Assembly (NCBI GenBank): GCA_964243435.1
Contig: CAXTFM010000002.1
Location: forward strand, 10,021 to 74,020
From: an uncultured Beijerinckiaceae bacterium
GTDB taxonomy: Bacteria; Pseudomonadota; Alphaproteobacteria; Rhizobiales; Beijerinckiaceae
Reading direction: 5' to 3'
Length of the DNA stretch: 64,000 nucleotides
The position numbers and the translations under genes were made by a program. Below are positions 1-64,000 of the stretch, piece after piece. The notes beneath the pieces were generated by a model. It saw nothing but the letters and a program-made list of their open reading frames with translations. It did not search any database and had not been told where the DNA came from. Positions within the stretch are counted from its first letter, which is position 1. Each line of letters begins with the position of its first letter.

Positions 1-7
1 TTCAGGT

Positions 8-460
8 TTGGCACGTAGTTTGGACGTCGGTTTCGCAGAGCGCCGTGAAGCGGCGACAAGTTCTCGCCTCGCCCTGGTCAAGAAGATGCAGGAGCGGATG
101 ACCAGTCCCGAGAGCGAGGCCCGCGCCGCCGAACACCGCAAAGTCGTTCAGGCGCGCAATCAGCGCGACGCCGAAAGGGAAGAGCGTCGCAAGCAGGAGG
201 AAACGCGGCTCGCCGCCATTCGCGCAGCCGAGCAGGCTAAGCTCGACGCCGAGCGCCGTGCCCGCGAGGAGGAAGAGCGTATCCGGCTCGAAGCCGAGCA
301 GGCCGCCGAGGAGGCGCGTCTCGAAGCCGAGCGAGCGCGCCTTGCCGCGTCGTCCTCCGCTCGCGCCGCACGTGCGCTCGCCGAGATGATGGGCACGCGC
401 TTGAAGCGCGGCGGTGGTGGCAGCGGCGGCGGCACAGGCGACCAGCGCCGCCAAGCCTAA
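8..460 (+). CDS. Charged coiled-coil protein, DUF6481-like
   Basis: Starts GFAERREAA...LVKKMQER, then a long E/R/A-rich helix resembling the alphaproteobacterial DUF6481 family. TTG start at the window edge is uncertain. Confidence 0.6.
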   Translation: MARSLDVGFAERREAATSSRLALVKKMQERMTSPESEARAAEHRKVVQARNQRDAEREERRKQEETRLAAIRAAEQAKLDAERRAREEEERIRLEAEQAAEEARLEAERARLAASSSARAARALAEMMGTRLKRGGGGSGGGTGDQRRQA

Positions 461-1200
461 GTCGGGCCGAGACTTGGGTTGGGTTCGCCGGCTGGGCTGC
501 CCAACAAGGCGAGCAGCGCCGCTTCATTCGGTGCACTTGCAACAAGAACGTCAGCGCAGCCTGCTTCGTGCAGCGGCGCGGCGACCTCCGGCGACAGGGC
601 GAAATGCCTGAGTCTTGCCGCCGCGAAATCGTTCGCTGCGGCGAGGAAAAGCTCGGCGCTGCGCCGTGAATAGTGCAGGACGCCGTCGCCATGCCGGAGC
701 GCGCGTCCGACTTCGGGTGCGAAGACGCCTGTCGGCTCCGCCGCGTAGCATTCGACCACGGTCGTCCGACCCGACGAAGCAGCGTGCAGGTCGTGCAGCG
801 CGCGTTCCAGGTCGGGCCTGCGGTCGCGACCGGCAAGGTACGCGACGTGCCGCGGAACGTGCGCCAGCGACGGCAGCAGGACGCCGAGTTCGCCTGCGTC
901 GTTTGCCACGGTAGCCATGCCGCGAAAACCGCTGCGCCACGCCGCCTCGCGCGTGCGGGCGCCAACGAGCAGCAGCGGCACCAGGCGGCGCGTTTCGCGC
1001 GCCGGGAAAGCACTATCTCTCCAAGTCGCGAAGGCGTGAGCGCTTGTAGCGGCGACGGCATCCACCGTGCCGGTCGGCCAGGACGCGGCGAGCGGCACGA
1101 TGCGGATCACCGGCGCGACCACCACCTCGTGCCCGCCCGCTTCCAGCCGTGCCCGCGTGCGCGCGGCATCATCCTCGGCCCGCGTGAGCAGCAGGCGCAT
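457..1200 (-). CDS. hemD: Uroporphyrinogen-III synthase
   Basis: N-terminal [24 protein letters not shown] and HYSRRSA motifs. Directly downstream of hemC with a 1-nt overlap. Confidence 0.9.
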   Translation of the reverse strand: MRLLLTRAEDDAARTRARLEAGGHEVVVAPVIRIVPLAASWPTGTVDAVAATSAHAFATWRDSAFPARETRRLVPLLLVGARTREAAWRSGFRGMATVANDAGELGVLLPSLAHVPRHVAYLAGRDRRPDLERALHDLHAASSGRTTVVECYAAEPTGVFAPEVGRALRHGDGVLHYSRRSAELFLAAANDFAAARLRHFALSPEVAAPLHEAGCADVLVASAPNEAALLALLGSPAGEPNPSLGPT

Positions 1201-2126
1201 CAGGTCGAGAAGAAGCCCGCCGGCAACCGCGCCTTGACCGCCGCTCCGGCCGCCACGCCGATCGCCGCCGCGTCGGCCACCGCGCCGTGGGCCTCCTCGT
1301 CATAGGCCTGCGACCCGTCGGGCCGCAGCACCGTGCCGCGCAGGGTCACGGTGCCCCGATCCACCACGGCATGGGCGCCGATCGGCGTGCGGCAGGAGCC
1401 GTCGAGTGCGGCGAGGAAGCCGCGTTCGGCGGCGAGCGCCACGCCCGTGGGGCCGCAAAGGATGGGCGCCAGCAGAGCCGCCACGTGCGCGTCGCCGGAC
1501 CGCGCGGTGATGGCGATCGCGCCCTGTCCGGCCGCGGGCAGCATGTCCTCGACCGGGAGCACGTAGGTCGCCTCGTCGGCGAGGCCGAGCCGTTTCAGGC
1601 CGGCCAGCGCCAGCATGGTGCCGCTGAACGCGCCTTCCGCCACCCGGCGCAGGCGCGTCTGCACGTTGCCGCGCAGCAGCGCGGTCGAGATGTCGGGGCG
1701 CATCCGCCGGAGCATGGCGCCGCGCCGCAGCGACGCCGTCCCCACGACCGCGCCAACCGGCAGCTCGCGCGGCGAGGGCGCCACCGGCGAGATCCACGCG
1801 TCGCGGACGTCCTCGCGCGGCAGGTAGCCGGCGATGGCGATGGCGTCGGGCAGGAGGGTCGGCAGGTCCTTGGCCGAATGCACGGCGAGGTCGATGCCGC
1901 CCTCCATCAGCGCCGTGTCGAGTTCCTTGGTGAACAGCCCCTTGCCGCCCGCTTCCGACAGCGGCCTGTCCTGGATCGCGTCGCCGCTCGTCCGGATCAC
2001 GATGATGGCGATTGCGCCCTCGTCGAGCCCGTGCGCCGCACGCAAACGATCACGGGTCTGGTGTGCCTGCGCGAGCGCGAGCGGACTACCGCGCGTTCCG
2101 ATACGAAGCGAAGCGTCCGAGGGCAT
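1200..2126 (-). CDS. hemC: Hydroxymethylbilane synthase (porphobilinogen deaminase)
   Basis: [46 protein letters not shown] motifs. Confidence 0.97.
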
Positions 2127-2225
2127 GCGGCGGGTCTCGTGGAAACGGTGGCGTACCTTACAGGCGGCTGGAACGAGGCGGAAGCGTCTTCCCCAAGCAC
2201 CCGGTTCGGGCTACGCCTTCGTCCC

Positions 2226-2564
2226 GTGACGTTCATCTACAAGATCGTGCCACGCCGCCTTTGGGACGAAGCCGCCGAGGCCTTCACCGGCGCGCCGGTC
2301 GACCTCGCCGACGGCTTCATTCATTTCTCAACTGCCGCGCAGCTCGCGGACACCGCGGCGAAGCACTTCGCCGGGCAGGCCGACCTGCTGCTCGTTACGG
2401 TCGACGCTGCACGCCTCGGCACGGCGCTGCGGTGGGAGGCGTCGCGCGGGGGCGCGCTGTTCCCGCATCTGTACGCACCGCTGCCGCTCGACGGTGTCGC
2501 TTCCGTGAGGCCGTTGCCGCAGCGGGCCGACGGGTCCCACGACATGACGGGACTCGTACCGTGA
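2226..2564 (+). CDS. DUF952 domain protein
   Basis: IYKI...[11 protein letters not shown]...[18 protein letters not shown] start at 2226 inside ORF 1287..2564; stop overlaps the pyrD start (GTGA). Confidence 0.9.
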
Positions 2565-3661
2565 AGGCGTTGTGGCCGCTCGCACGGCCGGTGCTCCACG
2601 CCCTCGATCCCGAACGGGCGCACGATCTCACCCTGAAGTTGCTCGCCGCCGTGCCGTTGCCCCGCCCGCGGCCGGACGATCCGCGCCTCGCCGTCGCGGC
2701 CTTCGGCCTGCATTTCCCCAATCCGGTCGGGCTTGCCGCCGGCTTCGACAAGAACGGCACCATCGCCCACCGGGCGAGCGCGCTCGGCTTCGGGGCGACG
2801 GAGGTCGGAACGGTGACGCCGTTGCCGCAGGCGGGCAACGCCAAGCCGCGGCTGTTCCGCTTGGCCGAGCACGGCGCCGTGATCAACCGGTTCGGCTTCA
2901 ACAGCCTCGGCCATGCCGGCGCGCAAGCCGGGCTCGCCCGCCTGCGCCGGAGCAGCCAAGGGGGCGCGGTGCTGGGCGTCAACGTCGGCGCCAACAAGGA
3001 TGCGTCCGACCGCATCGCCGACTACGTCGCCGGCGTTCGCGCCTTTGCCGGTATCGCCGACTACCTCACGATCAACGTCTCCTCGCCGAACACGCCCAAC
3101 CTGCGCGACCTGCAGAAGCCCGACGCGCTGGATGGACTGCTCGCCAAGGTGCTCGCCGCACGGGACGACGTCGCCGCGACCGCTTCGCGCGGCACGCCCG
3201 TCCTGTTGAAGATCGCGCCCGACCTGACCCTGGTCGAACTCGATGCGATCGTCAGGATCGCCCGTGACCGCGGCGTCGACGGCATGATCGTTTCGAACAC
3301 CACGGTCGGACGACCGGCATCGTTGGCGTCGCACCGTCACGGCGCCGAAACCGGCGGACTTTCCGGCCGCCCGCTGTTCGCGCTCGCGACGCGCATGCTG
3401 GCCGAAACGTTTCTGCGCGTCGACCGGCAGTTCCCGCTGGTCGGCGCCGGCGGCGTCGACAACGCGGCCACCGCGCTGTCAAAGATCGAGGCCGGCGCGA
3501 GCCTGGTGCAAAGTTACTCCGCCCTTGTCTTCACGGGGCCTGCGCTCGCGGGCGACATCAAGCGTGGCTTGCTATCCGCCTTGCGCGGGAACACGTTGTC
3601 CGACCTCGTCGGGTGCAACGCCGCGGACTGGGCACGAGGAGTGGGCGCGGACGTCGCCTAA
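2561..3661 (+). CDS. pyrD: Quinone-dependent dihydroorotate dehydrogenase (class 2)
   Basis: [58 protein letters not shown] motifs. GTG start at 2561. Confidence 0.96.
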
Positions 3662-3825
3662 CCGCGTCCACCCTTTTCCTTGTCGCTGGGGGGTTGGATC
3701 GGCGAGATCGGATCACTTGCCGGAAACGTGTCCTCCAGCCCCTTGTCGAGAGGATCCTTGTCGAGAGCGTCCTTGTCTTGGCTCTGCGCCGCCTCGGCGT
3801 CCTTGTCCTTGATCTTCTCGCTCAT
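3658..3825 (-). CDS. Small acidic protein with [14 protein letters not shown] motif
   Basis: 55 aa from ATG 3825 with a GGAGGG RBS. The L.DTFPASDP motif recurs in small alphaproteobacterial hypothetical proteins. Confidence 0.75.
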
Positions 3826-3848
3826 CGCAGATCCCTCCAGGCCTCCCC

Positions 3849-3874
3849 AATCGGCCAATGCGCCGTTGCGTTCC
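3849..3874 (-). promoter_or_regulatory. Candidate EcfG/sigma-T general-stress promoter (GGAAC-N16-CGAT)
   Basis: Minus strand reads GGAAC gcaacggcgcattggc CGATT, 23 nt upstream of the small-protein start. One mismatch to GGAAC-N16/17-CGTT. Confidence 0.5.
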
Positions 3875-3903
3875 CCGCAACACCTTCTCCGGTGCCCGGC
3901 GTA

Positions 3904-6825
3904 CTAGCCGGCGAGCACACGGGCCGGCGGGAACGAGATCTCGATCATGGTGCCCTGGTCGAGCTTGCTCCGGATGATGAAGGTCGCCTCGTTGGCTTCG
4001 ACGAGGGCCTTCGCCAACGGCAGGCCGAAGCCGGCGGCGCCGAGGCCGCGCGACCCGTCGCCCAACCGGCCGAGCGGGTCGAGCACGGTTGCAAGGTCGT
4101 CGTCGGAGATGCCGGGGCCGGTGTCGCGGATGCGCACCACCACGTGGCCCTCATCCGTGCGGGTCGAGGCGACGATCACCTGACCGCCCGGCTCGTTGAA
4201 CCTGACCGCGTGCAAAAGGACGTTGTTGAGGCAGCGGCGCAGGGTGCGCCCGTCCGCCCTGACTGGCGGGAGGCCCGGGGCAAGCGACAGGCGCATGATG
4301 ATCCGTTCGCGGTTGGCGCGCGGCTGCAGTTCCGCCACCACCTCGCCCACCATCCTGCCGATGTCCACCGCGTCGGGCGCCAGCTCGATCCGGCCGGTCT
4401 TGATTCGCGTGAGGTCGAGCAGGTCGTCGACCAAGCTCACCACATGCCGGCCCGCCGCGCGGATGTCGCTGAGATACCCCCTGTGGCGCTCCGCTCCTGC
4501 GGAGCGTTCCTCCAGCAGGACGTCGACGAGACTGCCGATGGCGTTGAGCGGCGTGCGGATCTCCTGGCTGACGCGGGCAAGGAAATCGGCCTCCAAGGCG
4601 CCGCCGGCTTCCACCTCCCCGCGCGCGTGGTCGAGGTCGCGTTCGACGCGCTTCAACGGCGTCAGATCGCGGAACAGGGCGCAAAAGCGCGATCCGTCGG
4701 CTTCGTCGGCGGAGCTGCCGAGCCGCCCCAGCGTCATGAACACGGGAAGCGTGCCGTCCCCATGCACCTGCACCAGGATCTCGCGCCCATCGTTCAGCAG
4801 GCGCTTCGTCGGGCTCGACGTCAGGCCCTCAAGGTACTCGGCCGCCAAGCCGCGGTTGTTCGCCGCGAACAGGTCGAGGAACGGCTTGCCGGTCACGGCG
4901 CCGCGGTCGCAGCCGAACAGGGCCTCGCCGGACCTGTTGAGCGAGCGCACGTTGCCCGCCGCATCGATGATGGCGACGCCGTCCGTCGCGGTTTCGAGGA
5001 TGGCGCGAAGGTCGCGCAGTTCGTCGCCTTCGGGCGCGGGTGCCGGCGGCTCGCCTGTGTCCGGCGCGGCTCGATCCGGCTTGCGCCCGTCATCGGTCTG
5101 TCCGCCGCTTGCAGGCCCGGCTGCGCTGCCGAGCGTGAGCAGGGTCGCCGGCAGCCCATCCCAGCTGGTGCGCTGCATGCGCGCGATGGCGGGGATGATC
5201 GCACCGCCATGGGTGCGCAGGCCGACCGCTTCGGCGCCGCTGGCGTTGCCGGGCATGTCGCCGAACAGGTAACCGAGGCCCCCGGCGGCGTGGAGCGCGT
5301 CCTCGTCCGCGAAGCCCGTCAGTTCCAAAAACGCGCGGTTGGCGAAGATCGGCACGTTGTCGCGGCTGACCAGCACGGCCAGGGCAAGCCGGTCGAGAAC
5401 GGCGAGTCCGTTGCGCGCGACGCTCCCCGCGCGCTCCTGCGCCGGACCGCCCGGCACCGGGGCGCTTTCCAACAGGGGGGGTGGCGCCGTGATGCTCGGC
5501 GCCGACCGCAGGTCGGCGCCGGCAGGCGGGGGCACGGCGTCCCGTTCCGGCGCGACGGCGTCGGGCGCCGGCGGCCGCTCCGCACCATCGGAGGTTTCGG
5601 CCTCGCGTGCGGTCGCATCGACGACGCCGACCCGGTCGCGAAGCTCGTCGCCGATGCTGCGGAACGCGTCGCGATCCTCGGACGACATCGCCTTCGCCGC
5701 GCCGGGAAAGGTCACGACCGTGGCGGAGGCCGGCTCGGTGGCTGGAAACGGCATGAGGCGGAGGCGCTCGTGCGGCGCGATGCGGTCGAGGCGGATCACC
5801 CCGTAGCCGCGAAAGCCCTCGAAGGCGCGCTCCCGGCCGAACACGGGGATGGCGCCGAGGCGAACGTCGACGGCGGCGGAGGCGTCGGTGATCGGCCAGG
5901 CGACGTCGACGCCGCTCCACGTGTCGCGGCCGGCAAGGGCCCCGGCGAGGCGGCCCGTCGGGTCGAGTCGCGCGGCGAGGTCGGGAAAGCCCCGGCCGAC
6001 AAGGTCGGCGTTCGCTGCGCCGACGATCTCAGCGAGCTGCGGCGTGAGATGCGTGCAGGTGCCGTCGCCGTCCGTTTGCCACAGGAAGCGGACCGTCCCC
6101 TTCACGGGCCAGCGCGCCCGGAGCATGGCCTGGATGGCCTGCACCGATTGCGGCGCCGGCATGCGCGGGCGGGCGTCCGGCACGGGCTCGGCGACGGACG
6201 TGGCTGCCACCGGCGCCGCTTCGGCCAGCACGTCCGGCATTCGCGACGCGGCCTGCGCCGGGCCGCCCGTCGACGACGCCCATGACACGAGGGGTGATGC
6301 CGGGGAAGGTGCCAGGGGGAAGGCGCGCGGCGGCGGGGGTTCCCCCGATTCCGGTCGGGCCTGACGCGCCTCGTCGGGCTGGGCGGGCCGCTCGGCCAGC
6401 ACCTCGCCCCCCATGCCCAGGGCGGCGGCAATGAACAGCGTTTGGTCGTCGCGGAACAGCACGCGGCGGCACAGGAAGGTCACGACCTCGCTCGCCGGAC
6501 TGACCAGGAAGCGCAGCCGTTCCAGGCGCGGCGCCCCGTCGATAGTCAGGTTCTGGCAGAGATGGGCGAGGCGCCGGCTTCCTGGATCGTGCCCGGCGAG
6601 GAGGCGTGCGGCGAGCGCCTCGCTGTCCGAAACGTCGAAAAAGCGGAAGATCATCCGGCTCGCGACGACGAGCCGGGTGCCGCGCTCGGCGACGGCGATC
6701 AAGGGCGGCAGTCGGGTGCCGGCCAATGACAGGGCTTGCAGCATGGTCCCGAGATCGCGGCGCGTGAGGTTTGACCCGAACCAAACATCATCCATCGAGA
6801 CCGACACACCCCGCAGCGCTGCCAA
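3904..6825 (-). CDS. PAS-domain PdhS/CbrA-like (PleC-DivJ family) sensor, degenerate kinase motifs
   Basis: PRLERLRF N-terminal region, RFLWQTD PAS-like segment with FEGFRGYG, PAS (ILETATDGV), HisKA-like FLARVSQEIRTPLNAI and HATPase DTGPGI. Start position uncertain. Confidence 0.88.
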   Translation of the reverse strand: MAALRGVSVSMDDVWFGSNLTRRDLGTMLQALSLAGTRLPPLIAVAERGTRLVVASRMIFRFFDVSDSEALAARLLAGHDPGSRRLAHLCQNLTIDGAPRLERLRFLVSPASEVVTFLCRRVLFRDDQTLFIAAALGMGGEVLAERPAQPDEARQARPESGEPPPPRAFPLAPSPASPLVSWASSTGGPAQAASRMPDVLAEAAPVAATSVAEPVPDARPRMPAPQSVQAIQAMLRARWPVKGTVRFLWQTDGDGTCTHLTPQLAEIVGAANADLVGRGFPDLAARLDPTGRLAGALAGRDTWSGVDVAWPITDASAAVDVRLGAIPVFGRERAFEGFRGYGVIRLDRIAPHERLRLMPFPATEPASATVVTFPGAAKAMSSEDRDAFRSIGDELRDRVGVVDATAREAETSDGAERPPAPDAVAPERDAVPPPAGADLRSAPSITAPPPLLESAPVPGGPAQERAGSVARNGLAVLDRLALAVLVSRDNVPIFANRAFLELTGFADEDALHAAGGLGYLFGDMPGNASGAEAVGLRTHGGAIIPAIARMQRTSWDGLPATLLTLGSAAGPASGGQTDDGRKPDRAAPDTGEPPAPAPEGDELRDLRAILETATDGVAIIDAAGNVRSLNRSGEALFGCDRGAVTGKPFLDLFAANNRGLAAEYLEGLTSSPTKRLLNDGREILVQVHGDGTLPVFMTLGRLGSSADEADGSRFCALFRDLTPLKRVERDLDHARGEVEAGGALEADFLARVSQEIRTPLNAIGSLVDVLLEERSAGAERHRGYLSDIRAAGRHVVSLVDDLLDLTRIKTGRIELAPDAVDIGRMVGEVVAELQPRANRERIIMRLSLAPGLPPVRADGRTLRRCLNNVLLHAVRFNEPGGQVIVASTRTDEGHVVVRIRDTGPGISDDDLATVLDPLGRLGDGSRGLGAAGFGLPLAKALVEANEATFIIRSKLDQGTMIEISFPPARVLAG

Positions 6826-6976
6826 CCGGCGGACCGCTTGATGCCGCCGGGTCGTTGAGGTTCCTAATGGGAGGGCCGCCGAGCGTCCATTGCGCGGATA
6901 GCGAACCGCACACTCAACCTTTGTTAGCCTTAATTGCGGCGCTTGGCTGCGCGACGGCGATCGTCCGGTCGCCGCG

Positions 6977-8245
6977 TCAACGTGCTTCGATCAGGATCGC
7001 GCGGAAGTCGTTGACGTTGGTCAAGGTCGGCCCCGTCACCACGCTGTCGCCAAGCGCCGTGAAGAAGGTGTGCCCGTCATTGGCGGCGAGGCTTGCCGCC
7101 GGCACGATTCCGCGCGTCAGGGCGCGTTCCAGCGTGGTCGGCGAGGCGTAGGCGCCGGCGATCTCCTCCGCTCCGTCGACCCCGTCCGTGTCGCCGGCCA
7201 GCGCGTGGACGCCGCGCTCGCCGGCGAGGCCGACCGCGAGCGACAGCAGGAATTCGACGTTGCGGCCGCCGCGCCCGGCACCGCGCACGGTGACGGTGGA
7301 CTCGCCGCCCGACAGCAGCACGCAGGGCGCGGCGAAGGGCTGGCCGCGGCGGGCGACCTGGCGGGCGATGCCGGCCATCACCGTGCCCATGTCGCGCGCC
7401 TCGCCCTCGAGGTCGTCGCCGAGGATGTGGGGGGTGACGCCGTGGGCGCGGGCCACGGCGGCGGCGGCCTCCAGCGAGGCCTGCGGGGCGGCGATGAGAT
7501 GGAACGCGGTGTTCGCCATGGTCCGCTCGTCCGGCTTCGGCGTTTCGCCGCGGCCGTCCGCCAGCGCGGCTGCCACGGCGGCGGGCAGCGCGATGCGGTA
7601 TCTGTCCACCACCGCGCGGGCGTCGGCGCAGGTGGTCGGGTCGGCGACGGTCGGGCCGGATGCGATGTCGCCAGGCCCGTCACCCGGCACGTCGGAGATC
7701 GCCAGCGTCACCACCCTTGCCGGCGCGCAGGCGGCGGCGAGCCGGCCGCCCTTGATGCCCGACAGATGGCGGCGCACGACGTTCATTTCCGTGATCGTCG
7801 CCCCGCTGCGCAGCAACGCCGTGTTGACCGCCTGCTTGTCGGCCAGCGTCAGGCCGGCGAGCGGCATCGGCAGCAGCGCCGAGCCACCGCCGGAGATCAA
7901 CGCGATCACCAGGTCGTCGGCGTGCAGGCCGGCGACGAGCGCCATCATGCGCCGCGCCGCCGCGGCGCCGGCCTCGTCCGGCACGGGATGGCTCGCTTCC
8001 ACGATCTCGATCGACCGCGTCGCCGCGCCGTGCCCGTAGCGGGTCACGACGAGGCCGGCGAGCGGCCCGTCCCAGTGCGCCTCCAGCGCCCGTGCCATCT
8101 CGGCCGAGGCCTTGCCCGCACCGATCACCAGCGTGCGCCCCTTCGGCCGCGGTGGCAGCAGCGGCGCAATGGTCTTCATCGGCTGCGCGGCCGCGATCGC
8201 GGCATTGAAAAGCGCGCGCAGGAGGTCCTTGGGGTCGGCGATCAA
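6977..8245 (-). CDS. Glycerate kinase, MOFRL/TtuD family
   Basis: VIGAGKASAEMA, EASHPVPD, LISGGGSAL, IKGGRLA, SDVPGD, SGGESTV, DTDGVDG, TGPTLTNVNDFRAIL. Confidence 0.93.
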   Translation of the reverse strand: MIADPKDLLRALFNAAIAAAQPMKTIAPLLPPRPKGRTLVIGAGKASAEMARALEAHWDGPLAGLVVTRYGHGAATRSIEIVEASHPVPDEAGAAAARRMMALVAGLHADDLVIALISGGGSALLPMPLAGLTLADKQAVNTALLRSGATITEMNVVRRHLSGIKGGRLAAACAPARVVTLAISDVPGDGPGDIASGPTVADPTTCADARAVVDRYRIALPAAVAAALADGRGETPKPDERTMANTAFHLIAAPQASLEAAAAVARAHGVTPHILGDDLEGEARDMGTVMAGIARQVARRGQPFAAPCVLLSGGESTVTVRGAGRGGRNVEFLLSLAVGLAGERGVHALAGDTDGVDGAEEIAGAYASPTTLERALTRGIVPAASLAANDGHTFFTALGDSVVTGPTLTNVNDFRAILIEAR

Positions 8246-8252
8246 CGTTGTC

Positions 8253-11200
8253 TCAAAGCGAGGACAGCTTCGCGCTGTTTACGCGAGAAGCGCTTGCCGC
8301 GCCATTCCACCCACCGGGGGGTGGCGCGACCTCGCTGGCGTCGGGGTTGGCCGGCTTCGGCTGGAAGGCGGCGGCGAAGGCCTTGGCGATGGCGAGGTCG
8401 TTGGTGCCGAGCTTGGCGCCGATCTCGTCGCGCTTGCGCGCGGCATCCGCGTCGTCCTGCGAGGCCGCGATTGCGAACCACTGGTAGGACTGCGTGAGGG
8501 ATTGCTGCACGCCGAGGCCGCGCGCCAGGAGGACGGCGAGGTTGTACTGGCTGTCGTGCACGCCGTATCCGGCCGCCTTGCGGAACCAGGTCGCGGCGCC
8601 GGCATAGTCGGGATGGCCGTCCCCATCGGCGAGCAGAACAGCGAGGTTGTGCATGGCGCGCGCGTTCCCCGCCTCCGCCGCCTGGATGTAAAGGGTCCGC
8701 GCCCTGGCCTTGTCCTGCGCGATGCCGACGCCCTTCTCGTAGAGCGACGCCAGACGGTATTGCGCGGGAACGAGGCCCTGCTCCGCCGCCTTTTCAAGCC
8801 AGAAGGCGGCGAGCTTGGGATCGCGCGCGACCGCGCGGCCATCGGCGTAGCGGGCGCCGAGGTCGTACTGGGCGGCGCCGACGCCGGCCTCCGCCGCCGT
8901 CTTCAGGCCTGACGGCAGCATCGGGCGCGGCGGGTTGGACGCGGCGGCGAAGGCGGGCAGGCTCGGGATCGAGCCGGTCTGGATCGGGTCACTGCCGGGG
9001 ATGGCGGCCGCGAGCGGCGCCGCCGGCTTCGGCAGGGCACTCGGCGACAGGGCGCCCGTGCGGGACGCGGCCGGGACGCGCTCGGGTGCCGGCGGGGCAA
9101 GCTGCGCGACAACGGCGCGCGCTTCCGGCCTCGCTGCCGGCGTCGCGGCGACGATGTCGCGCGCACCCCCGATGCCGTTCTGCTGCAGCAGCGCGAGCGT
9201 TCCAAGCACCATGACGATGGCGGCGACGCCCATCAGCAGGGGTCGCTTGTGGGCGGCGACGTAGGCGCGGGACTTCGCGAGCAGCCCGGCACGGGCTTCC
9301 CGCTGCGCCGACGCGGAAGCCGGGCGACGGACCGGCGCGACCAGGGGGTCGGCCCGCGCGGCCGTGGCGGCGCGGCGCGCGGCGGCGATGTAGTGCGCGC
9401 GCTGCGCGGCCTCGTCGAGGTCGTCGGGCTTGTGCGGCTCCGGGGCGCTTCGCCGGGACGTTGACAAGGGCGGCGAGACCGCGTCGCGTGCAACGGCGGG
9501 GGCGGGCGGGAGCGCGGCCGGCCGCTGGGCTGCCGGGCGCAATGCTTCCCCGGCCTCGGCCGTCTGGTCCCGGTCGAGCGTCGACAAGCGGTCGACCATG
9601 CCATCCAGGATGCCGTGCACCGCGTCGAGCGCGCGCGCCGAGCGTGCGCCGTCCATCGCGGCGAGCTGCGGCGCGGCACCCTCGGCGGTGGCCTTCGAGT
9701 GCATGCGTCCGTCGCCGGCGGCGATGCGGAGCACTTCGCGGGCGGCATGGGCCGCGGACGCTTCGACGTCGGCGCGGGTCCCTTCGAGCTGGTCGAACAG
9801 TTCCCGCACCGATGCCGCGAGCGTCGGCAGGATGGACAGGCCCTGCTCCGAGCGCTCATAGCGCGCCGACAGTCGCTCGACCTGCTCCTGCAAGGCGTCG
9901 AGCGCGGCGATGTCGGCGCCCGGCGCGCGCACCGCCTCGATCTTGGCGCCGAGGTCATGCACCAGCCCTTCAAGCGCGCTGGTGTCGAGCTTGGGCGCAG
10001 GGAGGCGGACCGGCTGCGGCTTCCTTGCGAGCATCTCGTCGACCTTGCCGGCGAGCGAGGCGAGCTGCCGTTCGATCTTGTCGAGGGCCGCATCGGTGGC
10101 GGCTTGTCGCACGGCGGGGGTCGGCGCGGCATCCGCCGTCACTCCGTCGGCCTTGCTGCGCTTGGCCGACCTGAGATGCTCCATCTTTTCGGAAATGGAG
10201 CGAATGTCGATGTCGAGCGCGTCGAGGGCGTCGCCATTCGTCTTGGGCTGCACTTCGCCGCGTACCGCGACGGTGGGCAGCACCGGCCGCACGGTGCGCA
10301 TGGGCGGGCCTTCGAACTCCGCGGCGGGTGCGCGCAGCGACGCGCCGATCGGCGGTGCGGCGTCACGCGGGACGGGCTCGTGCCGTGCCTCAAGCGACGG
10401 CTCGGGCGACGAGCGATCGATCCCGTCGCCTTTGGCGCCGCCTGCCATGCTGTCGTCGAACGCGGCGCGCGGCGGATGCGCCAGCGCGTCCCGTCGCCGG
10501 CTGATCTCGGCGATGGCGTCGCCGAGGCTGCGTCGCGGCGAGGGCTCGGCTTTTTGCACCGCCTGCACGGCGACCTGCGACACGGCCGTCGGCTGGAACC
10601 GGATCGCGTCGAGGATGGTGTTCAGTTTGCCTTCGAGGCGCCGCACGCCGTCCGCATCGGGGTCCGGCTCCGGGGCGTGGATGCCGTGGCGCACGGCGTT
10701 CTCGGCTTCGCTGCGCTTGCCGATGATGTCGAGGCGCGCTTCAAGCCGGGCGAGCGCGCCCTTGATGGGGCTCTCGCCCGAGGTCATGCGCTCGGTGATC
10801 TTGGCTTCCAGGCTCGCCATCGTCCGCGCCAGGGCGTCGACGGCCTCGCGCTCCTGCGCCCGCCGCTCCTCGCTCGTCTGCATCATGGCGGCAAGGGACG
10901 CCAGCGTCTCGTCCATGCCGCGTTTTTCCGTGCGCCGCTCGGCCTGCCGAGCGGCGAGGTGCCCGCCTTCGACCGCGTCGGAAACGACGTCGGCGCGCGT
11001 GGCGGAGGGCAGGTGACGTTCCCGCCGCGGGTCCGGCCGCACCGCGTCGCGCGCCCACCGTTCGTGCATTCGCCGCTCCCAAACCGCCGGCTCGCGCACC
11101 GGGTCCACTTGCACCCCGCGCCGCGCGGCATCATCCGGGTCGCGCTCGTGAAGGGCGCGGGGTTCGCGCGCGGGTCGCGCCGGGGAGGAAGCGTAGCGGG

Positions 11201-11408
11201 CCGGCGCGTCGTCCCGCCGCCGCCCGTTCCCGTCCGCCGGGGGACGCGGGCGGCGAACGGGTAGGCCAAGGCCCTGCGCCTGCTCCTCGATGGTGCCGTG
11301 CAGCCATTCGCCCAGCGTCCGGCCGTCCATGGCCATGCCGTCACGGTCGCCGTGCGGTCCGCGCTGCGCACCGCCGCTTCTGACGCCTCGGGAATCAGCC
11401 TTGTTCAT
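8253..11408 (-). CDS. podJ: PodJ-like polar localisation factor (coiled coils, TM helix, Sel1 repeats)
   Basis: N-terminal TLGEWL..TIEEQA, long coiled coils, YIAAARRAA, TM helix (PLLMGVAAIVMVLG), and Sel1 repeats AQYDLG/AQYRLA/AMHNLA/SQYNLA. ATG 11408 preferred over 11552. Confidence 0.8.
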   Translation of the reverse strand: MNKADSRGVRSGGAQRGPHGDRDGMAMDGRTLGEWLHGTIEEQAQGLGLPVRRPRPPADGNGRRRDDAPARYASSPARPAREPRALHERDPDDAARRGVQVDPVREPAVWERRMHERWARDAVRPDPRRERHLPSATRADVVSDAVEGGHLAARQAERRTEKRGMDETLASLAAMMQTSEERRAQEREAVDALARTMASLEAKITERMTSGESPIKGALARLEARLDIIGKRSEAENAVRHGIHAPEPDPDADGVRRLEGKLNTILDAIRFQPTAVSQVAVQAVQKAEPSPRRSLGDAIAEISRRRDALAHPPRAAFDDSMAGGAKGDGIDRSSPEPSLEARHEPVPRDAAPPIGASLRAPAAEFEGPPMRTVRPVLPTVAVRGEVQPKTNGDALDALDIDIRSISEKMEHLRSAKRSKADGVTADAAPTPAVRQAATDAALDKIERQLASLAGKVDEMLARKPQPVRLPAPKLDTSALEGLVHDLGAKIEAVRAPGADIAALDALQEQVERLSARYERSEQGLSILPTLAASVRELFDQLEGTRADVEASAAHAAREVLRIAAGDGRMHSKATAEGAAPQLAAMDGARSARALDAVHGILDGMVDRLSTLDRDQTAEAGEALRPAAQRPAALPPAPAVARDAVSPPLSTSRRSAPEPHKPDDLDEAAQRAHYIAAARRAATAARADPLVAPVRRPASASAQREARAGLLAKSRAYVAAHKRPLLMGVAAIVMVLGTLALLQQNGIGGARDIVAATPAARPEARAVVAQLAPPAPERVPAASRTGALSPSALPKPAAPLAAAIPGSDPIQTGSIPSLPAFAAASNPPRPMLPSGLKTAAEAGVGAAQYDLGARYADGRAVARDPKLAAFWLEKAAEQGLVPAQYRLASLYEKGVGIAQDKARARTLYIQAAEAGNARAMHNLAVLLADGDGHPDYAGAATWFRKAAGYGVHDSQYNLAVLLARGLGVQQSLTQSYQWFAIAASQDDADAARKRDEIGAKLGTNDLAIAKAFAAAFQPKPANPDASEVAPPPGGWNGAASASRVNSAKLSSL

Positions 11409-11517
11409 CAAACGATCCGTGAGGTTTGCCCATCGAGAGCGCAGGCCGAACTCGTGCGAGCTTGCCGTGACAGCTCGTTCGGGCGGACCTTGAAGACGCT
11501 GAGATTTCCACGGTGCG

Positions 11518-11533
11518 GTAAACAGAGGGTTAA
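11518..11533 (-). promoter_or_regulatory. CtrA box upstream of podJ-like gene
   Basis: Minus strand TTAA-CCCTCTG-TTTAC, one mismatch to TTAA-N7-TTAAC, in an AT-richer intergenic region. Confidence 0.6.
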
Positions 11534-11655
11534 GTCTGCCCAAAAATGGCACAGGGCCGCGCGAGCGATGGCTTCTTGATCCAGGTTGTTATTTCTCTGG
11601 ACACACTCATAAGTTGAAAATACGTTTGCTCGACGGGACACGGGTGGAGACGTCG

Positions 11656-12081
11656 ATGAGGAAGGAAGCGGTGGCATTCGGCGCCTTCGACGAGGGTGCG
11701 CTGCAGGGGGAACGGACGATCGGCGACGTCGCCCGCAGCTATGACGTGAGCCTTCGCACCCTGCGGTTCTACGAGGACAAGGGGCTGCTGCAACCGCGGC
11801 GCTTGGGGACCGCGCGTTTCTACTCCGCCCGGGACCGCATCCGCCTCGAGCTGATCTTGAAGGGCAAGCGCCTCGGCTTCACCCTGGCCGAAATCTTCGA
11901 CCTCATCGCGTCGCGTGCCAAGGCTGAGCCGGACATCGCCGACGCCGACCTCACCGTGAGCCTCGGCCGCGAACAGATCGTGGCACAGATCACCCATCTC
12001 GAGCGGCAGCGCGACGAACTCGAAGCGGCGCTCGCCGAACTGCGCGCCGCCATGCCAGCGACCGGCGACGCCCTCTCCTGA
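11656..12081 (+). CDS. MerR family transcriptional regulator
   Basis: TIGDVARSYDVSLRTLRFYEDKGLLQP.R.G..RFY...KGKRLGFTLAEI. ATG 11656 with GGAG RBS. Confidence 0.92.
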   Translation: MRKEAVAFGAFDEGALQGERTIGDVARSYDVSLRTLRFYEDKGLLQPRRLGTARFYSARDRIRLELILKGKRLGFTLAEIFDLIASRAKAEPDIADADLTVSLGREQIVAQITHLERQRDELEAALAELRAAMPATGDALS

Positions 12082-12104
12082 CCCGCCCGGCGCGCCTTTA
12101 CCGG

Positions 12105-12133
12105 TTGTCACCTCCCGCGGCGCCCGGTATAAG
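12105..12133 (+). promoter_or_regulatory. Sigma70-type promoter of tRNA-Pro
   Basis: TTGTCA-N17-TATAAG ending 26 nt before the tRNA. Confidence 0.65.
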
Positions 12134-12159
12134 GCGCCCGGCGGTCGCGGACCGCATGT

Positions 12160-12236
12160 CGGAGTGTAGCGCAGTCTGGTAGCGCACCTCGTTCGGGACG
12201 AGGGGGTCGGAGGTTCGAATCCTCTCACTCCGACCA
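12160..12236 (+). tRNA. tRNA-Pro (anticodon CGG)
   Basis: CGGAGTG acceptor stem pairing with CACTCCG, D-arm TAGCGCAGTCTGGTAGCGC, anticodon arm CCTCG-TTCGGGA-CGAGG, GGTTCGAATCC T-loop, encoded CCA; 77 nt. Confidence 0.98.
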
Positions 12237-12759
12237 ATTTCCCAACCTTTCAGTTTTGAGCCGCTTCGGCGCTCGACCGGTTTCCGCACAAACCGATGGG
12301 AGTGCCCTCCCTATGCTGTGTCGCGGAAGGTTTGGATGCGCCTCGGCCCTGAAATTCCATCCGTCCTTTCCCGAAGCGGACGGTTACGTCGGGGTTTTGG
12401 AGAACCCGCCCGAGCACGGCATTGGGGACGACTGACGATCGCGACCGGGCCTCGGCGTCACGCTCGACCGCAAGCGGGTCGAGTCGTTCCTGTGGGCGAC
12501 GCGCGCCGCCTCCCGACCAGCAGCGCCTGGAGCACCACGCCGATCCCAACTCCTGCCACCTGAAGGCTGCCGGGCGGCTCTCGGCCAGTCCAGGTCGTCC
12601 GCCGTGCGCCCGTGTCCGCCGCGCGAACGGTCGGGGATCGCTCCCGCAACCGGACGTTTGACGGAGGTGGTCGCTTCTTCACAGGCTCCTGACGAGAACC
12701 ATCGCGATTCGGCCAACCCCAAACCGACGTGTTCCGATGTCCGCGCTTGACCAACTGAT

Positions 12760-14358
12760 TCAGCTGGCGTCGCGACGGTTACCTTCGACCTCGAAGTACC
12801 GGCCACGCCGCCTGGCATTGCCTTCGGCCCAGTCGAACTCTTCCTCAAGCGTCCTGTACGCGTCGTCCCCGACGGCCCGGCTCCGCCGCAACGCGAGCAG
12901 TCGTTCGCGCTCGGCGGTGATGGCGCGTATCCTGAGGCGACCGAACACCTTCGGGCGCAACGTCTCCATCTGCTCGTCCTGGCGGAGCACGTCGTACTCC
13001 CGACGCAGGATCGCCGCCTCGGGCTCCGTGCAACCGTCAAGCAATTCCAGCGCAGCCCGCGTCGTTTCCTGTCGCGCGAAGTTCCGCTCGCGGTCGATGC
13101 GGCCGTCGTCGGTGAGGTCGAGCCAGCGCAGCAACGGCCCTAGGGTGAGGCCCTGGACCACCAGGGTTCCGAGTACCACCGTGAAGGCGGCGATGACCAC
13201 GAAGTCGCGGCCGGGGAAGCGCGCGGGATCGCTTTCGAACGGCAGGGCGAGGGCGGTCGCCAGCGTGAGCAGGCCGCGCATCCCGGCCCAGCCGACAACG
13301 AGCGCGCTCTTATAGGACCGGCCGACGGGCGTGCGCTGTTCCGGGCGCAGCGTCATGCGGTCCACCAGCCGGGCGCCCGCGTTGTAAACGAAGGTCCAGG
13401 CGAGGCGCACGACGATCACCGTGGCGAGAATGGCGAGGCCGAAGCCGAGGTAGGTGCGGATGCCGCCATCGAGGGTGCGGGCGATCTCCTGCAGTTGCAG
13501 CCCGACGAAGATGAAGGCGAGCGCGTTCAGCACGTAGACCGCAACCTCCCACACGGCATGGGAGCCGCGACGGTTCTCCGCGCCCTGCCGCGTCGCGACG
13601 AGGCGGGACAGGATGACCGCGTAGACGACGGTGGTCAGCACGGTCGATACGCCCAAGCGCTCGGCGATGAGCCAGACCGCAAAGGTCGCGACGAACTGCG
13701 TGACGACGGAGATCGCGAGATCGTCGATGCGGCGCGTGAGCCAAAGGTAGGCGCGAGCCAGCGCCCAGCCGAGCGCGACGCTGCCGAACGTGCTCGCGAA
13801 CAGCAGCGGCACCGCCTTGCCCGCGGTCAGCGTCGAGCCGAGCATCACGCCGATGGCGAGGCGGTACACCAGGAGCGCGCTGACATCGTTGAGCAGGCCC
13901 TCGCCTTCCAGGATCACCATGAGGCGGCGGGGCGGCGACAGCCGTCCGAGGACCGCGGCGGCCGAGACCGGATCGGGCGGCGCCACGATGGCCCCCAGCG
14001 CGATGGCGGCGGGCCACGGCAGATCGGGCACCAGCAGGCGCGCCACCACCGCGACGGCGGCGACCGTCAGCAGCACGGCGACAAGGACGAGGCTTGAGAT
14101 CTGGATCCAGTTCTCCCGCAGGTCGCGGGGCGACGCGCCGAACGCGGCGTCGACGATGGCCGGCGCCACGAACAGCGTCAGGGCGAGCTCGGGGTCGAGG
14201 CGCACGCCCGGCACCTCGACCGGCGCGAGCGCCAGCGCCGTACCGGCGAGCGCGAGCAGGACGGGATAGGGCGCCCCGATCCTGTTCGCGACGGCCGTCA
14301 ACACTGCGCCCCCGATCAGCAGCCCGATGAGAAGTTGGAACAAATGCATGGTCGCCAT
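12760..14358 (-). CDS. CPA1 family Na+/H+ antiporter (YjcE/NhaP-like)
   Basis: Many TM helices, LGAIVAPPDPV, ILEGEGLLND, GWAGMRG..TLATALALP, VVQGLTL. Start 14358 or 14349. Confidence 0.9.
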   Translation of the reverse strand: MATMHLFQLLIGLLIGGAVLTAVANRIGAPYPVLLALAGTALALAPVEVPGVRLDPELALTLFVAPAIVDAAFGASPRDLRENWIQISSLVLVAVLLTVAAVAVVARLLVPDLPWPAAIALGAIVAPPDPVSAAAVLGRLSPPRRLMVILEGEGLLNDVSALLVYRLAIGVMLGSTLTAGKAVPLLFASTFGSVALGWALARAYLWLTRRIDDLAISVVTQFVATFAVWLIAERLGVSTVLTTVVYAVILSRLVATRQGAENRRGSHAVWEVAVYVLNALAFIFVGLQLQEIARTLDGGIRTYLGFGLAILATVIVVRLAWTFVYNAGARLVDRMTLRPEQRTPVGRSYKSALVVGWAGMRGLLTLATALALPFESDPARFPGRDFVVIAAFTVVLGTLVVQGLTLGPLLRWLDLTDDGRIDRERNFARQETTRAALELLDGCTEPEAAILRREYDVLRQDEQMETLRPKVFGRLRIRAITAERERLLALRRSRAVGDDAYRTLEEEFDWAEGNARRRGRYFEVEGNRRDAS

Positions 14359-14494
14359 CAGGTACGGGAGTGAGCTTGTCACGGCAACGAAGGTTTGACG
14401 TCGGCTTGGGCGCGACGCCTCACAATCCCGGTGTCCCACGCACGCGACGCGTCATGAGCTGGCGCGTGCGGCAGGCGTCGCGATGAGGCACCGC

Positions 14495-15166
14495 CTAGCG
14501 CACGGTTCCCATGCCGGTCAGGATGAGGTCGACGCCGGCAAGGAATTGCGCGCGGTCGTCGTGCTCGCGCAGCTGCGTCGCCACCTGACGCACGAACGGG
14601 TACGCTGCCGGATCGAGCTGCGCCCACCGTGCGGCGACGGTCGCGAGGAAGGCCGATCGGTCCGTCGCGCGCGCGTGGAGGCGGGCGTTGGCGGCGTTCT
14701 GCCCGGCGACGCCGAGGATGTAGTTCACCAGCGCGGACGCGGCGTCGAACCGCGCGCGTTCGGGGACGCCGAGCGCCTGGAGCCGGCCGCCGATGCCTTC
14801 GAAGATCTGCAGCATCGCCGACCGCCATGGTTCGCGGGAAAGCTGGGCGCCCACCCAGGGGTGCGCGTCGATGGCATCGAACACGCCGAGGGCGATGGCC
14901 CGGATCGCCTCCCGCGGCTCCGCACCGCCGACCACGTCGGTCATGACACGGGCGATGACCGCATCGGTGGTCGCCGCAAGCAGTTCGCTCTTATCGGCAA
15001 CGTGCCAGTAGAGCGCCCCGCTTCCCGTCGCCAGACGCGCCGCGAGCGCGCGGAAGGTCAGGGCGCTTTCGCCGGCGGTGTCGAGGATGGCCGTTGCCGC
15101 CTCGACGATGCGGTCCTTCGAGAGCGCGTCCGCGCGCCGGTCGGATCGATCGGTCCTGATTGCCAT
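14495..15166 (-). CDS. TetR family transcriptional regulator (TetR_C-type)
   Basis: LSKDRIVEAATAILD..GESALTFRALAARLATGSGALYWHV..K.ELL helix-turn-helix; C-terminal FLAGVDLILTG. Confidence 0.92.
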   Translation of the reverse strand: MAIRTDRSDRRADALSKDRIVEAATAILDTAGESALTFRALAARLATGSGALYWHVADKSELLAATTDAVIARVMTDVVGGAEPREAIRAIALGVFDAIDAHPWVGAQLSREPWRSAMLQIFEGIGGRLQALGVPERARFDAASALVNYILGVAGQNAANARLHARATDRSAFLATVAARWAQLDPAAYPFVRQVATQLREHDDRAQFLAGVDLILTGMGTVR

Positions 15167-15186
15167 GCGCACCATCTTGACAGGTT

Positions 15187-15227
15187 TGGAACGTTGTTCC
15201 AGACGTAGCTTTGGAACGACGTTCCAA
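15187..15227. promoter_or_regulatory. Two palindromic TetR-type operators
   Basis: TGGAAC-GTT-GTTCCA (15187-15201) and TTGGAAC-GAC-GTTCCAA (15211-15227) in the short divergent intergenic region; TTGACA at 15177-15182. Confidence 0.8.
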
Positions 15228-15244
15228 GTTTTGAAAGGGACACG

Positions 15245-16378
15245 TTGACGACGCCGGTCACGATCATCGGTGCGGGCCTCGGCGGTCTCGTTCTCGCACG
15301 CGTCCTCCACGTCCACGGCATCCCCGCGACGATCTTTGAGGCGGAGCCCTCGGTGGGCGCACGCGGGCAGGGCGGTCAGCTCGACATCCACGAGCACACC
15401 GGGCAACGCGCGCTGGAAGCGGCCGGCCTCACCGGCGCGTTCCGCGCCATCATCCGCGAGGGTGGCGAGGCGTCGCGCGTGCTCGACCAGCACGGCACTG
15501 TGCTGCTCGACGAGCCCGACGACGGCACCGGTGGGCGTCCCGAGGTGCTCAGGGGCGATCTGCGACGGATCCTCCTCGACGCCCTGCCTGCGGACACGGT
15601 CCAGTGGGGGAAGAAGCTCGCCGGCGTCGCGGTCCTCGGCGACGGTCTTCACGAACTGGCGTTCGCCGACGGATCGACCGTCCGCACCAAGCTTCTCGTG
15701 GGTGCGGACGGCGCCTGGTCGAAGGTCCGGCCGCTGCTTTCGGACGCGAAGCCCGCATATGTCGGCACGACGTTCATCGAGAGCTACCTGTACGACGCCG
15801 ACGAGCGGCACGCAGCGGCGGCCGCGGCGGTCGGCGGCGGCGCACTGTTCGCGCTCGCCCCTGGGAAGGGCATCGTCGCGCACCGCGAGGCGGGGGCCGT
15901 CCTTCACACCTATGTCGAATTGAACCGCCCCGCCGCGTGGATCGCCGGCATCGACTTCACCGACGCCGCCGCCGCGACGGCCCGCGTCGCGGCCGAGTTC
16001 GAGGGGTGGGCGCCGGCACTCACCGCGCTGATCACCGATTGCGACACCCCGCCGGTCCCGCGCATGATCCACGCGCTCCCGGACGGACACCGGTGGGACC
16101 GCGTGCCCGGGGTGACGCTTCTTGGTGATGCCGCGCACCTGATGCCGCCATCGGGCGAGGGCGCGAACCTGGCGATGCTCGACGGTGCCGAACTCGGACA
16201 AGCGATCGCGGCGCACCCCGACGACGTCGAAGCGGCACTGGCCGCCTACGAAGCGGCGATGTTTCCGCGCAGCGCGGCTGAGGCCGCGGAGGCGCACCTC
16301 ATCCTGAAGCTCTGCCTCGGCGACCGCGCACCTTTTGAGCTGATCGACTTCTTCGCCGGCGCTCGGCGGGGCGCATGA
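15245..16378 (+). CDS. FAD-dependent monooxygenase, TetX-like family
   Basis: IIGAGLGGL, QGGQLDIHEHTGQRAL, RPEVLRGDLRRILL, VGADGAWSKVR, TLLGDAAHLMPP.GEGANLAMLDG. TTG start with AAAGGGA RBS. Confidence 0.88.
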   Translation: MTTPVTIIGAGLGGLVLARVLHVHGIPATIFEAEPSVGARGQGGQLDIHEHTGQRALEAAGLTGAFRAIIREGGEASRVLDQHGTVLLDEPDDGTGGRPEVLRGDLRRILLDALPADTVQWGKKLAGVAVLGDGLHELAFADGSTVRTKLLVGADGAWSKVRPLLSDAKPAYVGTTFIESYLYDADERHAAAAAAVGGGALFALAPGKGIVAHREAGAVLHTYVELNRPAAWIAGIDFTDAAAATARVAAEFEGWAPALTALITDCDTPPVPRMIHALPDGHRWDRVPGVTLLGDAAHLMPPSGEGANLAMLDGAELGQAIAAHPDDVEAALAAYEAAMFPRSAAEAAEAHLILKLCLGDRAPFELIDFFAGARRGA

Positions 16379-16843
16379 GCGAGCCGCGCAGTCCCCCATC
16401 CACGCCGCCGACTGTCCCGATGCGAGCCCCGCATCGGTGAGGCCTTCCCTTGCATTCACGCCACAGCCGAGGACCCTGCCGACGACAACAGCCGGCGCAT
16501 GCTCGGCGGCGGTTCCGTGCCGGTGCTGTTCACTCCTGCTCATTCGCGAATGCTGCAAGCAGCTCCAGGGCAATGCGCCCGTGTCGTACGCTAGGCCATG
16601 AAGACCGGCGTACAATCTACACTGAAGCCGAACCGGCACTCGCTTGGGTGACAGCGGCGTGTTCGACCGATCCGACGCGCGCAACCCGTATCTGCTTTCC
16701 GCAAGCTGGTTGCCGAAGCAGCCGGACAGCCGTCGGTCATGCGGGGCGATGAGGGACTGCTCCAAGGATACAAGTCGATGTGCGAACGTAACGTGCTCGC
16801 AAGCTCTTTCCCTTACGTTGCCGGGTCAGGATCGAGGACTGGC

Positions 16844-17062
16844 ATGTTGCACCGTGTGCTGCGGCTGAAACGCGACGTTCGCGGGGCGACGGCGATCGAG
16901 TACGGGTTGATCGCCGCCCTGATCGCCTGCGGCCTCATCGTGTCGCTCGGCACGGTCGGAAGCAATCTCGGCTCCGTTCTCTCGGCCGTGGCGGACGGCC
17001 TTGCCGGCGGCACGCCGCAGACCGCGCCGACACCCAACACCGCCAACCACGTCAATGGTTAG
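16844..17062 (+). CDS. Flp family type IVb pilin
   Basis: RDVRG/ATAIEYGLIAALI Flp prepilin motif followed by a hydrophobic helix; GAGG RBS before ATG 16844. Confidence 0.88.
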   Translation: MLHRVLRLKRDVRGATAIEYGLIAALIACGLIVSLGTVGSNLGSVLSAVADGLAGGTPQTAPTPNTANHVNG

Positions 17063-19082
17063 CCCGGCCGTGCCGACGTGGGCCCGCCGGCTGCCGGGCG
17101 CGATGCGTCGCGCGCTCGGCCTCGACGCCGCGCTTGTGACGGCCGCCGCGGCCGCCGCAGTCGTCGCGGCCGTCGTCGTCGCCGGCGGCCTCGCCGCCGG
17201 GCTTGACAGGCGCCTGTCCGACGGCTGGTTCCGCCTGAGCCAGGGCGCGCCGAGCGGGCAGATCGTCCTCGTCGACGTGGCGCACGCCGCCCGCGACGGC
17301 GGCGACGCGCTCCACCTGTCGCGCACGCGCCTCGCCGCCCTCCTGCGCATCTGTGCCGCCGCCGGGGTGCGCAGGACGCTCGTCGATCTCAGCCTATCGG
17401 GCGCCACCGCCCCGGCGGTCGATGCGGACTTGGAGTCCGCTCTCGCCGCCCTGTCGCCGACACGGGTCGCGCTCACGGCGTCGGCCGTCGTCGAAAGCGA
17501 TGCCGGCGGGGCACCCCGCTGGCGGCGCACCGAGGTTTACGCGCCTCTCGCCCGCCACGCCGAACGGGTCGCATCCGACCTCGCCTTCGACAACGACGGA
17601 CAGCTCCGCCGCTTCGGCGTCGAGGGCGCGCGGCTGCCCGCCCTGCTGTCCGGTGCCGACTGGCTGGCCGGCCAAGCCTTGGACAGCCGGTCGCGCCGCA
17701 TCGATTACGGCATCGACGCGGCGCGGCTCCCGATGGTGGACGCCCTCGACCTCCTCGGCGCGGGAGCCGACGTGGGACGCATCGCGGGGCGCAGCGTGGT
17801 GATCGCGAGTTCCGCGGCTGCGCTCGGCGGCGAGATCCGCGTGCCCCGCTTCGGGGCGCTGCGGCGCGCCACCATCACGGCGCTTTCGGCCGAAACGGTG
17901 CTGGGCGGTCGTGTCCCGCGCGCCATCGACGGTCCGCTCGCGGTGCTGGCACTGGCGCTGCTGGCTTCATGCATGACGCTGTGGGCGGCGCGCCTCGGCC
18001 CGCTGCTCGGCGCCGCGGCGGTTTGCGGGGGCGCGCTCTGCGCCATCGGCATCGCCGCGCAATTGCAGATCCGCTCGGGCCTGATCGTGCCCGCCGCGAC
18101 GCCGGTCGTCGCCCTCCTTCTCGGCTACGCGGCAGCCCAGCTCGCCCGGCACCCCGCACTGTCCGGCCTGCGCCTCGCCCTACGCGGCCTCGTCGGCGGC
18201 GGCGACCTCCGCCTCGCGCACCCCCTCGAGGGGACCGGGGAAGCCCTCGTCACCTTCGCGCCGGACGGGGCGGTGCTGTCCATGAACGCGGCCGCACGCC
18301 AGCTTTTCGCCCGCACGCCCGGCGGGGACGTGCCCTCGGTGGCGGACCTCATCGGGGCGCAGGCCGACGAACTGCTCTCGGCGACGCGCGCGAGCCGCCC
18401 CGGTCGCGTCGTCGCCGTGATCGACGGGGACGGGCCGGGTCGGCGCCACCTCGATCTTACCGTGTCCGCCATGCAGGCCGAGGCCGGGGACTGGATCGGC
18501 GTCGCCTCCATTCGCGACGTCACGGACCAGCAGGCGCAGATCGAGGAACTCCGGCGCATGGTCGTCCAGGACCCGCTGACCGGCCTGCTCAACCGCCTCG
18601 GCTTCGAGCGCGCCCTCGCCGACGGCTGCGTGTCGGCGGGCGTTGCGCAGGGCATGGCACCGGCGGGCGACGACATGGCCGTGCTCATGTGCGACCTCGA
18701 CGGCTTCAAGGGCGTGAACGACACGCTGGGGCACCAGGCCGGCGACCTCCTTCTTTGCGAGATCGCCCGGCGGCTGGGTGCGGCGGTGCCACCGGGAACG
18801 GTCGTCGCCCGCCTCGGCGGCGACGAATTCGGCCTGATCCTTCGCGCGACCCACTTGGAACGTGACGACGCGGCCGCACTCGCCGGCACGCTTGCCGCGG
18901 CTGTCGCCGCGCCGATCACGATCGGCGCCGAGGCCGTCGTCGTGGGCATCAGCGTCGGCATCGCACTGCACCCGAGCCAGGGCTACACGCCTGACGCGCT
19001 GGTTCGCGTCGCCGACACCGCGATGTACCGCGACAAGCACCGCCGTAACGCGGCGGCGCGACGGCGCGGAGAAGCCGCCTGA
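17055..19082 (+). CDS. CHASE2-PAS-GGDEF membrane diguanylate cyclase
   Basis: N-terminal TM, CHASE2-like region (IVLVDV...R..LA.LL...GRSVVI), three TMs, PAS-like (MNAAARQLF...IRDVT), then DPLTGLLNR, DLDGFKGVNDTLGHQAGD and RLGGDEF. ATG overlaps the pilin by 8 nt. Confidence 0.88.
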   Translation: MVSPAVPTWARRLPGAMRRALGLDAALVTAAAAAAVVAAVVVAGGLAAGLDRRLSDGWFRLSQGAPSGQIVLVDVAHAARDGGDALHLSRTRLAALLRICAAAGVRRTLVDLSLSGATAPAVDADLESALAALSPTRVALTASAVVESDAGGAPRWRRTEVYAPLARHAERVASDLAFDNDGQLRRFGVEGARLPALLSGADWLAGQALDSRSRRIDYGIDAARLPMVDALDLLGAGADVGRIAGRSVVIASSAAALGGEIRVPRFGALRRATITALSAETVLGGRVPRAIDGPLAVLALALLASCMTLWAARLGPLLGAAAVCGGALCAIGIAAQLQIRSGLIVPAATPVVALLLGYAAAQLARHPALSGLRLALRGLVGGGDLRLAHPLEGTGEALVTFAPDGAVLSMNAAARQLFARTPGGDVPSVADLIGAQADELLSATRASRPGRVVAVIDGDGPGRRHLDLTVSAMQAEAGDWIGVASIRDVTDQQAQIEELRRMVVQDPLTGLLNRLGFERALADGCVSAGVAQGMAPAGDDMAVLMCDLDGFKGVNDTLGHQAGDLLLCEIARRLGAAVPPGTVVARLGGDEFGLILRATHLERDDAAALAGTLAAAVAAPITIGAEAVVVGISVGIALHPSQGYTPDALVRVADTAMYRDKHRRNAAARRRGEAA

Positions 19083-19235
19083 CGAAGGCGGAGCCGGGCG
19101 GGACGCCCGGCACTCGCCGACGGCCACATGCCGAGCGTCGGCGCCGGCTGGATGGGTCGAGCGATGGCATCGGCGGGTGAAACGCGGCACAACACGTCGC
19201 GCACGCGCCATCCCGCACCGCAGCAGGCAGCCCAG

Positions 19236-20096
19236 ATGCCCTCGACTACGTCCGACTACGTCCTCACCCTGTCCTGCCCCGATCGCGTGGGCCTCGTCCA
19301 CGCCGTCGCGCAGTTCATGGTGGAGCGCGGCTGCAACATCCTGGACAGCGCCCAGTTCTGCGAGGCGGAGACGGGCGTCTTCTTCATGCGGGTCAGCGTC
19401 GCGGCGCCGGCCGGCGCGGCCCATCGGGCGCTTTGCGACGGGTTCGCCCCCGTCGCGGCGCGCTGGGACATGTCCTGGCGCATCCACGACCTCAAGGTGA
19501 AACCGCGGCTCCTGCTGATGGTGTCGAGGTTCGGCCATTGCCTCAACGACCTCCTGTTCCGCTACGGGAGCGGCACCCTGCCGGTCGAGATTCCCGCGAT
19601 CGTTTCGAACCACCCCGACTTCCGCAAGCTTGCCGCCGCCTACGACGTCCCCTTCCACCACCTGCCCGTGGCGGCCGACACCAAGGCGGCACAGGAGGCG
19701 CGGCTCATGGCCCTCGTCGAGGACGAGCGCGTCGACCTCGTCGTGCTCGCCCGCTACATGCAGGTGCTGTCAAACGAGCTTTGCGCCAAGCTCGACGGCC
19801 GCGCGATCAACATCCACCACTCGTTCCTGCCAAGCTTCAAGGGCGCCAAGCCCTACCATCAGGCGCATGCGCGCGGGGTGAAGCTCATCGGCGCCACGGC
19901 GCACTACGTCACCGGCGACCTCGACGAGGGGCCGATCATCGAGCAGGACGTCCAGCGGGCCGACCACTCCCTCGATCCCGACGACCTCGTCGCGATCGGC
20001 CGCGACGTCGAAACGGTGGTGCTGTCGCGCGCCATCAAGTTCCACGTCGAGCACCGGGTCCTCCTCAGCGGACGGCGCACGATCGTGTTCCGATGA
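19236..20096 (+). CDS. purU: Formyltetrahydrofolate deformylase
   Basis: ACT-like LSCPDRVGLV, GHCLNDLL, VLARYMQVLS, INIHHSFLPSFKGAKPYHQA, DLDEGPIIEQ. Confidence 0.96.
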   Translation: MPSTTSDYVLTLSCPDRVGLVHAVAQFMVERGCNILDSAQFCEAETGVFFMRVSVAAPAGAAHRALCDGFAPVAARWDMSWRIHDLKVKPRLLLMVSRFGHCLNDLLFRYGSGTLPVEIPAIVSNHPDFRKLAAAYDVPFHHLPVAADTKAAQEARLMALVEDERVDLVVLARYMQVLSNELCAKLDGRAINIHHSFLPSFKGAKPYHQAHARGVKLIGATAHYVTGDLDEGPIIEQDVQRADHSLDPDDLVAIGRDVETVVLSRAIKFHVEHRVLLSGRRTIVFR

Positions 20097-21154
20097 CCTC
20101 GGGTTTCGCTCGCCGGCGGCGCGGGGTTAGATTGCACCGTGCCGCCGGCGTGCTCGCGGCGGTGCTCGCCGTCGCGCCGGCGGCTGGCGCGCCAGACAGC
20201 GGGGCAGCGAGCATGACGCCGGAAGCCGAGCCGTCTCCACCGTCCCGCGCGAGTACCGCCGGCCGCAGGCCGGAGCGCGCGCGGGACCTCGCCGACTTCG
20301 GCGCCGCGGCGCCCTATCCGCTGGCGGGGAACATCATCATCCCCGAAACAAACGAACCCTTCTTCGCGCGGGATGCGGACGGCCGCCTGTTCCACGACGC
20401 GCCGCGCGGCGGCCGCCTCTTCGAGCATCCAACCTACGACGACAAACGCTCGCTCGTGGTGGTGCCGCCCCGTTTCGATCCGGCCAAGCCGGCGGCCGTC
20501 GTGCTGTTCTTCCACGGCAACCTCGCCGTCCTGGAGCGCGACGTGGTGCGGCGGCAGCGGGTCGTCGCGCAGGTCGCGGGCTCGCGCCTCAACGCCGTGC
20601 TGGTGGCGCCGCAGCTCGCCGTCGACGCGCTCGATTCCAGCCCCGGCCGCTTCTACGAGCGGGAGTTCCTCGATGGCTACCTCGACGAGGCGGCGCGGCA
20701 GCTCGCGGCCCGCGCGGGCGGGCGCTTCACGGCCGAGGACGCCGGCCGGTGGCCGGTCATCCTCGTCGCCTACAGCGGCGGCTACCTCGCGACGGCCTAC
20801 TGCCTGCCCGCGCAGAGCGGCAGCCGTCGCCGCATCCTCGGCGTCGTCCTGCTCGATGCGCTGTTCGGCGAGGAAGCGAAGTTCGCCGCATGGATCGCGC
20901 AGGCGCGCGACACGGCGTTCCTCGTCAGCGCCTTTTCGCCGTCCTCGGCCGGGTTGAACGGCAGGCTCGCCGCCGACCTTGCCGCGCACGGCGTCCCGGT
21001 CGCGCCCGTCCTGCCCGCCGCGATGAAGGCCGGCGCAGTCGTCCTCCGTGCCGCGCCCGGTGCCGAGCACAACGGCTTCGTCACCATGGCCTGGACGCGC
21101 GACCCGTTGCAGGACGTGCTGTCGCGCGTCGACCTCGGTGGCGGGGAACCTTGA
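20093..21154 (+). CDS. Putative exported alpha/beta-hydrolase-fold protein
   Basis: Signal-like N-terminus, VVLFFHGN, LVAPQLAVDA.DSSPG, nucleophile-elbow-like AYSGG, VVLLDALF, C-terminal His. ATGA overlap with purU. Confidence 0.7.
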   Translation: MTSGFARRRRGVRLHRAAGVLAAVLAVAPAAGAPDSGAASMTPEAEPSPPSRASTAGRRPERARDLADFGAAAPYPLAGNIIIPETNEPFFARDADGRLFHDAPRGGRLFEHPTYDDKRSLVVVPPRFDPAKPAAVVLFFHGNLAVLERDVVRRQRVVAQVAGSRLNAVLVAPQLAVDALDSSPGRFYEREFLDGYLDEAARQLAARAGGRFTAEDAGRWPVILVAYSGGYLATAYCLPAQSGSRRRILGVVLLDALFGEEAKFAAWIAQARDTAFLVSAFSPSSAGLNGRLAADLAAHGVPVAPVLPAAMKAGAVVLRAAPGAEHNGFVTMAWTRDPLQDVLSRVDLGGGEP

Positions 21155-21203
21155 TCGGGCGGCGGCGGCGCTGAGGTGGGGCGGCGCGATCTCCGGCCGG
21201 CCT

Positions 21204-21980
21204 TCAGATCACCCAGTCCTCGCGCGCCGCCGCTTCCGCGGACAGGTCGCTCTTGATCCTGTCGGACAGGAGCCTGAGCCGCAGGTCGCCGCGCCGCCGC
21301 GGGCGCTCGACGTCGATCGGCAGCGACGAACGGACCTCGCCGGGCTTGCCGCCGAGCGCGACCACGCGATCGGCGATGTACACGGCCTCCTCGATGTCGT
21401 GGGTGACGAACAGCACCGTGATGCCCTCGTCGCGCCGGATCCTGACGACCTCGTCCTGCAAGGCTTCGCGCGTCGGCGCGTCCAGCGCGCTGAACGGCTC
21501 GTCCATCAGCAGCAGTTCGGGCCGCAGGCACAGCGCGCGGGCAAGGGCGACGCGCTGGCGCTGCCCACCCGAGAGCTGGTGCGGCCAGCGCGCGCCATGG
21601 TCGCGCAGGCCGACGCCGGCCAGGGCGCGCGATGTGCGCTCCCGTCGCTCGGCGGCGGACAGCTTCAGCTTTTCGAGGCCGAACGCGACGTTGGCGGCGA
21701 CCCGGCGCCAGGGCAGGAGCCGCGCGTCCTGGAACACCAGCGCCACGGCGCGCTCCGCGTCGCGGCCGGAGCGGATCTCGACCGTGCCCGCGCTCGGGCG
21801 CGACAAGCCCATCAGGACACGCAGCAGGGTCGACTTGCCCACGCCCGACGAGCCGACGATCGCCAGGAACTCGCCGCGGGCCACGTCGAGGTCGAGGTGA
21901 CGCAGCACCTCGTTGCGCGTGCCGTCACGCTCGAAGCTGAGGGCGAGGTCGCGGATCGTGATGAGAAGGTCGGCCGTCAT
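21204..21980 (-). CDS. NitT/TauT ABC transporter ATP-binding protein
   Basis: Walker A GSSGVGKST, LSGGQRQRVALARAL, LLMDEPFSALD, VTHDIEEA. Confidence 0.93.
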   Translation of the reverse strand: MTADLLITIRDLALSFERDGTRNEVLRHLDLDVARGEFLAIVGSSGVGKSTLLRVLMGLSRPSAGTVEIRSGRDAERAVALVFQDARLLPWRRVAANVAFGLEKLKLSAAERRERTSRALAGVGLRDHGARWPHQLSGGQRQRVALARALCLRPELLLMDEPFSALDAPTREALQDEVVRIRRDEGITVLFVTHDIEEAVYIADRVVALGGKPGEVRSSLPIDVERPRRRGDLRLRLLSDRIKSDLSAEAAAREDWVI

Positions 21981-22004
21981 GCCCGGCTCCTCTTGCCCCG
22001 TTCC

Positions 22005-22763
22005 TCATGGGCGGTAGGCCAGGAGCCGGCCCTGGGCAAGGATGAAGAGGGTGTCCATCACGCCGTAAAGGGCCGCGATCGTCAGCATGTAGACGACCAC
22101 GGTGTCGGTGGCGAGCAGGCTCGAGGCCTGCGTCATGCGCTGGCCGAGGCCGGGAACGCCGAACAGCTCGGCGGCGACGACGGACATCCAGGCCTGTCCG
22201 AGGGCGGTGCGCAGGCCGACGAGGATGCCCGGCAGCGCCGCCGGCAGCATCACCTTGCGCAGCTTGGCGAGAGGGCCGGTGAAGCCGAAGGCGTCGGCCA
22301 CCTCGATGAGGTCGCGGTCGACGGCGCGGATGGCGCCCTGCGTCGCGAAGAACACGATCCAGAAGACGCCGATCGCGATGATGAACACGGCCGCCCCCTG
22401 GTCCACGCCGAACCAAAGGATGGCGAACGGCACCCAGGCGAGACCTGGAATGGGGCGCAGCACGCGCACGACCCAGGCGAGGACGCGCTCGAAGCGGACC
22501 GACATGCCCGTGGCGATGCCAAGGCCTACGCCGGCGGCGGCGCCGCAGATCAGGCCGAGCAGGTAGTGTTCGAGGCTCATCGCCACCGCGTCGGGCCACA
22601 GACCGCTGCCCAGCTCGCTGAGGAAGGCGGCGGGCACGTCGCTCGGCCGGGGCAGCAGCGCGGACGACACCAGCCCGAGGCTCGGCGCCGCCTGCCACAG
22701 CGCGAGGAAGCACGCCAGCCCGGTCGCCCCGAGAAGATAGGGCAGCGCCGCACCCGCGCGCAT
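22005..22763 (-). CDS. NitT/TauT ABC transporter permease
   Basis: LRPIPGLAWVP, LWFGVD, EAA-like loop, LPAALPGILVGLR, VVAAELFG. Confidence 0.92.
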   Translation of the reverse strand: MRAGAALPYLLGATGLACFLALWQAAPSLGLVSSALLPRPSDVPAAFLSELGSGLWPDAVAMSLEHYLLGLICGAAAGVGLGIATGMSVRFERVLAWVVRVLRPIPGLAWVPFAILWFGVDQGAAVFIIAIGVFWIVFFATQGAIRAVDRDLIEVADAFGFTGPLAKLRKVMLPAALPGILVGLRTALGQAWMSVVAAELFGVPGLGQRMTQASSLLATDTVVVYMLTIAALYGVMDTLFILAQGRLLAYRP

Positions 22764-22772
22764 CGAAGCGGC

Positions 22773-23777
22773 CTATCTCGCCACCGCCCGCTTGTAGAAC
22801 CCGTCGTCGAAGAGGCCGTCGAGCGGGTATTCCTTGTCCAGCGTGCCGAGCCTGACCTGGTAGGCCTGCATCGCACGGGTGGAGGCGACGATCGCATCGG
22901 GGTCGACGTTGAACCTCGAGGCCGGCGAGCGCAGCGCCGACAGGATCAGCTCCCTCGACACCAGGCCCTTGCCGAGCGTCGCCTCGACGGCGGGCACGGC
23001 ACTGGCGGGGTCGGCCTGCATGGCGGCATTGGCGCGGTCGATCGCCGCGACGAGCTTCTCAACCTCGCCCGGATGCGCCTTGAGGAAAGCACCCTGGATC
23101 GCGACGACGGTCCCCGGCTGGTCGGGAAACATGTCGCGACCGAGTGCGACCACGGTGATGCGGGGGTCTCGCGCGCGTACGATGGTGACGGCCGGCTCCC
23201 GCAGGGTGGCACCGTCCACAGCGCCGGCGAGCACCGCCTGCTGCGTTGCGTCGATGCCCATGGTAATGAGGCGCACGTCGCCCGCCGCCACCCTGCTTGC
23301 TTCGAACAGCCAATGGTTGAGCGTGGTGTGCGGCACTGAGCCCGGCGGCTGCGTCGCCAGGCTCGCGGGGCGGCCGTTCGCCGCCGCGAAGGCCTTGAAG
23401 GCGTCAGCCGGCGCGATCCCCGGCTTGAAGAAGGTTGCCAGCTTGGGACCGGCGACCGTCGTCATCTCCTCGATGGCGGTCGCGGCCACGACCTTGACGT
23501 CGATGCCCTTGGAACGCGCCACCGCGAGGGGTGCGATGCCGGCGACGTAGATTTCGAGCTTACCCGAGGCCAGCGCCTGGATCATGTTGGGGCCGGACTC
23601 GAAGGGGATGAAGCGGACGTCGAGCCCCGCCTCCTTCAGCCAGCCCTCGCGTTCCGCCACGAACACCTGCGCCGTTCCAAGGACGGGAATGAAGCCGACG
23701 CGAACCGGGATGGTCTGCGCTTGGGCCGGCGCGAGCGAAGCCGCAAGGAAAAGGAGGCCGGGCAGCAGGCGGAACAT
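22773..23777 (-). CDS. NitT/TauT ABC substrate-binding protein
   Basis: Signal peptide ending AQA-Q, VRVGFIP, FESGPNMIQALASG, GAVDGATLREP. Confidence 0.88.
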   Translation of the reverse strand: MFRLLPGLLFLAASLAPAQAQTIPVRVGFIPVLGTAQVFVAEREGWLKEAGLDVRFIPFESGPNMIQALASGKLEIYVAGIAPLAVARSKGIDVKVVAATAIEEMTTVAGPKLATFFKPGIAPADAFKAFAAANGRPASLATQPPGSVPHTTLNHWLFEASRVAAGDVRLITMGIDATQQAVLAGAVDGATLREPAVTIVRARDPRITVVALGRDMFPDQPGTVVAIQGAFLKAHPGEVEKLVAAIDRANAAMQADPASAVPAVEATLGKGLVSRELILSALRSPASRFNVDPDAIVASTRAMQAYQVRLGTLDKEYPLDGLFDDGFYKRAVAR

Positions 23778-23907
23778 GCGCGATCCACGATCGGTGACGA
23801 TGCGCCTGCCTAGCACAGCTTCGGCCTATGCGAGACGGCGCGCGCGGGGCTCCGCGAGGAAGGACGGGACGACGCGCGCACGCCGCGAACCTGCTCCGCG
23901 CTTGCGA

Positions 23908-24699
23908 TCAGATCGTCGCCACCGAGCCCCCGTCGACGCGGTAGTTCGCGCCGTTGACGAAGCTCGCCTGCGCCGAGCACAGGAACACCACGACGGCGGC
24001 GACCTCCTCCGCCCGTCCGCGGCGCTGCAACTCCAGCGTCGGCCGTTCCTCCTTGAGGAAGGAGGCGACCGCCTCGTCGAAGCTGGTGCCGTTCTTCTTC
24101 GCGCGCTTGTCCATCATCGCGTCGGTCATCGGCGTTTCGATGTAGGCCGGGCCGACCGAGTTCACCAGCACGCCCTTCTTGGCGTAGGTCTTGGACAGGC
24201 CCTTGGTCAGGCTGCGGATGCCGGCCTTGGCCGCGCAATAGGGCAGCTCGTCGGCGTAGGGCTGCTCCGAATCCTCGGAGGCAAACAGCACGACGCGCCC
24301 CGACCCGCGCGCGGCCATGCCCGGCACGAAGGCGCGCGTCACCCGCACCGTGCCCATCAGCAGGATGTCGAGCGTTTCCTGCCAGCCGGCGTCGTCGATC
24401 TCGTGGAACAGGCCGGTGGCGCCGGTGACGCCGGCGGCGTGGACCAGGCAGTCGACGTGGCCGAGCTTGGCCAGCGCGAAGTCGTGCAGCCTTTGCACGG
24501 AGGCCGTATCGGTGACGTCGACGACGCAGGGATGGACCTCGCCGCGCAGGCCGGCGGCGGCCGCCTCGATCTCGCCGGCATACTGGTCGGCGATGACGAC
24601 CCGCGCGCCCTCGTCGAGCAGCATGGAGGCCGTCATCAGCCCCATGCCGGAGTCGGCGCCGGTGACGACGGCCGTCTTGCCCTTGAGTCCGAGATCCAT
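23908..24699 (-). CDS. Short-chain dehydrogenase/reductase
   Basis: TGADSGMG, YCAAK catalytic motif, VNSVGP, VDGG; GGAGG RBS. Confidence 0.92.
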   Translation of the reverse strand: MDLGLKGKTAVVTGADSGMGLMTASMLLDEGARVVIADQYAGEIEAAAAGLRGEVHPCVVDVTDTASVQRLHDFALAKLGHVDCLVHAAGVTGATGLFHEIDDAGWQETLDILLMGTVRVTRAFVPGMAARGSGRVVLFASEDSEQPYADELPYCAAKAGIRSLTKGLSKTYAKKGVLVNSVGPAYIETPMTDAMMDKRAKKNGTSFDEAVASFLKEERPTLELQRRGRAEEVAAVVVFLCSAQASFVNGANYRVDGGSVATI

Positions 24700-24725
24700 G
24701 CTGCCTCCTGCCGGTCGCGCGGGAG

Positions 24726-24753
24726 GGAACGACGCCGTTCCCCCTTTCGTTGC
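24726..24753. promoter_or_regulatory. Overlapping bidirectional EcfG-type promoters
   Basis: Plus strand GGAAC-N17-CGTT (24726-24751, exact consensus) facing the esterase. Minus strand GCAAC-N17-CGTT (24753-24728) facing the SDR. Confidence 0.62.
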
Positions 24754-24865
24754 CCGCGCACCATCGAGACAGAGGAACGCACCATGCGCGCGACGCGCGA
24801 AACACGACGCCTGCGCGCGGCGCGTGAGGCGCAGCCCTCGCCCGACACCCGGAACGGTCCGCGCG

Positions 24866-25780
24866 GTGCTTGACCCGCAGGCCGCGGCGGTGCTCGCCGA
24901 ACTCGCCGCCCAGGCGAAGCCGATGCCCTCCGACGACCAGGCTTGGCTGCGCGGCTACCGGGCCGAGTTGGACGAGGTGGTCGCGATGCAGGGCCCGGCG
25001 CCGGCGGCCGCCGTGGCCGACCGCTGGGTCGGCGCGCTGCGGCTGCGGTGCTATCGGTCCGAGGGTTCGGACACGTGGTCGACTGTGCGACCGACCGTGC
25101 TCTACATTCACGGCGGCGGCTTCGTCGCCGGCTCGCTCGACGGCTACGACATCCCCCTGCGCCATCTCGCGCTGCGTTCGGGCTGGCAGGTCGCGGCGGT
25201 CGACTACCGGCTTGCGCCGGAGCACCCCCACCCCGCCGCACAGGAGGACTGCATGGCGGCGCTGCGCGACCTGTTCGCGGGTGGCGCGGCGTGCGCGGAC
25301 CCGCGGCGCATCGCGGTTGCCGGCGACAGTGCCGGCGGCGCGCTGGCCGCGCTGACGGCGCACGGCGCCCGCGCGGCGGGGCTTCCGCTGCGCGCGCAGG
25401 TGCTGCTTTATCCCAACGCGGATTTGCGGGACGCGGCGGATGACGCGTCACGCGCCGAGCACGACGGCAAGGTCGTGCGTCTCGACGAACTCCGCCGCAG
25501 CCTCGCCCTCTACGCCGGGACCGCCGACCGGACCGCGCTGTCGCCCCTGCTGGCCGCCGATCTCGCCGGGCTTTGCCCCGCGCTGGTGGTGACGTGCGAG
25601 TGCGACCCGTTGCGCGACGAGGGCGAACGTTACGCCGCGCGCCTCCGCCAAGCCGGCGTCGCCGTCGAGGCCGAGCGCCTCGGCGGGATGATCCACAGCG
25701 TGCTCCAGCGGGGCGCCCGCGTCGCTGCCGGCGACGGTCTGATCACCCGCGTCGCAGCGCGCCTGCGGGCGATCACGTGA
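24866..25780 (+). CDS. Esterase/lipase, HSL (Abhydrolase_3) family
   Basis: LDPQ start, YIHGGGF, VDYRLAPEHP, AGDSAGG, CDPLRDEG, GMIHS. GTG start at 24866 is an estimate. Confidence 0.9.
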   Translation: MLDPQAAAVLAELAAQAKPMPSDDQAWLRGYRAELDEVVAMQGPAPAAAVADRWVGALRLRCYRSEGSDTWSTVRPTVLYIHGGGFVAGSLDGYDIPLRHLALRSGWQVAAVDYRLAPEHPHPAAQEDCMAALRDLFAGGAACADPRRIAVAGDSAGGALAALTAHGARAAGLPLRAQVLLYPNADLRDAADDASRAEHDGKVVRLDELRRSLALYAGTADRTALSPLLAADLAGLCPALVVTCECDPLRDEGERYAARLRQAGVAVEAERLGGMIHSVLQRGARVAAGDGLITRVAARLRAIT

Positions 25781-25789
25781 CCCCCGTCG

Positions 25790-26695
25790 CTACGCCGTTC
25801 CGTTGCCGCCCGTGGCGCCATACACCTCGCCGGTGACGTAGCTCGCCTCCTGCGACGCGAGGAACACGTAAACGGGCGCGAGTTCGACTGGCTGGCCGGG
25901 GCGCCCGAGTGGCACCCCCGAGCCGAACTTCTCGACCGCCTCCTGCGGCTGGCCGCCCGAGGGCTGCAACGCCGTCCAGAACGGGCCGGGTGCGACCGCG
26001 TTCACCCGGATGCCCTTGGCGACGACCTGCTTGGCGAGCGCCTTGGAGAAGGCGACGATGCCGGCCTTGGTGGTGGAATAGTCGAGCAGGATCGGCGGCG
26101 GGGTGTAGGCGACCACCGAGGCGGTGTTGATGATCGCGGCGCCCGGCGGCATGTGCGGGACCGCCGCCTTGGTGATCCAGAACATGGCGTAAAGGTTCGT
26201 CTTCAGCGTGCGGTCGAATGCGTCGGCGGAGATGTCGCCGATGTCTTTCTGGTTGGTCTGCTTGCCGGCATTGTTGACCAGGATGTCGAGGCCGCCGAGC
26301 TCGGCCACGGTGCGCTCCACCAGTCCCTCGCAGAAGCCCTGGTCGGTGATGTCGCCGGGGAACAAGGCCGCCCTGCGGCCCTCCGCCCGGATGAGCTTGG
26401 CCACCTCCTCGGCATCGGCCATCTCGTCGGCGAGATAGCTCAGCGCCACGTCGGCTCCTTCGCGGGCGAAGGCGATCACGGCGGCGCGCCCGATGCCGGA
26501 ATCGGCGCCGGTGACCAGGGCGCGCCGCCCCTTAAGGCGGCCATGGCCGACATAGCTCGTTTCGCCGTGGTCCGGCCTGGGGTCCATGGCCGCCGCCAGT
26601 CCCGGCGCGCCCTGCGGCTGACGGGGGAACGGCGGCTGCGGGTACTGCGTGCGCGGGTCCTGCATGCGCAGGCGGTCGGCGGCGTCGTCCGGCAT
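25790..26695 (-). CDS. SDR oxidoreductase, YghA-like
   Basis: QYPQPPFPRQPQ.PG...PDHGETSY.GHGRL, TGADSGIG, DYSTTK, NAVAPGPFWT.LQPSGGQ, GRPGQPVELAP. Confidence 0.92.
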   Translation of the reverse strand: MPDDAADRLRMQDPRTQYPQPPFPRQPQGAPGLAAAMDPRPDHGETSYVGHGRLKGRRALVTGADSGIGRAAVIAFAREGADVALSYLADEMADAEEVAKLIRAEGRRAALFPGDITDQGFCEGLVERTVAELGGLDILVNNAGKQTNQKDIGDISADAFDRTLKTNLYAMFWITKAAVPHMPPGAAIINTASVVAYTPPPILLDYSTTKAGIVAFSKALAKQVVAKGIRVNAVAPGPFWTALQPSGGQPQEAVEKFGSGVPLGRPGQPVELAPVYVFLASQEASYVTGEVYGATGGNGTA

Positions 26696-26736
26696 GGAAG
26701 CGTCCTTTCGGCATCCCGGGGATCGGTGTGCCGGCG

Positions 26737-26761
26737 AGCGCGGAGCGTCGGGAAAAGTTCC
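26737..26761 (-). promoter_or_regulatory. Candidate EcfG-type promoter (GGAAC-N16-CGCT)
   Basis: Minus strand GGAAC ttttcccgacgctccg CGCT, about 40 nt upstream of the YghA-like start. Confidence 0.45.
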
Positions 26762-26806
26762 GGCACGGCAAGCCGCGTGCGGTGGGGCGACGGCGCGCCC
26801 GCCCCG

Positions 26807-27625
26807 TCACCGCCCCCGGAACACCGGCCTGCGCTTCTGCATGAACGCCGTCCGTCCTTCCGTGTAGTCCGAACTGTCGAAGCACGTCGCCACGGCGGCC
26901 GCGACGGCGTCCATGTCGCGCTCCGCCGGGTCGCGCAGCGCCGCGTTGCTGATGAGCTTCATGCCGCGCACCGACAGCGGGGCGTTGCCTGCGACGGTGC
27001 GGGCCAGCCCGTTCACCGCCTCCTCCAGCGCATCGACCGGCACGACGCGGTTCACCAGGCCGATGCGCAGCGCCTCGGCGGCGTCGATGCGCTCGCCGGT
27101 GAACAGCAGCATGCGCCCGTTGGCCTGGCCGACCAGCGAGTTCAAGTGCTGCACGGCGTCGAAGCCGTAGGCGATGCCGAGCCGCGCCGCGGGAATGCCG
27201 AAGGCGCTGTCGTCGGAGGCGATGCGCAGGTCAGCCATCATCGCGATGGCGAGCCCGCCGCCGAGGCAGTACCCCCGGATGCGGGCGATCACCGGCTTGG
27301 GAAACGCCGCGAGCCGGGCACGGCAGCCCCTCGTCAGCCGCTCGTACTCCTGCTGCGCGGCGGCGTTGCTGCGCTTCTCGCCGAACTGGCTGATGTCGGC
27401 GCCGGACACGAAGGCCTTGTCCCCAGCACCCGTCAGCACGACGACCCGCACGCCGTCGTCGTCCGCCCAGCCCTCAAGGATCGCGCCCAGCCCGTCCCAC
27501 ATCTCGATTGACATGGCGTTGCGCTTTTCCGGCTGGTTGAAGGTGACCGTGCCGATGCCCTCGGCCGCCTCCGCCAGCATCTTGCCCGATGCGTACGCCG
27601 TCCGGGCCGGTTGCGTCGCGTCCAT
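26807..27625 (-). CDS. Enoyl-CoA hydratase/isomerase family protein
   Basis: FNQPEKRNAM, AFVSGADISQF, IRGYCLGGG, GIPAARLG, DYTEGRTAF; 1-nt overlap with the upstream CoA transferase. Confidence 0.92.
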   Translation of the reverse strand: MDATQPARTAYASGKMLAEAAEGIGTVTFNQPEKRNAMSIEMWDGLGAILEGWADDDGVRVVVLTGAGDKAFVSGADISQFGEKRSNAAAQQEYERLTRGCRARLAAFPKPVIARIRGYCLGGGLAIAMMADLRIASDDSAFGIPAARLGIAYGFDAVQHLNSLVGQANGRMLLFTGERIDAAEALRIGLVNRVVPVDALEEAVNGLARTVAGNAPLSVRGMKLISNAALRDPAERDMDAVAAAVATCFDSSDYTEGRTAFMQKRRPVFRGR

Positions 27626-28836
27626 CAGATTGCTCCCTCGGCGCGCATTTGCGCGATCTCGTCCGGAGTCAGGCCCACCTCCGTCAACACGGCCTGCGTG
27701 TCCGCGCCCATGTCGGGGCTGGCGGTGCGCACCGCCTTGCCGACGCCCGACAGGTTCAAGGGCGATGCCACCACCGACAGGGTGCCGAGACGAGGGTGCG
27801 CGACCGGAACGGCGAGGCCGAGGTGCTGGACCTGCGGGTCGGCGAACACCCGGTCGATGGTGTTGATCGGCCCGCAGGGGATGCCGGCGTCGGCAAACAA
27901 CGCCGTCCAATGCGCGGAGGGCTGCGTGCGGGTGAGGGCGCCGATGGCGGCGTTGATGGCCTCGCGGTCGGCGCTGCGGCCCGTCATGCTCGACCACTCC
28001 GGTTTGGACAGCCAGTCCGGGCGCTCCAAGGCCTCGCAGAAGCGCCGCCATTGCCGGCCGGAACTGGCCGCGATGTTGACGGCGCCGTCGGCCGTGGGAA
28101 AGGCGCCGGTGGGGATGCCGGTCGGGTGGTCGTTGCCGGCCTGTCCGGCGACCTCGCCCTTCATCAGCCAGCGCGCGGCCTGGAAGTCGAGCATGAACAC
28201 CTGCGCTTCGAGCAGGCTGGTGGTCACCCAGCGACCCTTGCCGGTGCGGTGACGCTCGAACAGCGCCGTCATGATGCCGAACGCCAGCAGGTTGCCGGCG
28301 GTGAGGTCGGCGAGCGGGATCCCCGCGCGCACCGGACCCTGGCCGGGCAGGCCGGTGATCGACATCAGCCCGCCCAAGCCCTGCGCGATCTGGTCGACCC
28401 CGGCGCGCGCGCCGTAGGGGCCGTCCTGGCCGAAGCCGCTGATGCTGCCGTACACCAGCCGCTCGTTGACGGCACGGAGGTCGTCCCAGCCGATGCGCAG
28501 CCGGTGCTTGACGTTGGCGCGCATGTTCTCGACGAGCACGTCCGCGCGGGCGACCAGTCGCAGGAAAGCGGCGTGGCCCGACGGCGTCTTGAGGTTGAGC
28601 TGGATGGCGCGCTTGTTGCGGTGCAGGTTCTGGAAGTCCGGGCCGTCGCGGTCGCCGGCGATGTCCTCGGCGCCGCTCGGCGGCGGCTCCACCCGGATCA
28701 CCGACGCACCCCAATCCGACAGGTGCCGCACGCAGGTCGGGCCGGCACGGGCGAGGGTGAGGTCCAGCACGACGAGGCCGGCGAGCGGCAACGCGGCCGC
28801 CGCGGTGCGAGGGTGATCGCCGTCCGCCATGGTCAT
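27625..28836 (-). CDS. CaiB/BaiF (family III) CoA transferase
   Basis: VLDLTLARAGP, LHRNKRAI.LNLK, DVLVENMR, SISGFGQDGPY, DQIAQGLGGLMSITG, ADLTAG. Confidence 0.93.
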   Translation of the reverse strand: MTMADGDHPRTAAAALPLAGLVVLDLTLARAGPTCVRHLSDWGASVIRVEPPPSGAEDIAGDRDGPDFQNLHRNKRAIQLNLKTPSGHAAFLRLVARADVLVENMRANVKHRLRIGWDDLRAVNERLVYGSISGFGQDGPYGARAGVDQIAQGLGGLMSITGLPGQGPVRAGIPLADLTAGNLLAFGIMTALFERHRTGKGRWVTTSLLEAQVFMLDFQAARWLMKGEVAGQAGNDHPTGIPTGAFPTADGAVNIAASSGRQWRRFCEALERPDWLSKPEWSSMTGRSADREAINAAIGALTRTQPSAHWTALFADAGIPCGPINTIDRVFADPQVQHLGLAVPVAHPRLGTLSVVASPLNLSGVGKAVRTASPDMGADTQAVLTEVGLTPDEIAQMRAEGAI

Positions 28837-28965
28837 CGCTCTCCCCGCCGTTGTTTTTCGTTGTGGTGCGCGGTGCGCCGCACGTTCATAGTCCTCCATG
28901 CCGGGCGGTCGCAACACCGTGATCCCGGCCGCTCGCCCGCGACGCGTTCCGGGCAGGGGCGGGGC

Positions 28966-29613
28966 ATGGCAACCGGGACGGCGACCATCCAGAACGACGA
29001 CCACGGCGGCACCGGGACCGGGGTCACCCGAGCCCCCGATCTCCGCGCCCCCGACCGGGAGAGCGCGCGCGATGACGAGCCGACGCCGATGCGGTTGTTC
29101 CTCGCCTTCGGCCGCATCGGCTTGACGAGCTTCGGCGGCGGTCTCAGCGGCTGGCTGCTCCGTGAATTCGTCCAAGCCCGCAGGTGGATCAGCGAGGAGG
29201 ACTTCCTCAACGGCCTCTCGCTCTCGCAGGCGTTGCCCGGCGTCAACGTGACCAACATGGCGATCTGGATCGGTTACCGGCTGCTCGGGCTGCGCGGTGC
29301 CGTGGCCGGCCTGTGCGGCATCATCGTGCCCGCGGCGATGCTGATCGTGCTGATCGGCGCCCTGTTCGAGCGGCTGAACCAGTTCGCCTTGACGCGTCCC
29401 GCGCTGGACGGGGCGGCGGCGGCGGCCATCGGCCTGTCGCTGTCGATGGGCGTCACGGTGGCGCGGCGCGTGCCGCGACGGGCGGCGGCGGTCGCCGGCA
29501 TGGCCGCGACCTTCGTCGCGGTGGCCTTCCTGCACCTGCCGCTGGTCTGGGTCGTGGTGGTCGTCGGCGCGCTCAGCATCGGATGGGAATACCATCGCCT
29601 CGGCAGGCGCTGA
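28966..29613 (+). CDS. Short-chain chromate transporter (ChrA family), subunit 1
   Basis: RIGLTSFGGG, WISEEDFLNGLSLSQALPG.N motifs. Start may be a later ATG. Confidence 0.88.
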   Translation: MATGTATIQNDDHGGTGTGVTRAPDLRAPDRESARDDEPTPMRLFLAFGRIGLTSFGGGLSGWLLREFVQARRWISEEDFLNGLSLSQALPGVNVTNMAIWIGYRLLGLRGAVAGLCGIIVPAAMLIVLIGALFERLNQFALTRPALDGAAAAAIGLSLSMGVTVARRVPRRAAAVAGMAATFVAVAFLHLPLVWVVVVVGALSIGWEYHRLGRR

Positions 29614-29617
29614 CGCC

Positions 29618-30154
29618 GTGGAAAAGTCGCTCGCAGCGCTGGTGACGGTGTTCGTGCCCTTGTCGCTCGTCACCATCGGGGGCGGCCAGGCGGTTGTGGC
29701 CGACATCCAGCGCCAGGTCGTCGACGTGCACGGCTGGATGACGACGCAGCAGTTCCTGACCGACTTCGCGATCTCCCGCATGGCGCCCGGGCCGGGGACG
29801 CTGCTCGTGACGCTGATCGGCTGGCAGGTCGCGGGGCCCTGGGGTGCCCTGACGGCGACGCTCGCCATCTTCATGCCGACGGCGATCCTGATCTATGGCG
29901 TTGCGCGCCTTTGGGCGCGCTACAAGGGCGCGCGGTGGCAGCTGGCGCTCGAAGGCGGGCTCCGCCCCGTCGCGGCCGGGATGATCCTGGCGGCGGTCTT
30001 CGTGCTGATGCGCTCGCTCGACGGCGGCTGGCCCGCGCGCGGGCTTGCCCTGGCGTCGACGGGGGCGCTCCTCGTCAGCCGCATCAACCCGCTCGCCCTG
30101 CTCGCCTGCGGCGCCACCGTGTTCGTGGCCGCGCGGCAGCTTGGCTTGGCGTGA
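29618..30154 (+). CDS. Short-chain chromate transporter (ChrA family), subunit 2
   Basis: LVTIGGG, QVVDVHGWMT..QF...FAISRMAPGP; 4 nt after subunit 1. Confidence 0.88.
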   Translation: MEKSLAALVTVFVPLSLVTIGGGQAVVADIQRQVVDVHGWMTTQQFLTDFAISRMAPGPGTLLVTLIGWQVAGPWGALTATLAIFMPTAILIYGVARLWARYKGARWQLALEGGLRPVAAGMILAAVFVLMRSLDGGWPARGLALASTGALLVSRINPLALLACGATVFVAARQLGLA

Positions 30155-30272
30155 GGGCCGCGTCGTCGCCGACCGATGGCGCCGGGCGGCCCGCTGGATG
30201 GATCAAGGATGACGCGCGACGCGCCAGGAGCGGGATCGCGCCGGTCGGTGGTAGCAGCGAGGGTGAACCATC

Positions 30273-31376
30273 ATGAAGCTTTCGGGCCTGCGGGTCGTCG
30301 ACCTGACCTCGTTCCTGCCGGGGCCGTACATGACGATGGCGATGGCGGATCACGGGGCGGAGGTCATCAAGGTCGAAGCCCCCGGCGGCGACCTCGGGCG
30401 GGGCATCGGCCCGCTCGACGGCGACGCTTCCGTCGTGTTCCGCAACGTCAACCGCGGCAAGAAAAGCGTCGCGCTCGACCTCAAGACGCCGGCCGGCCTC
30501 GACGCCCTCGAAGCGCTGTGCAGGTCGGCCGACGTGTTCGTGGAAGGCTTCCGTCCCGGCGTCGCCGGGCGGCTGGGCGTCGCCTACCACCATGTGAAGG
30601 CCTGGAACCCCCGCATCGTGTACTGTTCCATCAGCGCCTTCGGCCAGGACGGTCCCTATGCCCATCGCCCCGCCCATGACCTCGCCGTCGAGGCGCTGAG
30701 CGGCGCGCTCAGCGTCACCCTGGGGGCGGACGACGCGCCGGCGATACCCGGCGTCCCCGCCGCGGACATCCTTGCCGGCCTGCAGGGCCTGTCGGGCGTG
30801 CTCATGGCGCTGCTTCGCCGGGAAAGGACGGGCGAGGGCGATTACCTCGACATCTCGATGCACGATGCCATGGTGTCGGCCTGCGCCAACGTCCTCGGCC
30901 CGGCGATGGCGGAGAAGCGTCAGCAGGTCGCCAAGCACGAGCGCACGACCGGCGGCGCGGCGTTCTATCGCCTGTACGGGACCAGGGACGGGCGCCACCT
31001 CGCCCTCGCCGGCCAGGAGGAGAAGTTCGTCCGCACCCTGCTCGGGCGACTGGGACGGCCCGACCTCGTCGCGCCGTGCCTGCGCGGGCCGGGTCCGCAC
31101 CAGGCCGAGGTCATGACCTTCTTCGAAACGCTGTTCGCCTCCAGGACGCTGGCCGAATGGACGGAGATCCTTGCCGGCATGGATGTCTGCTTCGGACCGG
31201 TGCAGACGTTTCCGGAAGCGCTGGCGGACGCGCATCTCCAGGCGCGCGGCATGCTGCTTCGCGACGAGGCGGGCCGGGTGCATCTCGCGTCGCCGATCCG
31301 TTTCGCGGCCGAGCCGGCGCAGCCGGACCTTTCCGTCCCCGCCCTGGGACAGCACAACGGCATGGTCGACAGCTAG
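30273..31376 (+). CDS. CaiB/BaiF (family III) CoA transferase
   Basis: VVDLTSFLPGP, VIKVE.PGGD, NRGKKSVALDLK, EGFRPGV, ISAFGQDGPY, HDL. Confidence 0.93.
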   Translation: MKLSGLRVVDLTSFLPGPYMTMAMADHGAEVIKVEAPGGDLGRGIGPLDGDASVVFRNVNRGKKSVALDLKTPAGLDALEALCRSADVFVEGFRPGVAGRLGVAYHHVKAWNPRIVYCSISAFGQDGPYAHRPAHDLAVEALSGALSVTLGADDAPAIPGVPAADILAGLQGLSGVLMALLRRERTGEGDYLDISMHDAMVSACANVLGPAMAEKRQQVAKHERTTGGAAFYRLYGTRDGRHLALAGQEEKFVRTLLGRLGRPDLVAPCLRGPGPHQAEVMTFFETLFASRTLAEWTEILAGMDVCFGPVQTFPEALADAHLQARGMLLRDEAGRVHLASPIRFAAEPAQPDLSVPALGQHNGMVDS

Positions 31377-31444
31377 GCGCACCGCTGCGAAGACGCTGCC
31401 GCGCGCTCCCGTTCGCGAACGGTCGTCGCGGAACGGAACTCGAC

Positions 31445-32254
31445 ATGCACGATGGAGGACGCGTGGGCAGGCAATGCTGCAAGGGCTGGAGGGGACGTGT
31501 CGGGGCTTTCGTCCTGTGCGCCGTCCTGACCGCAGGCGCGGGCCGCGCCATGGCGGACGACGTGCGCGTGCTTGCGACCGGCGTCTTCGCGACGAGCCTG
31601 CGTGACCTCCACGCCGCCTTCGCGGCGAGCGGCGGAACGGGGTTCCAGGCGACGATCGGCAACGCCGGCCAGGTCCATGCCAAGCTCATGGCCGGCGCCC
31701 CGGCCGACGTGGTGATGACCTCCTCCTCCGGCGTGGACGCCCTCGTGCGGGAGGGGACACTCGATGCCGGGAGCAGGGTGGAGATCGGGCGCATGCGGCT
31801 CGGCCTCGCCGTCCGCGACGGCGCTCCGATGCCCGACGCCACGACGCGCGACCGTGTCCGCGCGCTGTTCCTCGCCGCGCCAGCCGTCGCCTATGTCGAT
31901 CCCCGCGGCGGCGCGACGGCCGGTGCCTTCGCCGAACGGGTCTTCGACCTGCTCGGCATCGCTGATGCCGTTCACGGGAAGTCGGTCCTTTGCGACGACG
32001 GCGCCGAAGTGGTGGCAGCCCTGACGTCGGGCCGCGCGACGCTTGGCATGACGCAGGCAAGCGAGATCCTCGGGGCACCCGGCGTGGCCTTCGCCGGTTT
32101 CCTGCCCGAGCCGCTGAATTCGGTGTCGACCTATGCCGCTGCGGCAGTGCTGCGGGCACAACCTTCGGCCGCCGCGACCTTTCTGCGATTCATGACGAGT
32201 CCCCCGGCCGTCGAGCGGCTGCGACGTGCCGGGTGGGACGTGACGGGACGGTGA
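31445..32254 (+). CDS. ModA-like periplasmic substrate-binding protein
   Basis: Signal-like VLCAVLTAGAGRAMA, ADVV, LGLAVRDGAP.PD, AYVDP..GATAG, GMTQASEI. No cognate permease nearby. Confidence 0.78.
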   Translation: MHDGGRVGRQCCKGWRGRVGAFVLCAVLTAGAGRAMADDVRVLATGVFATSLRDLHAAFAASGGTGFQATIGNAGQVHAKLMAGAPADVVMTSSSGVDALVREGTLDAGSRVEIGRMRLGLAVRDGAPMPDATTRDRVRALFLAAPAVAYVDPRGGATAGAFAERVFDLLGIADAVHGKSVLCDDGAEVVAALTSGRATLGMTQASEILGAPGVAFAGFLPEPLNSVSTYAAAAVLRAQPSAAATFLRFMTSPPAVERLRRAGWDVTGR

Positions 32255-32351
32255 GCGCCGCGGCGATGGCAACGGACGGCAAACGCCGCCGCTCGCCAAA
32301 TCGGTGCGGCTCCGATAGTGTCGCTACGACTCAACGCCCGAGTGCCCGACG

Positions 32352-34427
32352 ATGGCCGACCTTCGCGGCTCCGTCTGCCCGCATGATTGCCCGAGCACCT
32401 GCGCGCTCGACGTGGAGGTGCTCGACCACCACACGATCGGCGCGGTGCGCGGCGCCGACAATCCCTACACGGGCGGCGTGATCTGCAACAAGGTGGCGCG
32501 CTACGCCGAGCGGGTGCACCACCCCGACCGGCTGCTGCACCCGATGCTGCGCGACGGCGCCAAAGGCGGCGGGCGGTTCCGCCGCATTCGCTGGGACGAG
32601 GCGCTGGACCGCGTCGTCGCCGCCATCGACGCGGCCACGGCGCGGCACGGGGCCGAGGCGGTGTGGCCCTACAGCTCGGCCGGCACCATGGGGCTGGTCA
32701 ACCGTGACGGCATCTTCCGGCTGCGCCACGCCATGCGCTGGTCGGGGCGCAAGGGCACGATCTGCAGCGCCATCGCCACCGCCGGCTGGACGGCGGGCTG
32801 CGGCCGGGTCAGCGGCAGCGACCCGCGCGAGATGGCGGTGGCCGACCTCAACGTGCTGTGGGGCACCAACCCGGTGTCGACGCAGGTCAACGTGATGGCC
32901 CACGTCACCCGCGCCCGCAAGGAGCGCGGCGCCAAGCTGGTTGTGATCGACCCCTACCGGACCGGCACGGCCGCCGCGGCCGACCTCCACCTCGCGCTCC
33001 GCCCCGGCACGGACGCGGCGCTGGCCTGCGCCGTGATGCACTGCGCCTTCCGCGACGGCCACGCCGACCGTGCCTACATGGCGAGCCACACCGACGACCC
33101 CGCCGCGCTCGAAGCCCACCTCGCGACCCGCGGCCCCGATTGGGCGGCCGGCATCACCGGCCTCGCCGCGGCGGAGATCGAGGGGTTCGCGCGCCTCTAC
33201 AACGCGACGCCGCGCGCCTACATCCGCGCCGGCTACGGCTTCACGCGCGGGCGTAACGGCGCAGCCTCCATGCACGCGGTGACCTGCCTGCCGGCGGTGA
33301 CCGGCAAGTGGCGCCACGAGGGCGGCGGCGCCCTGTGGGGCATGAAGGGCATCTACCGCTGGGACCGCTCGCTGATCGAGGGCACCGCCTTCCGCGACCC
33401 GAGCGTGCGCGAGCTCGACATGAGCCGCATCGCCAGCATCCTCACCGGCGATGCCGACGCGCTGATGGGCGGCCCGCCTGTCGCCGTGCTGCTGGTGCAG
33501 GGCGGCAACCCCGCTTCCGTGTGCCCGGACGGCAACCGCGTCCGCGCCGGCCTGATGCGCGACGACCTGTTCACCGTGGTCCACGAGCAGTTCGTGACGG
33601 AAACGGCCCGCTACGCCGACCTGCTGCTGCCGGCGACCATGTTCCTGGAGCACGACGACATCTACCAGGCCGGCGGCCACACCCACATCCAGATCGGGCG
33701 GCAGGTCATCCAGCCGCCGGGCGAGGCGCGCTCCAACCACGATCTGGTCTGCGCGCTGGCGCAGCGCTTCGGGCTCGACCACCACACCTTCCGCATGAGC
33801 GGGCTCGAACTCGCCGACGCCACGCTGCGCGCGTCCGGCTACCCCGGCGCCGCGGAGCTGACCGAGCGGCGCTGGGTCGACGTGCAGCTGCCGTTCCGCG
33901 AGGCGCACTTCCTCGACGGCTTCGCCCACCCCGACGGCCGGTTCCGCTTCAAGGCGGACTGGCGTGCGCTCGGCGACAAGGACGGCGCGCTGCCGCCGCT
34001 GCCGGACTGGACGCCGCTGATGGACCACGCCACCCCCGAGCGACCATTGCGCCTCGTGACGGCGCCGGCGCGGCAGTTCCTCAACTCGACCTTCACGGAA
34101 ACGCCGACGGCGCGCCGGCGCGGCGGGCGGCCTGAGGCGCTGATCGCGCCGGAGGACGGCGCCCGCTTCGGGGTCGCGGACGGCGCCCTCGCGCGGCTCG
34201 GCAACGGCCGCGGCGAGGTGGTGCTCCACGCCCGGCACGTCGACGGGCAGGCCGCCGGCGTGGTGGTGGTCGAGAGCCTCTGGCCGGCCGACAGCTTCGG
34301 CGGCGACGGTTCCGGCATCAACGTCCTGACCAGCGACGAGCCGGCGCTGCCTGCGGGCGGCGCGGTGTTCCACGACACGGCGGTGTGGATGCGGCCCGAG
34401 GCAGCGGCGCTGGCCGCGGCGGAGTAG
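32352..34427 (+). CDS. Molybdopterin oxidoreductase (DMSO reductase superfamily, cytoplasmic)
   Basis: CPHDCPSTC...C Fe-S motif, AGTMG, TICS, LWGTNP, LRPGTD.ALA, ETARYADLLLPAT.FLE, FLNSTF; no Tat signal. Confidence 0.92.
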   Translation: MADLRGSVCPHDCPSTCALDVEVLDHHTIGAVRGADNPYTGGVICNKVARYAERVHHPDRLLHPMLRDGAKGGGRFRRIRWDEALDRVVAAIDAATARHGAEAVWPYSSAGTMGLVNRDGIFRLRHAMRWSGRKGTICSAIATAGWTAGCGRVSGSDPREMAVADLNVLWGTNPVSTQVNVMAHVTRARKERGAKLVVIDPYRTGTAAAADLHLALRPGTDAALACAVMHCAFRDGHADRAYMASHTDDPAALEAHLATRGPDWAAGITGLAAAEIEGFARLYNATPRAYIRAGYGFTRGRNGAASMHAVTCLPAVTGKWRHEGGGALWGMKGIYRWDRSLIEGTAFRDPSVRELDMSRIASILTGDADALMGGPPVAVLLVQGGNPASVCPDGNRVRAGLMRDDLFTVVHEQFVTETARYADLLLPATMFLEHDDIYQAGGHTHIQIGRQVIQPPGEARSNHDLVCALAQRFGLDHHTFRMSGLELADATLRASGYPGAAELTERRWVDVQLPFREAHFLDGFAHPDGRFRFKADWRALGDKDGALPPLPDWTPLMDHATPERPLRLVTAPARQFLNSTFTETPTARRRGGRPEALIAPEDGARFGVADGALARLGNGRGEVVLHARHVDGQAAGVVVVESLWPADSFGGDGSGINVLTSDEPALPAGGAVFHDTAVWMRPEAAALAAAE

Positions 34428-34430
34428 CCG

Positions 34431-34679
34431 TCACGCCGCCCGGCCGGCCGGTGTGTGGAGGTGCTTGGCGACGACCACCGCGCGCCACAGCGTGTTCTCG
34501 TCGCGGCAGTGCGGGCAGGGCGGCAGCACCGCGTCGCCGAGGTGGACGTCCTCGCCCTCGCAGCGCTGGCACTGGTAGATGCCCGCCGGCCCGGCCCTGC
34601 CGCCGACCGGGTGCCCGATCGCGAAAAGGGGGTTCGCCGGATCGATCCTGACGATGCCGATGTCGCGCGCGACGGCCAT
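34431..34679 (-). CDS. Small zinc-ribbon-like protein
   Basis: GIYQCQRC...LPPCPHC...W, two CxxC pairs; 82 aa. Confidence 0.65.
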   Translation of the reverse strand: MAVARDIGIVRIDPANPLFAIGHPVGGRAGPAGIYQCQRCEGEDVHLGDAVLPPCPHCRDENTLWRAVVVAKHLHTPAGRAA

Positions 34680-34874
34680 GACCTGTTCCCCGCTCTCGGT
34701 GCCGCGGTAGCGGCGAGACCTTTGTGTCGGCGCGCCGTCCCGCGACGGTACCGCTGCCCATTATGGGACGGCGCCGCCCGACAATCGATGAGTGTGCAGC
34801 GGGGACAGACGGCGATCGTGCCGGCGGCTATAGTCAGGCGTTGCCCACCCGGACCCCGGCACCCGAGGACACGC

Positions 34875-35657
34875 ATGGCCCATCCCGTCGCCGCCCCGCA
34901 CGGCCAAGAAGCGCCGCGCCGCAACGCGCCCTACGACACGCGCGCGCTGCGCGTCGACCTCGCCGCCACCCTACGCCTCGCCGCGCGCCACGGGCTGGAG
35001 GAGGGTATCTGCAACCACTTCTCCGCCACCCTGCCGGAGCGGCCCGACCTGTTCCTGGTCAACCCTTACGGACTCGCCTTCCGCGAGGTCACCGCGTCGA
35101 GCCTGCTGCTGTGCGACTTCGACGGCCACGTGCTGGAGGGCGAGGGTGCGCCGGAGGCGACCGCCTTCCATATCCACGCCCGGCTGCACAAGGCCAAGCC
35201 GCGCGCGCGGGTGGCCTTCCACACCCACATGCCCTACGCCACCGCGCTGGCGATGCTGGACGGCCCGCCGCTGCTGTGGGCCGGGCAGACGGCGCTACGC
35301 TTCTTCGGCCGCGTCGCGGTGGACGAGGACTACAACGGCCTGGCGCTCGACGAGCGCGAGGGCGACCGCATCGCCGCCGCGACCGGCGACGCCGATGTCG
35401 TGTTCATGAAGAACCACGGGGTGATGGTGCTCGGCGCCAGCGTCGCGGAAGCCTGGGACGACCTGTACTACCTCGAGCGGGCGGCGCAGGCGCAGGTGCT
35501 GGCGCTCGGCACCGGGCGCCCGCTGAAGATCGTGCCCGAGGCGGTGGCGCGCCGGGTCGCGGCGCAGGAGGCGGCGGGCCGTGCGGAAAGCGCGCGGCTC
35601 CACCTCGCCGCCGCCAAGCGCACCCTGGCGCGCGAGGAAGGGGACTACCTCGCCTAG
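34875..35657 (+). CDS. Class II aldolase/adducin family protein
   Basis: EGICNHFS, FLVNPYG, AFHIH, FHTHMPYATAL, MKNHGV, LYYLERA. ATG 34875 with GAGG RBS. Confidence 0.9.
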   Translation: MAHPVAAPHGQEAPRRNAPYDTRALRVDLAATLRLAARHGLEEGICNHFSATLPERPDLFLVNPYGLAFREVTASSLLLCDFDGHVLEGEGAPEATAFHIHARLHKAKPRARVAFHTHMPYATALAMLDGPPLLWAGQTALRFFGRVAVDEDYNGLALDEREGDRIAAATGDADVVFMKNHGVMVLGASVAEAWDDLYYLERAAQAQVLALGTGRPLKIVPEAVARRVAAQEAAGRAESARLHLAAAKRTLAREEGDYLA

Positions 35658-36595
35658 TATCCGCGCGCCGGGTCGACCGGCTGCGGCACCCGCCCGGTGG
35701 CGCGATAGGCGCGCAGGTTCGCCGCGACGGTGCGCGCGGCGGCGACCGCGTCGGTCGGCGCGGTGACGTGCGGCAGCACGGTCACGCCGGGGTGGCGCCA
35801 CAGCGGCGACTCCGGCGGCAGCGGTTCGGCGTCGAACACGTCCAGCACCGCGTGCGACAGCTGTCCGGCGTCGAGCGCGGCGAGGAGGTCGGCCGTCGCC
35901 ACCACGGGCCCGCGGGCGACGTTGATGAGCGCCGCGCCGGGCTTCATCGCCGTGAAGCGGCTGGCGTCCAGCAGCCCATGCGTTTCAACGGTCAACGGCA
36001 GCAGGCAGACCACGATGTCGCTCGCCGCGAGCACAACGGCGAGGCCGTCCTCGCCGGCATGGGTGGCGACGGCCGGCAGCCGCTTCGGCGTGCGGCTCCA
36101 GCCGGCGACGTCGAAGCCGGCACCCGAGAGGCGCTCTGCCGCCGCGGCGCCCAGCGCCCCGAGCCCGAGCAGGCCCACGGTGAGGCTTGCCGGATGGCGG
36201 TAGGCGCGCTGGTGCCACGCGCCCTCGCGCTGCTGGCGGGCATAGGCCGGCATGTCGCGCTGGAGATAATAGGTCCAGGCGAGCACCGCCTCGGCCATGG
36301 TGCGCGCCATCTCGGCATCGACGAGGCGCACCACCGGCGGCGCGGCGGGGCCGAGTTCGGCGAGCACGCGCTCGACGCCGGCCCACAGGCTGTGCGCCCA
36401 GACGAGATTGGGCAGCGCCGCGACCTCAGCGGGGTCGGGGTTGGCGATCAGCGCGACCTCCACGGCGTCGCGTTCGGCGGCGTTCATGGCGCGCAGCGGG
36501 ACGAAGCGTTCGCCCGGCGCGGCATCGGCCAGCGCCGCAAGCCAATCACCTTCCTGGGCGGGCCGAAGCCCGATCAGCGCCAGCGCCGGAGGCAT
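35654..36595 (-). CDS. Glyoxylate/hydroxypyruvate reductase A-like 2-hydroxyacid dehydrogenase
   Basis: SLWAGVE, MAEAV, GLLGLGALG, GWSRTPK, LLPLT.ET, INVARG, LDVF..EPLP, VLPH. Confidence 0.9.
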   Translation of the reverse strand: MPPALALIGLRPAQEGDWLAALADAAPGERFVPLRAMNAAERDAVEVALIANPDPAEVAALPNLVWAHSLWAGVERVLAELGPAAPPVVRLVDAEMARTMAEAVLAWTYYLQRDMPAYARQQREGAWHQRAYRHPASLTVGLLGLGALGAAAAERLSGAGFDVAGWSRTPKRLPAVATHAGEDGLAVVLAASDIVVCLLPLTVETHGLLDASRFTAMKPGAALINVARGPVVATADLLAALDAGQLSHAVLDVFDAEPLPPESPLWRHPGVTVLPHVTAPTDAVAAARTVAANLRAYRATGRVPQPVDPARGY

Positions 36596-36681
36596 CGGCT
36601 TCTCCACATCCGTCGAGGCAGCGCACGTTCGTTCGTGCCGACGCAGGTGCATAGCACGGGCGTCGGTCCCGCGCCCGCGCC

Positions 36682-37275
36682 TCAGCCTTTGTAGACGCCT
36701 TCGGTCGGCAGGACGTCCTTGATGTAGTCGCGCCCCTTCCATTCCGGCACGGGCGGGGTGACGCCGGGGCGCGGCGGATTGGGGGAGCGCCGGTCATGGA
36801 CGAGGTCGGGCATGTAGCGCGGGCAGTTCGAGAAGATCTCGCATTCCACCCGCACCACCAGCTTGGCGCCGTGGTGCGCGGCGACCACGTCGGGGTCGTC
36901 GAGGATCGTCGCGCGTCCGTTCGCGCGAATGCGCCTGCCGCCGTCGAAGGGCGCGAAGAGCAGCCCGACATTGGGGTTCTTGGCGATGTTGCCGAGGCTG
37001 CGGAACATCAGGTTGCCGTCGTACTCCGGATATTCGAGCGTGCCCGGCCCGACGATGCGGATGAAGCCGGGATCGCCCGACTTCACGCTGCAATCGACGT
37101 AGTCCGCGTGGCTCGTCGCCAGGAAGAAGAAGCGAGCTTGCGCGATCCACGTCCGTTCCTCGTCCCAGAAGGCGTCGTGCTTGCGATGCTCGTCCAAGCG
37201 ATCGGCCACGTCCCGGCCGCCGAAGCGGTCCTGCAGGTCGCGCATGCCGTCGTGGTAGAAGGCGCGTGCCTCCAT
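36682..37275 (-). CDS. Pyridoxamine 5'-phosphate oxidase-like FMN-binding protein
   Basis: FFFLAT, DCSVKSGDPGF, YDGNLMFRSLGNI..NPNVGLLF, NCPRY. Confidence 0.85.
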   Translation of the reverse strand: MEARAFYHDGMRDLQDRFGGRDVADRLDEHRKHDAFWDEERTWIAQARFFFLATSHADYVDCSVKSGDPGFIRIVGPGTLEYPEYDGNLMFRSLGNIAKNPNVGLLFAPFDGGRRIRANGRATILDDPDVVAAHHGAKLVVRVECEIFSNCPRYMPDLVHDRRSPNPPRPGVTPPVPEWKGRDYIKDVLPTEGVYKG

Positions 37276-37288
37276 CGTTGCCCTCCGG

Positions 37289-37984
37289 TCAGCTTAAGGC
37301 AGCCTCAAGGCCGCTCGTTTCGTAGGCCCGCGCCATTTCCGGCGCGGTCAAAGCGGCGAGGAGGCGCGCCGCCGACTGCCCGTCGGCGGCGCCGCGCATC
37401 ACCGCGGCGGCGAAGGTCGTGACCTCCTGAACCGGCCCGGGGAAGGGCCCGACCACCTCGATGCCTGGCACCACCATCAGCTCGCTCATCTGCTGCACGG
37501 CGATGTCGGCCTCGCCCGAGACAAGCTTCTCCGCCGTGAAGCCGGAAGGGATCACCGTCGCCCTGGCGCGCACGGCCTCCGCGATGCCGAGGCGCGGCAG
37601 CAACGCGTCGAAATAGATGCCGCTGGCGCCGGTGCGCGAATACGCCACCGAGCGTGCCGCCGTCAGCGTCCGCACCAGCGCCTCCACCGTGTCGATCGAC
37701 GGGTGCGGCGCGCCGGCCTTGACGGCGATGGCGTAGCGCGACCGGCACACGTCGACGCGGCTTGCCGGGTCCACCAGTTCCGCGGCGACGAGTCGGTCCA
37801 TGGCGTCGGCGAGGACGAGCACGGCGTCGGCCCGTTCCCCTTCCTCGATGCGTCCCATGATGACGCTGGTCGGCGCCCAGTCGATCGCCACCGCGCCGCC
37901 CGCCCGCTCGTAGGCAGGGATCACGGCGGCGTCGAAGGCGCCCCTGACGACGAGGGCGCACATCAGGCGCACGGGCTGCATCAT
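37289..37984 (-). CDS. ModA-fold (substrate-binding-like) protein without signal peptide
   Basis: GERADAV, IAVKAGAPHPSI, VAYS..GASGIYF, GEADIAVQQMSEL. Start fixed by a GGAGG RBS and the upstream stop at 37998. Confidence 0.82.
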   Translation of the reverse strand: MMQPVRLMCALVVRGAFDAAVIPAYERAGGAVAIDWAPTSVIMGRIEEGERADAVLVLADAMDRLVAAELVDPASRVDVCRSRYAIAVKAGAPHPSIDTVEALVRTLTAARSVAYSRTGASGIYFDALLPRLGIAEAVRARATVIPSGFTAEKLVSGEADIAVQQMSELMVVPGIEVVGPFPGPVQEVTTFAAAVMRGAADGQSAARLLAALTAPEMARAYETSGLEAALS

Positions 37985-37997
37985 GCGTGGTCCTCCG

Positions 37998-38825
37998 TCA
38001 TCGCGGCGCCATCCGCGAATAGTCCGTCGCGCAATAGCCGCCGCCCTGGTAGCGCTCGGCGACGGGGTTGCCGCTCGTCCTGCCGGCGAGGCGGTCGGCG
38101 TAGGCGTCGGCGCTGTCCGTCGGCGCCCAGCCCAGCACGTCGCGGCCGTCGCTGCCCCACCACGTCATCCGGCTGTTCTTCGACGCGCCGAACACCACGA
38201 GGCAGCCGTCCGGTCCCGTGCTTTCCGCCAGCGTGCTGCGCGCGACGAGGCGGGTGAGGTCGCCGTAGGACAGCCAGGTGGCCAGCATGCGGTCGTCGAT
38301 CGGCTCGGGGATGCACGATCCGATGCGCAGGAACACGCTCTCCACCCCGTGCTTGTCCCAGTACAGACGGCCCATCATCTCGCCATAGGCCTTGCTCAGG
38401 CCGTAGTAGCAGTCGGGGCGCAGCGGCGCGGCGTCGTCGATCGCGCTTGCCCGCTCGTGGAAGCCGATGGCGTGGTTGGAGGAGGCGAACACCATGCGCG
38501 CGCCCTCGCGCCGCGCCGCCTCGTAGGCGTGGTAGAGCCCGCGGATGTTTGGCCCGATCACCGTCTCGAAGGGCTGGTCCACCGCGACGCCGCCGAAATG
38601 GACGACCGTGCCGCAACCCTCGGCCAGGCGCAGGATGGCGGCGCCGTCGTTGAGGTCGGCGAGGGTGAAGCGGCAGCCGGCGGGAATGGGACCGGGAAAC
38701 GGCACCTTGTCTGTGAGGCGCAGCGCCCAGCCCTGCGCGGCGAAGGCCTCCGCCAGCACCCGGCCGAGCGCCCCCGACGCGCCCGTCAGCAGCACCGGCC
38801 GTTGCGGCGCTTCGGCTTCGCTCAT
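37998..38825 (-). CDS. udh: Uronate dehydrogenase-like NAD-dependent epimerase/dehydrogenase
   Basis: LTGASGALG, HFGG, FASSNHAIGF, RPDCYYGLSKAYGE, RIGSC.PEP...RMLATWLS, YQGG; resembles known Udh enzymes. Confidence 0.8.
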   Translation of the reverse strand: MSEAEAPQRPVLLTGASGALGRVLAEAFAAQGWALRLTDKVPFPGPIPAGCRFTLADLNDGAAILRLAEGCGTVVHFGGVAVDQPFETVIGPNIRGLYHAYEAARREGARMVFASSNHAIGFHERASAIDDAAPLRPDCYYGLSKAYGEMMGRLYWDKHGVESVFLRIGSCIPEPIDDRMLATWLSYGDLTRLVARSTLAESTGPDGCLVVFGASKNSRMTWWGSDGRDVLGWAPTDSADAYADRLAGRTSGNPVAERYQGGGYCATDYSRMAPR

Positions 38826-38850
38826 GGCTTGGACTCCCGTTCGGTCGGCG

Positions 38851-40140
38851 TCACTCGGCGGGCGCCGTCCTGGTGAGTTGCGGCGACGGCGTCCCCCGCG
38901 TGACGAAGATCGCCATCGCGACCACCCCTGCGGCGGCGATGGCCGCCGCAATCACGAAGGCGCTGGAATAGCCGCCGAGGTATTGCACGGCCAGCCCCGT
39001 CGCCGTCGGCCCGACGATGCCCGATAGGTTGCTGAGCAGATGGATGAAGCCGCTGACCCCGCCGACGCGGTTTTCCGGCACCAGCTCGTGGATCGTCGCC
39101 CAGCAGGACTGCACGGAGCTCGTCAGCATCATCACGGCGAGCGCGATCAGCGCCACCGCCGCGACCGCGCCCGGGGCGAAGGGCACGGCGAGCAGCGCCA
39201 GGCCGCCCACGGCGAGCGGCGCGATCGTCGTCAGCTTGCGCGCGGCGAAACGGTCGGCCATGCGCCGGTACAGGTAATCGGCGATGAAGCCGCCGCCGAC
39301 ATAGCCGACGAAGCCGCAGGCCCAGGGGATGGCTGCGACGACCGACATCTGCTTGACCGGCATGTGCAGCGCGTCGGTGAGGTAGCTCGGCAGCCACGAG
39401 ATGAAGATGTACAGCGTATAGTTCACCGCGAACATGCCGAGGCCGAGCGCCAGCGTGCTCGGCAGCAGCAGGTAGGCGCGCAGCGGCCGGGCGCTGTCCG
39501 CCGCCGACAGCGGCGAGGTGGCGCGGCTCGCCTCGACCAATGCGATCTCGTCGGCGCCGACGCGGGGGTTGTCGCGCGGCAGATCGCTCACCAGCAGGCG
39601 CCACGCCACCACCCAGGCGAGCCCGGCCGCACCGATGATGAAGAAGGCGGTGCGCCAGCCCAGCGACAGGGCGAGCAGGCCGACAACCGGCGCGGCGAGC
39701 GCGCTGCCGACCGTCTGGCCGGAAAAGGTGACGCCGATGGTGCGTGCGGTCTCCTCGCGGGGAAACCAGGTCGTGATGGTGCGGTTTGTGGTCGAATTCA
39801 TCGGCCCTTCCGCGAAGCCGAACAGGGCGCGCACCGCGAAAAGCTGCCCGAAGCCCGTCACCACGCCCGTCAGCGCGCACAAGACCGACCAAGCCGCCGC
39901 CGCCCAGCTGTAGACCGCGCGCGGGCCGTAGCGGTCGGCCAGCGTGCCGCCGACGAAGGCGAACAGCGCGTAGCCGAAGAAGAAGGTGGAGAAGATCACG
40001 CCGAGCTGCGACGGCGACAGGCCGAGATCGGCGCGGACGAAGGGCGCGGCGACGCCGAGCGCGGCGCGGTCCATGTAGTTGATGACGCCGGCCACGAAGA
40101 GCAGCAGTGCGACGACGTATCGGTACCTTCCCGCGAACAT
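38851..40140 (-). CDS. MFS transporter, ACS family (sugar-acid, ExuT/DgoT-like)
   Basis: INYMDRAAL, FS.FFFGYA, LADRYGPR, RALFGFAEGP, WFP.EE, WLPSYL. Confidence 0.9.
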   Translation of the reverse strand: MFAGRYRYVVALLLFVAGVINYMDRAALGVAAPFVRADLGLSPSQLGVIFSTFFFGYALFAFVGGTLADRYGPRAVYSWAAAAWSVLCALTGVVTGFGQLFAVRALFGFAEGPMNSTTNRTITTWFPREETARTIGVTFSGQTVGSALAAPVVGLLALSLGWRTAFFIIGAAGLAWVVAWRLLVSDLPRDNPRVGADEIALVEASRATSPLSAADSARPLRAYLLLPSTLALGLGMFAVNYTLYIFISWLPSYLTDALHMPVKQMSVVAAIPWACGFVGYVGGGFIADYLYRRMADRFAARKLTTIAPLAVGGLALLAVPFAPGAVAAVALIALAVMMLTSSVQSCWATIHELVPENRVGGVSGFIHLLSNLSGIVGPTATGLAVQYLGGYSSAFVIAAAIAAAGVVAMAIFVTRGTPSPQLTRTAPAE

Positions 40141-40212
40141 GATGTTTCCTCGACCGCGTTGTTTCTCGTTGGTGCCGGGATGCCCGGCCGTTGCGTCACA
40201 TAAAGGCGCGTC

Positions 40213-41262
40213 TCAAAGGAAGGCGATGGAGCAGGGGCTGCGGCTCTCCCGCGCGCCGGCGGGAGCGAGGTCGCCGTCCGAACCGACCGCGAAGGCGTTG
40301 ATCGTGTCGCCGTTCTCGTTGGCGACGAGGAGGTGCGTGCCCGTCGGGTTCAGCGTCATGAAGCGCGGCCCGCGCCCGCCCGAGGGCGTCCACCCCAGCA
40401 CGCGCAGCCGGCCGTCGGCGGCGTCTACGGCGAGCCGGACGATGCCGTCCTGTCCGCGGTTCGACGCGAACACGTGACGGCCGTCGGGGGTGATGACGAT
40501 CGCCGCCGCCGCGCTGGCACCGAAGAAGTCCGCCGGCAGGGTGGAGACGAGGTGGAGCGGGGTCAGCGTGCCCGCGGCGGCGTCCCAGCGCAGCGTCGCC
40601 ACGGTGGAGTCGAGTTCGTTGAGGAGCACGACCAGCGCTGCGCGCGGGTGGAAGGCGAGGTGGCGAGGCCCGGCGCCGGGACGCATCGCGACGTCGCCGG
40701 CGAGGGCGAGCCGCCCGGCGTCGAAGGCGAGCACGAAGACGCGGTCGAGCCCCTTGTCCGGCACCAGCACGAAGCGCCCGCTCGGGTCGAACACGATCTG
40801 GTGCGGGTGCGAACAGGTTTGCTCGCCCCTGTGCGGCCCGCTCGGCCCCGGCAGCGCCACGCGGTCGCTGAACGGCGCCAGCGCGCCATCGGTGCCGACC
40901 GGCAGCGCGGTGACCGTACCGGTCGCATAGTTGGCGACGATGAGCATGCGACCCGTCGGGTCGAGCGCGAGGTGGACGACGTTGCTGCCGCCCGCAGCGG
41001 CGGTGCCGAGCGGCGTGAGCTGCCCATCGGCATCGACGGCGAAGGCGCTGGCGTAGTCCTCGTCGCCATGGACCGCGTAGAGCACGCGTCGTGCTTGGTC
41101 GGCGAGGAGGTAGGACGGGTTGACGAGGTTTGATGCCCGCGCGACCGGTACCCAGCCCTCCGGCCCCGGCGTGCCGACGCGATAGCCGTCGATACCAAGT
41201 CCGCGCGCGCCGCGCTTCGGCGTGGTGAAGCAGCCGACGAAGGCGAACGCCGCGTCGCTCAT
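40213..41262 (-). CDS. Lactonase (6-phosphogluconolactonase/cycloisomerase beta-propeller)
   Basis: NPSYL, VANYATG, SHPHQI, VPDKGLD, GAGPRHL.FHP, NELDS, SNRG, PRFM. Confidence 0.9.
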   Translation of the reverse strand: MSDAAFAFVGCFTTPKRGARGLGIDGYRVGTPGPEGWVPVARASNLVNPSYLLADQARRVLYAVHGDEDYASAFAVDADGQLTPLGTAAAGGSNVVHLALDPTGRMLIVANYATGTVTALPVGTDGALAPFSDRVALPGPSGPHRGEQTCSHPHQIVFDPSGRFVLVPDKGLDRVFVLAFDAGRLALAGDVAMRPGAGPRHLAFHPRAALVVLLNELDSTVATLRWDAAAGTLTPLHLVSTLPADFFGASAAAAIVITPDGRHVFASNRGQDGIVRLAVDAADGRLRVLGWTPSGGRGPRFMTLNPTGTHLLVANENGDTINAFAVGSDGDLAPAGARESRSPCSIAFL

Positions 41263-42593
41263 GGATGAGACGCGATCGGGCGAGACGCGACGCGGCGCAC
41301 GGACCCGGGGTTGAGCTCGCCCAGGCGGTTGACGCCGGCGAGCGCCATGTCGCGGTCGATCTCCTCCTTGAGCAGGCGGATTGCCAGCGACACCGCCGGC
41401 ACGCCGCCGATCGCGGCGGCGAAGATGAAGGGCCTCCCCAGCATCACGAAGTCGGCGCCAAGCGCGAGCGCCTTCAACACATCCGTGCCGCGGCGGATGC
41501 CGCTGTCGACGATCACTTTCAGGTCGCCCTTCTCGGCGGCGATCTCCGGCAGCACGTCGAGCGGCGCCACGGCGTAGTCGAGCTGGCGCCCGCCGTGTGT
41601 CGAAAGGATCACGCCGTCGGCGCCGCACTCGCGGGCGGTGGCGACGTCTGCCGGGTTGAGCAGGCCCTTGACGACGAGGTTGCCCTGCCAGCGCTTGCGG
41701 ATCGCCCGGAGGTTCGCCCACGACAGCTGGTCGCGCGCCGTGGTGTTGCGCAGCGAGTTCTGCGACATCATCGGTGGGCCGCGATGGGCCTCCATGTTCT
41801 CGAAGTGCGGCGCCCCGTGCTTGAGAAAGGTGCGGGCCACCACGCCGAGGAGCCAGCGCGGGTGAGTCGCGCTCTGCCACGCCACCTTGGGCGTGATGCG
41901 GATGGGCATGGAGAACCCGCTGCGAGTGTTGTGCTCGCGGTTGCCGAGCATGGGCGTGTCCGCGGTGACGACGAAGGTGCGGTAGCCGGCGGCGGCGACG
42001 CGGTCGACAAGCGGGTCGATGCGGTTCTGGTCGCCGGGCAGGTAGGCCTGGTACCAGGCGTCGGGGTTCTGCGCGTGGACGTCCTCCAGTTTGATGAGCG
42101 AGGAGGCGCTGAGGCACATGGGGATCTCGGCCTGGCGCGCGGCCTCGGCCAGCACGAGGTCGCCGCGGTAGGCGATGAAGGCCGAACCGCCGAGCGGGCC
42201 GATGCCGAAGGGCGCGGCAAAGGTCTGGCCGAACAGCTCCGTGCGCGCCGTGCGCGCCGAGGTGTCCACCATGGCGTTGGGCAGGAAAGCGTAGTTGGCG
42301 TAGGCCTCGCGGCTTTGCCGCAGCGCGGCGCCGGTTTCCACGCTGCCGGCGACGTACTGGTAGATCATGTGCGGCAGCAGGCGCTTGGCATGGCGCTCGA
42401 AGTCGTCGAGGGCGAGGAGGTCGCGGAAGTGGTAGGGCGTGACCGCCGCGCTGCGCTTGACGCTGGCCGCCACCGCCTGCGGCGCGGCGATGCCGGCGGC
42501 GCCGCGGTCGGCATCCTCGACCGTCGCCGCGCGCGCCTCGTCCTCGGCTCGCCCGTCGCCGTCCCGGGCCGTCCGTCGGTCGAGCGTTTCCAT
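41259..42593 (-). CDS. FMN-dependent alpha-hydroxy-acid dehydrogenase/oxidase (LldD/glycolate oxidase family)
   Basis: PFGIGP.G, WYQAY, VTAD, LVVKG, STHGGRQLD, DSGIRRGTDVLKALALGA. Confidence 0.92.
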   Translation of the reverse strand: METLDRRTARDGDGRAEDEARAATVEDADRGAAGIAAPQAVAASVKRSAAVTPYHFRDLLALDDFERHAKRLLPHMIYQYVAGSVETGAALRQSREAYANYAFLPNAMVDTSARTARTELFGQTFAAPFGIGPLGGSAFIAYRGDLVLAEAARQAEIPMCLSASSLIKLEDVHAQNPDAWYQAYLPGDQNRIDPLVDRVAAAGYRTFVVTADTPMLGNREHNTRSGFSMPIRITPKVAWQSATHPRWLLGVVARTFLKHGAPHFENMEAHRGPPMMSQNSLRNTTARDQLSWANLRAIRKRWQGNLVVKGLLNPADVATARECGADGVILSTHGGRQLDYAVAPLDVLPEIAAEKGDLKVIVDSGIRRGTDVLKALALGADFVMLGRPFIFAAAIGGVPAVSLAIRLLKEEIDRDMALAGVNRLGELNPGSVRRVASRPIASHP

Positions 42594-42711
42594 GCAAACC
42601 TCCCTCGGACGCGCCCTCTATGCGCCGCAACGCGCGCTGACGCCAGTCGTTCGCGCCCCTGCCGTCCGGCACGCCTTGCCGCACCGCGCCCGCTTGTCCA
42701 TGTGCGGTGGC

Positions 42712-43410
42712 ATGAGCGCACCCCGCATCGTCCTCCTCCACGCCACGCCCGTCGCCATGCCGCCGGTCGCGGCGGCCTTCGCCGCGCTGTGGCGTGAGGC
42801 GGAGGTGGTCAACCTGCTCGACGACGGCCTGACCATCGACCGGGCGCGCGAGGATGCGATCTCGGAGGGGTTGATCGACCGCTTCGTCGCCCTCGGCCGC
42901 TATGCCCGGCTGATCGGGGCGGACGGCATCCTCGTGACCTGCTCGGCCTTCGGGCCGGCCATCGACCGCCTCGCCGACGCCGTGCCGGTGCCGGTGCTGA
43001 AGCCCAACGAGGCGATGTTCAAGGCGGCGCTCGCCCAAGGCTCGTCGACCGGCTGCGACCGCATCGGCATGCTGGCGACCTTCGCGCCCTCCGTGTCCAC
43101 CATGACGGAGGAGTTCGACGCCTTCGTCGCCGCCGATGGCACCAGGACGGACGGGAGCCGGGCGACGCTGACCACGATCGTGGTGGACGACGCCATCGAC
43201 CTGCTGCGCCGCGGCGACGTCGACAGCCACAACCGCCTCGTCGCCGCGCGGGCGCCCGAGTTCGCCGGCTATGACGCGATCATGCTGGCGCATTTCTCGA
43301 CCTCGCGCGCCGCCGCCGCCGTGCGCGCGGCGGTGGACGTGCCGGTGCTGACCGCGCCGGAGGCGGCGGTGACGGCGATGCGCGGCCTCGTCGGGGCCGG
43401 GCGGGCATGA
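42712..43410 (+). CDS. Asp/Glu/hydantoin racemase-fold protein
   Basis: NLLDDGL, ILVTCSAFG, VLKPNEAM, IGMLATF, LAHFS, VPVLTAP. Confidence 0.78.
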   Translation: MSAPRIVLLHATPVAMPPVAAAFAALWREAEVVNLLDDGLTIDRAREDAISEGLIDRFVALGRYARLIGADGILVTCSAFGPAIDRLADAVPVPVLKPNEAMFKAALAQGSSTGCDRIGMLATFAPSVSTMTEEFDAFVAADGTRTDGSRATLTTIVVDDAIDLLRRGDVDSHNRLVAARAPEFAGYDAIMLAHFSTSRAAAAVRAAVDVPVLTAPEAAVTAMRGLVGAGRA

Positions 43411-44039
43411 GCGCCGAAGCGCGACTTCGCGAGGACATGGCGCGGCTCGCCAAGTCGCTGTTCGACCGCGGCTTCTCCGTCGGCTCCGCCGGCAACATCA
43501 GCGCCCGCGTCGTTGACGGCCTCCTGATGACGCCGACTAACGCTTGCCTCGGCTTCCTCGACCCCGCCCGCATCAGCAAGCTCGACGGCGGCGGCCACCA
43601 CATGTCCGGCGACAAGCCGTCCAAGGAGGTGTCGCTGCACCGCGCGCTCTACGAAACTCGTCCCGACACCGGCGCGGTGGTCCACCTCCATTCCACCTAC
43701 GCCACGGCGCTGTCGTGCCTCGCCGACACCGACCCGGAAAACTGCGTCCCTCCGCTCACACCCTACGTAGTGATGCGCGTCGGGCGCGTCGCGCTGGTGC
43801 CGTACTTCCGTCCGGGGGACGCGAAGGGCGGCGACCTCGTCCGCGCGCTCGGCGGGCGCCATGCCGCGGTGCTGCTCGCAAATCACGGCAGCCTCGTCGC
43901 AGGCCGCGAGCTTGCCGCCACCGTGTACGCGGCGGAGGAACTGGAGGAAACCGCCAAGCTCCTCGTCACCCTGCGCGGCGCGAAGCTGCGCATGCTCGGC
44001 GAGGGCGACGTCGCCGAACTGCGCGCCGCCTTCGGCTGA
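43407..44039 (+). CDS. otnC: 3-oxo-tetronate 4-phosphate decarboxylase-like class II aldolase
   Basis: KSLFDRG..GSAGNIS, TPTNACLGFLDPARISK, SGDKPSKE..LH, VHLHST, PPLTPY.VMRVG, ANHG, EELEETAKL. Confidence 0.82.
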   Translation: MSAEARLREDMARLAKSLFDRGFSVGSAGNISARVVDGLLMTPTNACLGFLDPARISKLDGGGHHMSGDKPSKEVSLHRALYETRPDTGAVVHLHSTYATALSCLADTDPENCVPPLTPYVVMRVGRVALVPYFRPGDAKGGDLVRALGGRHAAVLLANHGSLVAGRELAATVYAAEELEETAKLLVTLRGAKLRMLGEGDVAELRAAFG

Positions 44040-44058
44040 CCATCCGCCACCGGAACCC

Positions 44059-44856
44059 ATGCCCATGCACCTTGGCGCCTTCGCCGACCGCCTCAGCGCC
44101 CATATCGGCTTCCTGTTCACGGAGCTGCCGCTGCCCGAGCGCCCGGCGGCGGCGGCGCGCGCCGGCTTCCGCGCGCTGGAGCATCCCAACCTCTTCGCCC
44201 ACCCCGCGCGGGTGGTCTCCGGCTGGTTCCGCGACGCCGGCCTTCCCCTCGTGCAGACCGGTTTCCCCGCCGGCGACGCGGCGCGCGGCGAGAAGGGCTT
44301 CGCCGCCCTGCCGGAGCGCTGCGCGGAATTCCGCGCCGGCGTCGAGCCGACGCTGGACTACGTCGCCGAACTCGGTTGCCGCATGGTCCATGCGATGGCC
44401 GGGGTGAAGCCCGCCGGCGTGGAATGGGCGCGGCTATGGGACACCTACCTCGACAGCATCGCCTACGCCGCCGATGCCGCGGCCAAGCGCGGCATGACGA
44501 TCATCATCGAGCCGATCGGGCCGGGCTCCATCGCGAACTACGTCATCGACCAGCCGGCGCTCGCCGTCGACGCCATCCGCGCGCTCGGCCGTCCCAACGT
44601 CGCGCTGCTGTTCGACGCCTATCATTGCGCCTGCCTCGGCCACGACCCTGCGGCTCTGATCCGCGCGCACGCCGCCCTGATCGCCCACGTGCAGATCGCC
44701 GACGACCCCGGCCGCCACGAGCCTGGCACGGGGACGATCGCCTTCGCGCCGATCTTCCAGGCGCTGGACGAGGTGGGCTATGCCGGCCCGGTTGGGTGCG
44801 AGTACCATCCGCTGGAGGGGACGGCGGCGGGGCTCGGCTGGATGCGCGCCGGTTGA
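44059..44856 (+). CDS. Hydroxypyruvate/2-oxo-tetronate isomerase family (Hyi/OtnI)
   Basis: FLFTELP..ER.AAA..AGF, GEKGFAA, HAMAG, IEPI, FDAYH, HVQIAD.PGRHEPGTG, GCEY.P. Confidence 0.88.
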   Translation: MPMHLGAFADRLSAHIGFLFTELPLPERPAAAARAGFRALEHPNLFAHPARVVSGWFRDAGLPLVQTGFPAGDAARGEKGFAALPERCAEFRAGVEPTLDYVAELGCRMVHAMAGVKPAGVEWARLWDTYLDSIAYAADAAAKRGMTIIIEPIGPGSIANYVIDQPALAVDAIRALGRPNVALLFDAYHCACLGHDPAALIRAHAALIAHVQIADDPGRHEPGTGTIAFAPIFQALDEVGYAGPVGCEYHPLEGTAAGLGWMRAG

Positions 44857-44873
44857 GCCCTGCGCGGACCCGC

Positions 44874-46685
44874 CTACGAGCGCCGCCCGAGCGGGTGATC
44901 GGGGTCGACGTCGAGGGAGTGCGCCGCATGGATCAAGGCGAGGTGGCTCAGGCCCTGCGGCAGGTTGCCGAGGAACGCGCCGGTGTCGACGTCCACCATC
45001 TCGGCGATGAGGCCGGCGCCGTCGGGGAGCGCCGCCAAGGCCTCGGTCATCAGCGCCTCCGCCTCGTCGCGCCGCCCCAGCGTCGCCAGGGCCTCCACCA
45101 TCCAGAAGGTACAGGCGACGAAGGCGCCTTCCTCGTCTTCCATGCCGGAATAGCGGTACAGCCATGGGCCGCGCCCAAGCTCGCGGCGGATGGCGTCGAG
45201 CGTCGCGGCGAGGCGGTCGCCGTTGTCGAAGCCGAAGCGCACGGCGAGCGCCAGCGAGGCGTCGAGGCGGTCCGATCCCGCATGCAGCGCGTAGGCACCC
45301 TTCGTTTCCGACCAGCAATGCGCCTCGACCCAGGCGAGGATGCGGTCGCGCTCGCGCGCCCAGCGCGGCGCGCTGGTCGAGGGTAGGTGCCCTCGCTCGC
45401 TCAGCTCCACGGCGCGGGCCAGCGCCTGCCACGCGCTGACCTTGGACATGGTGTAGTGCTGCGGCTCATCCAACTCCCACATCCCGGCGTCCTTCTGCCG
45501 CCAGCGGTCGGCACACTCGTCGGCGAGCCCGGCAAGGGTGGCGCCGCTGCGCGTGTCGAGCACGTTGCCTCCGGCGACGAACAGCGCGGCCGTTTCGAAG
45601 ATGTCCCCGTAGATGCCGTGCTGGTGCTGCGCCGCCGCCCGGTTGCCGGTGCGCACCGGGCTTGAACCGCGCCAGCCCGGCAGCTCGATCTCGCGCTCGC
45701 CCGGCACTTCGCCGCCATCGAGGCGGTAGCACACGCGCGGGCCGCGATCGCCGAGCCGGTGCATCAGCCAGGTGAAGGCGGCCTTGCTTTCGGGGAGGAC
45801 GCGGAGGCGGAGGAACGCGTTGATGGCGTAGCCGGCGTCGCGCACCCAGGCGTAGCGGTAGTCCCAGTTCTTCGCACCGCCGGCCTGTTCCGGCAGCGAC
45901 GTCGTCGCCGCTGCGGCGATGGCGCCGCTCGGCGAGTACAGCAGCAGCTTCAGCACCAGGGCGCTGCGGCGCACGGCGTCGCGGCGGGGGCCGGCGAAGT
46001 GCAGGCCCTCCGCCCAGGCCCGCCATGCGTCGTCGGCGATGTCGATGCGACGGTCGATCTCATCCATGCCGGGCACGCCGAGCGGTTCGTCGTCGCCGAC
46101 GATCAGCGCCACAACCGCCCGCTCGCCGGCGGCGAGCGTCGCCTCCGCGACGATGGCATGATCGTCATGGGCCACCACGGGAAGGTTGTCCGTTGCCCGG
46201 AACAGGCCGAGCACGGAGCCGACGTGGAACACCGTGCCGTTGGGATTGGGCTGAAGCCAGGGCGACGGCTTGTCGGCACCGAGGCCGAACTTGAGGCGGG
46301 CGCACACCCGCACCGTGCCCTCCAGCACCTCGATGCGGCGCGCCAGCTCGCACCACGGCAGGCGCCCGGCGAGCGTCGAATTCATCGACTCCGTCAGCCG
46401 CAGCGTGCCCGCCCCGGTGTTGAAGGTGGTTTCCAGCACGTTGCTGTCGCGACGATAGCGCCGCGCGACGCGGTACGGCTCGACGGGGGCGAGGGTGAAG
46501 CGCCCGCCGTTGGCCGGATCGAGCAGCGCGTCGAACAGCGGCACCGAGTCGATGTTGGGGACACACCACCATGCCACCGCCCCGTCCGGCCCGACGAGGG
46601 CGAGGGAGCGGCCGTCGCCCAGCGCCGCGTAGTCGTGCAGCGGGAAGGGACCGTGGGGTTGGTCGGGGTCTGCGTCGCGCATCAT
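44874..46685 (-). CDS. Glycoside hydrolase family 15 (trehalase/glucoamylase-like)
   Basis: DYAALGDGRS.ALV, AAATTSLPE..GG.KNWDYRYAWVRD, VRTGN.A..QHQ, DAGMWE, EGAF..CTFW, LGNLPQGLSH. Confidence 0.92.
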   Translation of the reverse strand: MMRDADPDQPHGPFPLHDYAALGDGRSLALVGPDGAVAWWCVPNIDSVPLFDALLDPANGGRFTLAPVEPYRVARRYRRDSNVLETTFNTGAGTLRLTESMNSTLAGRLPWCELARRIEVLEGTVRVCARLKFGLGADKPSPWLQPNPNGTVFHVGSVLGLFRATDNLPVVAHDDHAIVAEATLAAGERAVVALIVGDDEPLGVPGMDEIDRRIDIADDAWRAWAEGLHFAGPRRDAVRRSALVLKLLLYSPSGAIAAAATTSLPEQAGGAKNWDYRYAWVRDAGYAINAFLRLRVLPESKAAFTWLMHRLGDRGPRVCYRLDGGEVPGEREIELPGWRGSSPVRTGNRAAAQHQHGIYGDIFETAALFVAGGNVLDTRSGATLAGLADECADRWRQKDAGMWELDEPQHYTMSKVSAWQALARAVELSERGHLPSTSAPRWARERDRILAWVEAHCWSETKGAYALHAGSDRLDASLALAVRFGFDNGDRLAATLDAIRRELGRGPWLYRYSGMEDEEGAFVACTFWMVEALATLGRRDEAEALMTEALAALPDGAGLIAEMVDVDTGAFLGNLPQGLSHLALIHAAHSLDVDPDHPLGRRS

Positions 46686-46690
46686 GCGGC

Positions 46691-46715
46691 AACGTCGCCG
46701 CACCGAACAAGTGCC
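46691..46715 (-). promoter_or_regulatory. Candidate EcfG-type promoter (GGCAC-N16-CGTT), possibly leaderless transcript
   Basis: Minus strand GGCAC ttgttcggtgcggcga CGTT ending 5 nt before the GH15 ATG. Confidence 0.45.
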
Positions 46716-46808
46716 GCGGCCATGTACACGCGACGGCGGGCGCCCTGGCCTTCGCCGCGCCCCCGTGCCAGAGCCTTGCGGGCCATGCCTTCGCCGCGCG
46801 CCAACTCG

Positions 46809-47945
46809 ATGAGCCAGCCCCGCTTCGTCCTGCACCGCCTCGACAGCCTCGGCGCGCGCCTCGAACGCGACGTCGCGGCGGGGACCATCGCCGGTGCCGA
46901 CGTGGTCGTCGGCAGTCGCGACGCGGAGGTGTGGCGCGCCACCGTTGGGTATCGCGACGTCGCCCAGCGCGACGCGCTACGCGCCGACGCGGTGTGGCGC
47001 ATCTTCTCGATGACCAAGACGCTCGTGTCCGCCGCCGCCATGGTGCTGGTCGAGCGCGGCGACCTCGTGCTCGACCAACCCGTGGCGACGTTCATCCCGT
47101 CCTTCGCCGGGCTGCGCGTGGCGGCGGCGGACGGGCGGCACGTGCCGCCCGCCGTCGCGCCGACGATCCAGGACTTGCTGCGCCACACCGCCGGCCTCGG
47201 CTACGGCTACCTCGGCGACAGCGCGGCGGCCCGCGCCATCCGCGACGACGGGTTCCTGCGCGAGGACCTCGACAACGCCGCCTTCGCCGACCGCTTGGCC
47301 GCGCTGCCGCTGGAACACCAGCCCGGCACGGTGTGGCACTATTCCCATGCCACCGACGTGCTCGGCCGCGTGCTGGAGGTGGCGGGCGGCACCGACCTCG
47401 CCGGCGTCCTCGCCGCCACGCTGCTCGGCCCGCTCGGCATGACCGATACCTGCTTCCGCCTCCCCGCCACGGACGCGAACCGCGTCGCCGAGCCCGTGCC
47501 GCAGTCGCCGGGGCAGCGCCCGGTCTTCGGCGACCCGTGCATGCCCCGCCGCGGGCAGCGCGGCAATGGTGGCCTCGTCTCGACGGTGGCCGACTTCGCG
47601 CGCTTCCTTCGCGCCGTGATGGGCGACGAACTGCTCGCCCCCGCGACCGGGCGCCTGATGACGTCGGACCATCTCGGTCGCGACATCCGGCGCGGCGCGT
47701 ACTACCCGCCCGGTTCCGGCTACGGCTTCGGTCTCGGCGTCGCCGTGCGCGTCGCGCCGGGCGAGGCGCCGTTCCCCGGCTCGGTCGGCGATTGGTGGTG
47801 GAGCGGGGTCGGCGGCACCTACTTCTGGGTCGACCCCGTTGCCGGGTTCTTCGCGATCCTGATGATGCAAACCTCGTCGGCGCCGCAACGCCAGCATTAC
47901 CGCGCGCTGACTCGCGCCATGGTGTACGCGGCGCTGGAGGCCTGA
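46809..47945 (+). CDS. Serine hydrolase, beta-lactamase-like (family VIII esterase type)
   Basis: RIFSMTK (SxxK), DLLRHTAGLGY, QPGTVWHYS..TDVLG, YGFGLG, WSGVGGTYFWVDP. Confidence 0.9.
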   Translation: MSQPRFVLHRLDSLGARLERDVAAGTIAGADVVVGSRDAEVWRATVGYRDVAQRDALRADAVWRIFSMTKTLVSAAAMVLVERGDLVLDQPVATFIPSFAGLRVAAADGRHVPPAVAPTIQDLLRHTAGLGYGYLGDSAAARAIRDDGFLREDLDNAAFADRLAALPLEHQPGTVWHYSHATDVLGRVLEVAGGTDLAGVLAATLLGPLGMTDTCFRLPATDANRVAEPVPQSPGQRPVFGDPCMPRRGQRGNGGLVSTVADFARFLRAVMGDELLAPATGRLMTSDHLGRDIRRGAYYPPGSGYGFGLGVAVRVAPGEAPFPGSVGDWWWSGVGGTYFWVDPVAGFFAILMMQTSSAPQRQHYRALTRAMVYAALEA

Positions 47946-48087
47946 ACACCACGCATGGAGAAACCCCAGCGGGCGTCGCCGCTGCGGCTTGGCAGGTCAC
48001 CGCCGTCCGGTGTCGCTCGCCGACCAAGCCGGCGAGCACCCTGCATCGTGCAGCCCCCGGCCTTTCGGCGCAGGGATGGTTGCCGCG

Positions 48088-48507
48088 TTAGCGCAGCAGG
48101 CCGAGCGACAGGGCGGGGATGAGGGTGTCCGCAGTCGCCGTCGCGACGCCCGTCGTCCCAGCCAAAACCGTGCCCGGTACGGTCGCGGCGGCGCCGATGA
48201 CCCCGGTGGCCCCGGTCACAACCGCGCCGGGAATTGCCAGCAGCGAGCCCAGGATCGGGATGCCACCAACGGAGTCGGGGTAGGAATAAACCACCGGCGT
48301 GCCGTACTTGCGGTAGAAGTAATAACCGCAGCCCTTCTTGGTCGTGCACTTGTAGTACACGGGCACCACAGCGGCCGGCTGGCCGTTCAGCGTCGTGTAA
48401 ACGGTGGCAGTGGCCGGCGGCGCGGCAGCGGCACCTGTTGCCATTGGCACGGCGGACGCGGCCACCGCGAGCCCGACCAGCGAAGCAAGTTTCAGAATGT
48501 TCTTCAT
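48088..48507 (-). CDS. Putative secreted hypothetical protein
   Basis: Signal-like MKNILKLASLVGLAVAASA, Tyr-rich core with C-x5-C, Gly/Ala/Val/Thr-rich tail; GGGGAG RBS. Confidence 0.7.
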   Translation of the reverse strand: MKNILKLASLVGLAVAASAVPMATGAAAAPPATATVYTTLNGQPAAVVPVYYKCTTKKGCGYYFYRKYGTPVVYSYPDSVGGIPILGSLLAIPGAVVTGATGVIGAAATVPGTVLAGTTGVATATADTLIPALSLGLLR

Positions 48508-48668
48508 GGAAGTACTCCCCGTGTGTGACGATTTCCCAAACATCGTCACAGCCTAAAAACGGCTGCCACTCTCCTTAGTTCAGCTCGGCCCCGAAGCCGA
48601 ACACATTTTTGCGAGGTTTCGGCCACAGTCGTGAGCTTTCTGCAACAGTGTCTGAATATAGCGGTCCC

Positions 48669-49787
48669 TCACTCCATTACGGGAGCGACCTTCTTCACGT
48701 CGGCCGCCATCTCGCCGAGCCATTTGGCGTTCTTGGCCGTGCCATCGAAGGTTTCGCTGATCTTGAAAAGCTCGTACTTGCCATCGATCGCGAAGGGTCG
48801 GCTGCGCCCGAGCAACTCGGCCACCTGCGCCTTGTCCATGGGCTTGAAGCTGCGCACCGCTTCGAAGGCCTGATCCATGTCGCGCTGGCTTTCCATGCCG
48901 GTGATAACCACGGAGGTCGGCAGGTTCAACGAGTAGTGCAGCATCTCGATCGGCGTGATCGGCGCGTTGGCCTTGAGCAGCACGCTGTCGCCGAAGGTCT
49001 TCATCCCGAGCACGGCGATGCCGTGGGCGGCGAGGTAGGGCAGCACGAGGTGGGCGAAGGAGCGGAAATGCGCGTCCATCACGTTGAGCGGCATTTGGCA
49101 GGAATCGAACTGGAAGCCGCGCTCCTCCGCGACGTGCAGCATCTGCTGGTGGATGCGCGGGTCCTTGTGGCCGGTGAAGCCGATGTGGCGCAGCTTGCCG
49201 GCCGCCTTCGCCTCGACGAAGGCCTCCATGGCGCCGCCTTCGGCGAAGACGCGGTCGGGATCCTCGAAGCGCAGGATCTCGTGATGCTGCACGAGGTCGA
49301 TGCGGTCGGTGCGCAGGCGCTTCAAGGAGGTGTCGATCTGCTGCGCCGCCTCCTTCTTGGTGCGCCCGTCCATCTTGGACATCAGGAACACCTTGTCGCG
49401 GTAGCCGCCCTGTTCCAGCGCGACCCCCATGCGGAGTTCGGAGCGGCCGTCGTTGTAGTCCCAGCAGTTGTCCATGAAGGTGATGCCGCGATCGATCCCC
49501 TGATGGATCAGGCGCGCGGCGTCGGCGTCGCTGAGTGCGTTCTTGCCGATGTGGAAACCGCCCATGCCGATGGCGGAGATCATCTCCTGCGTGCGCCCGA
49601 AACGGCGGTACAGCATGTCGCCGCGGCGCTCGCCGGGGTCGGTGACGAAGGGCAGATCGGCGGGGTCGGCCGGACGCATCTGCGGCAGTGCGGGGACGTT
49701 CACGGGCGTGCCCCCCGTCGCGGCCTGCGCGGCCGTCGCACCGACGGCGGCGAGGCCGACACCCTGGATGAAGCTGCGGCGTTCCAT
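48669..49787 (-). CDS. Tat-signal aldo/keto reductase family protein
   Basis: MERRSFIQGVGLAAVGATAAQA twin-arginine signal; IGMGG.H, FMDNCWDY, FLMSK, DRIDLVQHH, RHIGFTGH, QMPLN, LGMK. AAAAGGA RBS. Confidence 0.9.
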   Translation of the reverse strand: MERRSFIQGVGLAAVGATAAQAATGGTPVNVPALPQMRPADPADLPFVTDPGERRGDMLYRRFGRTQEMISAIGMGGFHIGKNALSDADAARLIHQGIDRGITFMDNCWDYNDGRSELRMGVALEQGGYRDKVFLMSKMDGRTKKEAAQQIDTSLKRLRTDRIDLVQHHEILRFEDPDRVFAEGGAMEAFVEAKAAGKLRHIGFTGHKDPRIHQQMLHVAEERGFQFDSCQMPLNVMDAHFRSFAHLVLPYLAAHGIAVLGMKTFGDSVLLKANAPITPIEMLHYSLNLPTSVVITGMESQRDMDQAFEAVRSFKPMDKAQVAELLGRSRPFAIDGKYELFKISETFDGTAKNAKWLGEMAADVKKVAPVME

Positions 49788-49845
49788 GTCGATCCTTTTG
49801 CGGAATGGCGGTGCGGGTGGCCGGCGCGGCCGTAATGGGGCGATG

Positions 49846-50574
49846 TCACGAGGCGGCTCCTTCCCTGCGCGCGAGGTGCTCGGCGGCCCGCAGCAGGCGG
49901 AGCGCCGCGCAGGCCGCCCCGTAGCCATTGTCGATGTTGACCACCGCCAGGCCCGGCGCGCAGCTCGCGAGCATGGCGTCGAGCGCGGCGCGCCCGCCCG
50001 CCGCGACACCGTAGCCCACCGAGGTGGGCACGGCGACGATGGCGCCACCGACGAGACCGCCGACCACGCTCGGCAGCGCCGCGTCCATGCCGGCGGCGAC
50101 GATCACGACCGGGTGGGCGCGGATGTCGTCGAGGCGGCGGGTGAGGCGCCACAGCCCCGCGACGCCGACATCCACGATCAGCGTGGCGGCCTCGCCGTGG
50201 TAGGCCAGGGTGCGGGCAGCCTCGCGCGCCACGCCGGCGTCCGAGGTGCCGGCGCAGACCACGGCGACGCGCCCGCGCCCGGTCACCGCGCGGGGGGTGC
50301 CGAACACGGCCGTCCGCGAGGTGGCGCAGTAGTCGATGCGGTCGCGGTGGCGCGGCGCCAGCGCGGCGAGCTTGTCGGCGTCGAGCCGCGTCACGAGCAG
50401 CGCCGCGCCGCGCGCCTCCGCCGCGGCAAGGATGGCGTCGAGCTGCACGGCCGTCTTGCCGGCGGCGAAGACCGCCTCCTCCAGCCCGATGCGCTCCTCG
50501 CGGGCGAAGTCGAGCACGAACTCGTCGACGGTCCCGTCGCCGGCACCACCGCCGTCGCCCGGGCGCACGCTCAC
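49846..50574 (-). CDS. larB: Nickel-pincer cofactor biosynthesis carboxylase/hydrolase LarB
   Basis: LDFAREERIG..EAVF..GKT, AGTSD..VA.EA, DVGVAGLWRL, AGMDAALPSVVGG, VPTSVGYG, ASCAPG..VVNIDNGYGAA. Confidence 0.93.
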   Translation of the reverse strand: MSVRPGDGGGAGDGTVDEFVLDFAREERIGLEEAVFAAGKTAVQLDAILAAAEARGAALLVTRLDADKLAALAPRHRDRIDYCATSRTAVFGTPRAVTGRGRVAVVCAGTSDAGVAREAARTLAYHGEAATLIVDVGVAGLWRLTRRLDDIRAHPVVIVAAGMDAALPSVVGGLVGGAIVAVPTSVGYGVAAGGRAALDAMLASCAPGLAVVNIDNGYGAACAALRLLRAAEHLARREGAAS

Positions 50575-51425
50575 GCCGGCACCGCCGTCGCCGTGAGGAA
50601 GGCGCTTCCGGTGCGGTAGGGCGCGAAGCGGACGCCGCGCGCCGCCAGCGCCGCCGGCGCGTGGCCGCCGATGGCGACGGCGAGCCGCGCCCGCTCGTCG
50701 GGGCCGAGCGCGGCGAGACCCGCGGGGTCGAGCTCTACCACGATGCCGGCGGCGCGCACGCGGCAGCGCACGGCGCGCGCGGCGCCCTGCACCGGTGCGA
50801 GCCGCGCGCCGACCAGTTCTTCCACCGCGTGAACGAAGCGCAGCGTGTCGGCCTCGATGCGGATGCCGGTCTCGACACGGCTTGACAGGCAGGGTGCGGC
50901 CGGCAGCTCGGCCACTTCGCCAAGGCCGAGACGGCGCGCCAGCGCGCGCACCGCCGCCTTGTCCATGCCGGCCTCGACATAGGGGTGGCGCACCCCGTGG
51001 TCCCGCGCCGCGTCGAGGCCGGGGCGGTACTCGCCGAGGTCGTCGAGGTTGGCGCCGGACAGGATCGGCCGATCGGTGACGGCGGCGACCGCGCCGTACA
51101 GGTTGGTCTTGCAGAAGAAGCAGCGGTTGACCGGATTTGCACGGTAGCGCGGATCGGCGAATTCGCCCGCCGCGATCACGCGCAACGCCCAGCCCTCGGC
51201 CACCGCCTGCGCCTCGACGCGGCGCGTCGCCTCCGTCGGCACGGCGGGGGAGGCGGCATGTACGGCGAGCATGGCGCCTGCGCCCAGCACGCGATGGGCG
51301 GCGGCGGCCAGGGTCAGGCTGTCGACGCCGCCGCTGACCGCGACCGCCACGGCGCCCATCGGTGCGAGCACGGCGCCGAGGCGGTCGAGGCTTTGCAAGG
51401 CGTCGCCGACCAATGCGTCACTCAT
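50571..51425 (-). CDS. larE: ATP-dependent sulfur insertase LarE
   Basis: PP-loop SGGVDS, NPVNRCFFCK, GANLDDL.EYRPG, K.AVR.LAR, PAAPCLSSR; 4-nt overlaps with larB and larC. Confidence 0.92.
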   Translation of the reverse strand: MSDALVGDALQSLDRLGAVLAPMGAVAVAVSGGVDSLTLAAAAHRVLGAGAMLAVHAASPAVPTEATRRVEAQAVAEGWALRVIAAGEFADPRYRANPVNRCFFCKTNLYGAVAAVTDRPILSGANLDDLGEYRPGLDAARDHGVRHPYVEAGMDKAAVRALARRLGLGEVAELPAAPCLSSRVETGIRIEADTLRFVHAVEELVGARLAPVQGAARAVRCRVRAAGIVVELDPAGLAALGPDERARLAVAIGGHAPAALAARGVRFAPYRTGSAFLTATAVPA

Positions 51426-52732
51426 GGCGCGCCATCGCTTTCGAGCGCCAAACGTTCCGCCTCGCGCCGCAGCGTCGCACGGGCGGCGTGCCCTTCATGG
51501 GCGAGGGCGTCGTCGGCCTCGGCCTTGGCGGTGCGCCCGCCCGGCCGCTCCACCGTCTTCACCCGCACCGCGCGCCCGTCCACCTCCACCGTGGCGAGCC
51601 GGCGGGGCAGGGCGCTTCCCGCCACCGCATGGTGGCGCAGACCGATGGTGGTGGTTTCGCGAAAGCACGCCGCCACCGCCGCGTCGCGGGCATCGGCGCG
51701 GGCGAGCGCGCGCACATGCGTCATCATCCGCCCCTTCTTGCCGAACACGGGGCTTTGCACGACGTCGAAAAGGTCGGGATGGGCGCGCAGCCGGTCGAGC
51801 CCCATCGCGAGGTCCTCGGCGGACTGGTCGTCCACCTCGAACTCGATCACGAGGAGTTCGCGATGGGGAGAGGGTGACGCCGCATCGGCCCGAGGCCCGG
51901 TCTCATCGGGCGTCGTCTCGTCGAACGCCAGGACGCGCAGGCAGTTGCTGAGGCCGGGCAGGGTACGGGTGCCGAAGCCGATGCCGGAGCGGCCGAGCAC
52001 GCGCGCTCGGGGCACGCGCCGCGCCCCACCACCGTCGCAGAGGTGCTTGAGGATCGCGGCGCCGGTTGGCGTGACGCGCTCGCCGTCGATCCCATCGTCG
52101 ATCACGGCGAAACCTTGGAGCAGCAGCGCGGTGGCCGGCGCCGGCACGGGCAGGGGACCATGGGCCGTGCGCACCCGGCCGCCGCCGAGCGGCAACGCCG
52201 CGATGCTCCAACTTGCCGCGCCGAGCGCGGCGATCAGGGTCGCGGCGGCGACGATGTCGGCGATCGAGTCCCAGGCGCCGACCTCGTGAAAGCTCACCGC
52301 CTCGACATCGATGCCGTGAACCGCCGCTTCGGCGCGGGCGAGCTGGGTGAAGATCGCGACCGCGTGGTCGCGGACGGTCGGGTCGAGGCCGGAGCCGTCG
52401 AGGTCCGCCCTGATCCGCGACCAGTGCCGGTGCCCGTGCGCCGCGCGGTGGGCGTGCGGGTCATGACCATGCGGGCCATGATCGTGCGGAGTATAATCGT
52501 GCGGACCATGATCGTGGGTGTGTCCATGGTGCTCCGTCGCGTCGCGCAACTCGACGACGAAGCGCCGGCCCTGGAGCACGCCGTCATTGTGCGGCAGCAG
52601 TCGACAGCGCACCGGGGCGAGCGCGGCGACCGCGTCGAGCACGCGCCCCTCGTGCTGCGGGAAAGCGTCGAGCAGGGCGGCCACGAACATGTCGCCGGCG
52701 ACGCCGCCGATCGCGTCGAGCTGGATGTGCAT
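51422..52732 (-). CDS. larC: Nickel insertase (cyclometallase) LarC
   Basis: GGVAGDM, His-rich tract, LARAEAAVHG, FHEVGAWDSIADIV, HGPLPVPAPAT, ERVTPTGAA, EVDDQS.E, GKKGR, ETTTIGLR, KAEADD. Confidence 0.94.
   Translation of the reverse strand: MHIQLDAIGGVAGDMFVAALLDAFPQHEGRVLDAVAALAPVRCRLLPHNDGVLQGRRFVVELRDATEHHGHTHDHGPHDYTPHDHGPHGHDPHAHRAAHGHRHWSRIRADLDGSGLDPTVRDHAVAIFTQLARAEAAVHGIDVEAVSFHEVGAWDSIADIVAAATLIAALGAASWSIAALPLGGGRVRTAHGPLPVPAPATALLLQGFAVIDDGIDGERVTPTGAAILKHLCDGGGARRVPRARVLGRSGIGFGTRTLPGLSNCLRVLAFDETTPDETGPRADAASPSPHRELLVIEFEVDDQSAEDLAMGLDRLRAHPDLFDVVQSPVFGKKGRMMTHVRALARADARDAAVAACFRETTTIGLRHHAVAGSALPRRLATVEVDGRAVRVKTVERPGGRTAKAEADDALAHEGHAARATLRREAERLALESDGAP
52457..52516 (-). 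repeat. Four imperfect 15-bp tandem repeats encoding the LarC His-rich tract
   Basis: Plus-strand units cgggtcatgaccatg / cgggccatgatcgtg / cggagtataatcgtg / cggaccatgatcgtg, encoding HDHGP-HDYTP-HDHGP-HGHDP. Confidence 0.8.
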
Positions 52733-52878
52733 CGGTTCGAAAACGACTCCTGCGGCCAAGCCGGCGGCCCACGCGGAGTGCAACATACACCGATCGGGTC
52801 GTTGCCGTCCGGCGGACAGCAGCTACAGTTCGGCGCGCCCGCCTGCCCCGTCCGGGGCGGCCCGTCGTGAGCCCATCG

Positions 52879-55800
52879 ATGCACCTTCGCCACCCCAGCC
52901 GGTCAGTTTGGCAACGGATCGCGCGAGCCGCCGCCGCACTGCTGCCGTTGCTCCTCGCGTCCTGGCCCGCCCGTGCCATCGACTACCTCAACGTGACGGT
53001 GCAGCCGGACCGTGCCGTGCCCGCCGCCTGCCTGTCCTTCACGGTGCCGCTGCCGCGCGGACGGGCGCTCGACCCCTACCTCGCCATCGCGCCGGCGCTG
53101 GACCATTCGCTGGATGCCCGCGGCAAGGACCTTTGCATCGGCGGCCTCAGGCATGGCGGACGCTATGCCGTACGGATCAAGGCCGGCCTGCCCGGCGCCG
53201 ACGGCAGCGCCCTGCCAAAGGACGTCGCGGTGGACGTGCAAATCCCCGACCGCGACCCGCAGGTGAGCTTCGACAAGGGCAAGACGCTGCTGCCGCTCAC
53301 CCCCGGCGTCGGCTTGCCGCTGAAAAGCGTGAACGTGACCAAGGCGCATGTCGCGCTGTACCGCCTGGGCGAGCGGGCGCTGGCCGACCGCGTGGGTGAG
53401 GACTGGTTCGGCCAGGCGCTCGGCAGCTACGGCCTCGACCAGATGGCCGAGCGGGCGACCAAGCTGTTCGAAGGCTCGCTCGATATCGCCGCGGTGCGCA
53501 ACCGGCAGGTCTCGACGACCATCCCGATCGAGGCGCTGGTCAAGACGCTGCAGCCCGGCATCTACGTCGCGGTGGCGACGAGCGACGCGCAAAAGGGCGA
53601 CCGCGACGCCGACAAGGCCACGCAATGGTTCAGCGTTTCCGACATCGGCCTCACCGCGGTGAAGACCGATGCGGCGACGCTGGTCGTCGCGCGGTCGCTG
53701 CAAACCGCCGTGCCGCTCCCCGGCATCGCGGTGCGCCTCGTTTCGCGGGCCAACGAGGTGCTGTCCGCCACCCGCACCGACGCGGACGGCCGCGTCACCA
53801 TCCCCGGCGCGGTGCTGCGCGGCGAACACGGCGATGCGCCGAAGCTCCTCACGGCGAGCGACGAGCACGGCAGCTTCACCTCCCTCCAGATGGACGCGCC
53901 GGCCCTCGACCTGTCCGACCTCGACGGCAAGGGCAGGACGCCGCCGCGCGCCAACGACGCCTTCGTGTGGACCGACCGCGGCGTGTACCGCCCCGGCGAA
54001 ACCGTCCACCTCGGCGTCCTGTTGCGCGACCGCGACGCCCACGCCGTCGCCGGCGTCCCGCTCACGCTGCACATCGTGCGGCCGGACGGCATCGAGGTCG
54101 ACAAGCGCCAGATCGCCCTGACGAGCGCCGGCGGCGGGACGCTCGACGTACCCCTCGCCGACAACGCCTTTTCCGGCGCGTGGCGGTTTTGGGCCAGCGC
54201 CGGCGATGCGACGGATGTCGGCGAGGTGTCGGTGTCCGTGCAGGACTTCGTGCCGCCGCGCCTTGATGTCGGGCTGACCGCCGGCGCGCCCGACCCCGAC
54301 GGCGCGGTCCCCGTCGACATCGCGGCCGACTACTTCTACGGCAGTCCCGGCGCCGACCTGTCGGGGACGCTCGAAGCCACGCTGGAGGCGGCGGGTGCGC
54401 CCTTCCCCGGTCTGGCCGGATACAGCTTCGGCCTTGCGCAGGAGCCGTTCCTCGCCAAGGCGCTGAAGAGCGAGGCGTTCGCAACCGACGACAACGGCCG
54501 CGCCCACCTCGACCTCAAGCCTGACGCGGTGCCGGATACCACCGTGCCGCTCGCCCTGACGCTGCGCGCCACCGTCAACGACGTCGACGGCCGCCCGGCG
54601 GTCGCCACCGCGACGCGCGCGCTGCACACCGCCGACCGCTTCATCGGCCTGCGTCCCGGCTTCACCAGCCTGTCGGACGGCGGTGCGGCGGCGTTCGACG
54701 TGGCGCTCGTCGACGGCGACGGCCGTCCGCTCGGCCGCCAGGGCCTCAAGTGGGACCTCGTCAGGGAGGACTACAGCTACAACTACTTCTACCGCGACGG
54801 ACGCTGGCAGTCGCACGAGACGGTCACCGACGCCCGCACCAACGGCGGCGAGGTCGCGCTCGACGCCGACGGCAGGACGAGGATCACGGCCACCGTTGGC
54901 AACGGCCGCTGGCGACTCGACTGCTACGACGCCTCCGGCACCGCGGCGACAAGCATGCGCTTCGGTGCCGGCTGGTGGGCGACGAGCGAAGCGGAGGGGC
55001 GCAAGCCCGAGGTGATGCCGGTGTCGATCGACGCGCACCCGCCGGCGGGCAAGGTGCGCGCCATGGTCGAGCCGTCCTTCGCCGGGCGCGTGCTCGTCAT
55101 GCTCGACGGCAACGGGTTGCACGGGGTGCGCGAGGTCGCGATGGCCAAGGGCGGCGGCGCGGTGGAGTTCGACGCAGCCGACGTGCCGCCCGCCGGCGCC
55201 TACGTGCTGGCGCTCGCCGTGTCGCCGGCCGGCGCCGTGGTGCCGCGCCTGCCGGTGCGCGCGGTGGGCCTCGCCTTCGTGCCGGGCAGCGCCGCCGCGC
55301 GCCGGCTCGACGTGTCGCTCGCCGCGGCGGACACGATCCGGCCGCAGACGGCGCTCGCCGTCGACGTCGCCGTGCGCGGCGCGGCGGCGGGGGAAGAGGC
55401 CTACGTGACGCTTGCCGCCGTGGACGAGGCGGTGCTGCGCATGACCAACTTCGCCGCGCCCGATCCGGCCGAGCACTTCTTCGGCCGGCGCGCGGCCGAC
55501 GTCGAGCTGCGCGACGTGTACAACCAGCTCATCGATCCGGCCGGCACGCCGGGACGCCTCGTCGAGGGCGGCGACGGCAACGCCAACCTCAACCTTGGCG
55601 CCCTTGACGTGAAGACCTTCAAGACCGTCGCCCTGTTCAAGGGCCCGGTGCGGCTCGACGCCGACGGCCGCGCCCGGGTCACGCTCGATCTGCCCGACTT
55701 TTCCGGGCGGCTGCGTTTGATGGCGGTGGCCTGGACGCTTGATCGCTTCGGCGGTGCCGAGCGTCCGCTCACCGTGCGCCCGCCGCTGCTCGCCGAACTG

Positions 55801-57618
55801 ACCCTGCCGCGCTTCCTGGCGCCCGGCGACAGGGTGCGCGCCCGCATCATGCTGACCGACCTCGACGCGCCGGAGGGTACCTACACCGTTGCAATCACCG
55901 CCAGCGGTGCCGTGGCGCTCGACAGGCAGGACGCGCTGTTCAAGGACGTCGAGCGCAACAAGCGTCGCTACGTCGACCGCTGGTTGACCGCCGCCGCGGT
56001 GCCCGGGGTCGGGCGTCTTCACATGGTGGTGACGGGCGCCGACGGCGCGACGACCGAGCGCGATTTCGCCCTCACCGTGCGCACGCCGAACGCCTATCTC
56101 ACGCGGCGGCAGATCGTCACCCTGGCGCCGGGCGCCAGGATCGCCCTCGATGACGCCCTCGCCCAGGACCTCGTGCCCGGCACGGCGACGCTCGACGTCA
56201 CGGCATCCAGCGTGCCGGCGCTCGACGTCGCCGGCCTGCTCGCGGACTTGCGCCGCTACCCCTACGGCTGCGCCGAGCAGACGATCAGCCGGGCCTTTCC
56301 CGAACTGTTCGCCGCCCGGCTCGGCGCGGCGCTGCCCGCCCCGACCGCCGACGCGGTGACGGGGCAGGGCGCGATCGCCCGGCTCGCCTCCCTGCAGGCC
56401 GACGACGGCTCGTTCGGCCTGTGGTCGGCCTTCGATCGCGGCAACTTCTGGCTCACCGCCTACGCCGTCGACTTCTTCCAGCACGCGCGCGCCGCGGGGA
56501 TCAACGTGCCCGACGCGATGGAAACGCGGGCGACGACGTGGCTCGCGGCAAGATTCGCCAACGCCCAGCTCGACGCCCGCGACGTCGCCGGCGCCACCTA
56601 CGCCTCCATCGTTCTGTCGCGCGCCGGCCGCCTCGACCTGTCGCAGCTCCGCTACGTGGCGGAGCGGGTACGCGGCGCCCTGCCGAGCGACCTCGCCCGG
56701 GTGCAACTCGCCTCCGCCCTGACCCGCACCGGCGAGCGCGACCTCGCCGCCGGCTTGCTCAAGGCGTCGGTCGTCGCGCGCGACCCCCGCGCCTGGTTCA
56801 ACGACTACGGCAGCCGGCTGCGCGATCAGGCGATGACCCTGTCGCTGATGGCGGAAGAAAAGCTCGTGCCGCGCACGGTGCTGGTCGAACGCGCGCTCGA
56901 CCTGTCGCGGGCGACCGGCGGCCGGCAATATCTGTCGACGCAGGAGCAGGCATGGCTGCTTCGCGCCGCCTTCGACCTGTCCGCGACGGCGCCGCTTGAC
57001 GTCGCGCTCGACGGCCGCCGCAACGCGCCGGGCGAGACGAGCCTGCACGCCACGGTGGCGCTGGGCAAGGGGCGGTCGGCGTCGCTGGCCAACGAGGGGC
57101 GCGAGCCGGCCTACGTGGCGCTGGCGACGACCGGCATCCCCGCCGGCGCGCAGCCGGCGGAGACCAACGGCTTCACGGTCGGCCGCGACACCTTCCACCT
57201 CGACGGCACGCCGGCGGACCTCGCCGACATCCACCAGAACGACGAGCTTGTGGTGGTCGTCACCGGAGCGATGACGGAGCCGTTCGAGCGCAAGGTGCTC
57301 GCCGTCGACATGCTCCCCGCCGGGCTGGAGCCGGAGCCGGTCGGCCTCGCCACCTCGCGCGACGACGGCCAGTTCAAGTGGCTGACGGAGCTGACCGCGC
57401 CGACCTTCGTCGCGCTGCGCGACGACCGCTACGTCGCCGGCCTCGACCTCGATGCCGCGTCGGCGCGGGTCAAGGTCGCCTACGTCGTGCGCGCCGTCAG
57501 CGTCGGCACCTTCGCCAATCCGGGACCGCAGATCGAGGACATGTACGCGCCGAGTTACCACGCCCGCGGGGCGGCCGGCACGCTGGAGGTCAAGCCGGCA
57601 CGGCTGCCGCCGCCGTGA
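52879..57618 (+). CDS. Bacterial alpha-2-macroglobulin (YfhM-like)
   Basis: SVSDIGL, TDRGVYRPGETV, VQDFVPPR, AAVDE, LPDFSGRLRLMAVAW, PRFLAPGD, thioester YPYGCAEQ, DMLPAGLE, EDMY.P. Start 52867 or 52879. Confidence 0.95.
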   Translation: MHLRHPSRSVWQRIARAAAALLPLLLASWPARAIDYLNVTVQPDRAVPAACLSFTVPLPRGRALDPYLAIAPALDHSLDARGKDLCIGGLRHGGRYAVRIKAGLPGADGSALPKDVAVDVQIPDRDPQVSFDKGKTLLPLTPGVGLPLKSVNVTKAHVALYRLGERALADRVGEDWFGQALGSYGLDQMAERATKLFEGSLDIAAVRNRQVSTTIPIEALVKTLQPGIYVAVATSDAQKGDRDADKATQWFSVSDIGLTAVKTDAATLVVARSLQTAVPLPGIAVRLVSRANEVLSATRTDADGRVTIPGAVLRGEHGDAPKLLTASDEHGSFTSLQMDAPALDLSDLDGKGRTPPRANDAFVWTDRGVYRPGETVHLGVLLRDRDAHAVAGVPLTLHIVRPDGIEVDKRQIALTSAGGGTLDVPLADNAFSGAWRFWASAGDATDVGEVSVSVQDFVPPRLDVGLTAGAPDPDGAVPVDIAADYFYGSPGADLSGTLEATLEAAGAPFPGLAGYSFGLAQEPFLAKALKSEAFATDDNGRAHLDLKPDAVPDTTVPLALTLRATVNDVDGRPAVATATRALHTADRFIGLRPGFTSLSDGGAAAFDVALVDGDGRPLGRQGLKWDLVREDYSYNYFYRDGRWQSHETVTDARTNGGEVALDADGRTRITATVGNGRWRLDCYDASGTAATSMRFGAGWWATSEAEGRKPEVMPVSIDAHPPAGKVRAMVEPSFAGRVLVMLDGNGLHGVREVAMAKGGGAVEFDAADVPPAGAYVLALAVSPAGAVVPRLPVRAVGLAFVPGSAAARRLDVSLAAADTIRPQTALAVDVAVRGAAAGEEAYVTLAAVDEAVLRMTNFAAPDPAEHFFGRRAADVELRDVYNQLIDPAGTPGRLVEGGDGNANLNLGALDVKTFKTVALFKGPVRLDADGRARVTLDLPDFSGRLRLMAVAWTLDRFGGAERPLTVRPPLLAELTLPRFLAPGDRVRARIMLTDLDAPEGTYTVAITASGAVALDRQDALFKDVERNKRRYVDRWLTAAAVPGVGRLHMVVTGADGATTERDFALTVRTPNAYLTRRQIVTLAPGARIALDDALAQDLVPGTATLDVTASSVPALDVAGLLADLRRYPYGCAEQTISRAFPELFAARLGAALPAPTADAVTGQGAIARLASLQADDGSFGLWSAFDRGNFWLTAYAVDFFQHARAAGINVPDAMETRATTWLAARFANAQLDARDVAGATYASIVLSRAGRLDLSQLRYVAERVRGALPSDLARVQLASALTRTGERDLAAGLLKASVVARDPRAWFNDYGSRLRDQAMTLSLMAEEKLVPRTVLVERALDLSRATGGRQYLSTQEQAWLLRAAFDLSATAPLDVALDGRRNAPGETSLHATVALGKGRSASLANEGREPAYVALATTGIPAGAQPAETNGFTVGRDTFHLDGTPADLADIHQNDELVVVVTGAMTEPFERKVLAVDMLPAGLEPEPVGLATSRDDGQFKWLTELTAPTFVALRDDRYVAGLDLDAASARVKVAYVVRAVSVGTFANPGPQIEDMYAPSYHARGAAGTLEVKPARLPPP

Positions 57619-57643
57619 GCGTCGCTTGGCCGGCGCGGCGGCG

Positions 57644-59656
57644 ATGAGGCGGCGTCTCCTCGGCCTTGGCGTCGCGGTCTCCTGCGCAGGCTTGGCGGGC
57701 GTGGCCGTCGACCAGCTCTGCCCGCCCGACCTGTCGCGGCTCCGGCCCTCGCCCGTCCTTCTCGACCGGCACGGCGCGATCCTGCGCGCCCTGCGCACCG
57801 GTGACGGGCAATGGCGCCTACCCGTCGAGCCGGCCGCGGTGTCGCCGAACTACCTCCGCCTGCTCGTCGCGACGGAGGACAAGCGCTTCCGCTGGCATCC
57901 CGGCATCGACCCCCTGGCCTTGTTGCGCGCCGCAGGCCAACTCGTCACGCGGGGGCGCATCGTGTCGGGGGGCTCGACGCTGACCATGCAGCTCGTCCGC
58001 CTGCTCGAGCCGCGCCCGCGCACCTTGCGCTCCAAGCTGATCGAGTGCTTCCGTGCCATCCAGCTCGAGGGCCGGATGGGCAAGGACGCGATCCTGCGCG
58101 CCTACCTCGTCCTGACGCCGATGGGTGGCAACCTCGAAGGCGTGCGCGCCGGTTCGCTTGCCTGGTTCGGCAAGGAGCCGCGCGCGCTCAGCGACGCCGA
58201 GGCGGCGCTGCTCGTGGCCCTGCCGCAGGCGCCCCGCGCGAACCGGCCCGACCGCCATCCCGACCGTGCGAGGGCGGTGCGCGACCGGGTGCTCGCCCGC
58301 GCCGCCGGCCCCGAGGCGGACCGGGCGGCGCCGGTGCCGGCGCGGCGCCTGCCCCTGCCGTTCCTCGCGCCCCACCTCGCCGACAGGCTGCTCACCCGGC
58401 GTTCCGACGATGCCCCCGCGACGACGACGATCGATGCCCGCACGCAGGCAGCGATCGAGCGCACCCTGCGGCGCAGCCTCGACGGGCTGCCGCGCCCGCT
58501 CAACGTCGCGGCGCTCGTCGCCGATTGGCACACCGGCGAGATCCTGGCGCGGGCCGGGAGCGGCGACTACGCCGACGCGGCGCGGCGCGGCGGCATCGAC
58601 ATGACGATGGCGCTGCGCTCGCCCGGCTCGACGCTGAAGCCGTTCATCTACGGCATGGGGTTCGATGCCCTGCTCGCCCATCCCGACAGCCTCGTGCCGG
58701 ACGAGCCGACGCGGTTCGACGACTACGCGCCCCGCGACTTCGACGGCGGCTTCCACGGCGACACCACCGTGCGCCGTGCCCTCCACGCATCCTTGAACCT
58801 GCCGGCGGTGGTGATGTTGCGGCGGCTCGGCCCCGTGCGCTTCGCCGCCCGGTTCCGCGCGGCCGGGTTGCCGCTCGCCTTCGACGACGCCACGGCGGCG
58901 CCGAGCCTGCCCCTCGCGCTCGGCGGCGTCGGGATCAGCCTGGAGGGTCTGGTGACCGCCTACGCCGCCCTCGCCGACGGCGGCACCGCGCGACCGCTCG
59001 TCGAGCGCACCGGCGTGCCGCGCCCGCCCGTGACCGGCCGGCTGCTCGGCCGGCCCGCGGCGGATGCGGTGGTGGACATCCTCGCCGGCATGCCTCCGCC
59101 CGCCGGGCTGGCTTCGCGGGCCGGGCGCCTCGCCTTCAAGACGGGCACGTCCTACCGCTTCCGCGACGGCTGGGCGGTCGGCTTCGACGGCGCCCGTGTC
59201 GTCGGCACCTGGATCGGCCGCGCCGACGGGGGCACCTGCCGCGCCTGCGTCGGCTCAGGCGCGGCAGGCCTGCTGTTCCGCCTGTTCGACGACATGGCGC
59301 CGCAACCACTGCCCCCGCGAACGCTGACGCCCTTCTTCGCCGCCCCGCCGCCGCCGGCGCTCGCCAGGGTGGCCTCGTCCGACCCGGCGGGCGCCATGCT
59401 CGGGCCGCGCATCGCCTTCCCGCTCGCCGGCGCGCGCCTTCTGGTGGATGCCGCGGCACCCGACATCGCCTTAAGCGTCACGGGCGGGCGCCGCCCCTAT
59501 CGCTGGACGGTCGACGGGCATCCTCTCGACGGCCGGCCCTTCGCCCGCGACGCCTCATGGCGCCCGGACGGTCCCGGCTTCTCGACGATCAGCGTCAGTG
59601 ACGCGGACGGCCGCACCGACCAGATCAAGGTTCGCGTCAGCCAGGGTGAGCACTAG
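57644..59656 (+). CDS. pbpC: Penicillin-binding protein 1C
   Basis: TG motifs EDKRF..HPGID and GGSTLTMQL; TP motifs STLK, SLN, KTGTS; C-terminal beta domain; conserved pairing with alpha-2-macroglobulin. Confidence 0.93.
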   Translation: MRRRLLGLGVAVSCAGLAGVAVDQLCPPDLSRLRPSPVLLDRHGAILRALRTGDGQWRLPVEPAAVSPNYLRLLVATEDKRFRWHPGIDPLALLRAAGQLVTRGRIVSGGSTLTMQLVRLLEPRPRTLRSKLIECFRAIQLEGRMGKDAILRAYLVLTPMGGNLEGVRAGSLAWFGKEPRALSDAEAALLVALPQAPRANRPDRHPDRARAVRDRVLARAAGPEADRAAPVPARRLPLPFLAPHLADRLLTRRSDDAPATTTIDARTQAAIERTLRRSLDGLPRPLNVAALVADWHTGEILARAGSGDYADAARRGGIDMTMALRSPGSTLKPFIYGMGFDALLAHPDSLVPDEPTRFDDYAPRDFDGGFHGDTTVRRALHASLNLPAVVMLRRLGPVRFAARFRAAGLPLAFDDATAAPSLPLALGGVGISLEGLVTAYAALADGGTARPLVERTGVPRPPVTGRLLGRPAADAVVDILAGMPPPAGLASRAGRLAFKTGTSYRFRDGWAVGFDGARVVGTWIGRADGGTCRACVGSGAAGLLFRLFDDMAPQPLPPRTLTPFFAAPPPPALARVASSDPAGAMLGPRIAFPLAGARLLVDAAAPDIALSVTGGRRPYRWTVDGHPLDGRPFARDASWRPDGPGFSTISVSDADGRTDQIKVRVSQGEH

Positions 59657-59821
59657 ACCGTTTCTGGCTGGCGTGTCGTCACGTCCCGCGTTGGCGAGGT
59701 CACGTCGGCACGTGCCAAACTTTAGTCGCCACGCGACACGGCCGGCCCTTGGATACCGTCACGCGCTGCCAAACCTGCCTGCGCGCCACATCGGGCCGGT
59801 CCCGCTCGGCTTTCGGGTCGC

Positions 59822-60592
59822 CTACAGCGGACTGCGCGCCGGGTCGTCAATCGTCAGGATCGTTCCCGACGTGTAGGCGGAGCGCGCGGAGGCGAGGAAG
59901 GCGACGGCGTTGGCGATCTCCTCCGCCGCCGCCGGACGCCCGAACGCCATGCTTTTGAACGCGTCCCGCCAGCGCTCGGGATCGCCGCACTCGCGTGCCG
60001 CGCGCGCGCGCAGCAGCGCCTCGATGCGGTCCGTCGCCACGGGGCCGGGGTTGATGCCGACGACCCGCATCCCGTCGCGCGGCGCGGTGGCGCCGAGCGC
60101 GCGGGTGAAGGCCATCAGCGCGGCGTTGCCGGTGCTCCCGGCGATGTAGTTCGGATCGAAGCGCTCGCCGGCCGAGCCGATGATGTTGACAACGACGCCC
60201 CGGCGTTCCTTCAAGCGCGGGTACAGCGCACGCGCAAGCGCGATGTAGCCGAACACCTTGAGGTCCCACGCCGCACGCCAGGCGGCCTCCCCGATCGTGT
60301 GGAGGTCGCCGGGCGGGATGGCGCCGGCATTGTTGACCAGGATGTCGAGCGCCCCGGCCTCGGCCGCGACCCGCTCGATGTCCTCCGCACGGGACAGGTC
60401 GGCCGCGAGCACCGCGACGGACACCTGCCGTCGCTCCCGGATGCGCGATGCGACGCGCTCCAATCCGTCGGCACCGCGCGCCACGAGGACGAGGTCGCAC
60501 CCTTCCTCGGCGAGCAGCGCGGCGGTGGCCTGTCCGATGCCCTTGGATGCGCCGGTGACCAGCGCGCGTTTCCCGGCGAGGTAAAGGTCCAT
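59822..60592 (-). CDS. Short-chain dehydrogenase/reductase
   Basis: TGASKGIG, LVNNAGAIP.G, WDLKVFGYI, INPGPVATDR; the usual YxxxK reads YIAGS..N. Confidence 0.88.
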   Translation of the reverse strand: MDLYLAGKRALVTGASKGIGQATAALLAEEGCDLVLVARGADGLERVASRIRERRQVSVAVLAADLSRAEDIERVAAEAGALDILVNNAGAIPPGDLHTIGEAAWRAAWDLKVFGYIALARALYPRLKERRGVVVNIIGSAGERFDPNYIAGSTGNAALMAFTRALGATAPRDGMRVVGINPGPVATDRIEALLRARAARECGDPERWRDAFKSMAFGRPAAAEEIANAVAFLASARSAYTSGTILTIDDPARSPL

Positions 60593-60745
60593 GGTCGACT
60601 CCGTCGCTCGCCTTCGTGTGCAGCCCGAACCCGCGCGACGCAAGGGCGTCGACGACCCGGGCCATCGGGCAGACAAGCCGGGCCGGCCCGCATCACGCGA
60701 CGACTGGCAGGCTCCTGGCCCCGTCATCTCGTGCCGGATGACGCG

Positions 60746-61792
60746 TCAGTTCCCCGGCATGTTGGCGACCACGGGAATGAAGTATTCCTTCCAATCCTTG
60801 GGCGGCTGCTTCAAAAGGCCGATCTCGTGGAAATGGTCCACCACGAGCTTGATGCCGAAGGGCGTGGTTGAAAAGATGGTGCCGGGCTCCTTCATGATCT
60901 CGACGAGCTCGGCCGGGGGCGTCGGGTCCTTGGTGGCGGCGACGTAGTCCTTGGCCGCCTGGAGCGGGTCCTTGGCGATCATCGCGTCGGCCTCGTCGAG
61001 CGCGGCGACGATGGCCTCGGCGAGCTTCGGCTGGCGTGTGTACCAGGAACTGCGGCCGTAGAGCAGCCCGTTGCTCATCGGCGTGCCGAGCACCTCGAAG
61101 GAGTTGATGACCTTGTGAATGGCCGGGTCTTTCAGCTCGCGCTGCTGGAACGGCGGCAGCGAGAAGTGGCTGTTGACCTCGCTTTTCGGGTTGGCGATCG
61201 CCGCGACAGCGTCGGGGTGCCCGAGCTGCACGGTCAGCGCGTCGAGCTTGGTCGCGCCCCCCGGCCCGAAAACCTTGCGTGAGGCGATCTGCAGCGCCAC
61301 CGCCTGCGAGGAGATTTTCACGGAAGGAAGCGCGATCTTGTCCTTGGCGGTGAAGTCCGCGAGTGTCTTCACGTCGGGGTTGCGGGTCAGCAGGATCAGC
61401 GGCGAGGTGCCGACCCCGCAGATGCCCTTGATCTCGCCACGCGTCTTCTCGTTGATGAGCAGCATGTTGGTGGAACCGCTGTCGACGAGATCGAGCGAGC
61501 CGGACAGCAGCGCGTCGTTGCCGGCGGCGCCGCTGGTCAGGTTGATGAAGTCGGCGGTGACGCCGGCGAGGCCCTTCGCCGCCGCGTGCTTCTCGATCAG
61601 CTTGTGGTACTCGACGAGCACCATCGGGAGGTACACGAAGCCGGGCTGCCGGCTGATGCGCACCCGCTCGCCATCGGCATGGGCCGGACCGAGAAGCGGC
61701 ACCACGATCCCCAGCAGCAGGCACGCGGTGGTCAGAACGCGTTTGCTCCCGCCAATCCGCCGCCGGCGCGCGCGCGATGCAGCCACCATCAT
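60746..61792 (-). CDS. NitT/TauT family substrate-binding protein (orphan)
   Basis: Signal peptide ending AHA, RISRQPG..YLP, NDALLSGSLD, KIALP.VK.SSQA, HPDA; GGAGG RBS. Confidence 0.88.
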   Translation of the reverse strand: MMVAASRARRRRIGGSKRVLTTACLLLGIVVPLLGPAHADGERVRISRQPGFVYLPMVLVEYHKLIEKHAAAKGLAGVTADFINLTSGAAGNDALLSGSLDLVDSGSTNMLLINEKTRGEIKGICGVGTSPLILLTRNPDVKTLADFTAKDKIALPSVKISSQAVALQIASRKVFGPGGATKLDALTVQLGHPDAVAAIANPKSEVNSHFSLPPFQQRELKDPAIHKVINSFEVLGTPMSNGLLYGRSSWYTRQPKLAEAIVAALDEADAMIAKDPLQAAKDYVAATKDPTPPAELVEIMKEPGTIFSTTPFGIKLVVDHFHEIGLLKQPPKDWKEYFIPVVANMPGN

Positions 61793-61909
61793 CCGTTCCT
61801 CCCCGTGCCGCCCGTGCGTTCGCATCGCGCGGGTCGTTCACGCACATCTAGCCGGTCCGGGTGCCGCAGGCGAGAAGGTGTTCGGCCGAGGCGAGGAACG
61901 CCGCGCCGT

Positions 61910-62506
61910 TCAGCGGGCGGCGGAGGGCGAGCCGAACAGCCGGTCCTGGAAGTCCCGCACCGCGCTGCCGAAATCGAGGGTGTTGTCGACCATTTCGCGA
62001 AGGTAGGAGATCGCGCTGGGCGGGCGGGCGATCAGGTGGCCGGTGACGTCGTCGCGCTCGAAGGCGAGGTCGGCGTGGAACTTGTGCGCCAAGCTCAGCA
62101 TGGCCCGGTTGGTGCGCAGGCAGAAGATCGTCAGTTCGGACACCCGGCGGTTGCGGGCGGCGAGCACCAGGTGGCTCATCAGCTCGGTCCCGATGCCGCG
62201 CCGGCGCCACGGCGTTTCCACGCTGAAGGCCGCCTCGGCGTTTTTGCACAACGGCTTGCCCGGCGCGTCGAACGTGCGCAGCTCGGCCGCGCCACGCATC
62301 ATCCCGTCCTCGAAGGAGCCGTAGACCAAGGCACCAGGCTTGAAGCACAGCTCCGCATAGTTCTCGAGGTAATCGTCCGACACTTGAAGACCGAAGCGAT
62401 TGTAACGCGTGTCCGGGTCGAGGCGGGTCAGGTGCGCGGCGAACGCGGGCAGGTCCGGCCTGTAAAGCCGCCGCGCGGCATGGGTGTGGAAGATGGTCTC
62501 GACCAT
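61910..62506 (-). CDS. GNAT family N-acetyltransferase
   Basis: HL.RLD..TRYNRF, AEAAFSVE..WRRRGIGTELM, N.AM..LA.K. Confidence 0.88.
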   Translation of the reverse strand: MVETIFHTHAARRLYRPDLPAFAAHLTRLDPDTRYNRFGLQVSDDYLENYAELCFKPGALVYGSFEDGMMRGAAELRTFDAPGKPLCKNAEAAFSVETPWRRRGIGTELMSHLVLAARNRRVSELTIFCLRTNRAMLSLAHKFHADLAFERDDVTGHLIARPPSAISYLREMVDNTLDFGSAVRDFQDRLFGSPSAAR

Positions 62507-62669
62507 GGACGACGCTCCAGTTCAGGCCTCCCGTCCGCCCGGTTGCATCCGGATCATTGCTTACATGTCGGGCGCTATGCCCGGCCCCGCAATCGGAAGG
62601 CGCGCATGGCTGACCCGCAGCGTCCTGCCCAGAATAGGACGATGTAGTTAAGACGGCGCCTCGCCAGGC

Positions 62670-63698
62670 TCAGGCGAACTGCTTGGACAGCTTCAAGCCC
62701 TGACCCTGGTAGTTCGAGCGGGTCCCGGCGCCGTAGAGCCAATCCGGTCGCTCGACGAGGGACTCGTAGCGCAGCGTGGCCACGCGCTGCCCGTGGTCGA
62801 GCAGGAAAGGCACGTCGTGGCTGCGCACCTCCAGCACGATGCGGCTGCCGGCGCCGCCCGCCTCCGCGAGCCCGAAGCCGGGGTCGAGGAAGCCGGCGTA
62901 GTGCGAGCGCAACTCGCCGACGGCGGTGTCGTAGGCGACCATCTCCGCCGCCTCGACCGCGCCGACCACCACCGCCTCGTTGGAGGCGAGGATGTAGAAG
63001 TCGTCGGGGTCGAGTACGAGTTCGCGGCGCCCCGCCGGCGGCCGCACCGGCTCCCAGAAGGCGTCGCGCGCGTGGGCGCCGATGCCGGCCATGTCGATCA
63101 GGCCCGAAGTGCGCCGGGCGCGGTAGCCGACGATGCCGTCGGGCTTGCCGGCGGGGTCGAGGTCCACGGTGACGGGCACGATCCGCGCGGCGTCGGTCGG
63201 TTCCGTCCCGCTGCCGCGCAGCCGCAACTGCGCGAGGCGGCTGCCGCAGGCGGCGATCACCGGGAACGAGCGCGGCACCACCTCGGCGTAGAGCGGCCCC
63301 TCGTAGCCGGCGGGGATCTCGTCGAAGGTGGCGCCGCCATCAACGATGACCCGCACGAAGATATCGAGACGGCCGGAGGAGCTTTTAGGATTGGCGCGCG
63401 CGTCGACCTCGGCCGGCAGGCGCAGCCCTTCGAGCAGCGGGATGATGTGAACGCAGTTGCGCTCGAGCACGGTCGGCCGCGACAGGTCGACCTCATGGGT
63501 CGACAGCTCGGCGAGGCGGTCGGCGACGCTGCGGCCGGGGCCGGGAAGAAAGCTCGCCGGCACGCGGTAGGCGCGCGAACCGAGCCGCAGGTCGAGGCTC
63601 GCCGGCTGGATCTGGTCCGGCTCCACCGGCGGCGTCGCCTTGACGTGGCCGACGGCGACGGCGTGCCTGATGCGCTGCGACGGCCAGATCAGGGACAT
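62670..63698 (-). CDS. dcd: 2'-deoxycytidine 5'-triphosphate deaminase (alphaproteobacterial type)
   Basis: QIQPASLDLRLG, ANPKSSSGRLDIF, YEGPLYAE, FYILAS.E, HYAGFLDPGFG, LEVRSHDVPF, SNYQGQGLKLSK.F. Confidence 0.92.
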   Translation of the reverse strand: MSLIWPSQRIRHAVAVGHVKATPPVEPDQIQPASLDLRLGSRAYRVPASFLPGPGRSVADRLAELSTHEVDLSRPTVLERNCVHIIPLLEGLRLPAEVDARANPKSSSGRLDIFVRVIVDGGATFDEIPAGYEGPLYAEVVPRSFPVIAACGSRLAQLRLRGSGTEPTDAARIVPVTVDLDPAGKPDGIVGYRARRTSGLIDMAGIGAHARDAFWEPVRPPAGRRELVLDPDDFYILASNEAVVVGAVEAAEMVAYDTAVGELRSHYAGFLDPGFGLAEAGGAGSRIVLEVRSHDVPFLLDHGQRVATLRYESLVERPDWLYGAGTRSNYQGQGLKLSKQFA

Positions 63699-63738
63699 GG
63701 GGGCGAGGCTCCCGGACGGGACGTGCGGGAAGCGGCGT

Positions 63739-64000
63739 TCACCCGGCCTCGCCGTCGATGCCGCTGCCGTGCCATATCAGGTGCTCCAGCAGGTCGGCGG
63801 TGCGCGCCACCGAGGCGCGGATGCTTTCGAGCAGGCGCGGCGTGTCGTCGAGCTCGGCGCCACCCGTGACCGCCAGGGCGGCGAGACGGGCGTTCTCGGC
63901 GACGGCGTCGTAGGCCGCGCCGAACTCGTCGCCGCCGCCATGGCCGGCCCGCGGCGACCCGAGGTCGAACATGTCGTCGTCGAGCGCACGGCGTGCGGCC
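63739..64000 (-). CDS. Hypothetical protein, probably 5'-truncated by the window edge
   Basis: Frame of ORF 63739..63972 stays open to the window end, with GC-rich third positions; lies co-oriented just upstream of dcd. Confidence 0.5.
   Translation of the reverse strand, partial: AARRALDDDMFDLGSPRAGHGGGDEFGAAYDAVAENARLAALAVTGGAELDDTPRLLESIRASVARTADLLEHLIWHGSGIDGEAG

What the first reader, a model, noticed from the sequence alone, without database searches (positions are those of the whole stretch)
48669..52732. larC-larE-larB nickel-pincer cofactor operon without larA, ending in a Tat-exported aldo-keto reductase: candidate periplasmic NPN-dependent enzyme
Seen: larC, larE and larB overlap by 4 nt each. 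The next co-oriented gene, 58 nt downstream, is an AKR-fold protein with a twin-arginine signal (RRSFI) and an intact-looking D/Y/K/H tetrad. No LarA-family racemase is recognisable in the window. Established: LarB/E/C make the NPN cofactor from nicotinic acid adenine dinucleotide, classically for LarA racemases/epimerases. Tat exports folded, cofactor-loaded proteins, and the periplasm has no free NAD(P)H pool. Inference: the AKR is the NPN client, binding the pyridinium pincer in its nicotinamide pocket and doing cofactor-retaining hydride transfer (isomerisation, epimerisation or disproportionation of sugars/aldehydes) outside the cytoplasm. I have an unverified recollection that AKR-type NPN hydride transferases were reported recently, so novelty needs a literature check.
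Basis: partly seen in the sequence, partly recalled or inferred. Interest (0 to 1): 0.88.

Follow-up and report, generated by a model that had tools for sequence, protein, structure and literature searches.

The report
Exported nickel-pincer aldo-keto reductase operon
Three genes that build a nickel-containing cofactor sit in a row with a reductase-like gene that carries that cofactor's two anchoring residues and an export-type signal, so it likely encodes a nickel enzyme of a family first described in 2026 that would, unlike the described member, work outside the cytoplasm.

Summary
Observation confirmed: larC-larE-larB (4-nt overlaps) then, 58 nt on, an aldo-keto reductase (AKR) with a twin-arginine leader; no LarA found in the 89%-complete genome. 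The core inference is already in print: NphT (Semersky et al., Nat Chem 2026, PMC13524815; PDB 9YEB) is a nickel-pincer (NPMN) AKR and the top PDB sequence hit. This protein keeps NphT's Ni-ligand His (H207), tethering Lys (K263) and tetrad, but not its W218/Y219 loop. Linkage is tight: in 151 genomes of the family, 12 carry larC; 8 have this AKR, the other 4 have LarA, none both. What the paper's main text does not mention is export: a Tat-type leader is kept in 63 of 85 clade proteins from fetched loci, across phyla. A Tat leader alone is not diagnostic: two other AKRs here have one without His/Lys. Best reading (0.55): a periplasmic, cofactor-tethered hydride shuttle, the nickel counterpart of GFOR/AAOR; substrate unknown. 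This scan has already reported the same kind on other DNA (e1-3945507, e1-7816115, e1-9850210, e1-9889778). New variant of a known kind; interest 0.45.

The parts
51422..52732 (-). larC, nickel insertase (LarC1+LarC2 in one chain, His-rich insert)
   Evidence: PF01969 E 1.6e-89; TIGR00299 and NF052512 over cut-off; coordinates
50571..51425 (-). larE, sulfur transferase (SGGVDS loop; CxxC plus a third Cys)
   Evidence: TIGR00268 242 vs 150 bits; motifs seen in the translation
49846..50574 (-). larB, NaAD carboxylase/hydrolase (GTG start)
   Evidence: NF033503 251 vs 175 bits; coordinates
48669..49787 (-). Aldo-keto reductase-fold protein, 372 aa, predicted nickel-pincer hydride transferase; tetrad D106/Y111/K138/H169, Ni ligand H207, tethering K263
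   Evidence: PF00248; best PDB sequence hit 9YEB/NphT; TIM-barrel model pLDDT 81.5, AKR folds at Z 29.7, rmsd 3.1, 277 aligned
49722..49787 (-). Predicted twin-arginine signal peptide, residues 1-22 (RR-x-F-I, apolar stretch, A-Q-A)
   Evidence: Seen directly; TIGR01409 16.0 vs 16.7 bits, 8 of 11 homologues over cut-off; residues 1-36 at pLDDT under 50 in the model

Best explanation
larC, larE and larB encode the three enzymes that make the nickel-pincer cofactor, and the fourth gene encodes an aldo-keto reductase that likely tethers that cofactor through Lys263 and His207, is predicted to be exported folded by the Tat pathway, and would shuttle hydride between two organic substrates in the periplasm without NAD(P)H. 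Steps: (1) shown: gene identities, order and motifs. (2) Established: LarB, LarE and LarC turn NaAD into NPMN in the cytoplasm. (3) Inferred, about 0.9: NPMN is bound as in NphT, by a thioamide to K263 with Ni on H207. (4) Inferred, about 0.8: the holo-enzyme leaves via Tat and the leader is cut after A22. (5) Inferred, about 0.75: Y111 acts as acid/base; one aldose or aldehyde is oxidised (to lactone or acid) and a second is reduced (to polyol or alcohol), so no soluble cofactor or electron acceptor is needed. The substrate is unknown and probably not NphT's, since the substrate loop differs.
For: 9YEB (NphT) is the top PDB sequence hit: E 6.6e-26 vs 1.3e-13 for the next; profile 1.4e-37 vs 3.8e-22. 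NphT T142/H144/I199/K200/G248 align to T205/H207/M262/K263/G297 (paper numbering). H207 and K263 are kept in 120 of 120 closest homologues and in 149 of 149 near-full-length clade proteins down to about 36% identity; 0 of 12 other AKRs of this genome have them (one of the 12 is too short to reach the Lys column). 38 of 80 related loci hold larC, larE and larB within 8 kb. 50 of 50 tested clade-bearing genomes have larC, against 6 of 14 controls. Family sample of 151: AKR 8, larC 12, LarA 4; the 8 and the 4 split the 12 exactly. Phylum sample around a Nostoc genome: 21 of 21 AKR-positive genomes have larC, background 75 of 121. Tat-type leader in 63 of 85 locus proteins (4 of the 22 without are cut by contig ends), 17 of 26 proteins of the phylum sample, 19 of 37 distant representatives. 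TatC present. Precedent for Tat-exported bound-cofactor sugar dismutases: GFOR and AAOR (PMC4628093).
Against: NphT's W218/Y219, which bind NPMN and are called highly conserved in the paper, have no counterpart in the alignment, though that stretch aligns poorly. The leader is just under the TIGR01409 cut-off. 18 locus proteins with intact N-termini lack a leader, in at least two groups on the tree, so export is dispensable in relatives. Two other AKRs in this genome have Tat-like leaders without His/Lys. None of the 26 more distant loci has the three lar genes nearby, and 20 of the 50 tested genomes have a LarA match over the cut-off that could explain their larC. No conserved neighbour points to a substrate. 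Kin are not independent, so the counts overstate.
Confidence: 0.55

Rival explanations
1. It is a nickel-pincer AKR but works in the cytoplasm; the leader is weak or unused, so this is an ordinary member of the 2026 family.
For: Leader 16.0 vs 16.7 bits; 18 close relatives lack it; NphT itself has no leader (291-residue chain aligning from residue 4).
Against: RR-x-F-hydrophobic plus an apolar stretch is kept across Alphaproteobacteria, Acidobacteria, cyanobacteria and Verrucomicrobia while the rest of the leader varies freely; 8 of 11 homologues pass the cut-off; all 31 loci with this operon order have it.
Confidence: 0.12
2. It is an exported nickel-pincer dehydrogenase that passes electrons to a periplasmic or membrane acceptor (quinone, cytochrome, Fe-S protein), not a dismutase.
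For: Earlier scan notes describe Tat-exported His/Lys AKRs wired to Fe-S proteins (e1-3387687 and others; not tested here). The clade has a conserved C-terminal extension absent from NphT that could dock a partner.
Against: No Fe-S domain in this protein and no redox partner recurs beside it in the fetched loci; NphT needed no acceptor.
Confidence: 0.13
3. It is an exported nickel-pincer epimerase or isomerase that returns the hydride to the same molecule, as LarA does.
For: It takes LarA's place beside the lar genes in this family; the different substrate loop and extra C-terminal segment could close the site over one substrate (inference).
Against: The only tested AKR member did not racemise lactate and moved hydride between molecules; the AKR tetrad offers one acid/base.
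Confidence: 0.12
4. It is an NAD(P)(H) AKR exported with bound dinucleotide, and the lar genes serve some other, unseen client.
For: Tat-type AKRs without His/Lys exist in this genome; the assembly is 89% complete; GFOR and AAOR show a bound redox cofactor is enough for such chemistry outside the cytoplasm.
Against: Invariant His/Lys; it lacks the SPL motif found in 8 of 12 other AKRs here and the C-terminal IPG..N motif found in 5 of 12 (motif roles recalled); exact split with LarA in the family; the control Tat AKR occurs in 19 of 151 genomes, only 4 with larC; no LarA, PF04455 or DUF362 match in the genome.
Confidence: 0.06

Closest known systems
NphT, NPMN-dependent hydride transferase of Alicyclobacillus cellulosilyticus (PDB 9YEB; Semersky et al., Nat Chem 2026, PMC13524815), and its 798 His/Lys AKR homologues
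   Same: AKR barrel; next to larB/C/E without larA; tetrad; T142, Ni-ligand H144, tethering K200 and G248 all have counterparts.
   Different: Tat-type leader and about 35 further N-terminal residues; no W218/Y219 loop in the alignment; about 45-residue conserved C-terminal extension; Gram-negative host; no sugar genes conserved beside it. The paper's main text has no mention of Tat, signal peptide, periplasm, export or secretion.
Glucose-fructose oxidoreductase of Zymomonas mobilis and aldose-aldose oxidoreductase of Caulobacter crescentus (PMC4628093)
   Same: Tat signal, bound cofactor, redox-neutral production of a sugar acid and a polyol; GFOR is periplasmic. This is what the protein most likely works like.
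   Different: Gfo/Idh/MocA family, not AKR; the cofactor is non-covalently held NADP (recalled), not a lysine-tethered nickel pincer.
LarA lactate racemase and LarA homologues
   Same: Same cofactor pathway, Lys tether and His ligand; LarA sits beside the lar genes in the 4 larC-positive family genomes that lack this AKR.
   Different: Unrelated fold; intramolecular racemisation or epimerisation; no LarA match in this genome.
[quoted passage not shown]
   Same: Fold (Z 29.7, rmsd 3.1, 277 aligned to 7svq) and tetrad.
   Different: Has His/Lys where they do not; lacks the SPL and IPG..N motifs.

Membership tests
Nickel-pincer (His/Lys) AKR family of Semersky et al. 2026 | PF00248 TIM-barrel fold | tested here: met
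Nickel-pincer (His/Lys) AKR family of Semersky et al. 2026 | Adjacent to larB, larC, larE with no larA nearby | tested here: met
Nickel-pincer (His/Lys) AKR family of Semersky et al. 2026 | His and Lys at the positions of NphT H144 and K200 | tested here: met
   H207 and K263; 120 of 120 homologues; 0 of 12 other AKRs of the genome
Nickel-pincer (His/Lys) AKR family of Semersky et al. 2026 | Catalytic tetrad D47/Y52/K75/H106 | tested here: met
   D106, Y111, K138, H169
Nickel-pincer (His/Lys) AKR family of Semersky et al. 2026 | Cofactor cavity capped against the AMP moiety | tested here: inconclusive
Nickel-pincer (His/Lys) AKR family of Semersky et al. 2026 | Covalent +450 Da NPMN adduct and Ni content | not testable with these tools
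   Needs intact mass and ICP-MS
NphT in the narrow sense (sugar-disproportionating orthologues) | W218/Y219 cofactor and substrate loop | tested here: not met
   The profile has a gap opposite this loop and no Trp-Tyr pair; the alignment is weak there, and conserved F347, Y/F338, W356 of the C-terminal extension might substitute. Not filed as an NphT orthologue.
NphT in the narrow sense (sugar-disproportionating orthologues) | Disproportionation of ribose, arabinose, galactose | not testable with these tools
   Needs enzyme assay
Tat substrate | RR-x-F-hydrophobic motif, uncharged h-region, A-x-A site | tested here: met
   Seen directly; own pattern test
Tat substrate | Curated TIGR01409 cut-off | tested here: inconclusive
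   16.0 vs 16.7 bits for this protein; 8 of 11 homologues pass
Tat substrate | Tat machinery in the genome | tested here: met
   TatC E 9.2e-69; TatA and TatB not searched
Tat substrate | Periplasmic location dependent on RR and TatC | not testable with these tools
   Needs fractionation; no SignalP-type predictor was available
LarA racemase family | Lar_N and LarA_C domains | tested here: not met
   Only PF00248 matches the protein
GFOR/AAOR (Gfo/Idh/MocA) | Gfo/Idh/MocA domain | tested here: not met
   Only PF00248 matches; functional analogue only

The most novel reading that the evidence does not exclude
The first nickel-pincer enzyme that works outside the cytoplasm: these bacteria keep a three-enzyme nickel cofactor pathway for one client, a Tat-exported AKR that is a nickel version of GFOR/AAOR and trades hydride among sugars, polyols or aldehydes in the periplasm. 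The covalent pincer would be the device that lets NAD-like chemistry run where no NAD(P)H pool exists, and the leader would be ancestral to a clade spanning several phyla, with cytoplasmic forms arising by loss.
Probability: 0.55. Interest if true: 0.65.

Novelty: new variant of a known kind. Interest (0 to 1): 0.45.

Why it matters
The NphT paper leaves the physiological role of nickel-pincer AKRs open and its main text does not consider location. If this clade is exported, nickel-pincer chemistry extends to the periplasm, the cofactor must survive Tat transport and an aerobic compartment, and the search for the true substrate shifts to compounds met at the cell surface. The locus is a clean test case: a four-gene unit in culturable Methylobacterium and Lichenihabitans relatives where, in the sampled family genomes, the AKR is the only recognised client of the lar genes, with natural leader-less relatives as controls.

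Tried and rejected
Expression: no RNA holder was listed for 48400-52900; this says nothing either way. Promoter/terminator scan: no sigma-70 site and no minus-strand terminator-like site, at chance level; co-transcription rests on overlaps and conserved order only. Substrate from neighbours: clustering ORFs of 89 loci gave no recurring partner beyond larB/C/E; I had filtered out Arg-rich ORFs (1738 of 4631 kept), so some real genes were missed. The lactonase/sugar-acid cluster 7-13 kb downstream in the window did not recur in that clustering and was not used. Fold searches listed only canonical AKRs; 9YEB was not among the listed rows (library ends 8 April 2026), so they confirm the fold only. 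The idea that this clade explains cyanobacterial lar genes in general was rejected: 21 of 75 larC-positive genomes in that phylum sample have it. Other clients in the own genome: no match for PF09861, PF21113, PF04455, PF04015 (my choice of the last two is from recall); no HupE/UreJ nickel transporter match either; other Ni importers not searched. Literature searches for export: 'nickel pincer'+'periplasm' (3 papers), 'nickel-pincer'+'signal peptide' (1 listed), 'aldo-keto reductase'+'twin-arginine'+'periplasm' (3); by title and abstract start none concerns an exported pincer enzyme; I did not open them. Supplements of PMC13524815: 7 of 12 readable files searched, file 9 searched, first parts of files 3 and 4 read, with no relevant hit; files 10-12 were not searched, and the Supplementary PDF and large tables, which should hold the 427 and 798 lists, were too large to read, so this clade or its leaders may be listed there. 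No complex prediction was run.
Full report
1. Observation. LarB, LarE, LarC1 and LarC2 models all pass their curated cut-offs. The last gene is PF00248. The assembly (3.76 Mb, 249 contigs, 89.3% complete) has no match to Lar_N or LarA_C, while the controls ring. The closest named relatives are Beijerinckiaceae, Lichenihabitans, Methylobacterium and Acetobacteraceae genomes at 74-82% identity.

2. What the AKR is. The best PDB sequence hit is 9YEB (E 6.6e-26; next 1.3e-13). 9YEB is NphT, described in PMC13524815; I read parts 1-5 of 10 of its text (abstract to early methods) plus term searches. NphT tethers NPMN on K200, binds Ni with H144, and disproportionates ribose, arabinose and galactose to lactone plus polyol without NAD(P)(H); its physiological substrate is unknown. 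A 39-sequence profile of this clade aligns to 9YEB over 276 positions, E 1.4e-37. Chain numbers run 3 above the paper's (inferred from eight residue matches). The mapping is D47=D106, Y52=Y111, K75=K138, H106=H169, T142=T205, H144=H207, I199=M262, K200=K263, G248=G297. The W218/Y219 loop has no counterpart, in a weakly aligned stretch, and the clade has a conserved C-terminal extension instead. H207 and K263 are kept in 120 of 120 closest homologues and in all 149 near-full-length proteins kept: 85 from loci L001-L089, 26 of 27 loci of the phylum sample, the window protein, and 37 of 150 representatives (the other 113 were partial and dropped). None of the 12 other AKRs of the genome scored over the Pfam cut-off has the pair. 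The model is a TIM barrel (mean pLDDT 81.5; residues 1-36 under 50) and matches canonical AKR folds at Z up to 29.7, which shows the fold only.

3. Linkage to the cofactor genes. 38 of 80 related loci hold larC, larE and larB within up to 8 kb, 4 hold one, 38 none. Among the 54 loci at 70% identity or more, 31 have this operon order, 7 have all three genes in another arrangement (mostly divergent), 7 with long flanks lack the set (one of them has larC only), and 9 are too short; none of the 26 distant loci has the set nearby. At genome level, 50 of the 80 loci were tested (all 26 distant ones and 24 close ones that I chose): 50 of 50 have larC, against 6 of 14 control genomes; 20 of 50 have a LarA match over the cut-off, but of the 12 with this operon order 11 have none and one has a weak partial match. 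In an even sample of 151 genomes of the family, the AKR is in 8, larC in 12 and LarA in 4; the 8 and the 4 divide the 12 without overlap, and the 139 larC-negative genomes have neither. In those 4, larA lies next to larC (one confirmed as LarA-like). As a control, a Tat-type AKR of this genome without His/Lys is in 19 of the same 151, only 4 with larC. In a phylum sample around a Nostoc genome, 21 of 121 have the clade at E 1e-30 and all 21 are among the 75 with larC. Kin are not independent; the family sample has the AKR in only 3 genera.

4. The leader. It has RR-S-F-I, an uncharged Ala/Gly/Val stretch and A-Q-A at 20-22, and no Cys. It scores 16.0 bits on TIGR01409 (cut-off 16.7); 8 of 11 homologues pass. 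My own pattern test (RR motif plus apolar stretch; not SignalP) finds it in 63 of 85 locus proteins, 4 of the 22 negatives being cut by contig ends, in 17 of 26 proteins of the phylum sample and in 19 of 37 distant representatives, some of which are truncated; a simpler motif count gives 87 of 120. It is present in Acidobacteria, cyanobacteria, Verrucomicrobia and others. On a FastTree tree of the core, leader-less alphaproteobacterial proteins fall in two groups among leader-bearing ones, which suggests loss; the deepest split has almost no support and no clade test was run. TatC is in the genome. Against over-reading: the same test marks 2 of the 12 other AKRs of this genome, which lack His/Lys, so Tat plus AKR does not imply nickel.

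5. Mechanism. The cofactor pathway is established. Binding of NPMN is inferred from the His/Lys pair, the missing dinucleotide motifs (their roles are recalled) and the split with LarA. Export is inferred from the leader; that Tat carries folded, cofactor-loaded proteins and that the periplasm has no NAD(P)H pool is textbook knowledge, recalled. An exported enzyme with a tethered two-electron cofactor and no redox partner in its gene neighbourhood must reset itself on substrate, which is the chemistry shown for NphT and for the Tat-signalled GFOR and AAOR (PMC4628093; abstract, introduction and passages read). I put the whole chain at 0.55. Rivals: acceptor-linked dehydrogenase 0.13, cytoplasmic member 0.12, epimerase/isomerase 0.12, bound-NADP enzyme 0.06. 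The substrate cannot be named; polyols, aldoses or small aldehydes at lichen and leaf surfaces are a guess from the hosts' names.

6. Novelty. AKRs as nickel-pincer enzymes are known since June 2026, with 427 lar-adjacent cases and 798 His/Lys homologues claimed. This protein meets that family's testable features but not NphT's W218/Y219, so it is a family member and not an NphT orthologue. Export is absent from the paper's main text and from three literature searches (listings only); the unreadable supplements may bear on this. PMC11796402 (passages) notes that most cyanobacteria have lar genes without larA; this clade covers only 21 of 75 such genomes sampled. The scan has reported the same exported kind in other genomes and a divergent-arrangement relative; I looked these up after forming my reading, and they are not independent evidence.

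7. Verdict. Real, conserved, and well supported as a nickel-pincer AKR operon; the exported form is an untested but testable variant. Interest 0.45; 0.65 if export of the holo-enzyme is shown.

Noticed in passing
L117:266-1207 (+) and L118:417-1553 (-), other contigs of the own genome: Two further AKRs with Tat-like leaders but without the His/Lys pair; relatives of the first occur in 19 of 151 family genomes, 15 of them without larC. They look like exported AKRs with another cofactor solution, perhaps bound NADP.
   Followed up: partly
L006 and L044: Two clade members flank one larCEB set: a leader-less copy divergent from larC and a Tat-bearing copy (55-56% identical to the window protein) 1-3.5 kb beyond larB on the lar strand; possibly one cytoplasmic and one exported client.
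   Followed up: partly
G165:C1:3429434-3430371 (L085): In one same-genus genome the AKR match is split over two frames near residue 170: assembly error or broken gene, with larC intact.
   Followed up: no
L081-L084 (L083:7190-8509): One genus of the family has larA beside larC in place of the AKR; the tested copy is below every named LarA subfamily cut-off.
   Followed up: partly
L031, L032, L035 (L035:9166-9783): A HupE/UreJ-family gene (likely nickel uptake; role recalled) lies in these three loci, in L035 directly after the AKR; none found in the own genome.
   Followed up: partly
window 35654-44856: Sugar-acid-type cluster: 2-hydroxyacid dehydrogenase, solute-binding protein, NAD epimerase, MFS, lactonase (about 40213-41262), FMN dehydrogenase, Asp/Glu racemase-like, class II aldolase. 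A lactonase would suit lactone products, but the cluster did not recur beside homologues.
   Followed up: partly
window 48088-48507 (-): Short ORF downstream of the AKR with a hydrophobic N-terminus and a C-x4-G-C, Tyr-rich stretch; no Pfam or NCBIfam match and no tblastn match in 80 loci.
   Followed up: partly
window 52867-59656 (+): Bacterial alpha-2-macroglobulin followed by a PBP1C-type transglycosylase/transpeptidase, divergent from larC; a common pair (recalled), not linked to the AKR in the fetched loci.
   Followed up: no
window 50571-51425 (-): LarE has CFFC and a later PCLSSR Cys, the three-cysteine pattern recalled for [4Fe-4S]-type catalytic LarE rather than the sacrificial type.
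   Followed up: no
L090-L116 (phylum sample around G033): Some genomes hold 2-4 His/Lys AKRs, with and without leaders; 54 of 75 larC-positive genomes in the sample have none at E 1e-30, so other clients must serve them.
   Followed up: partly
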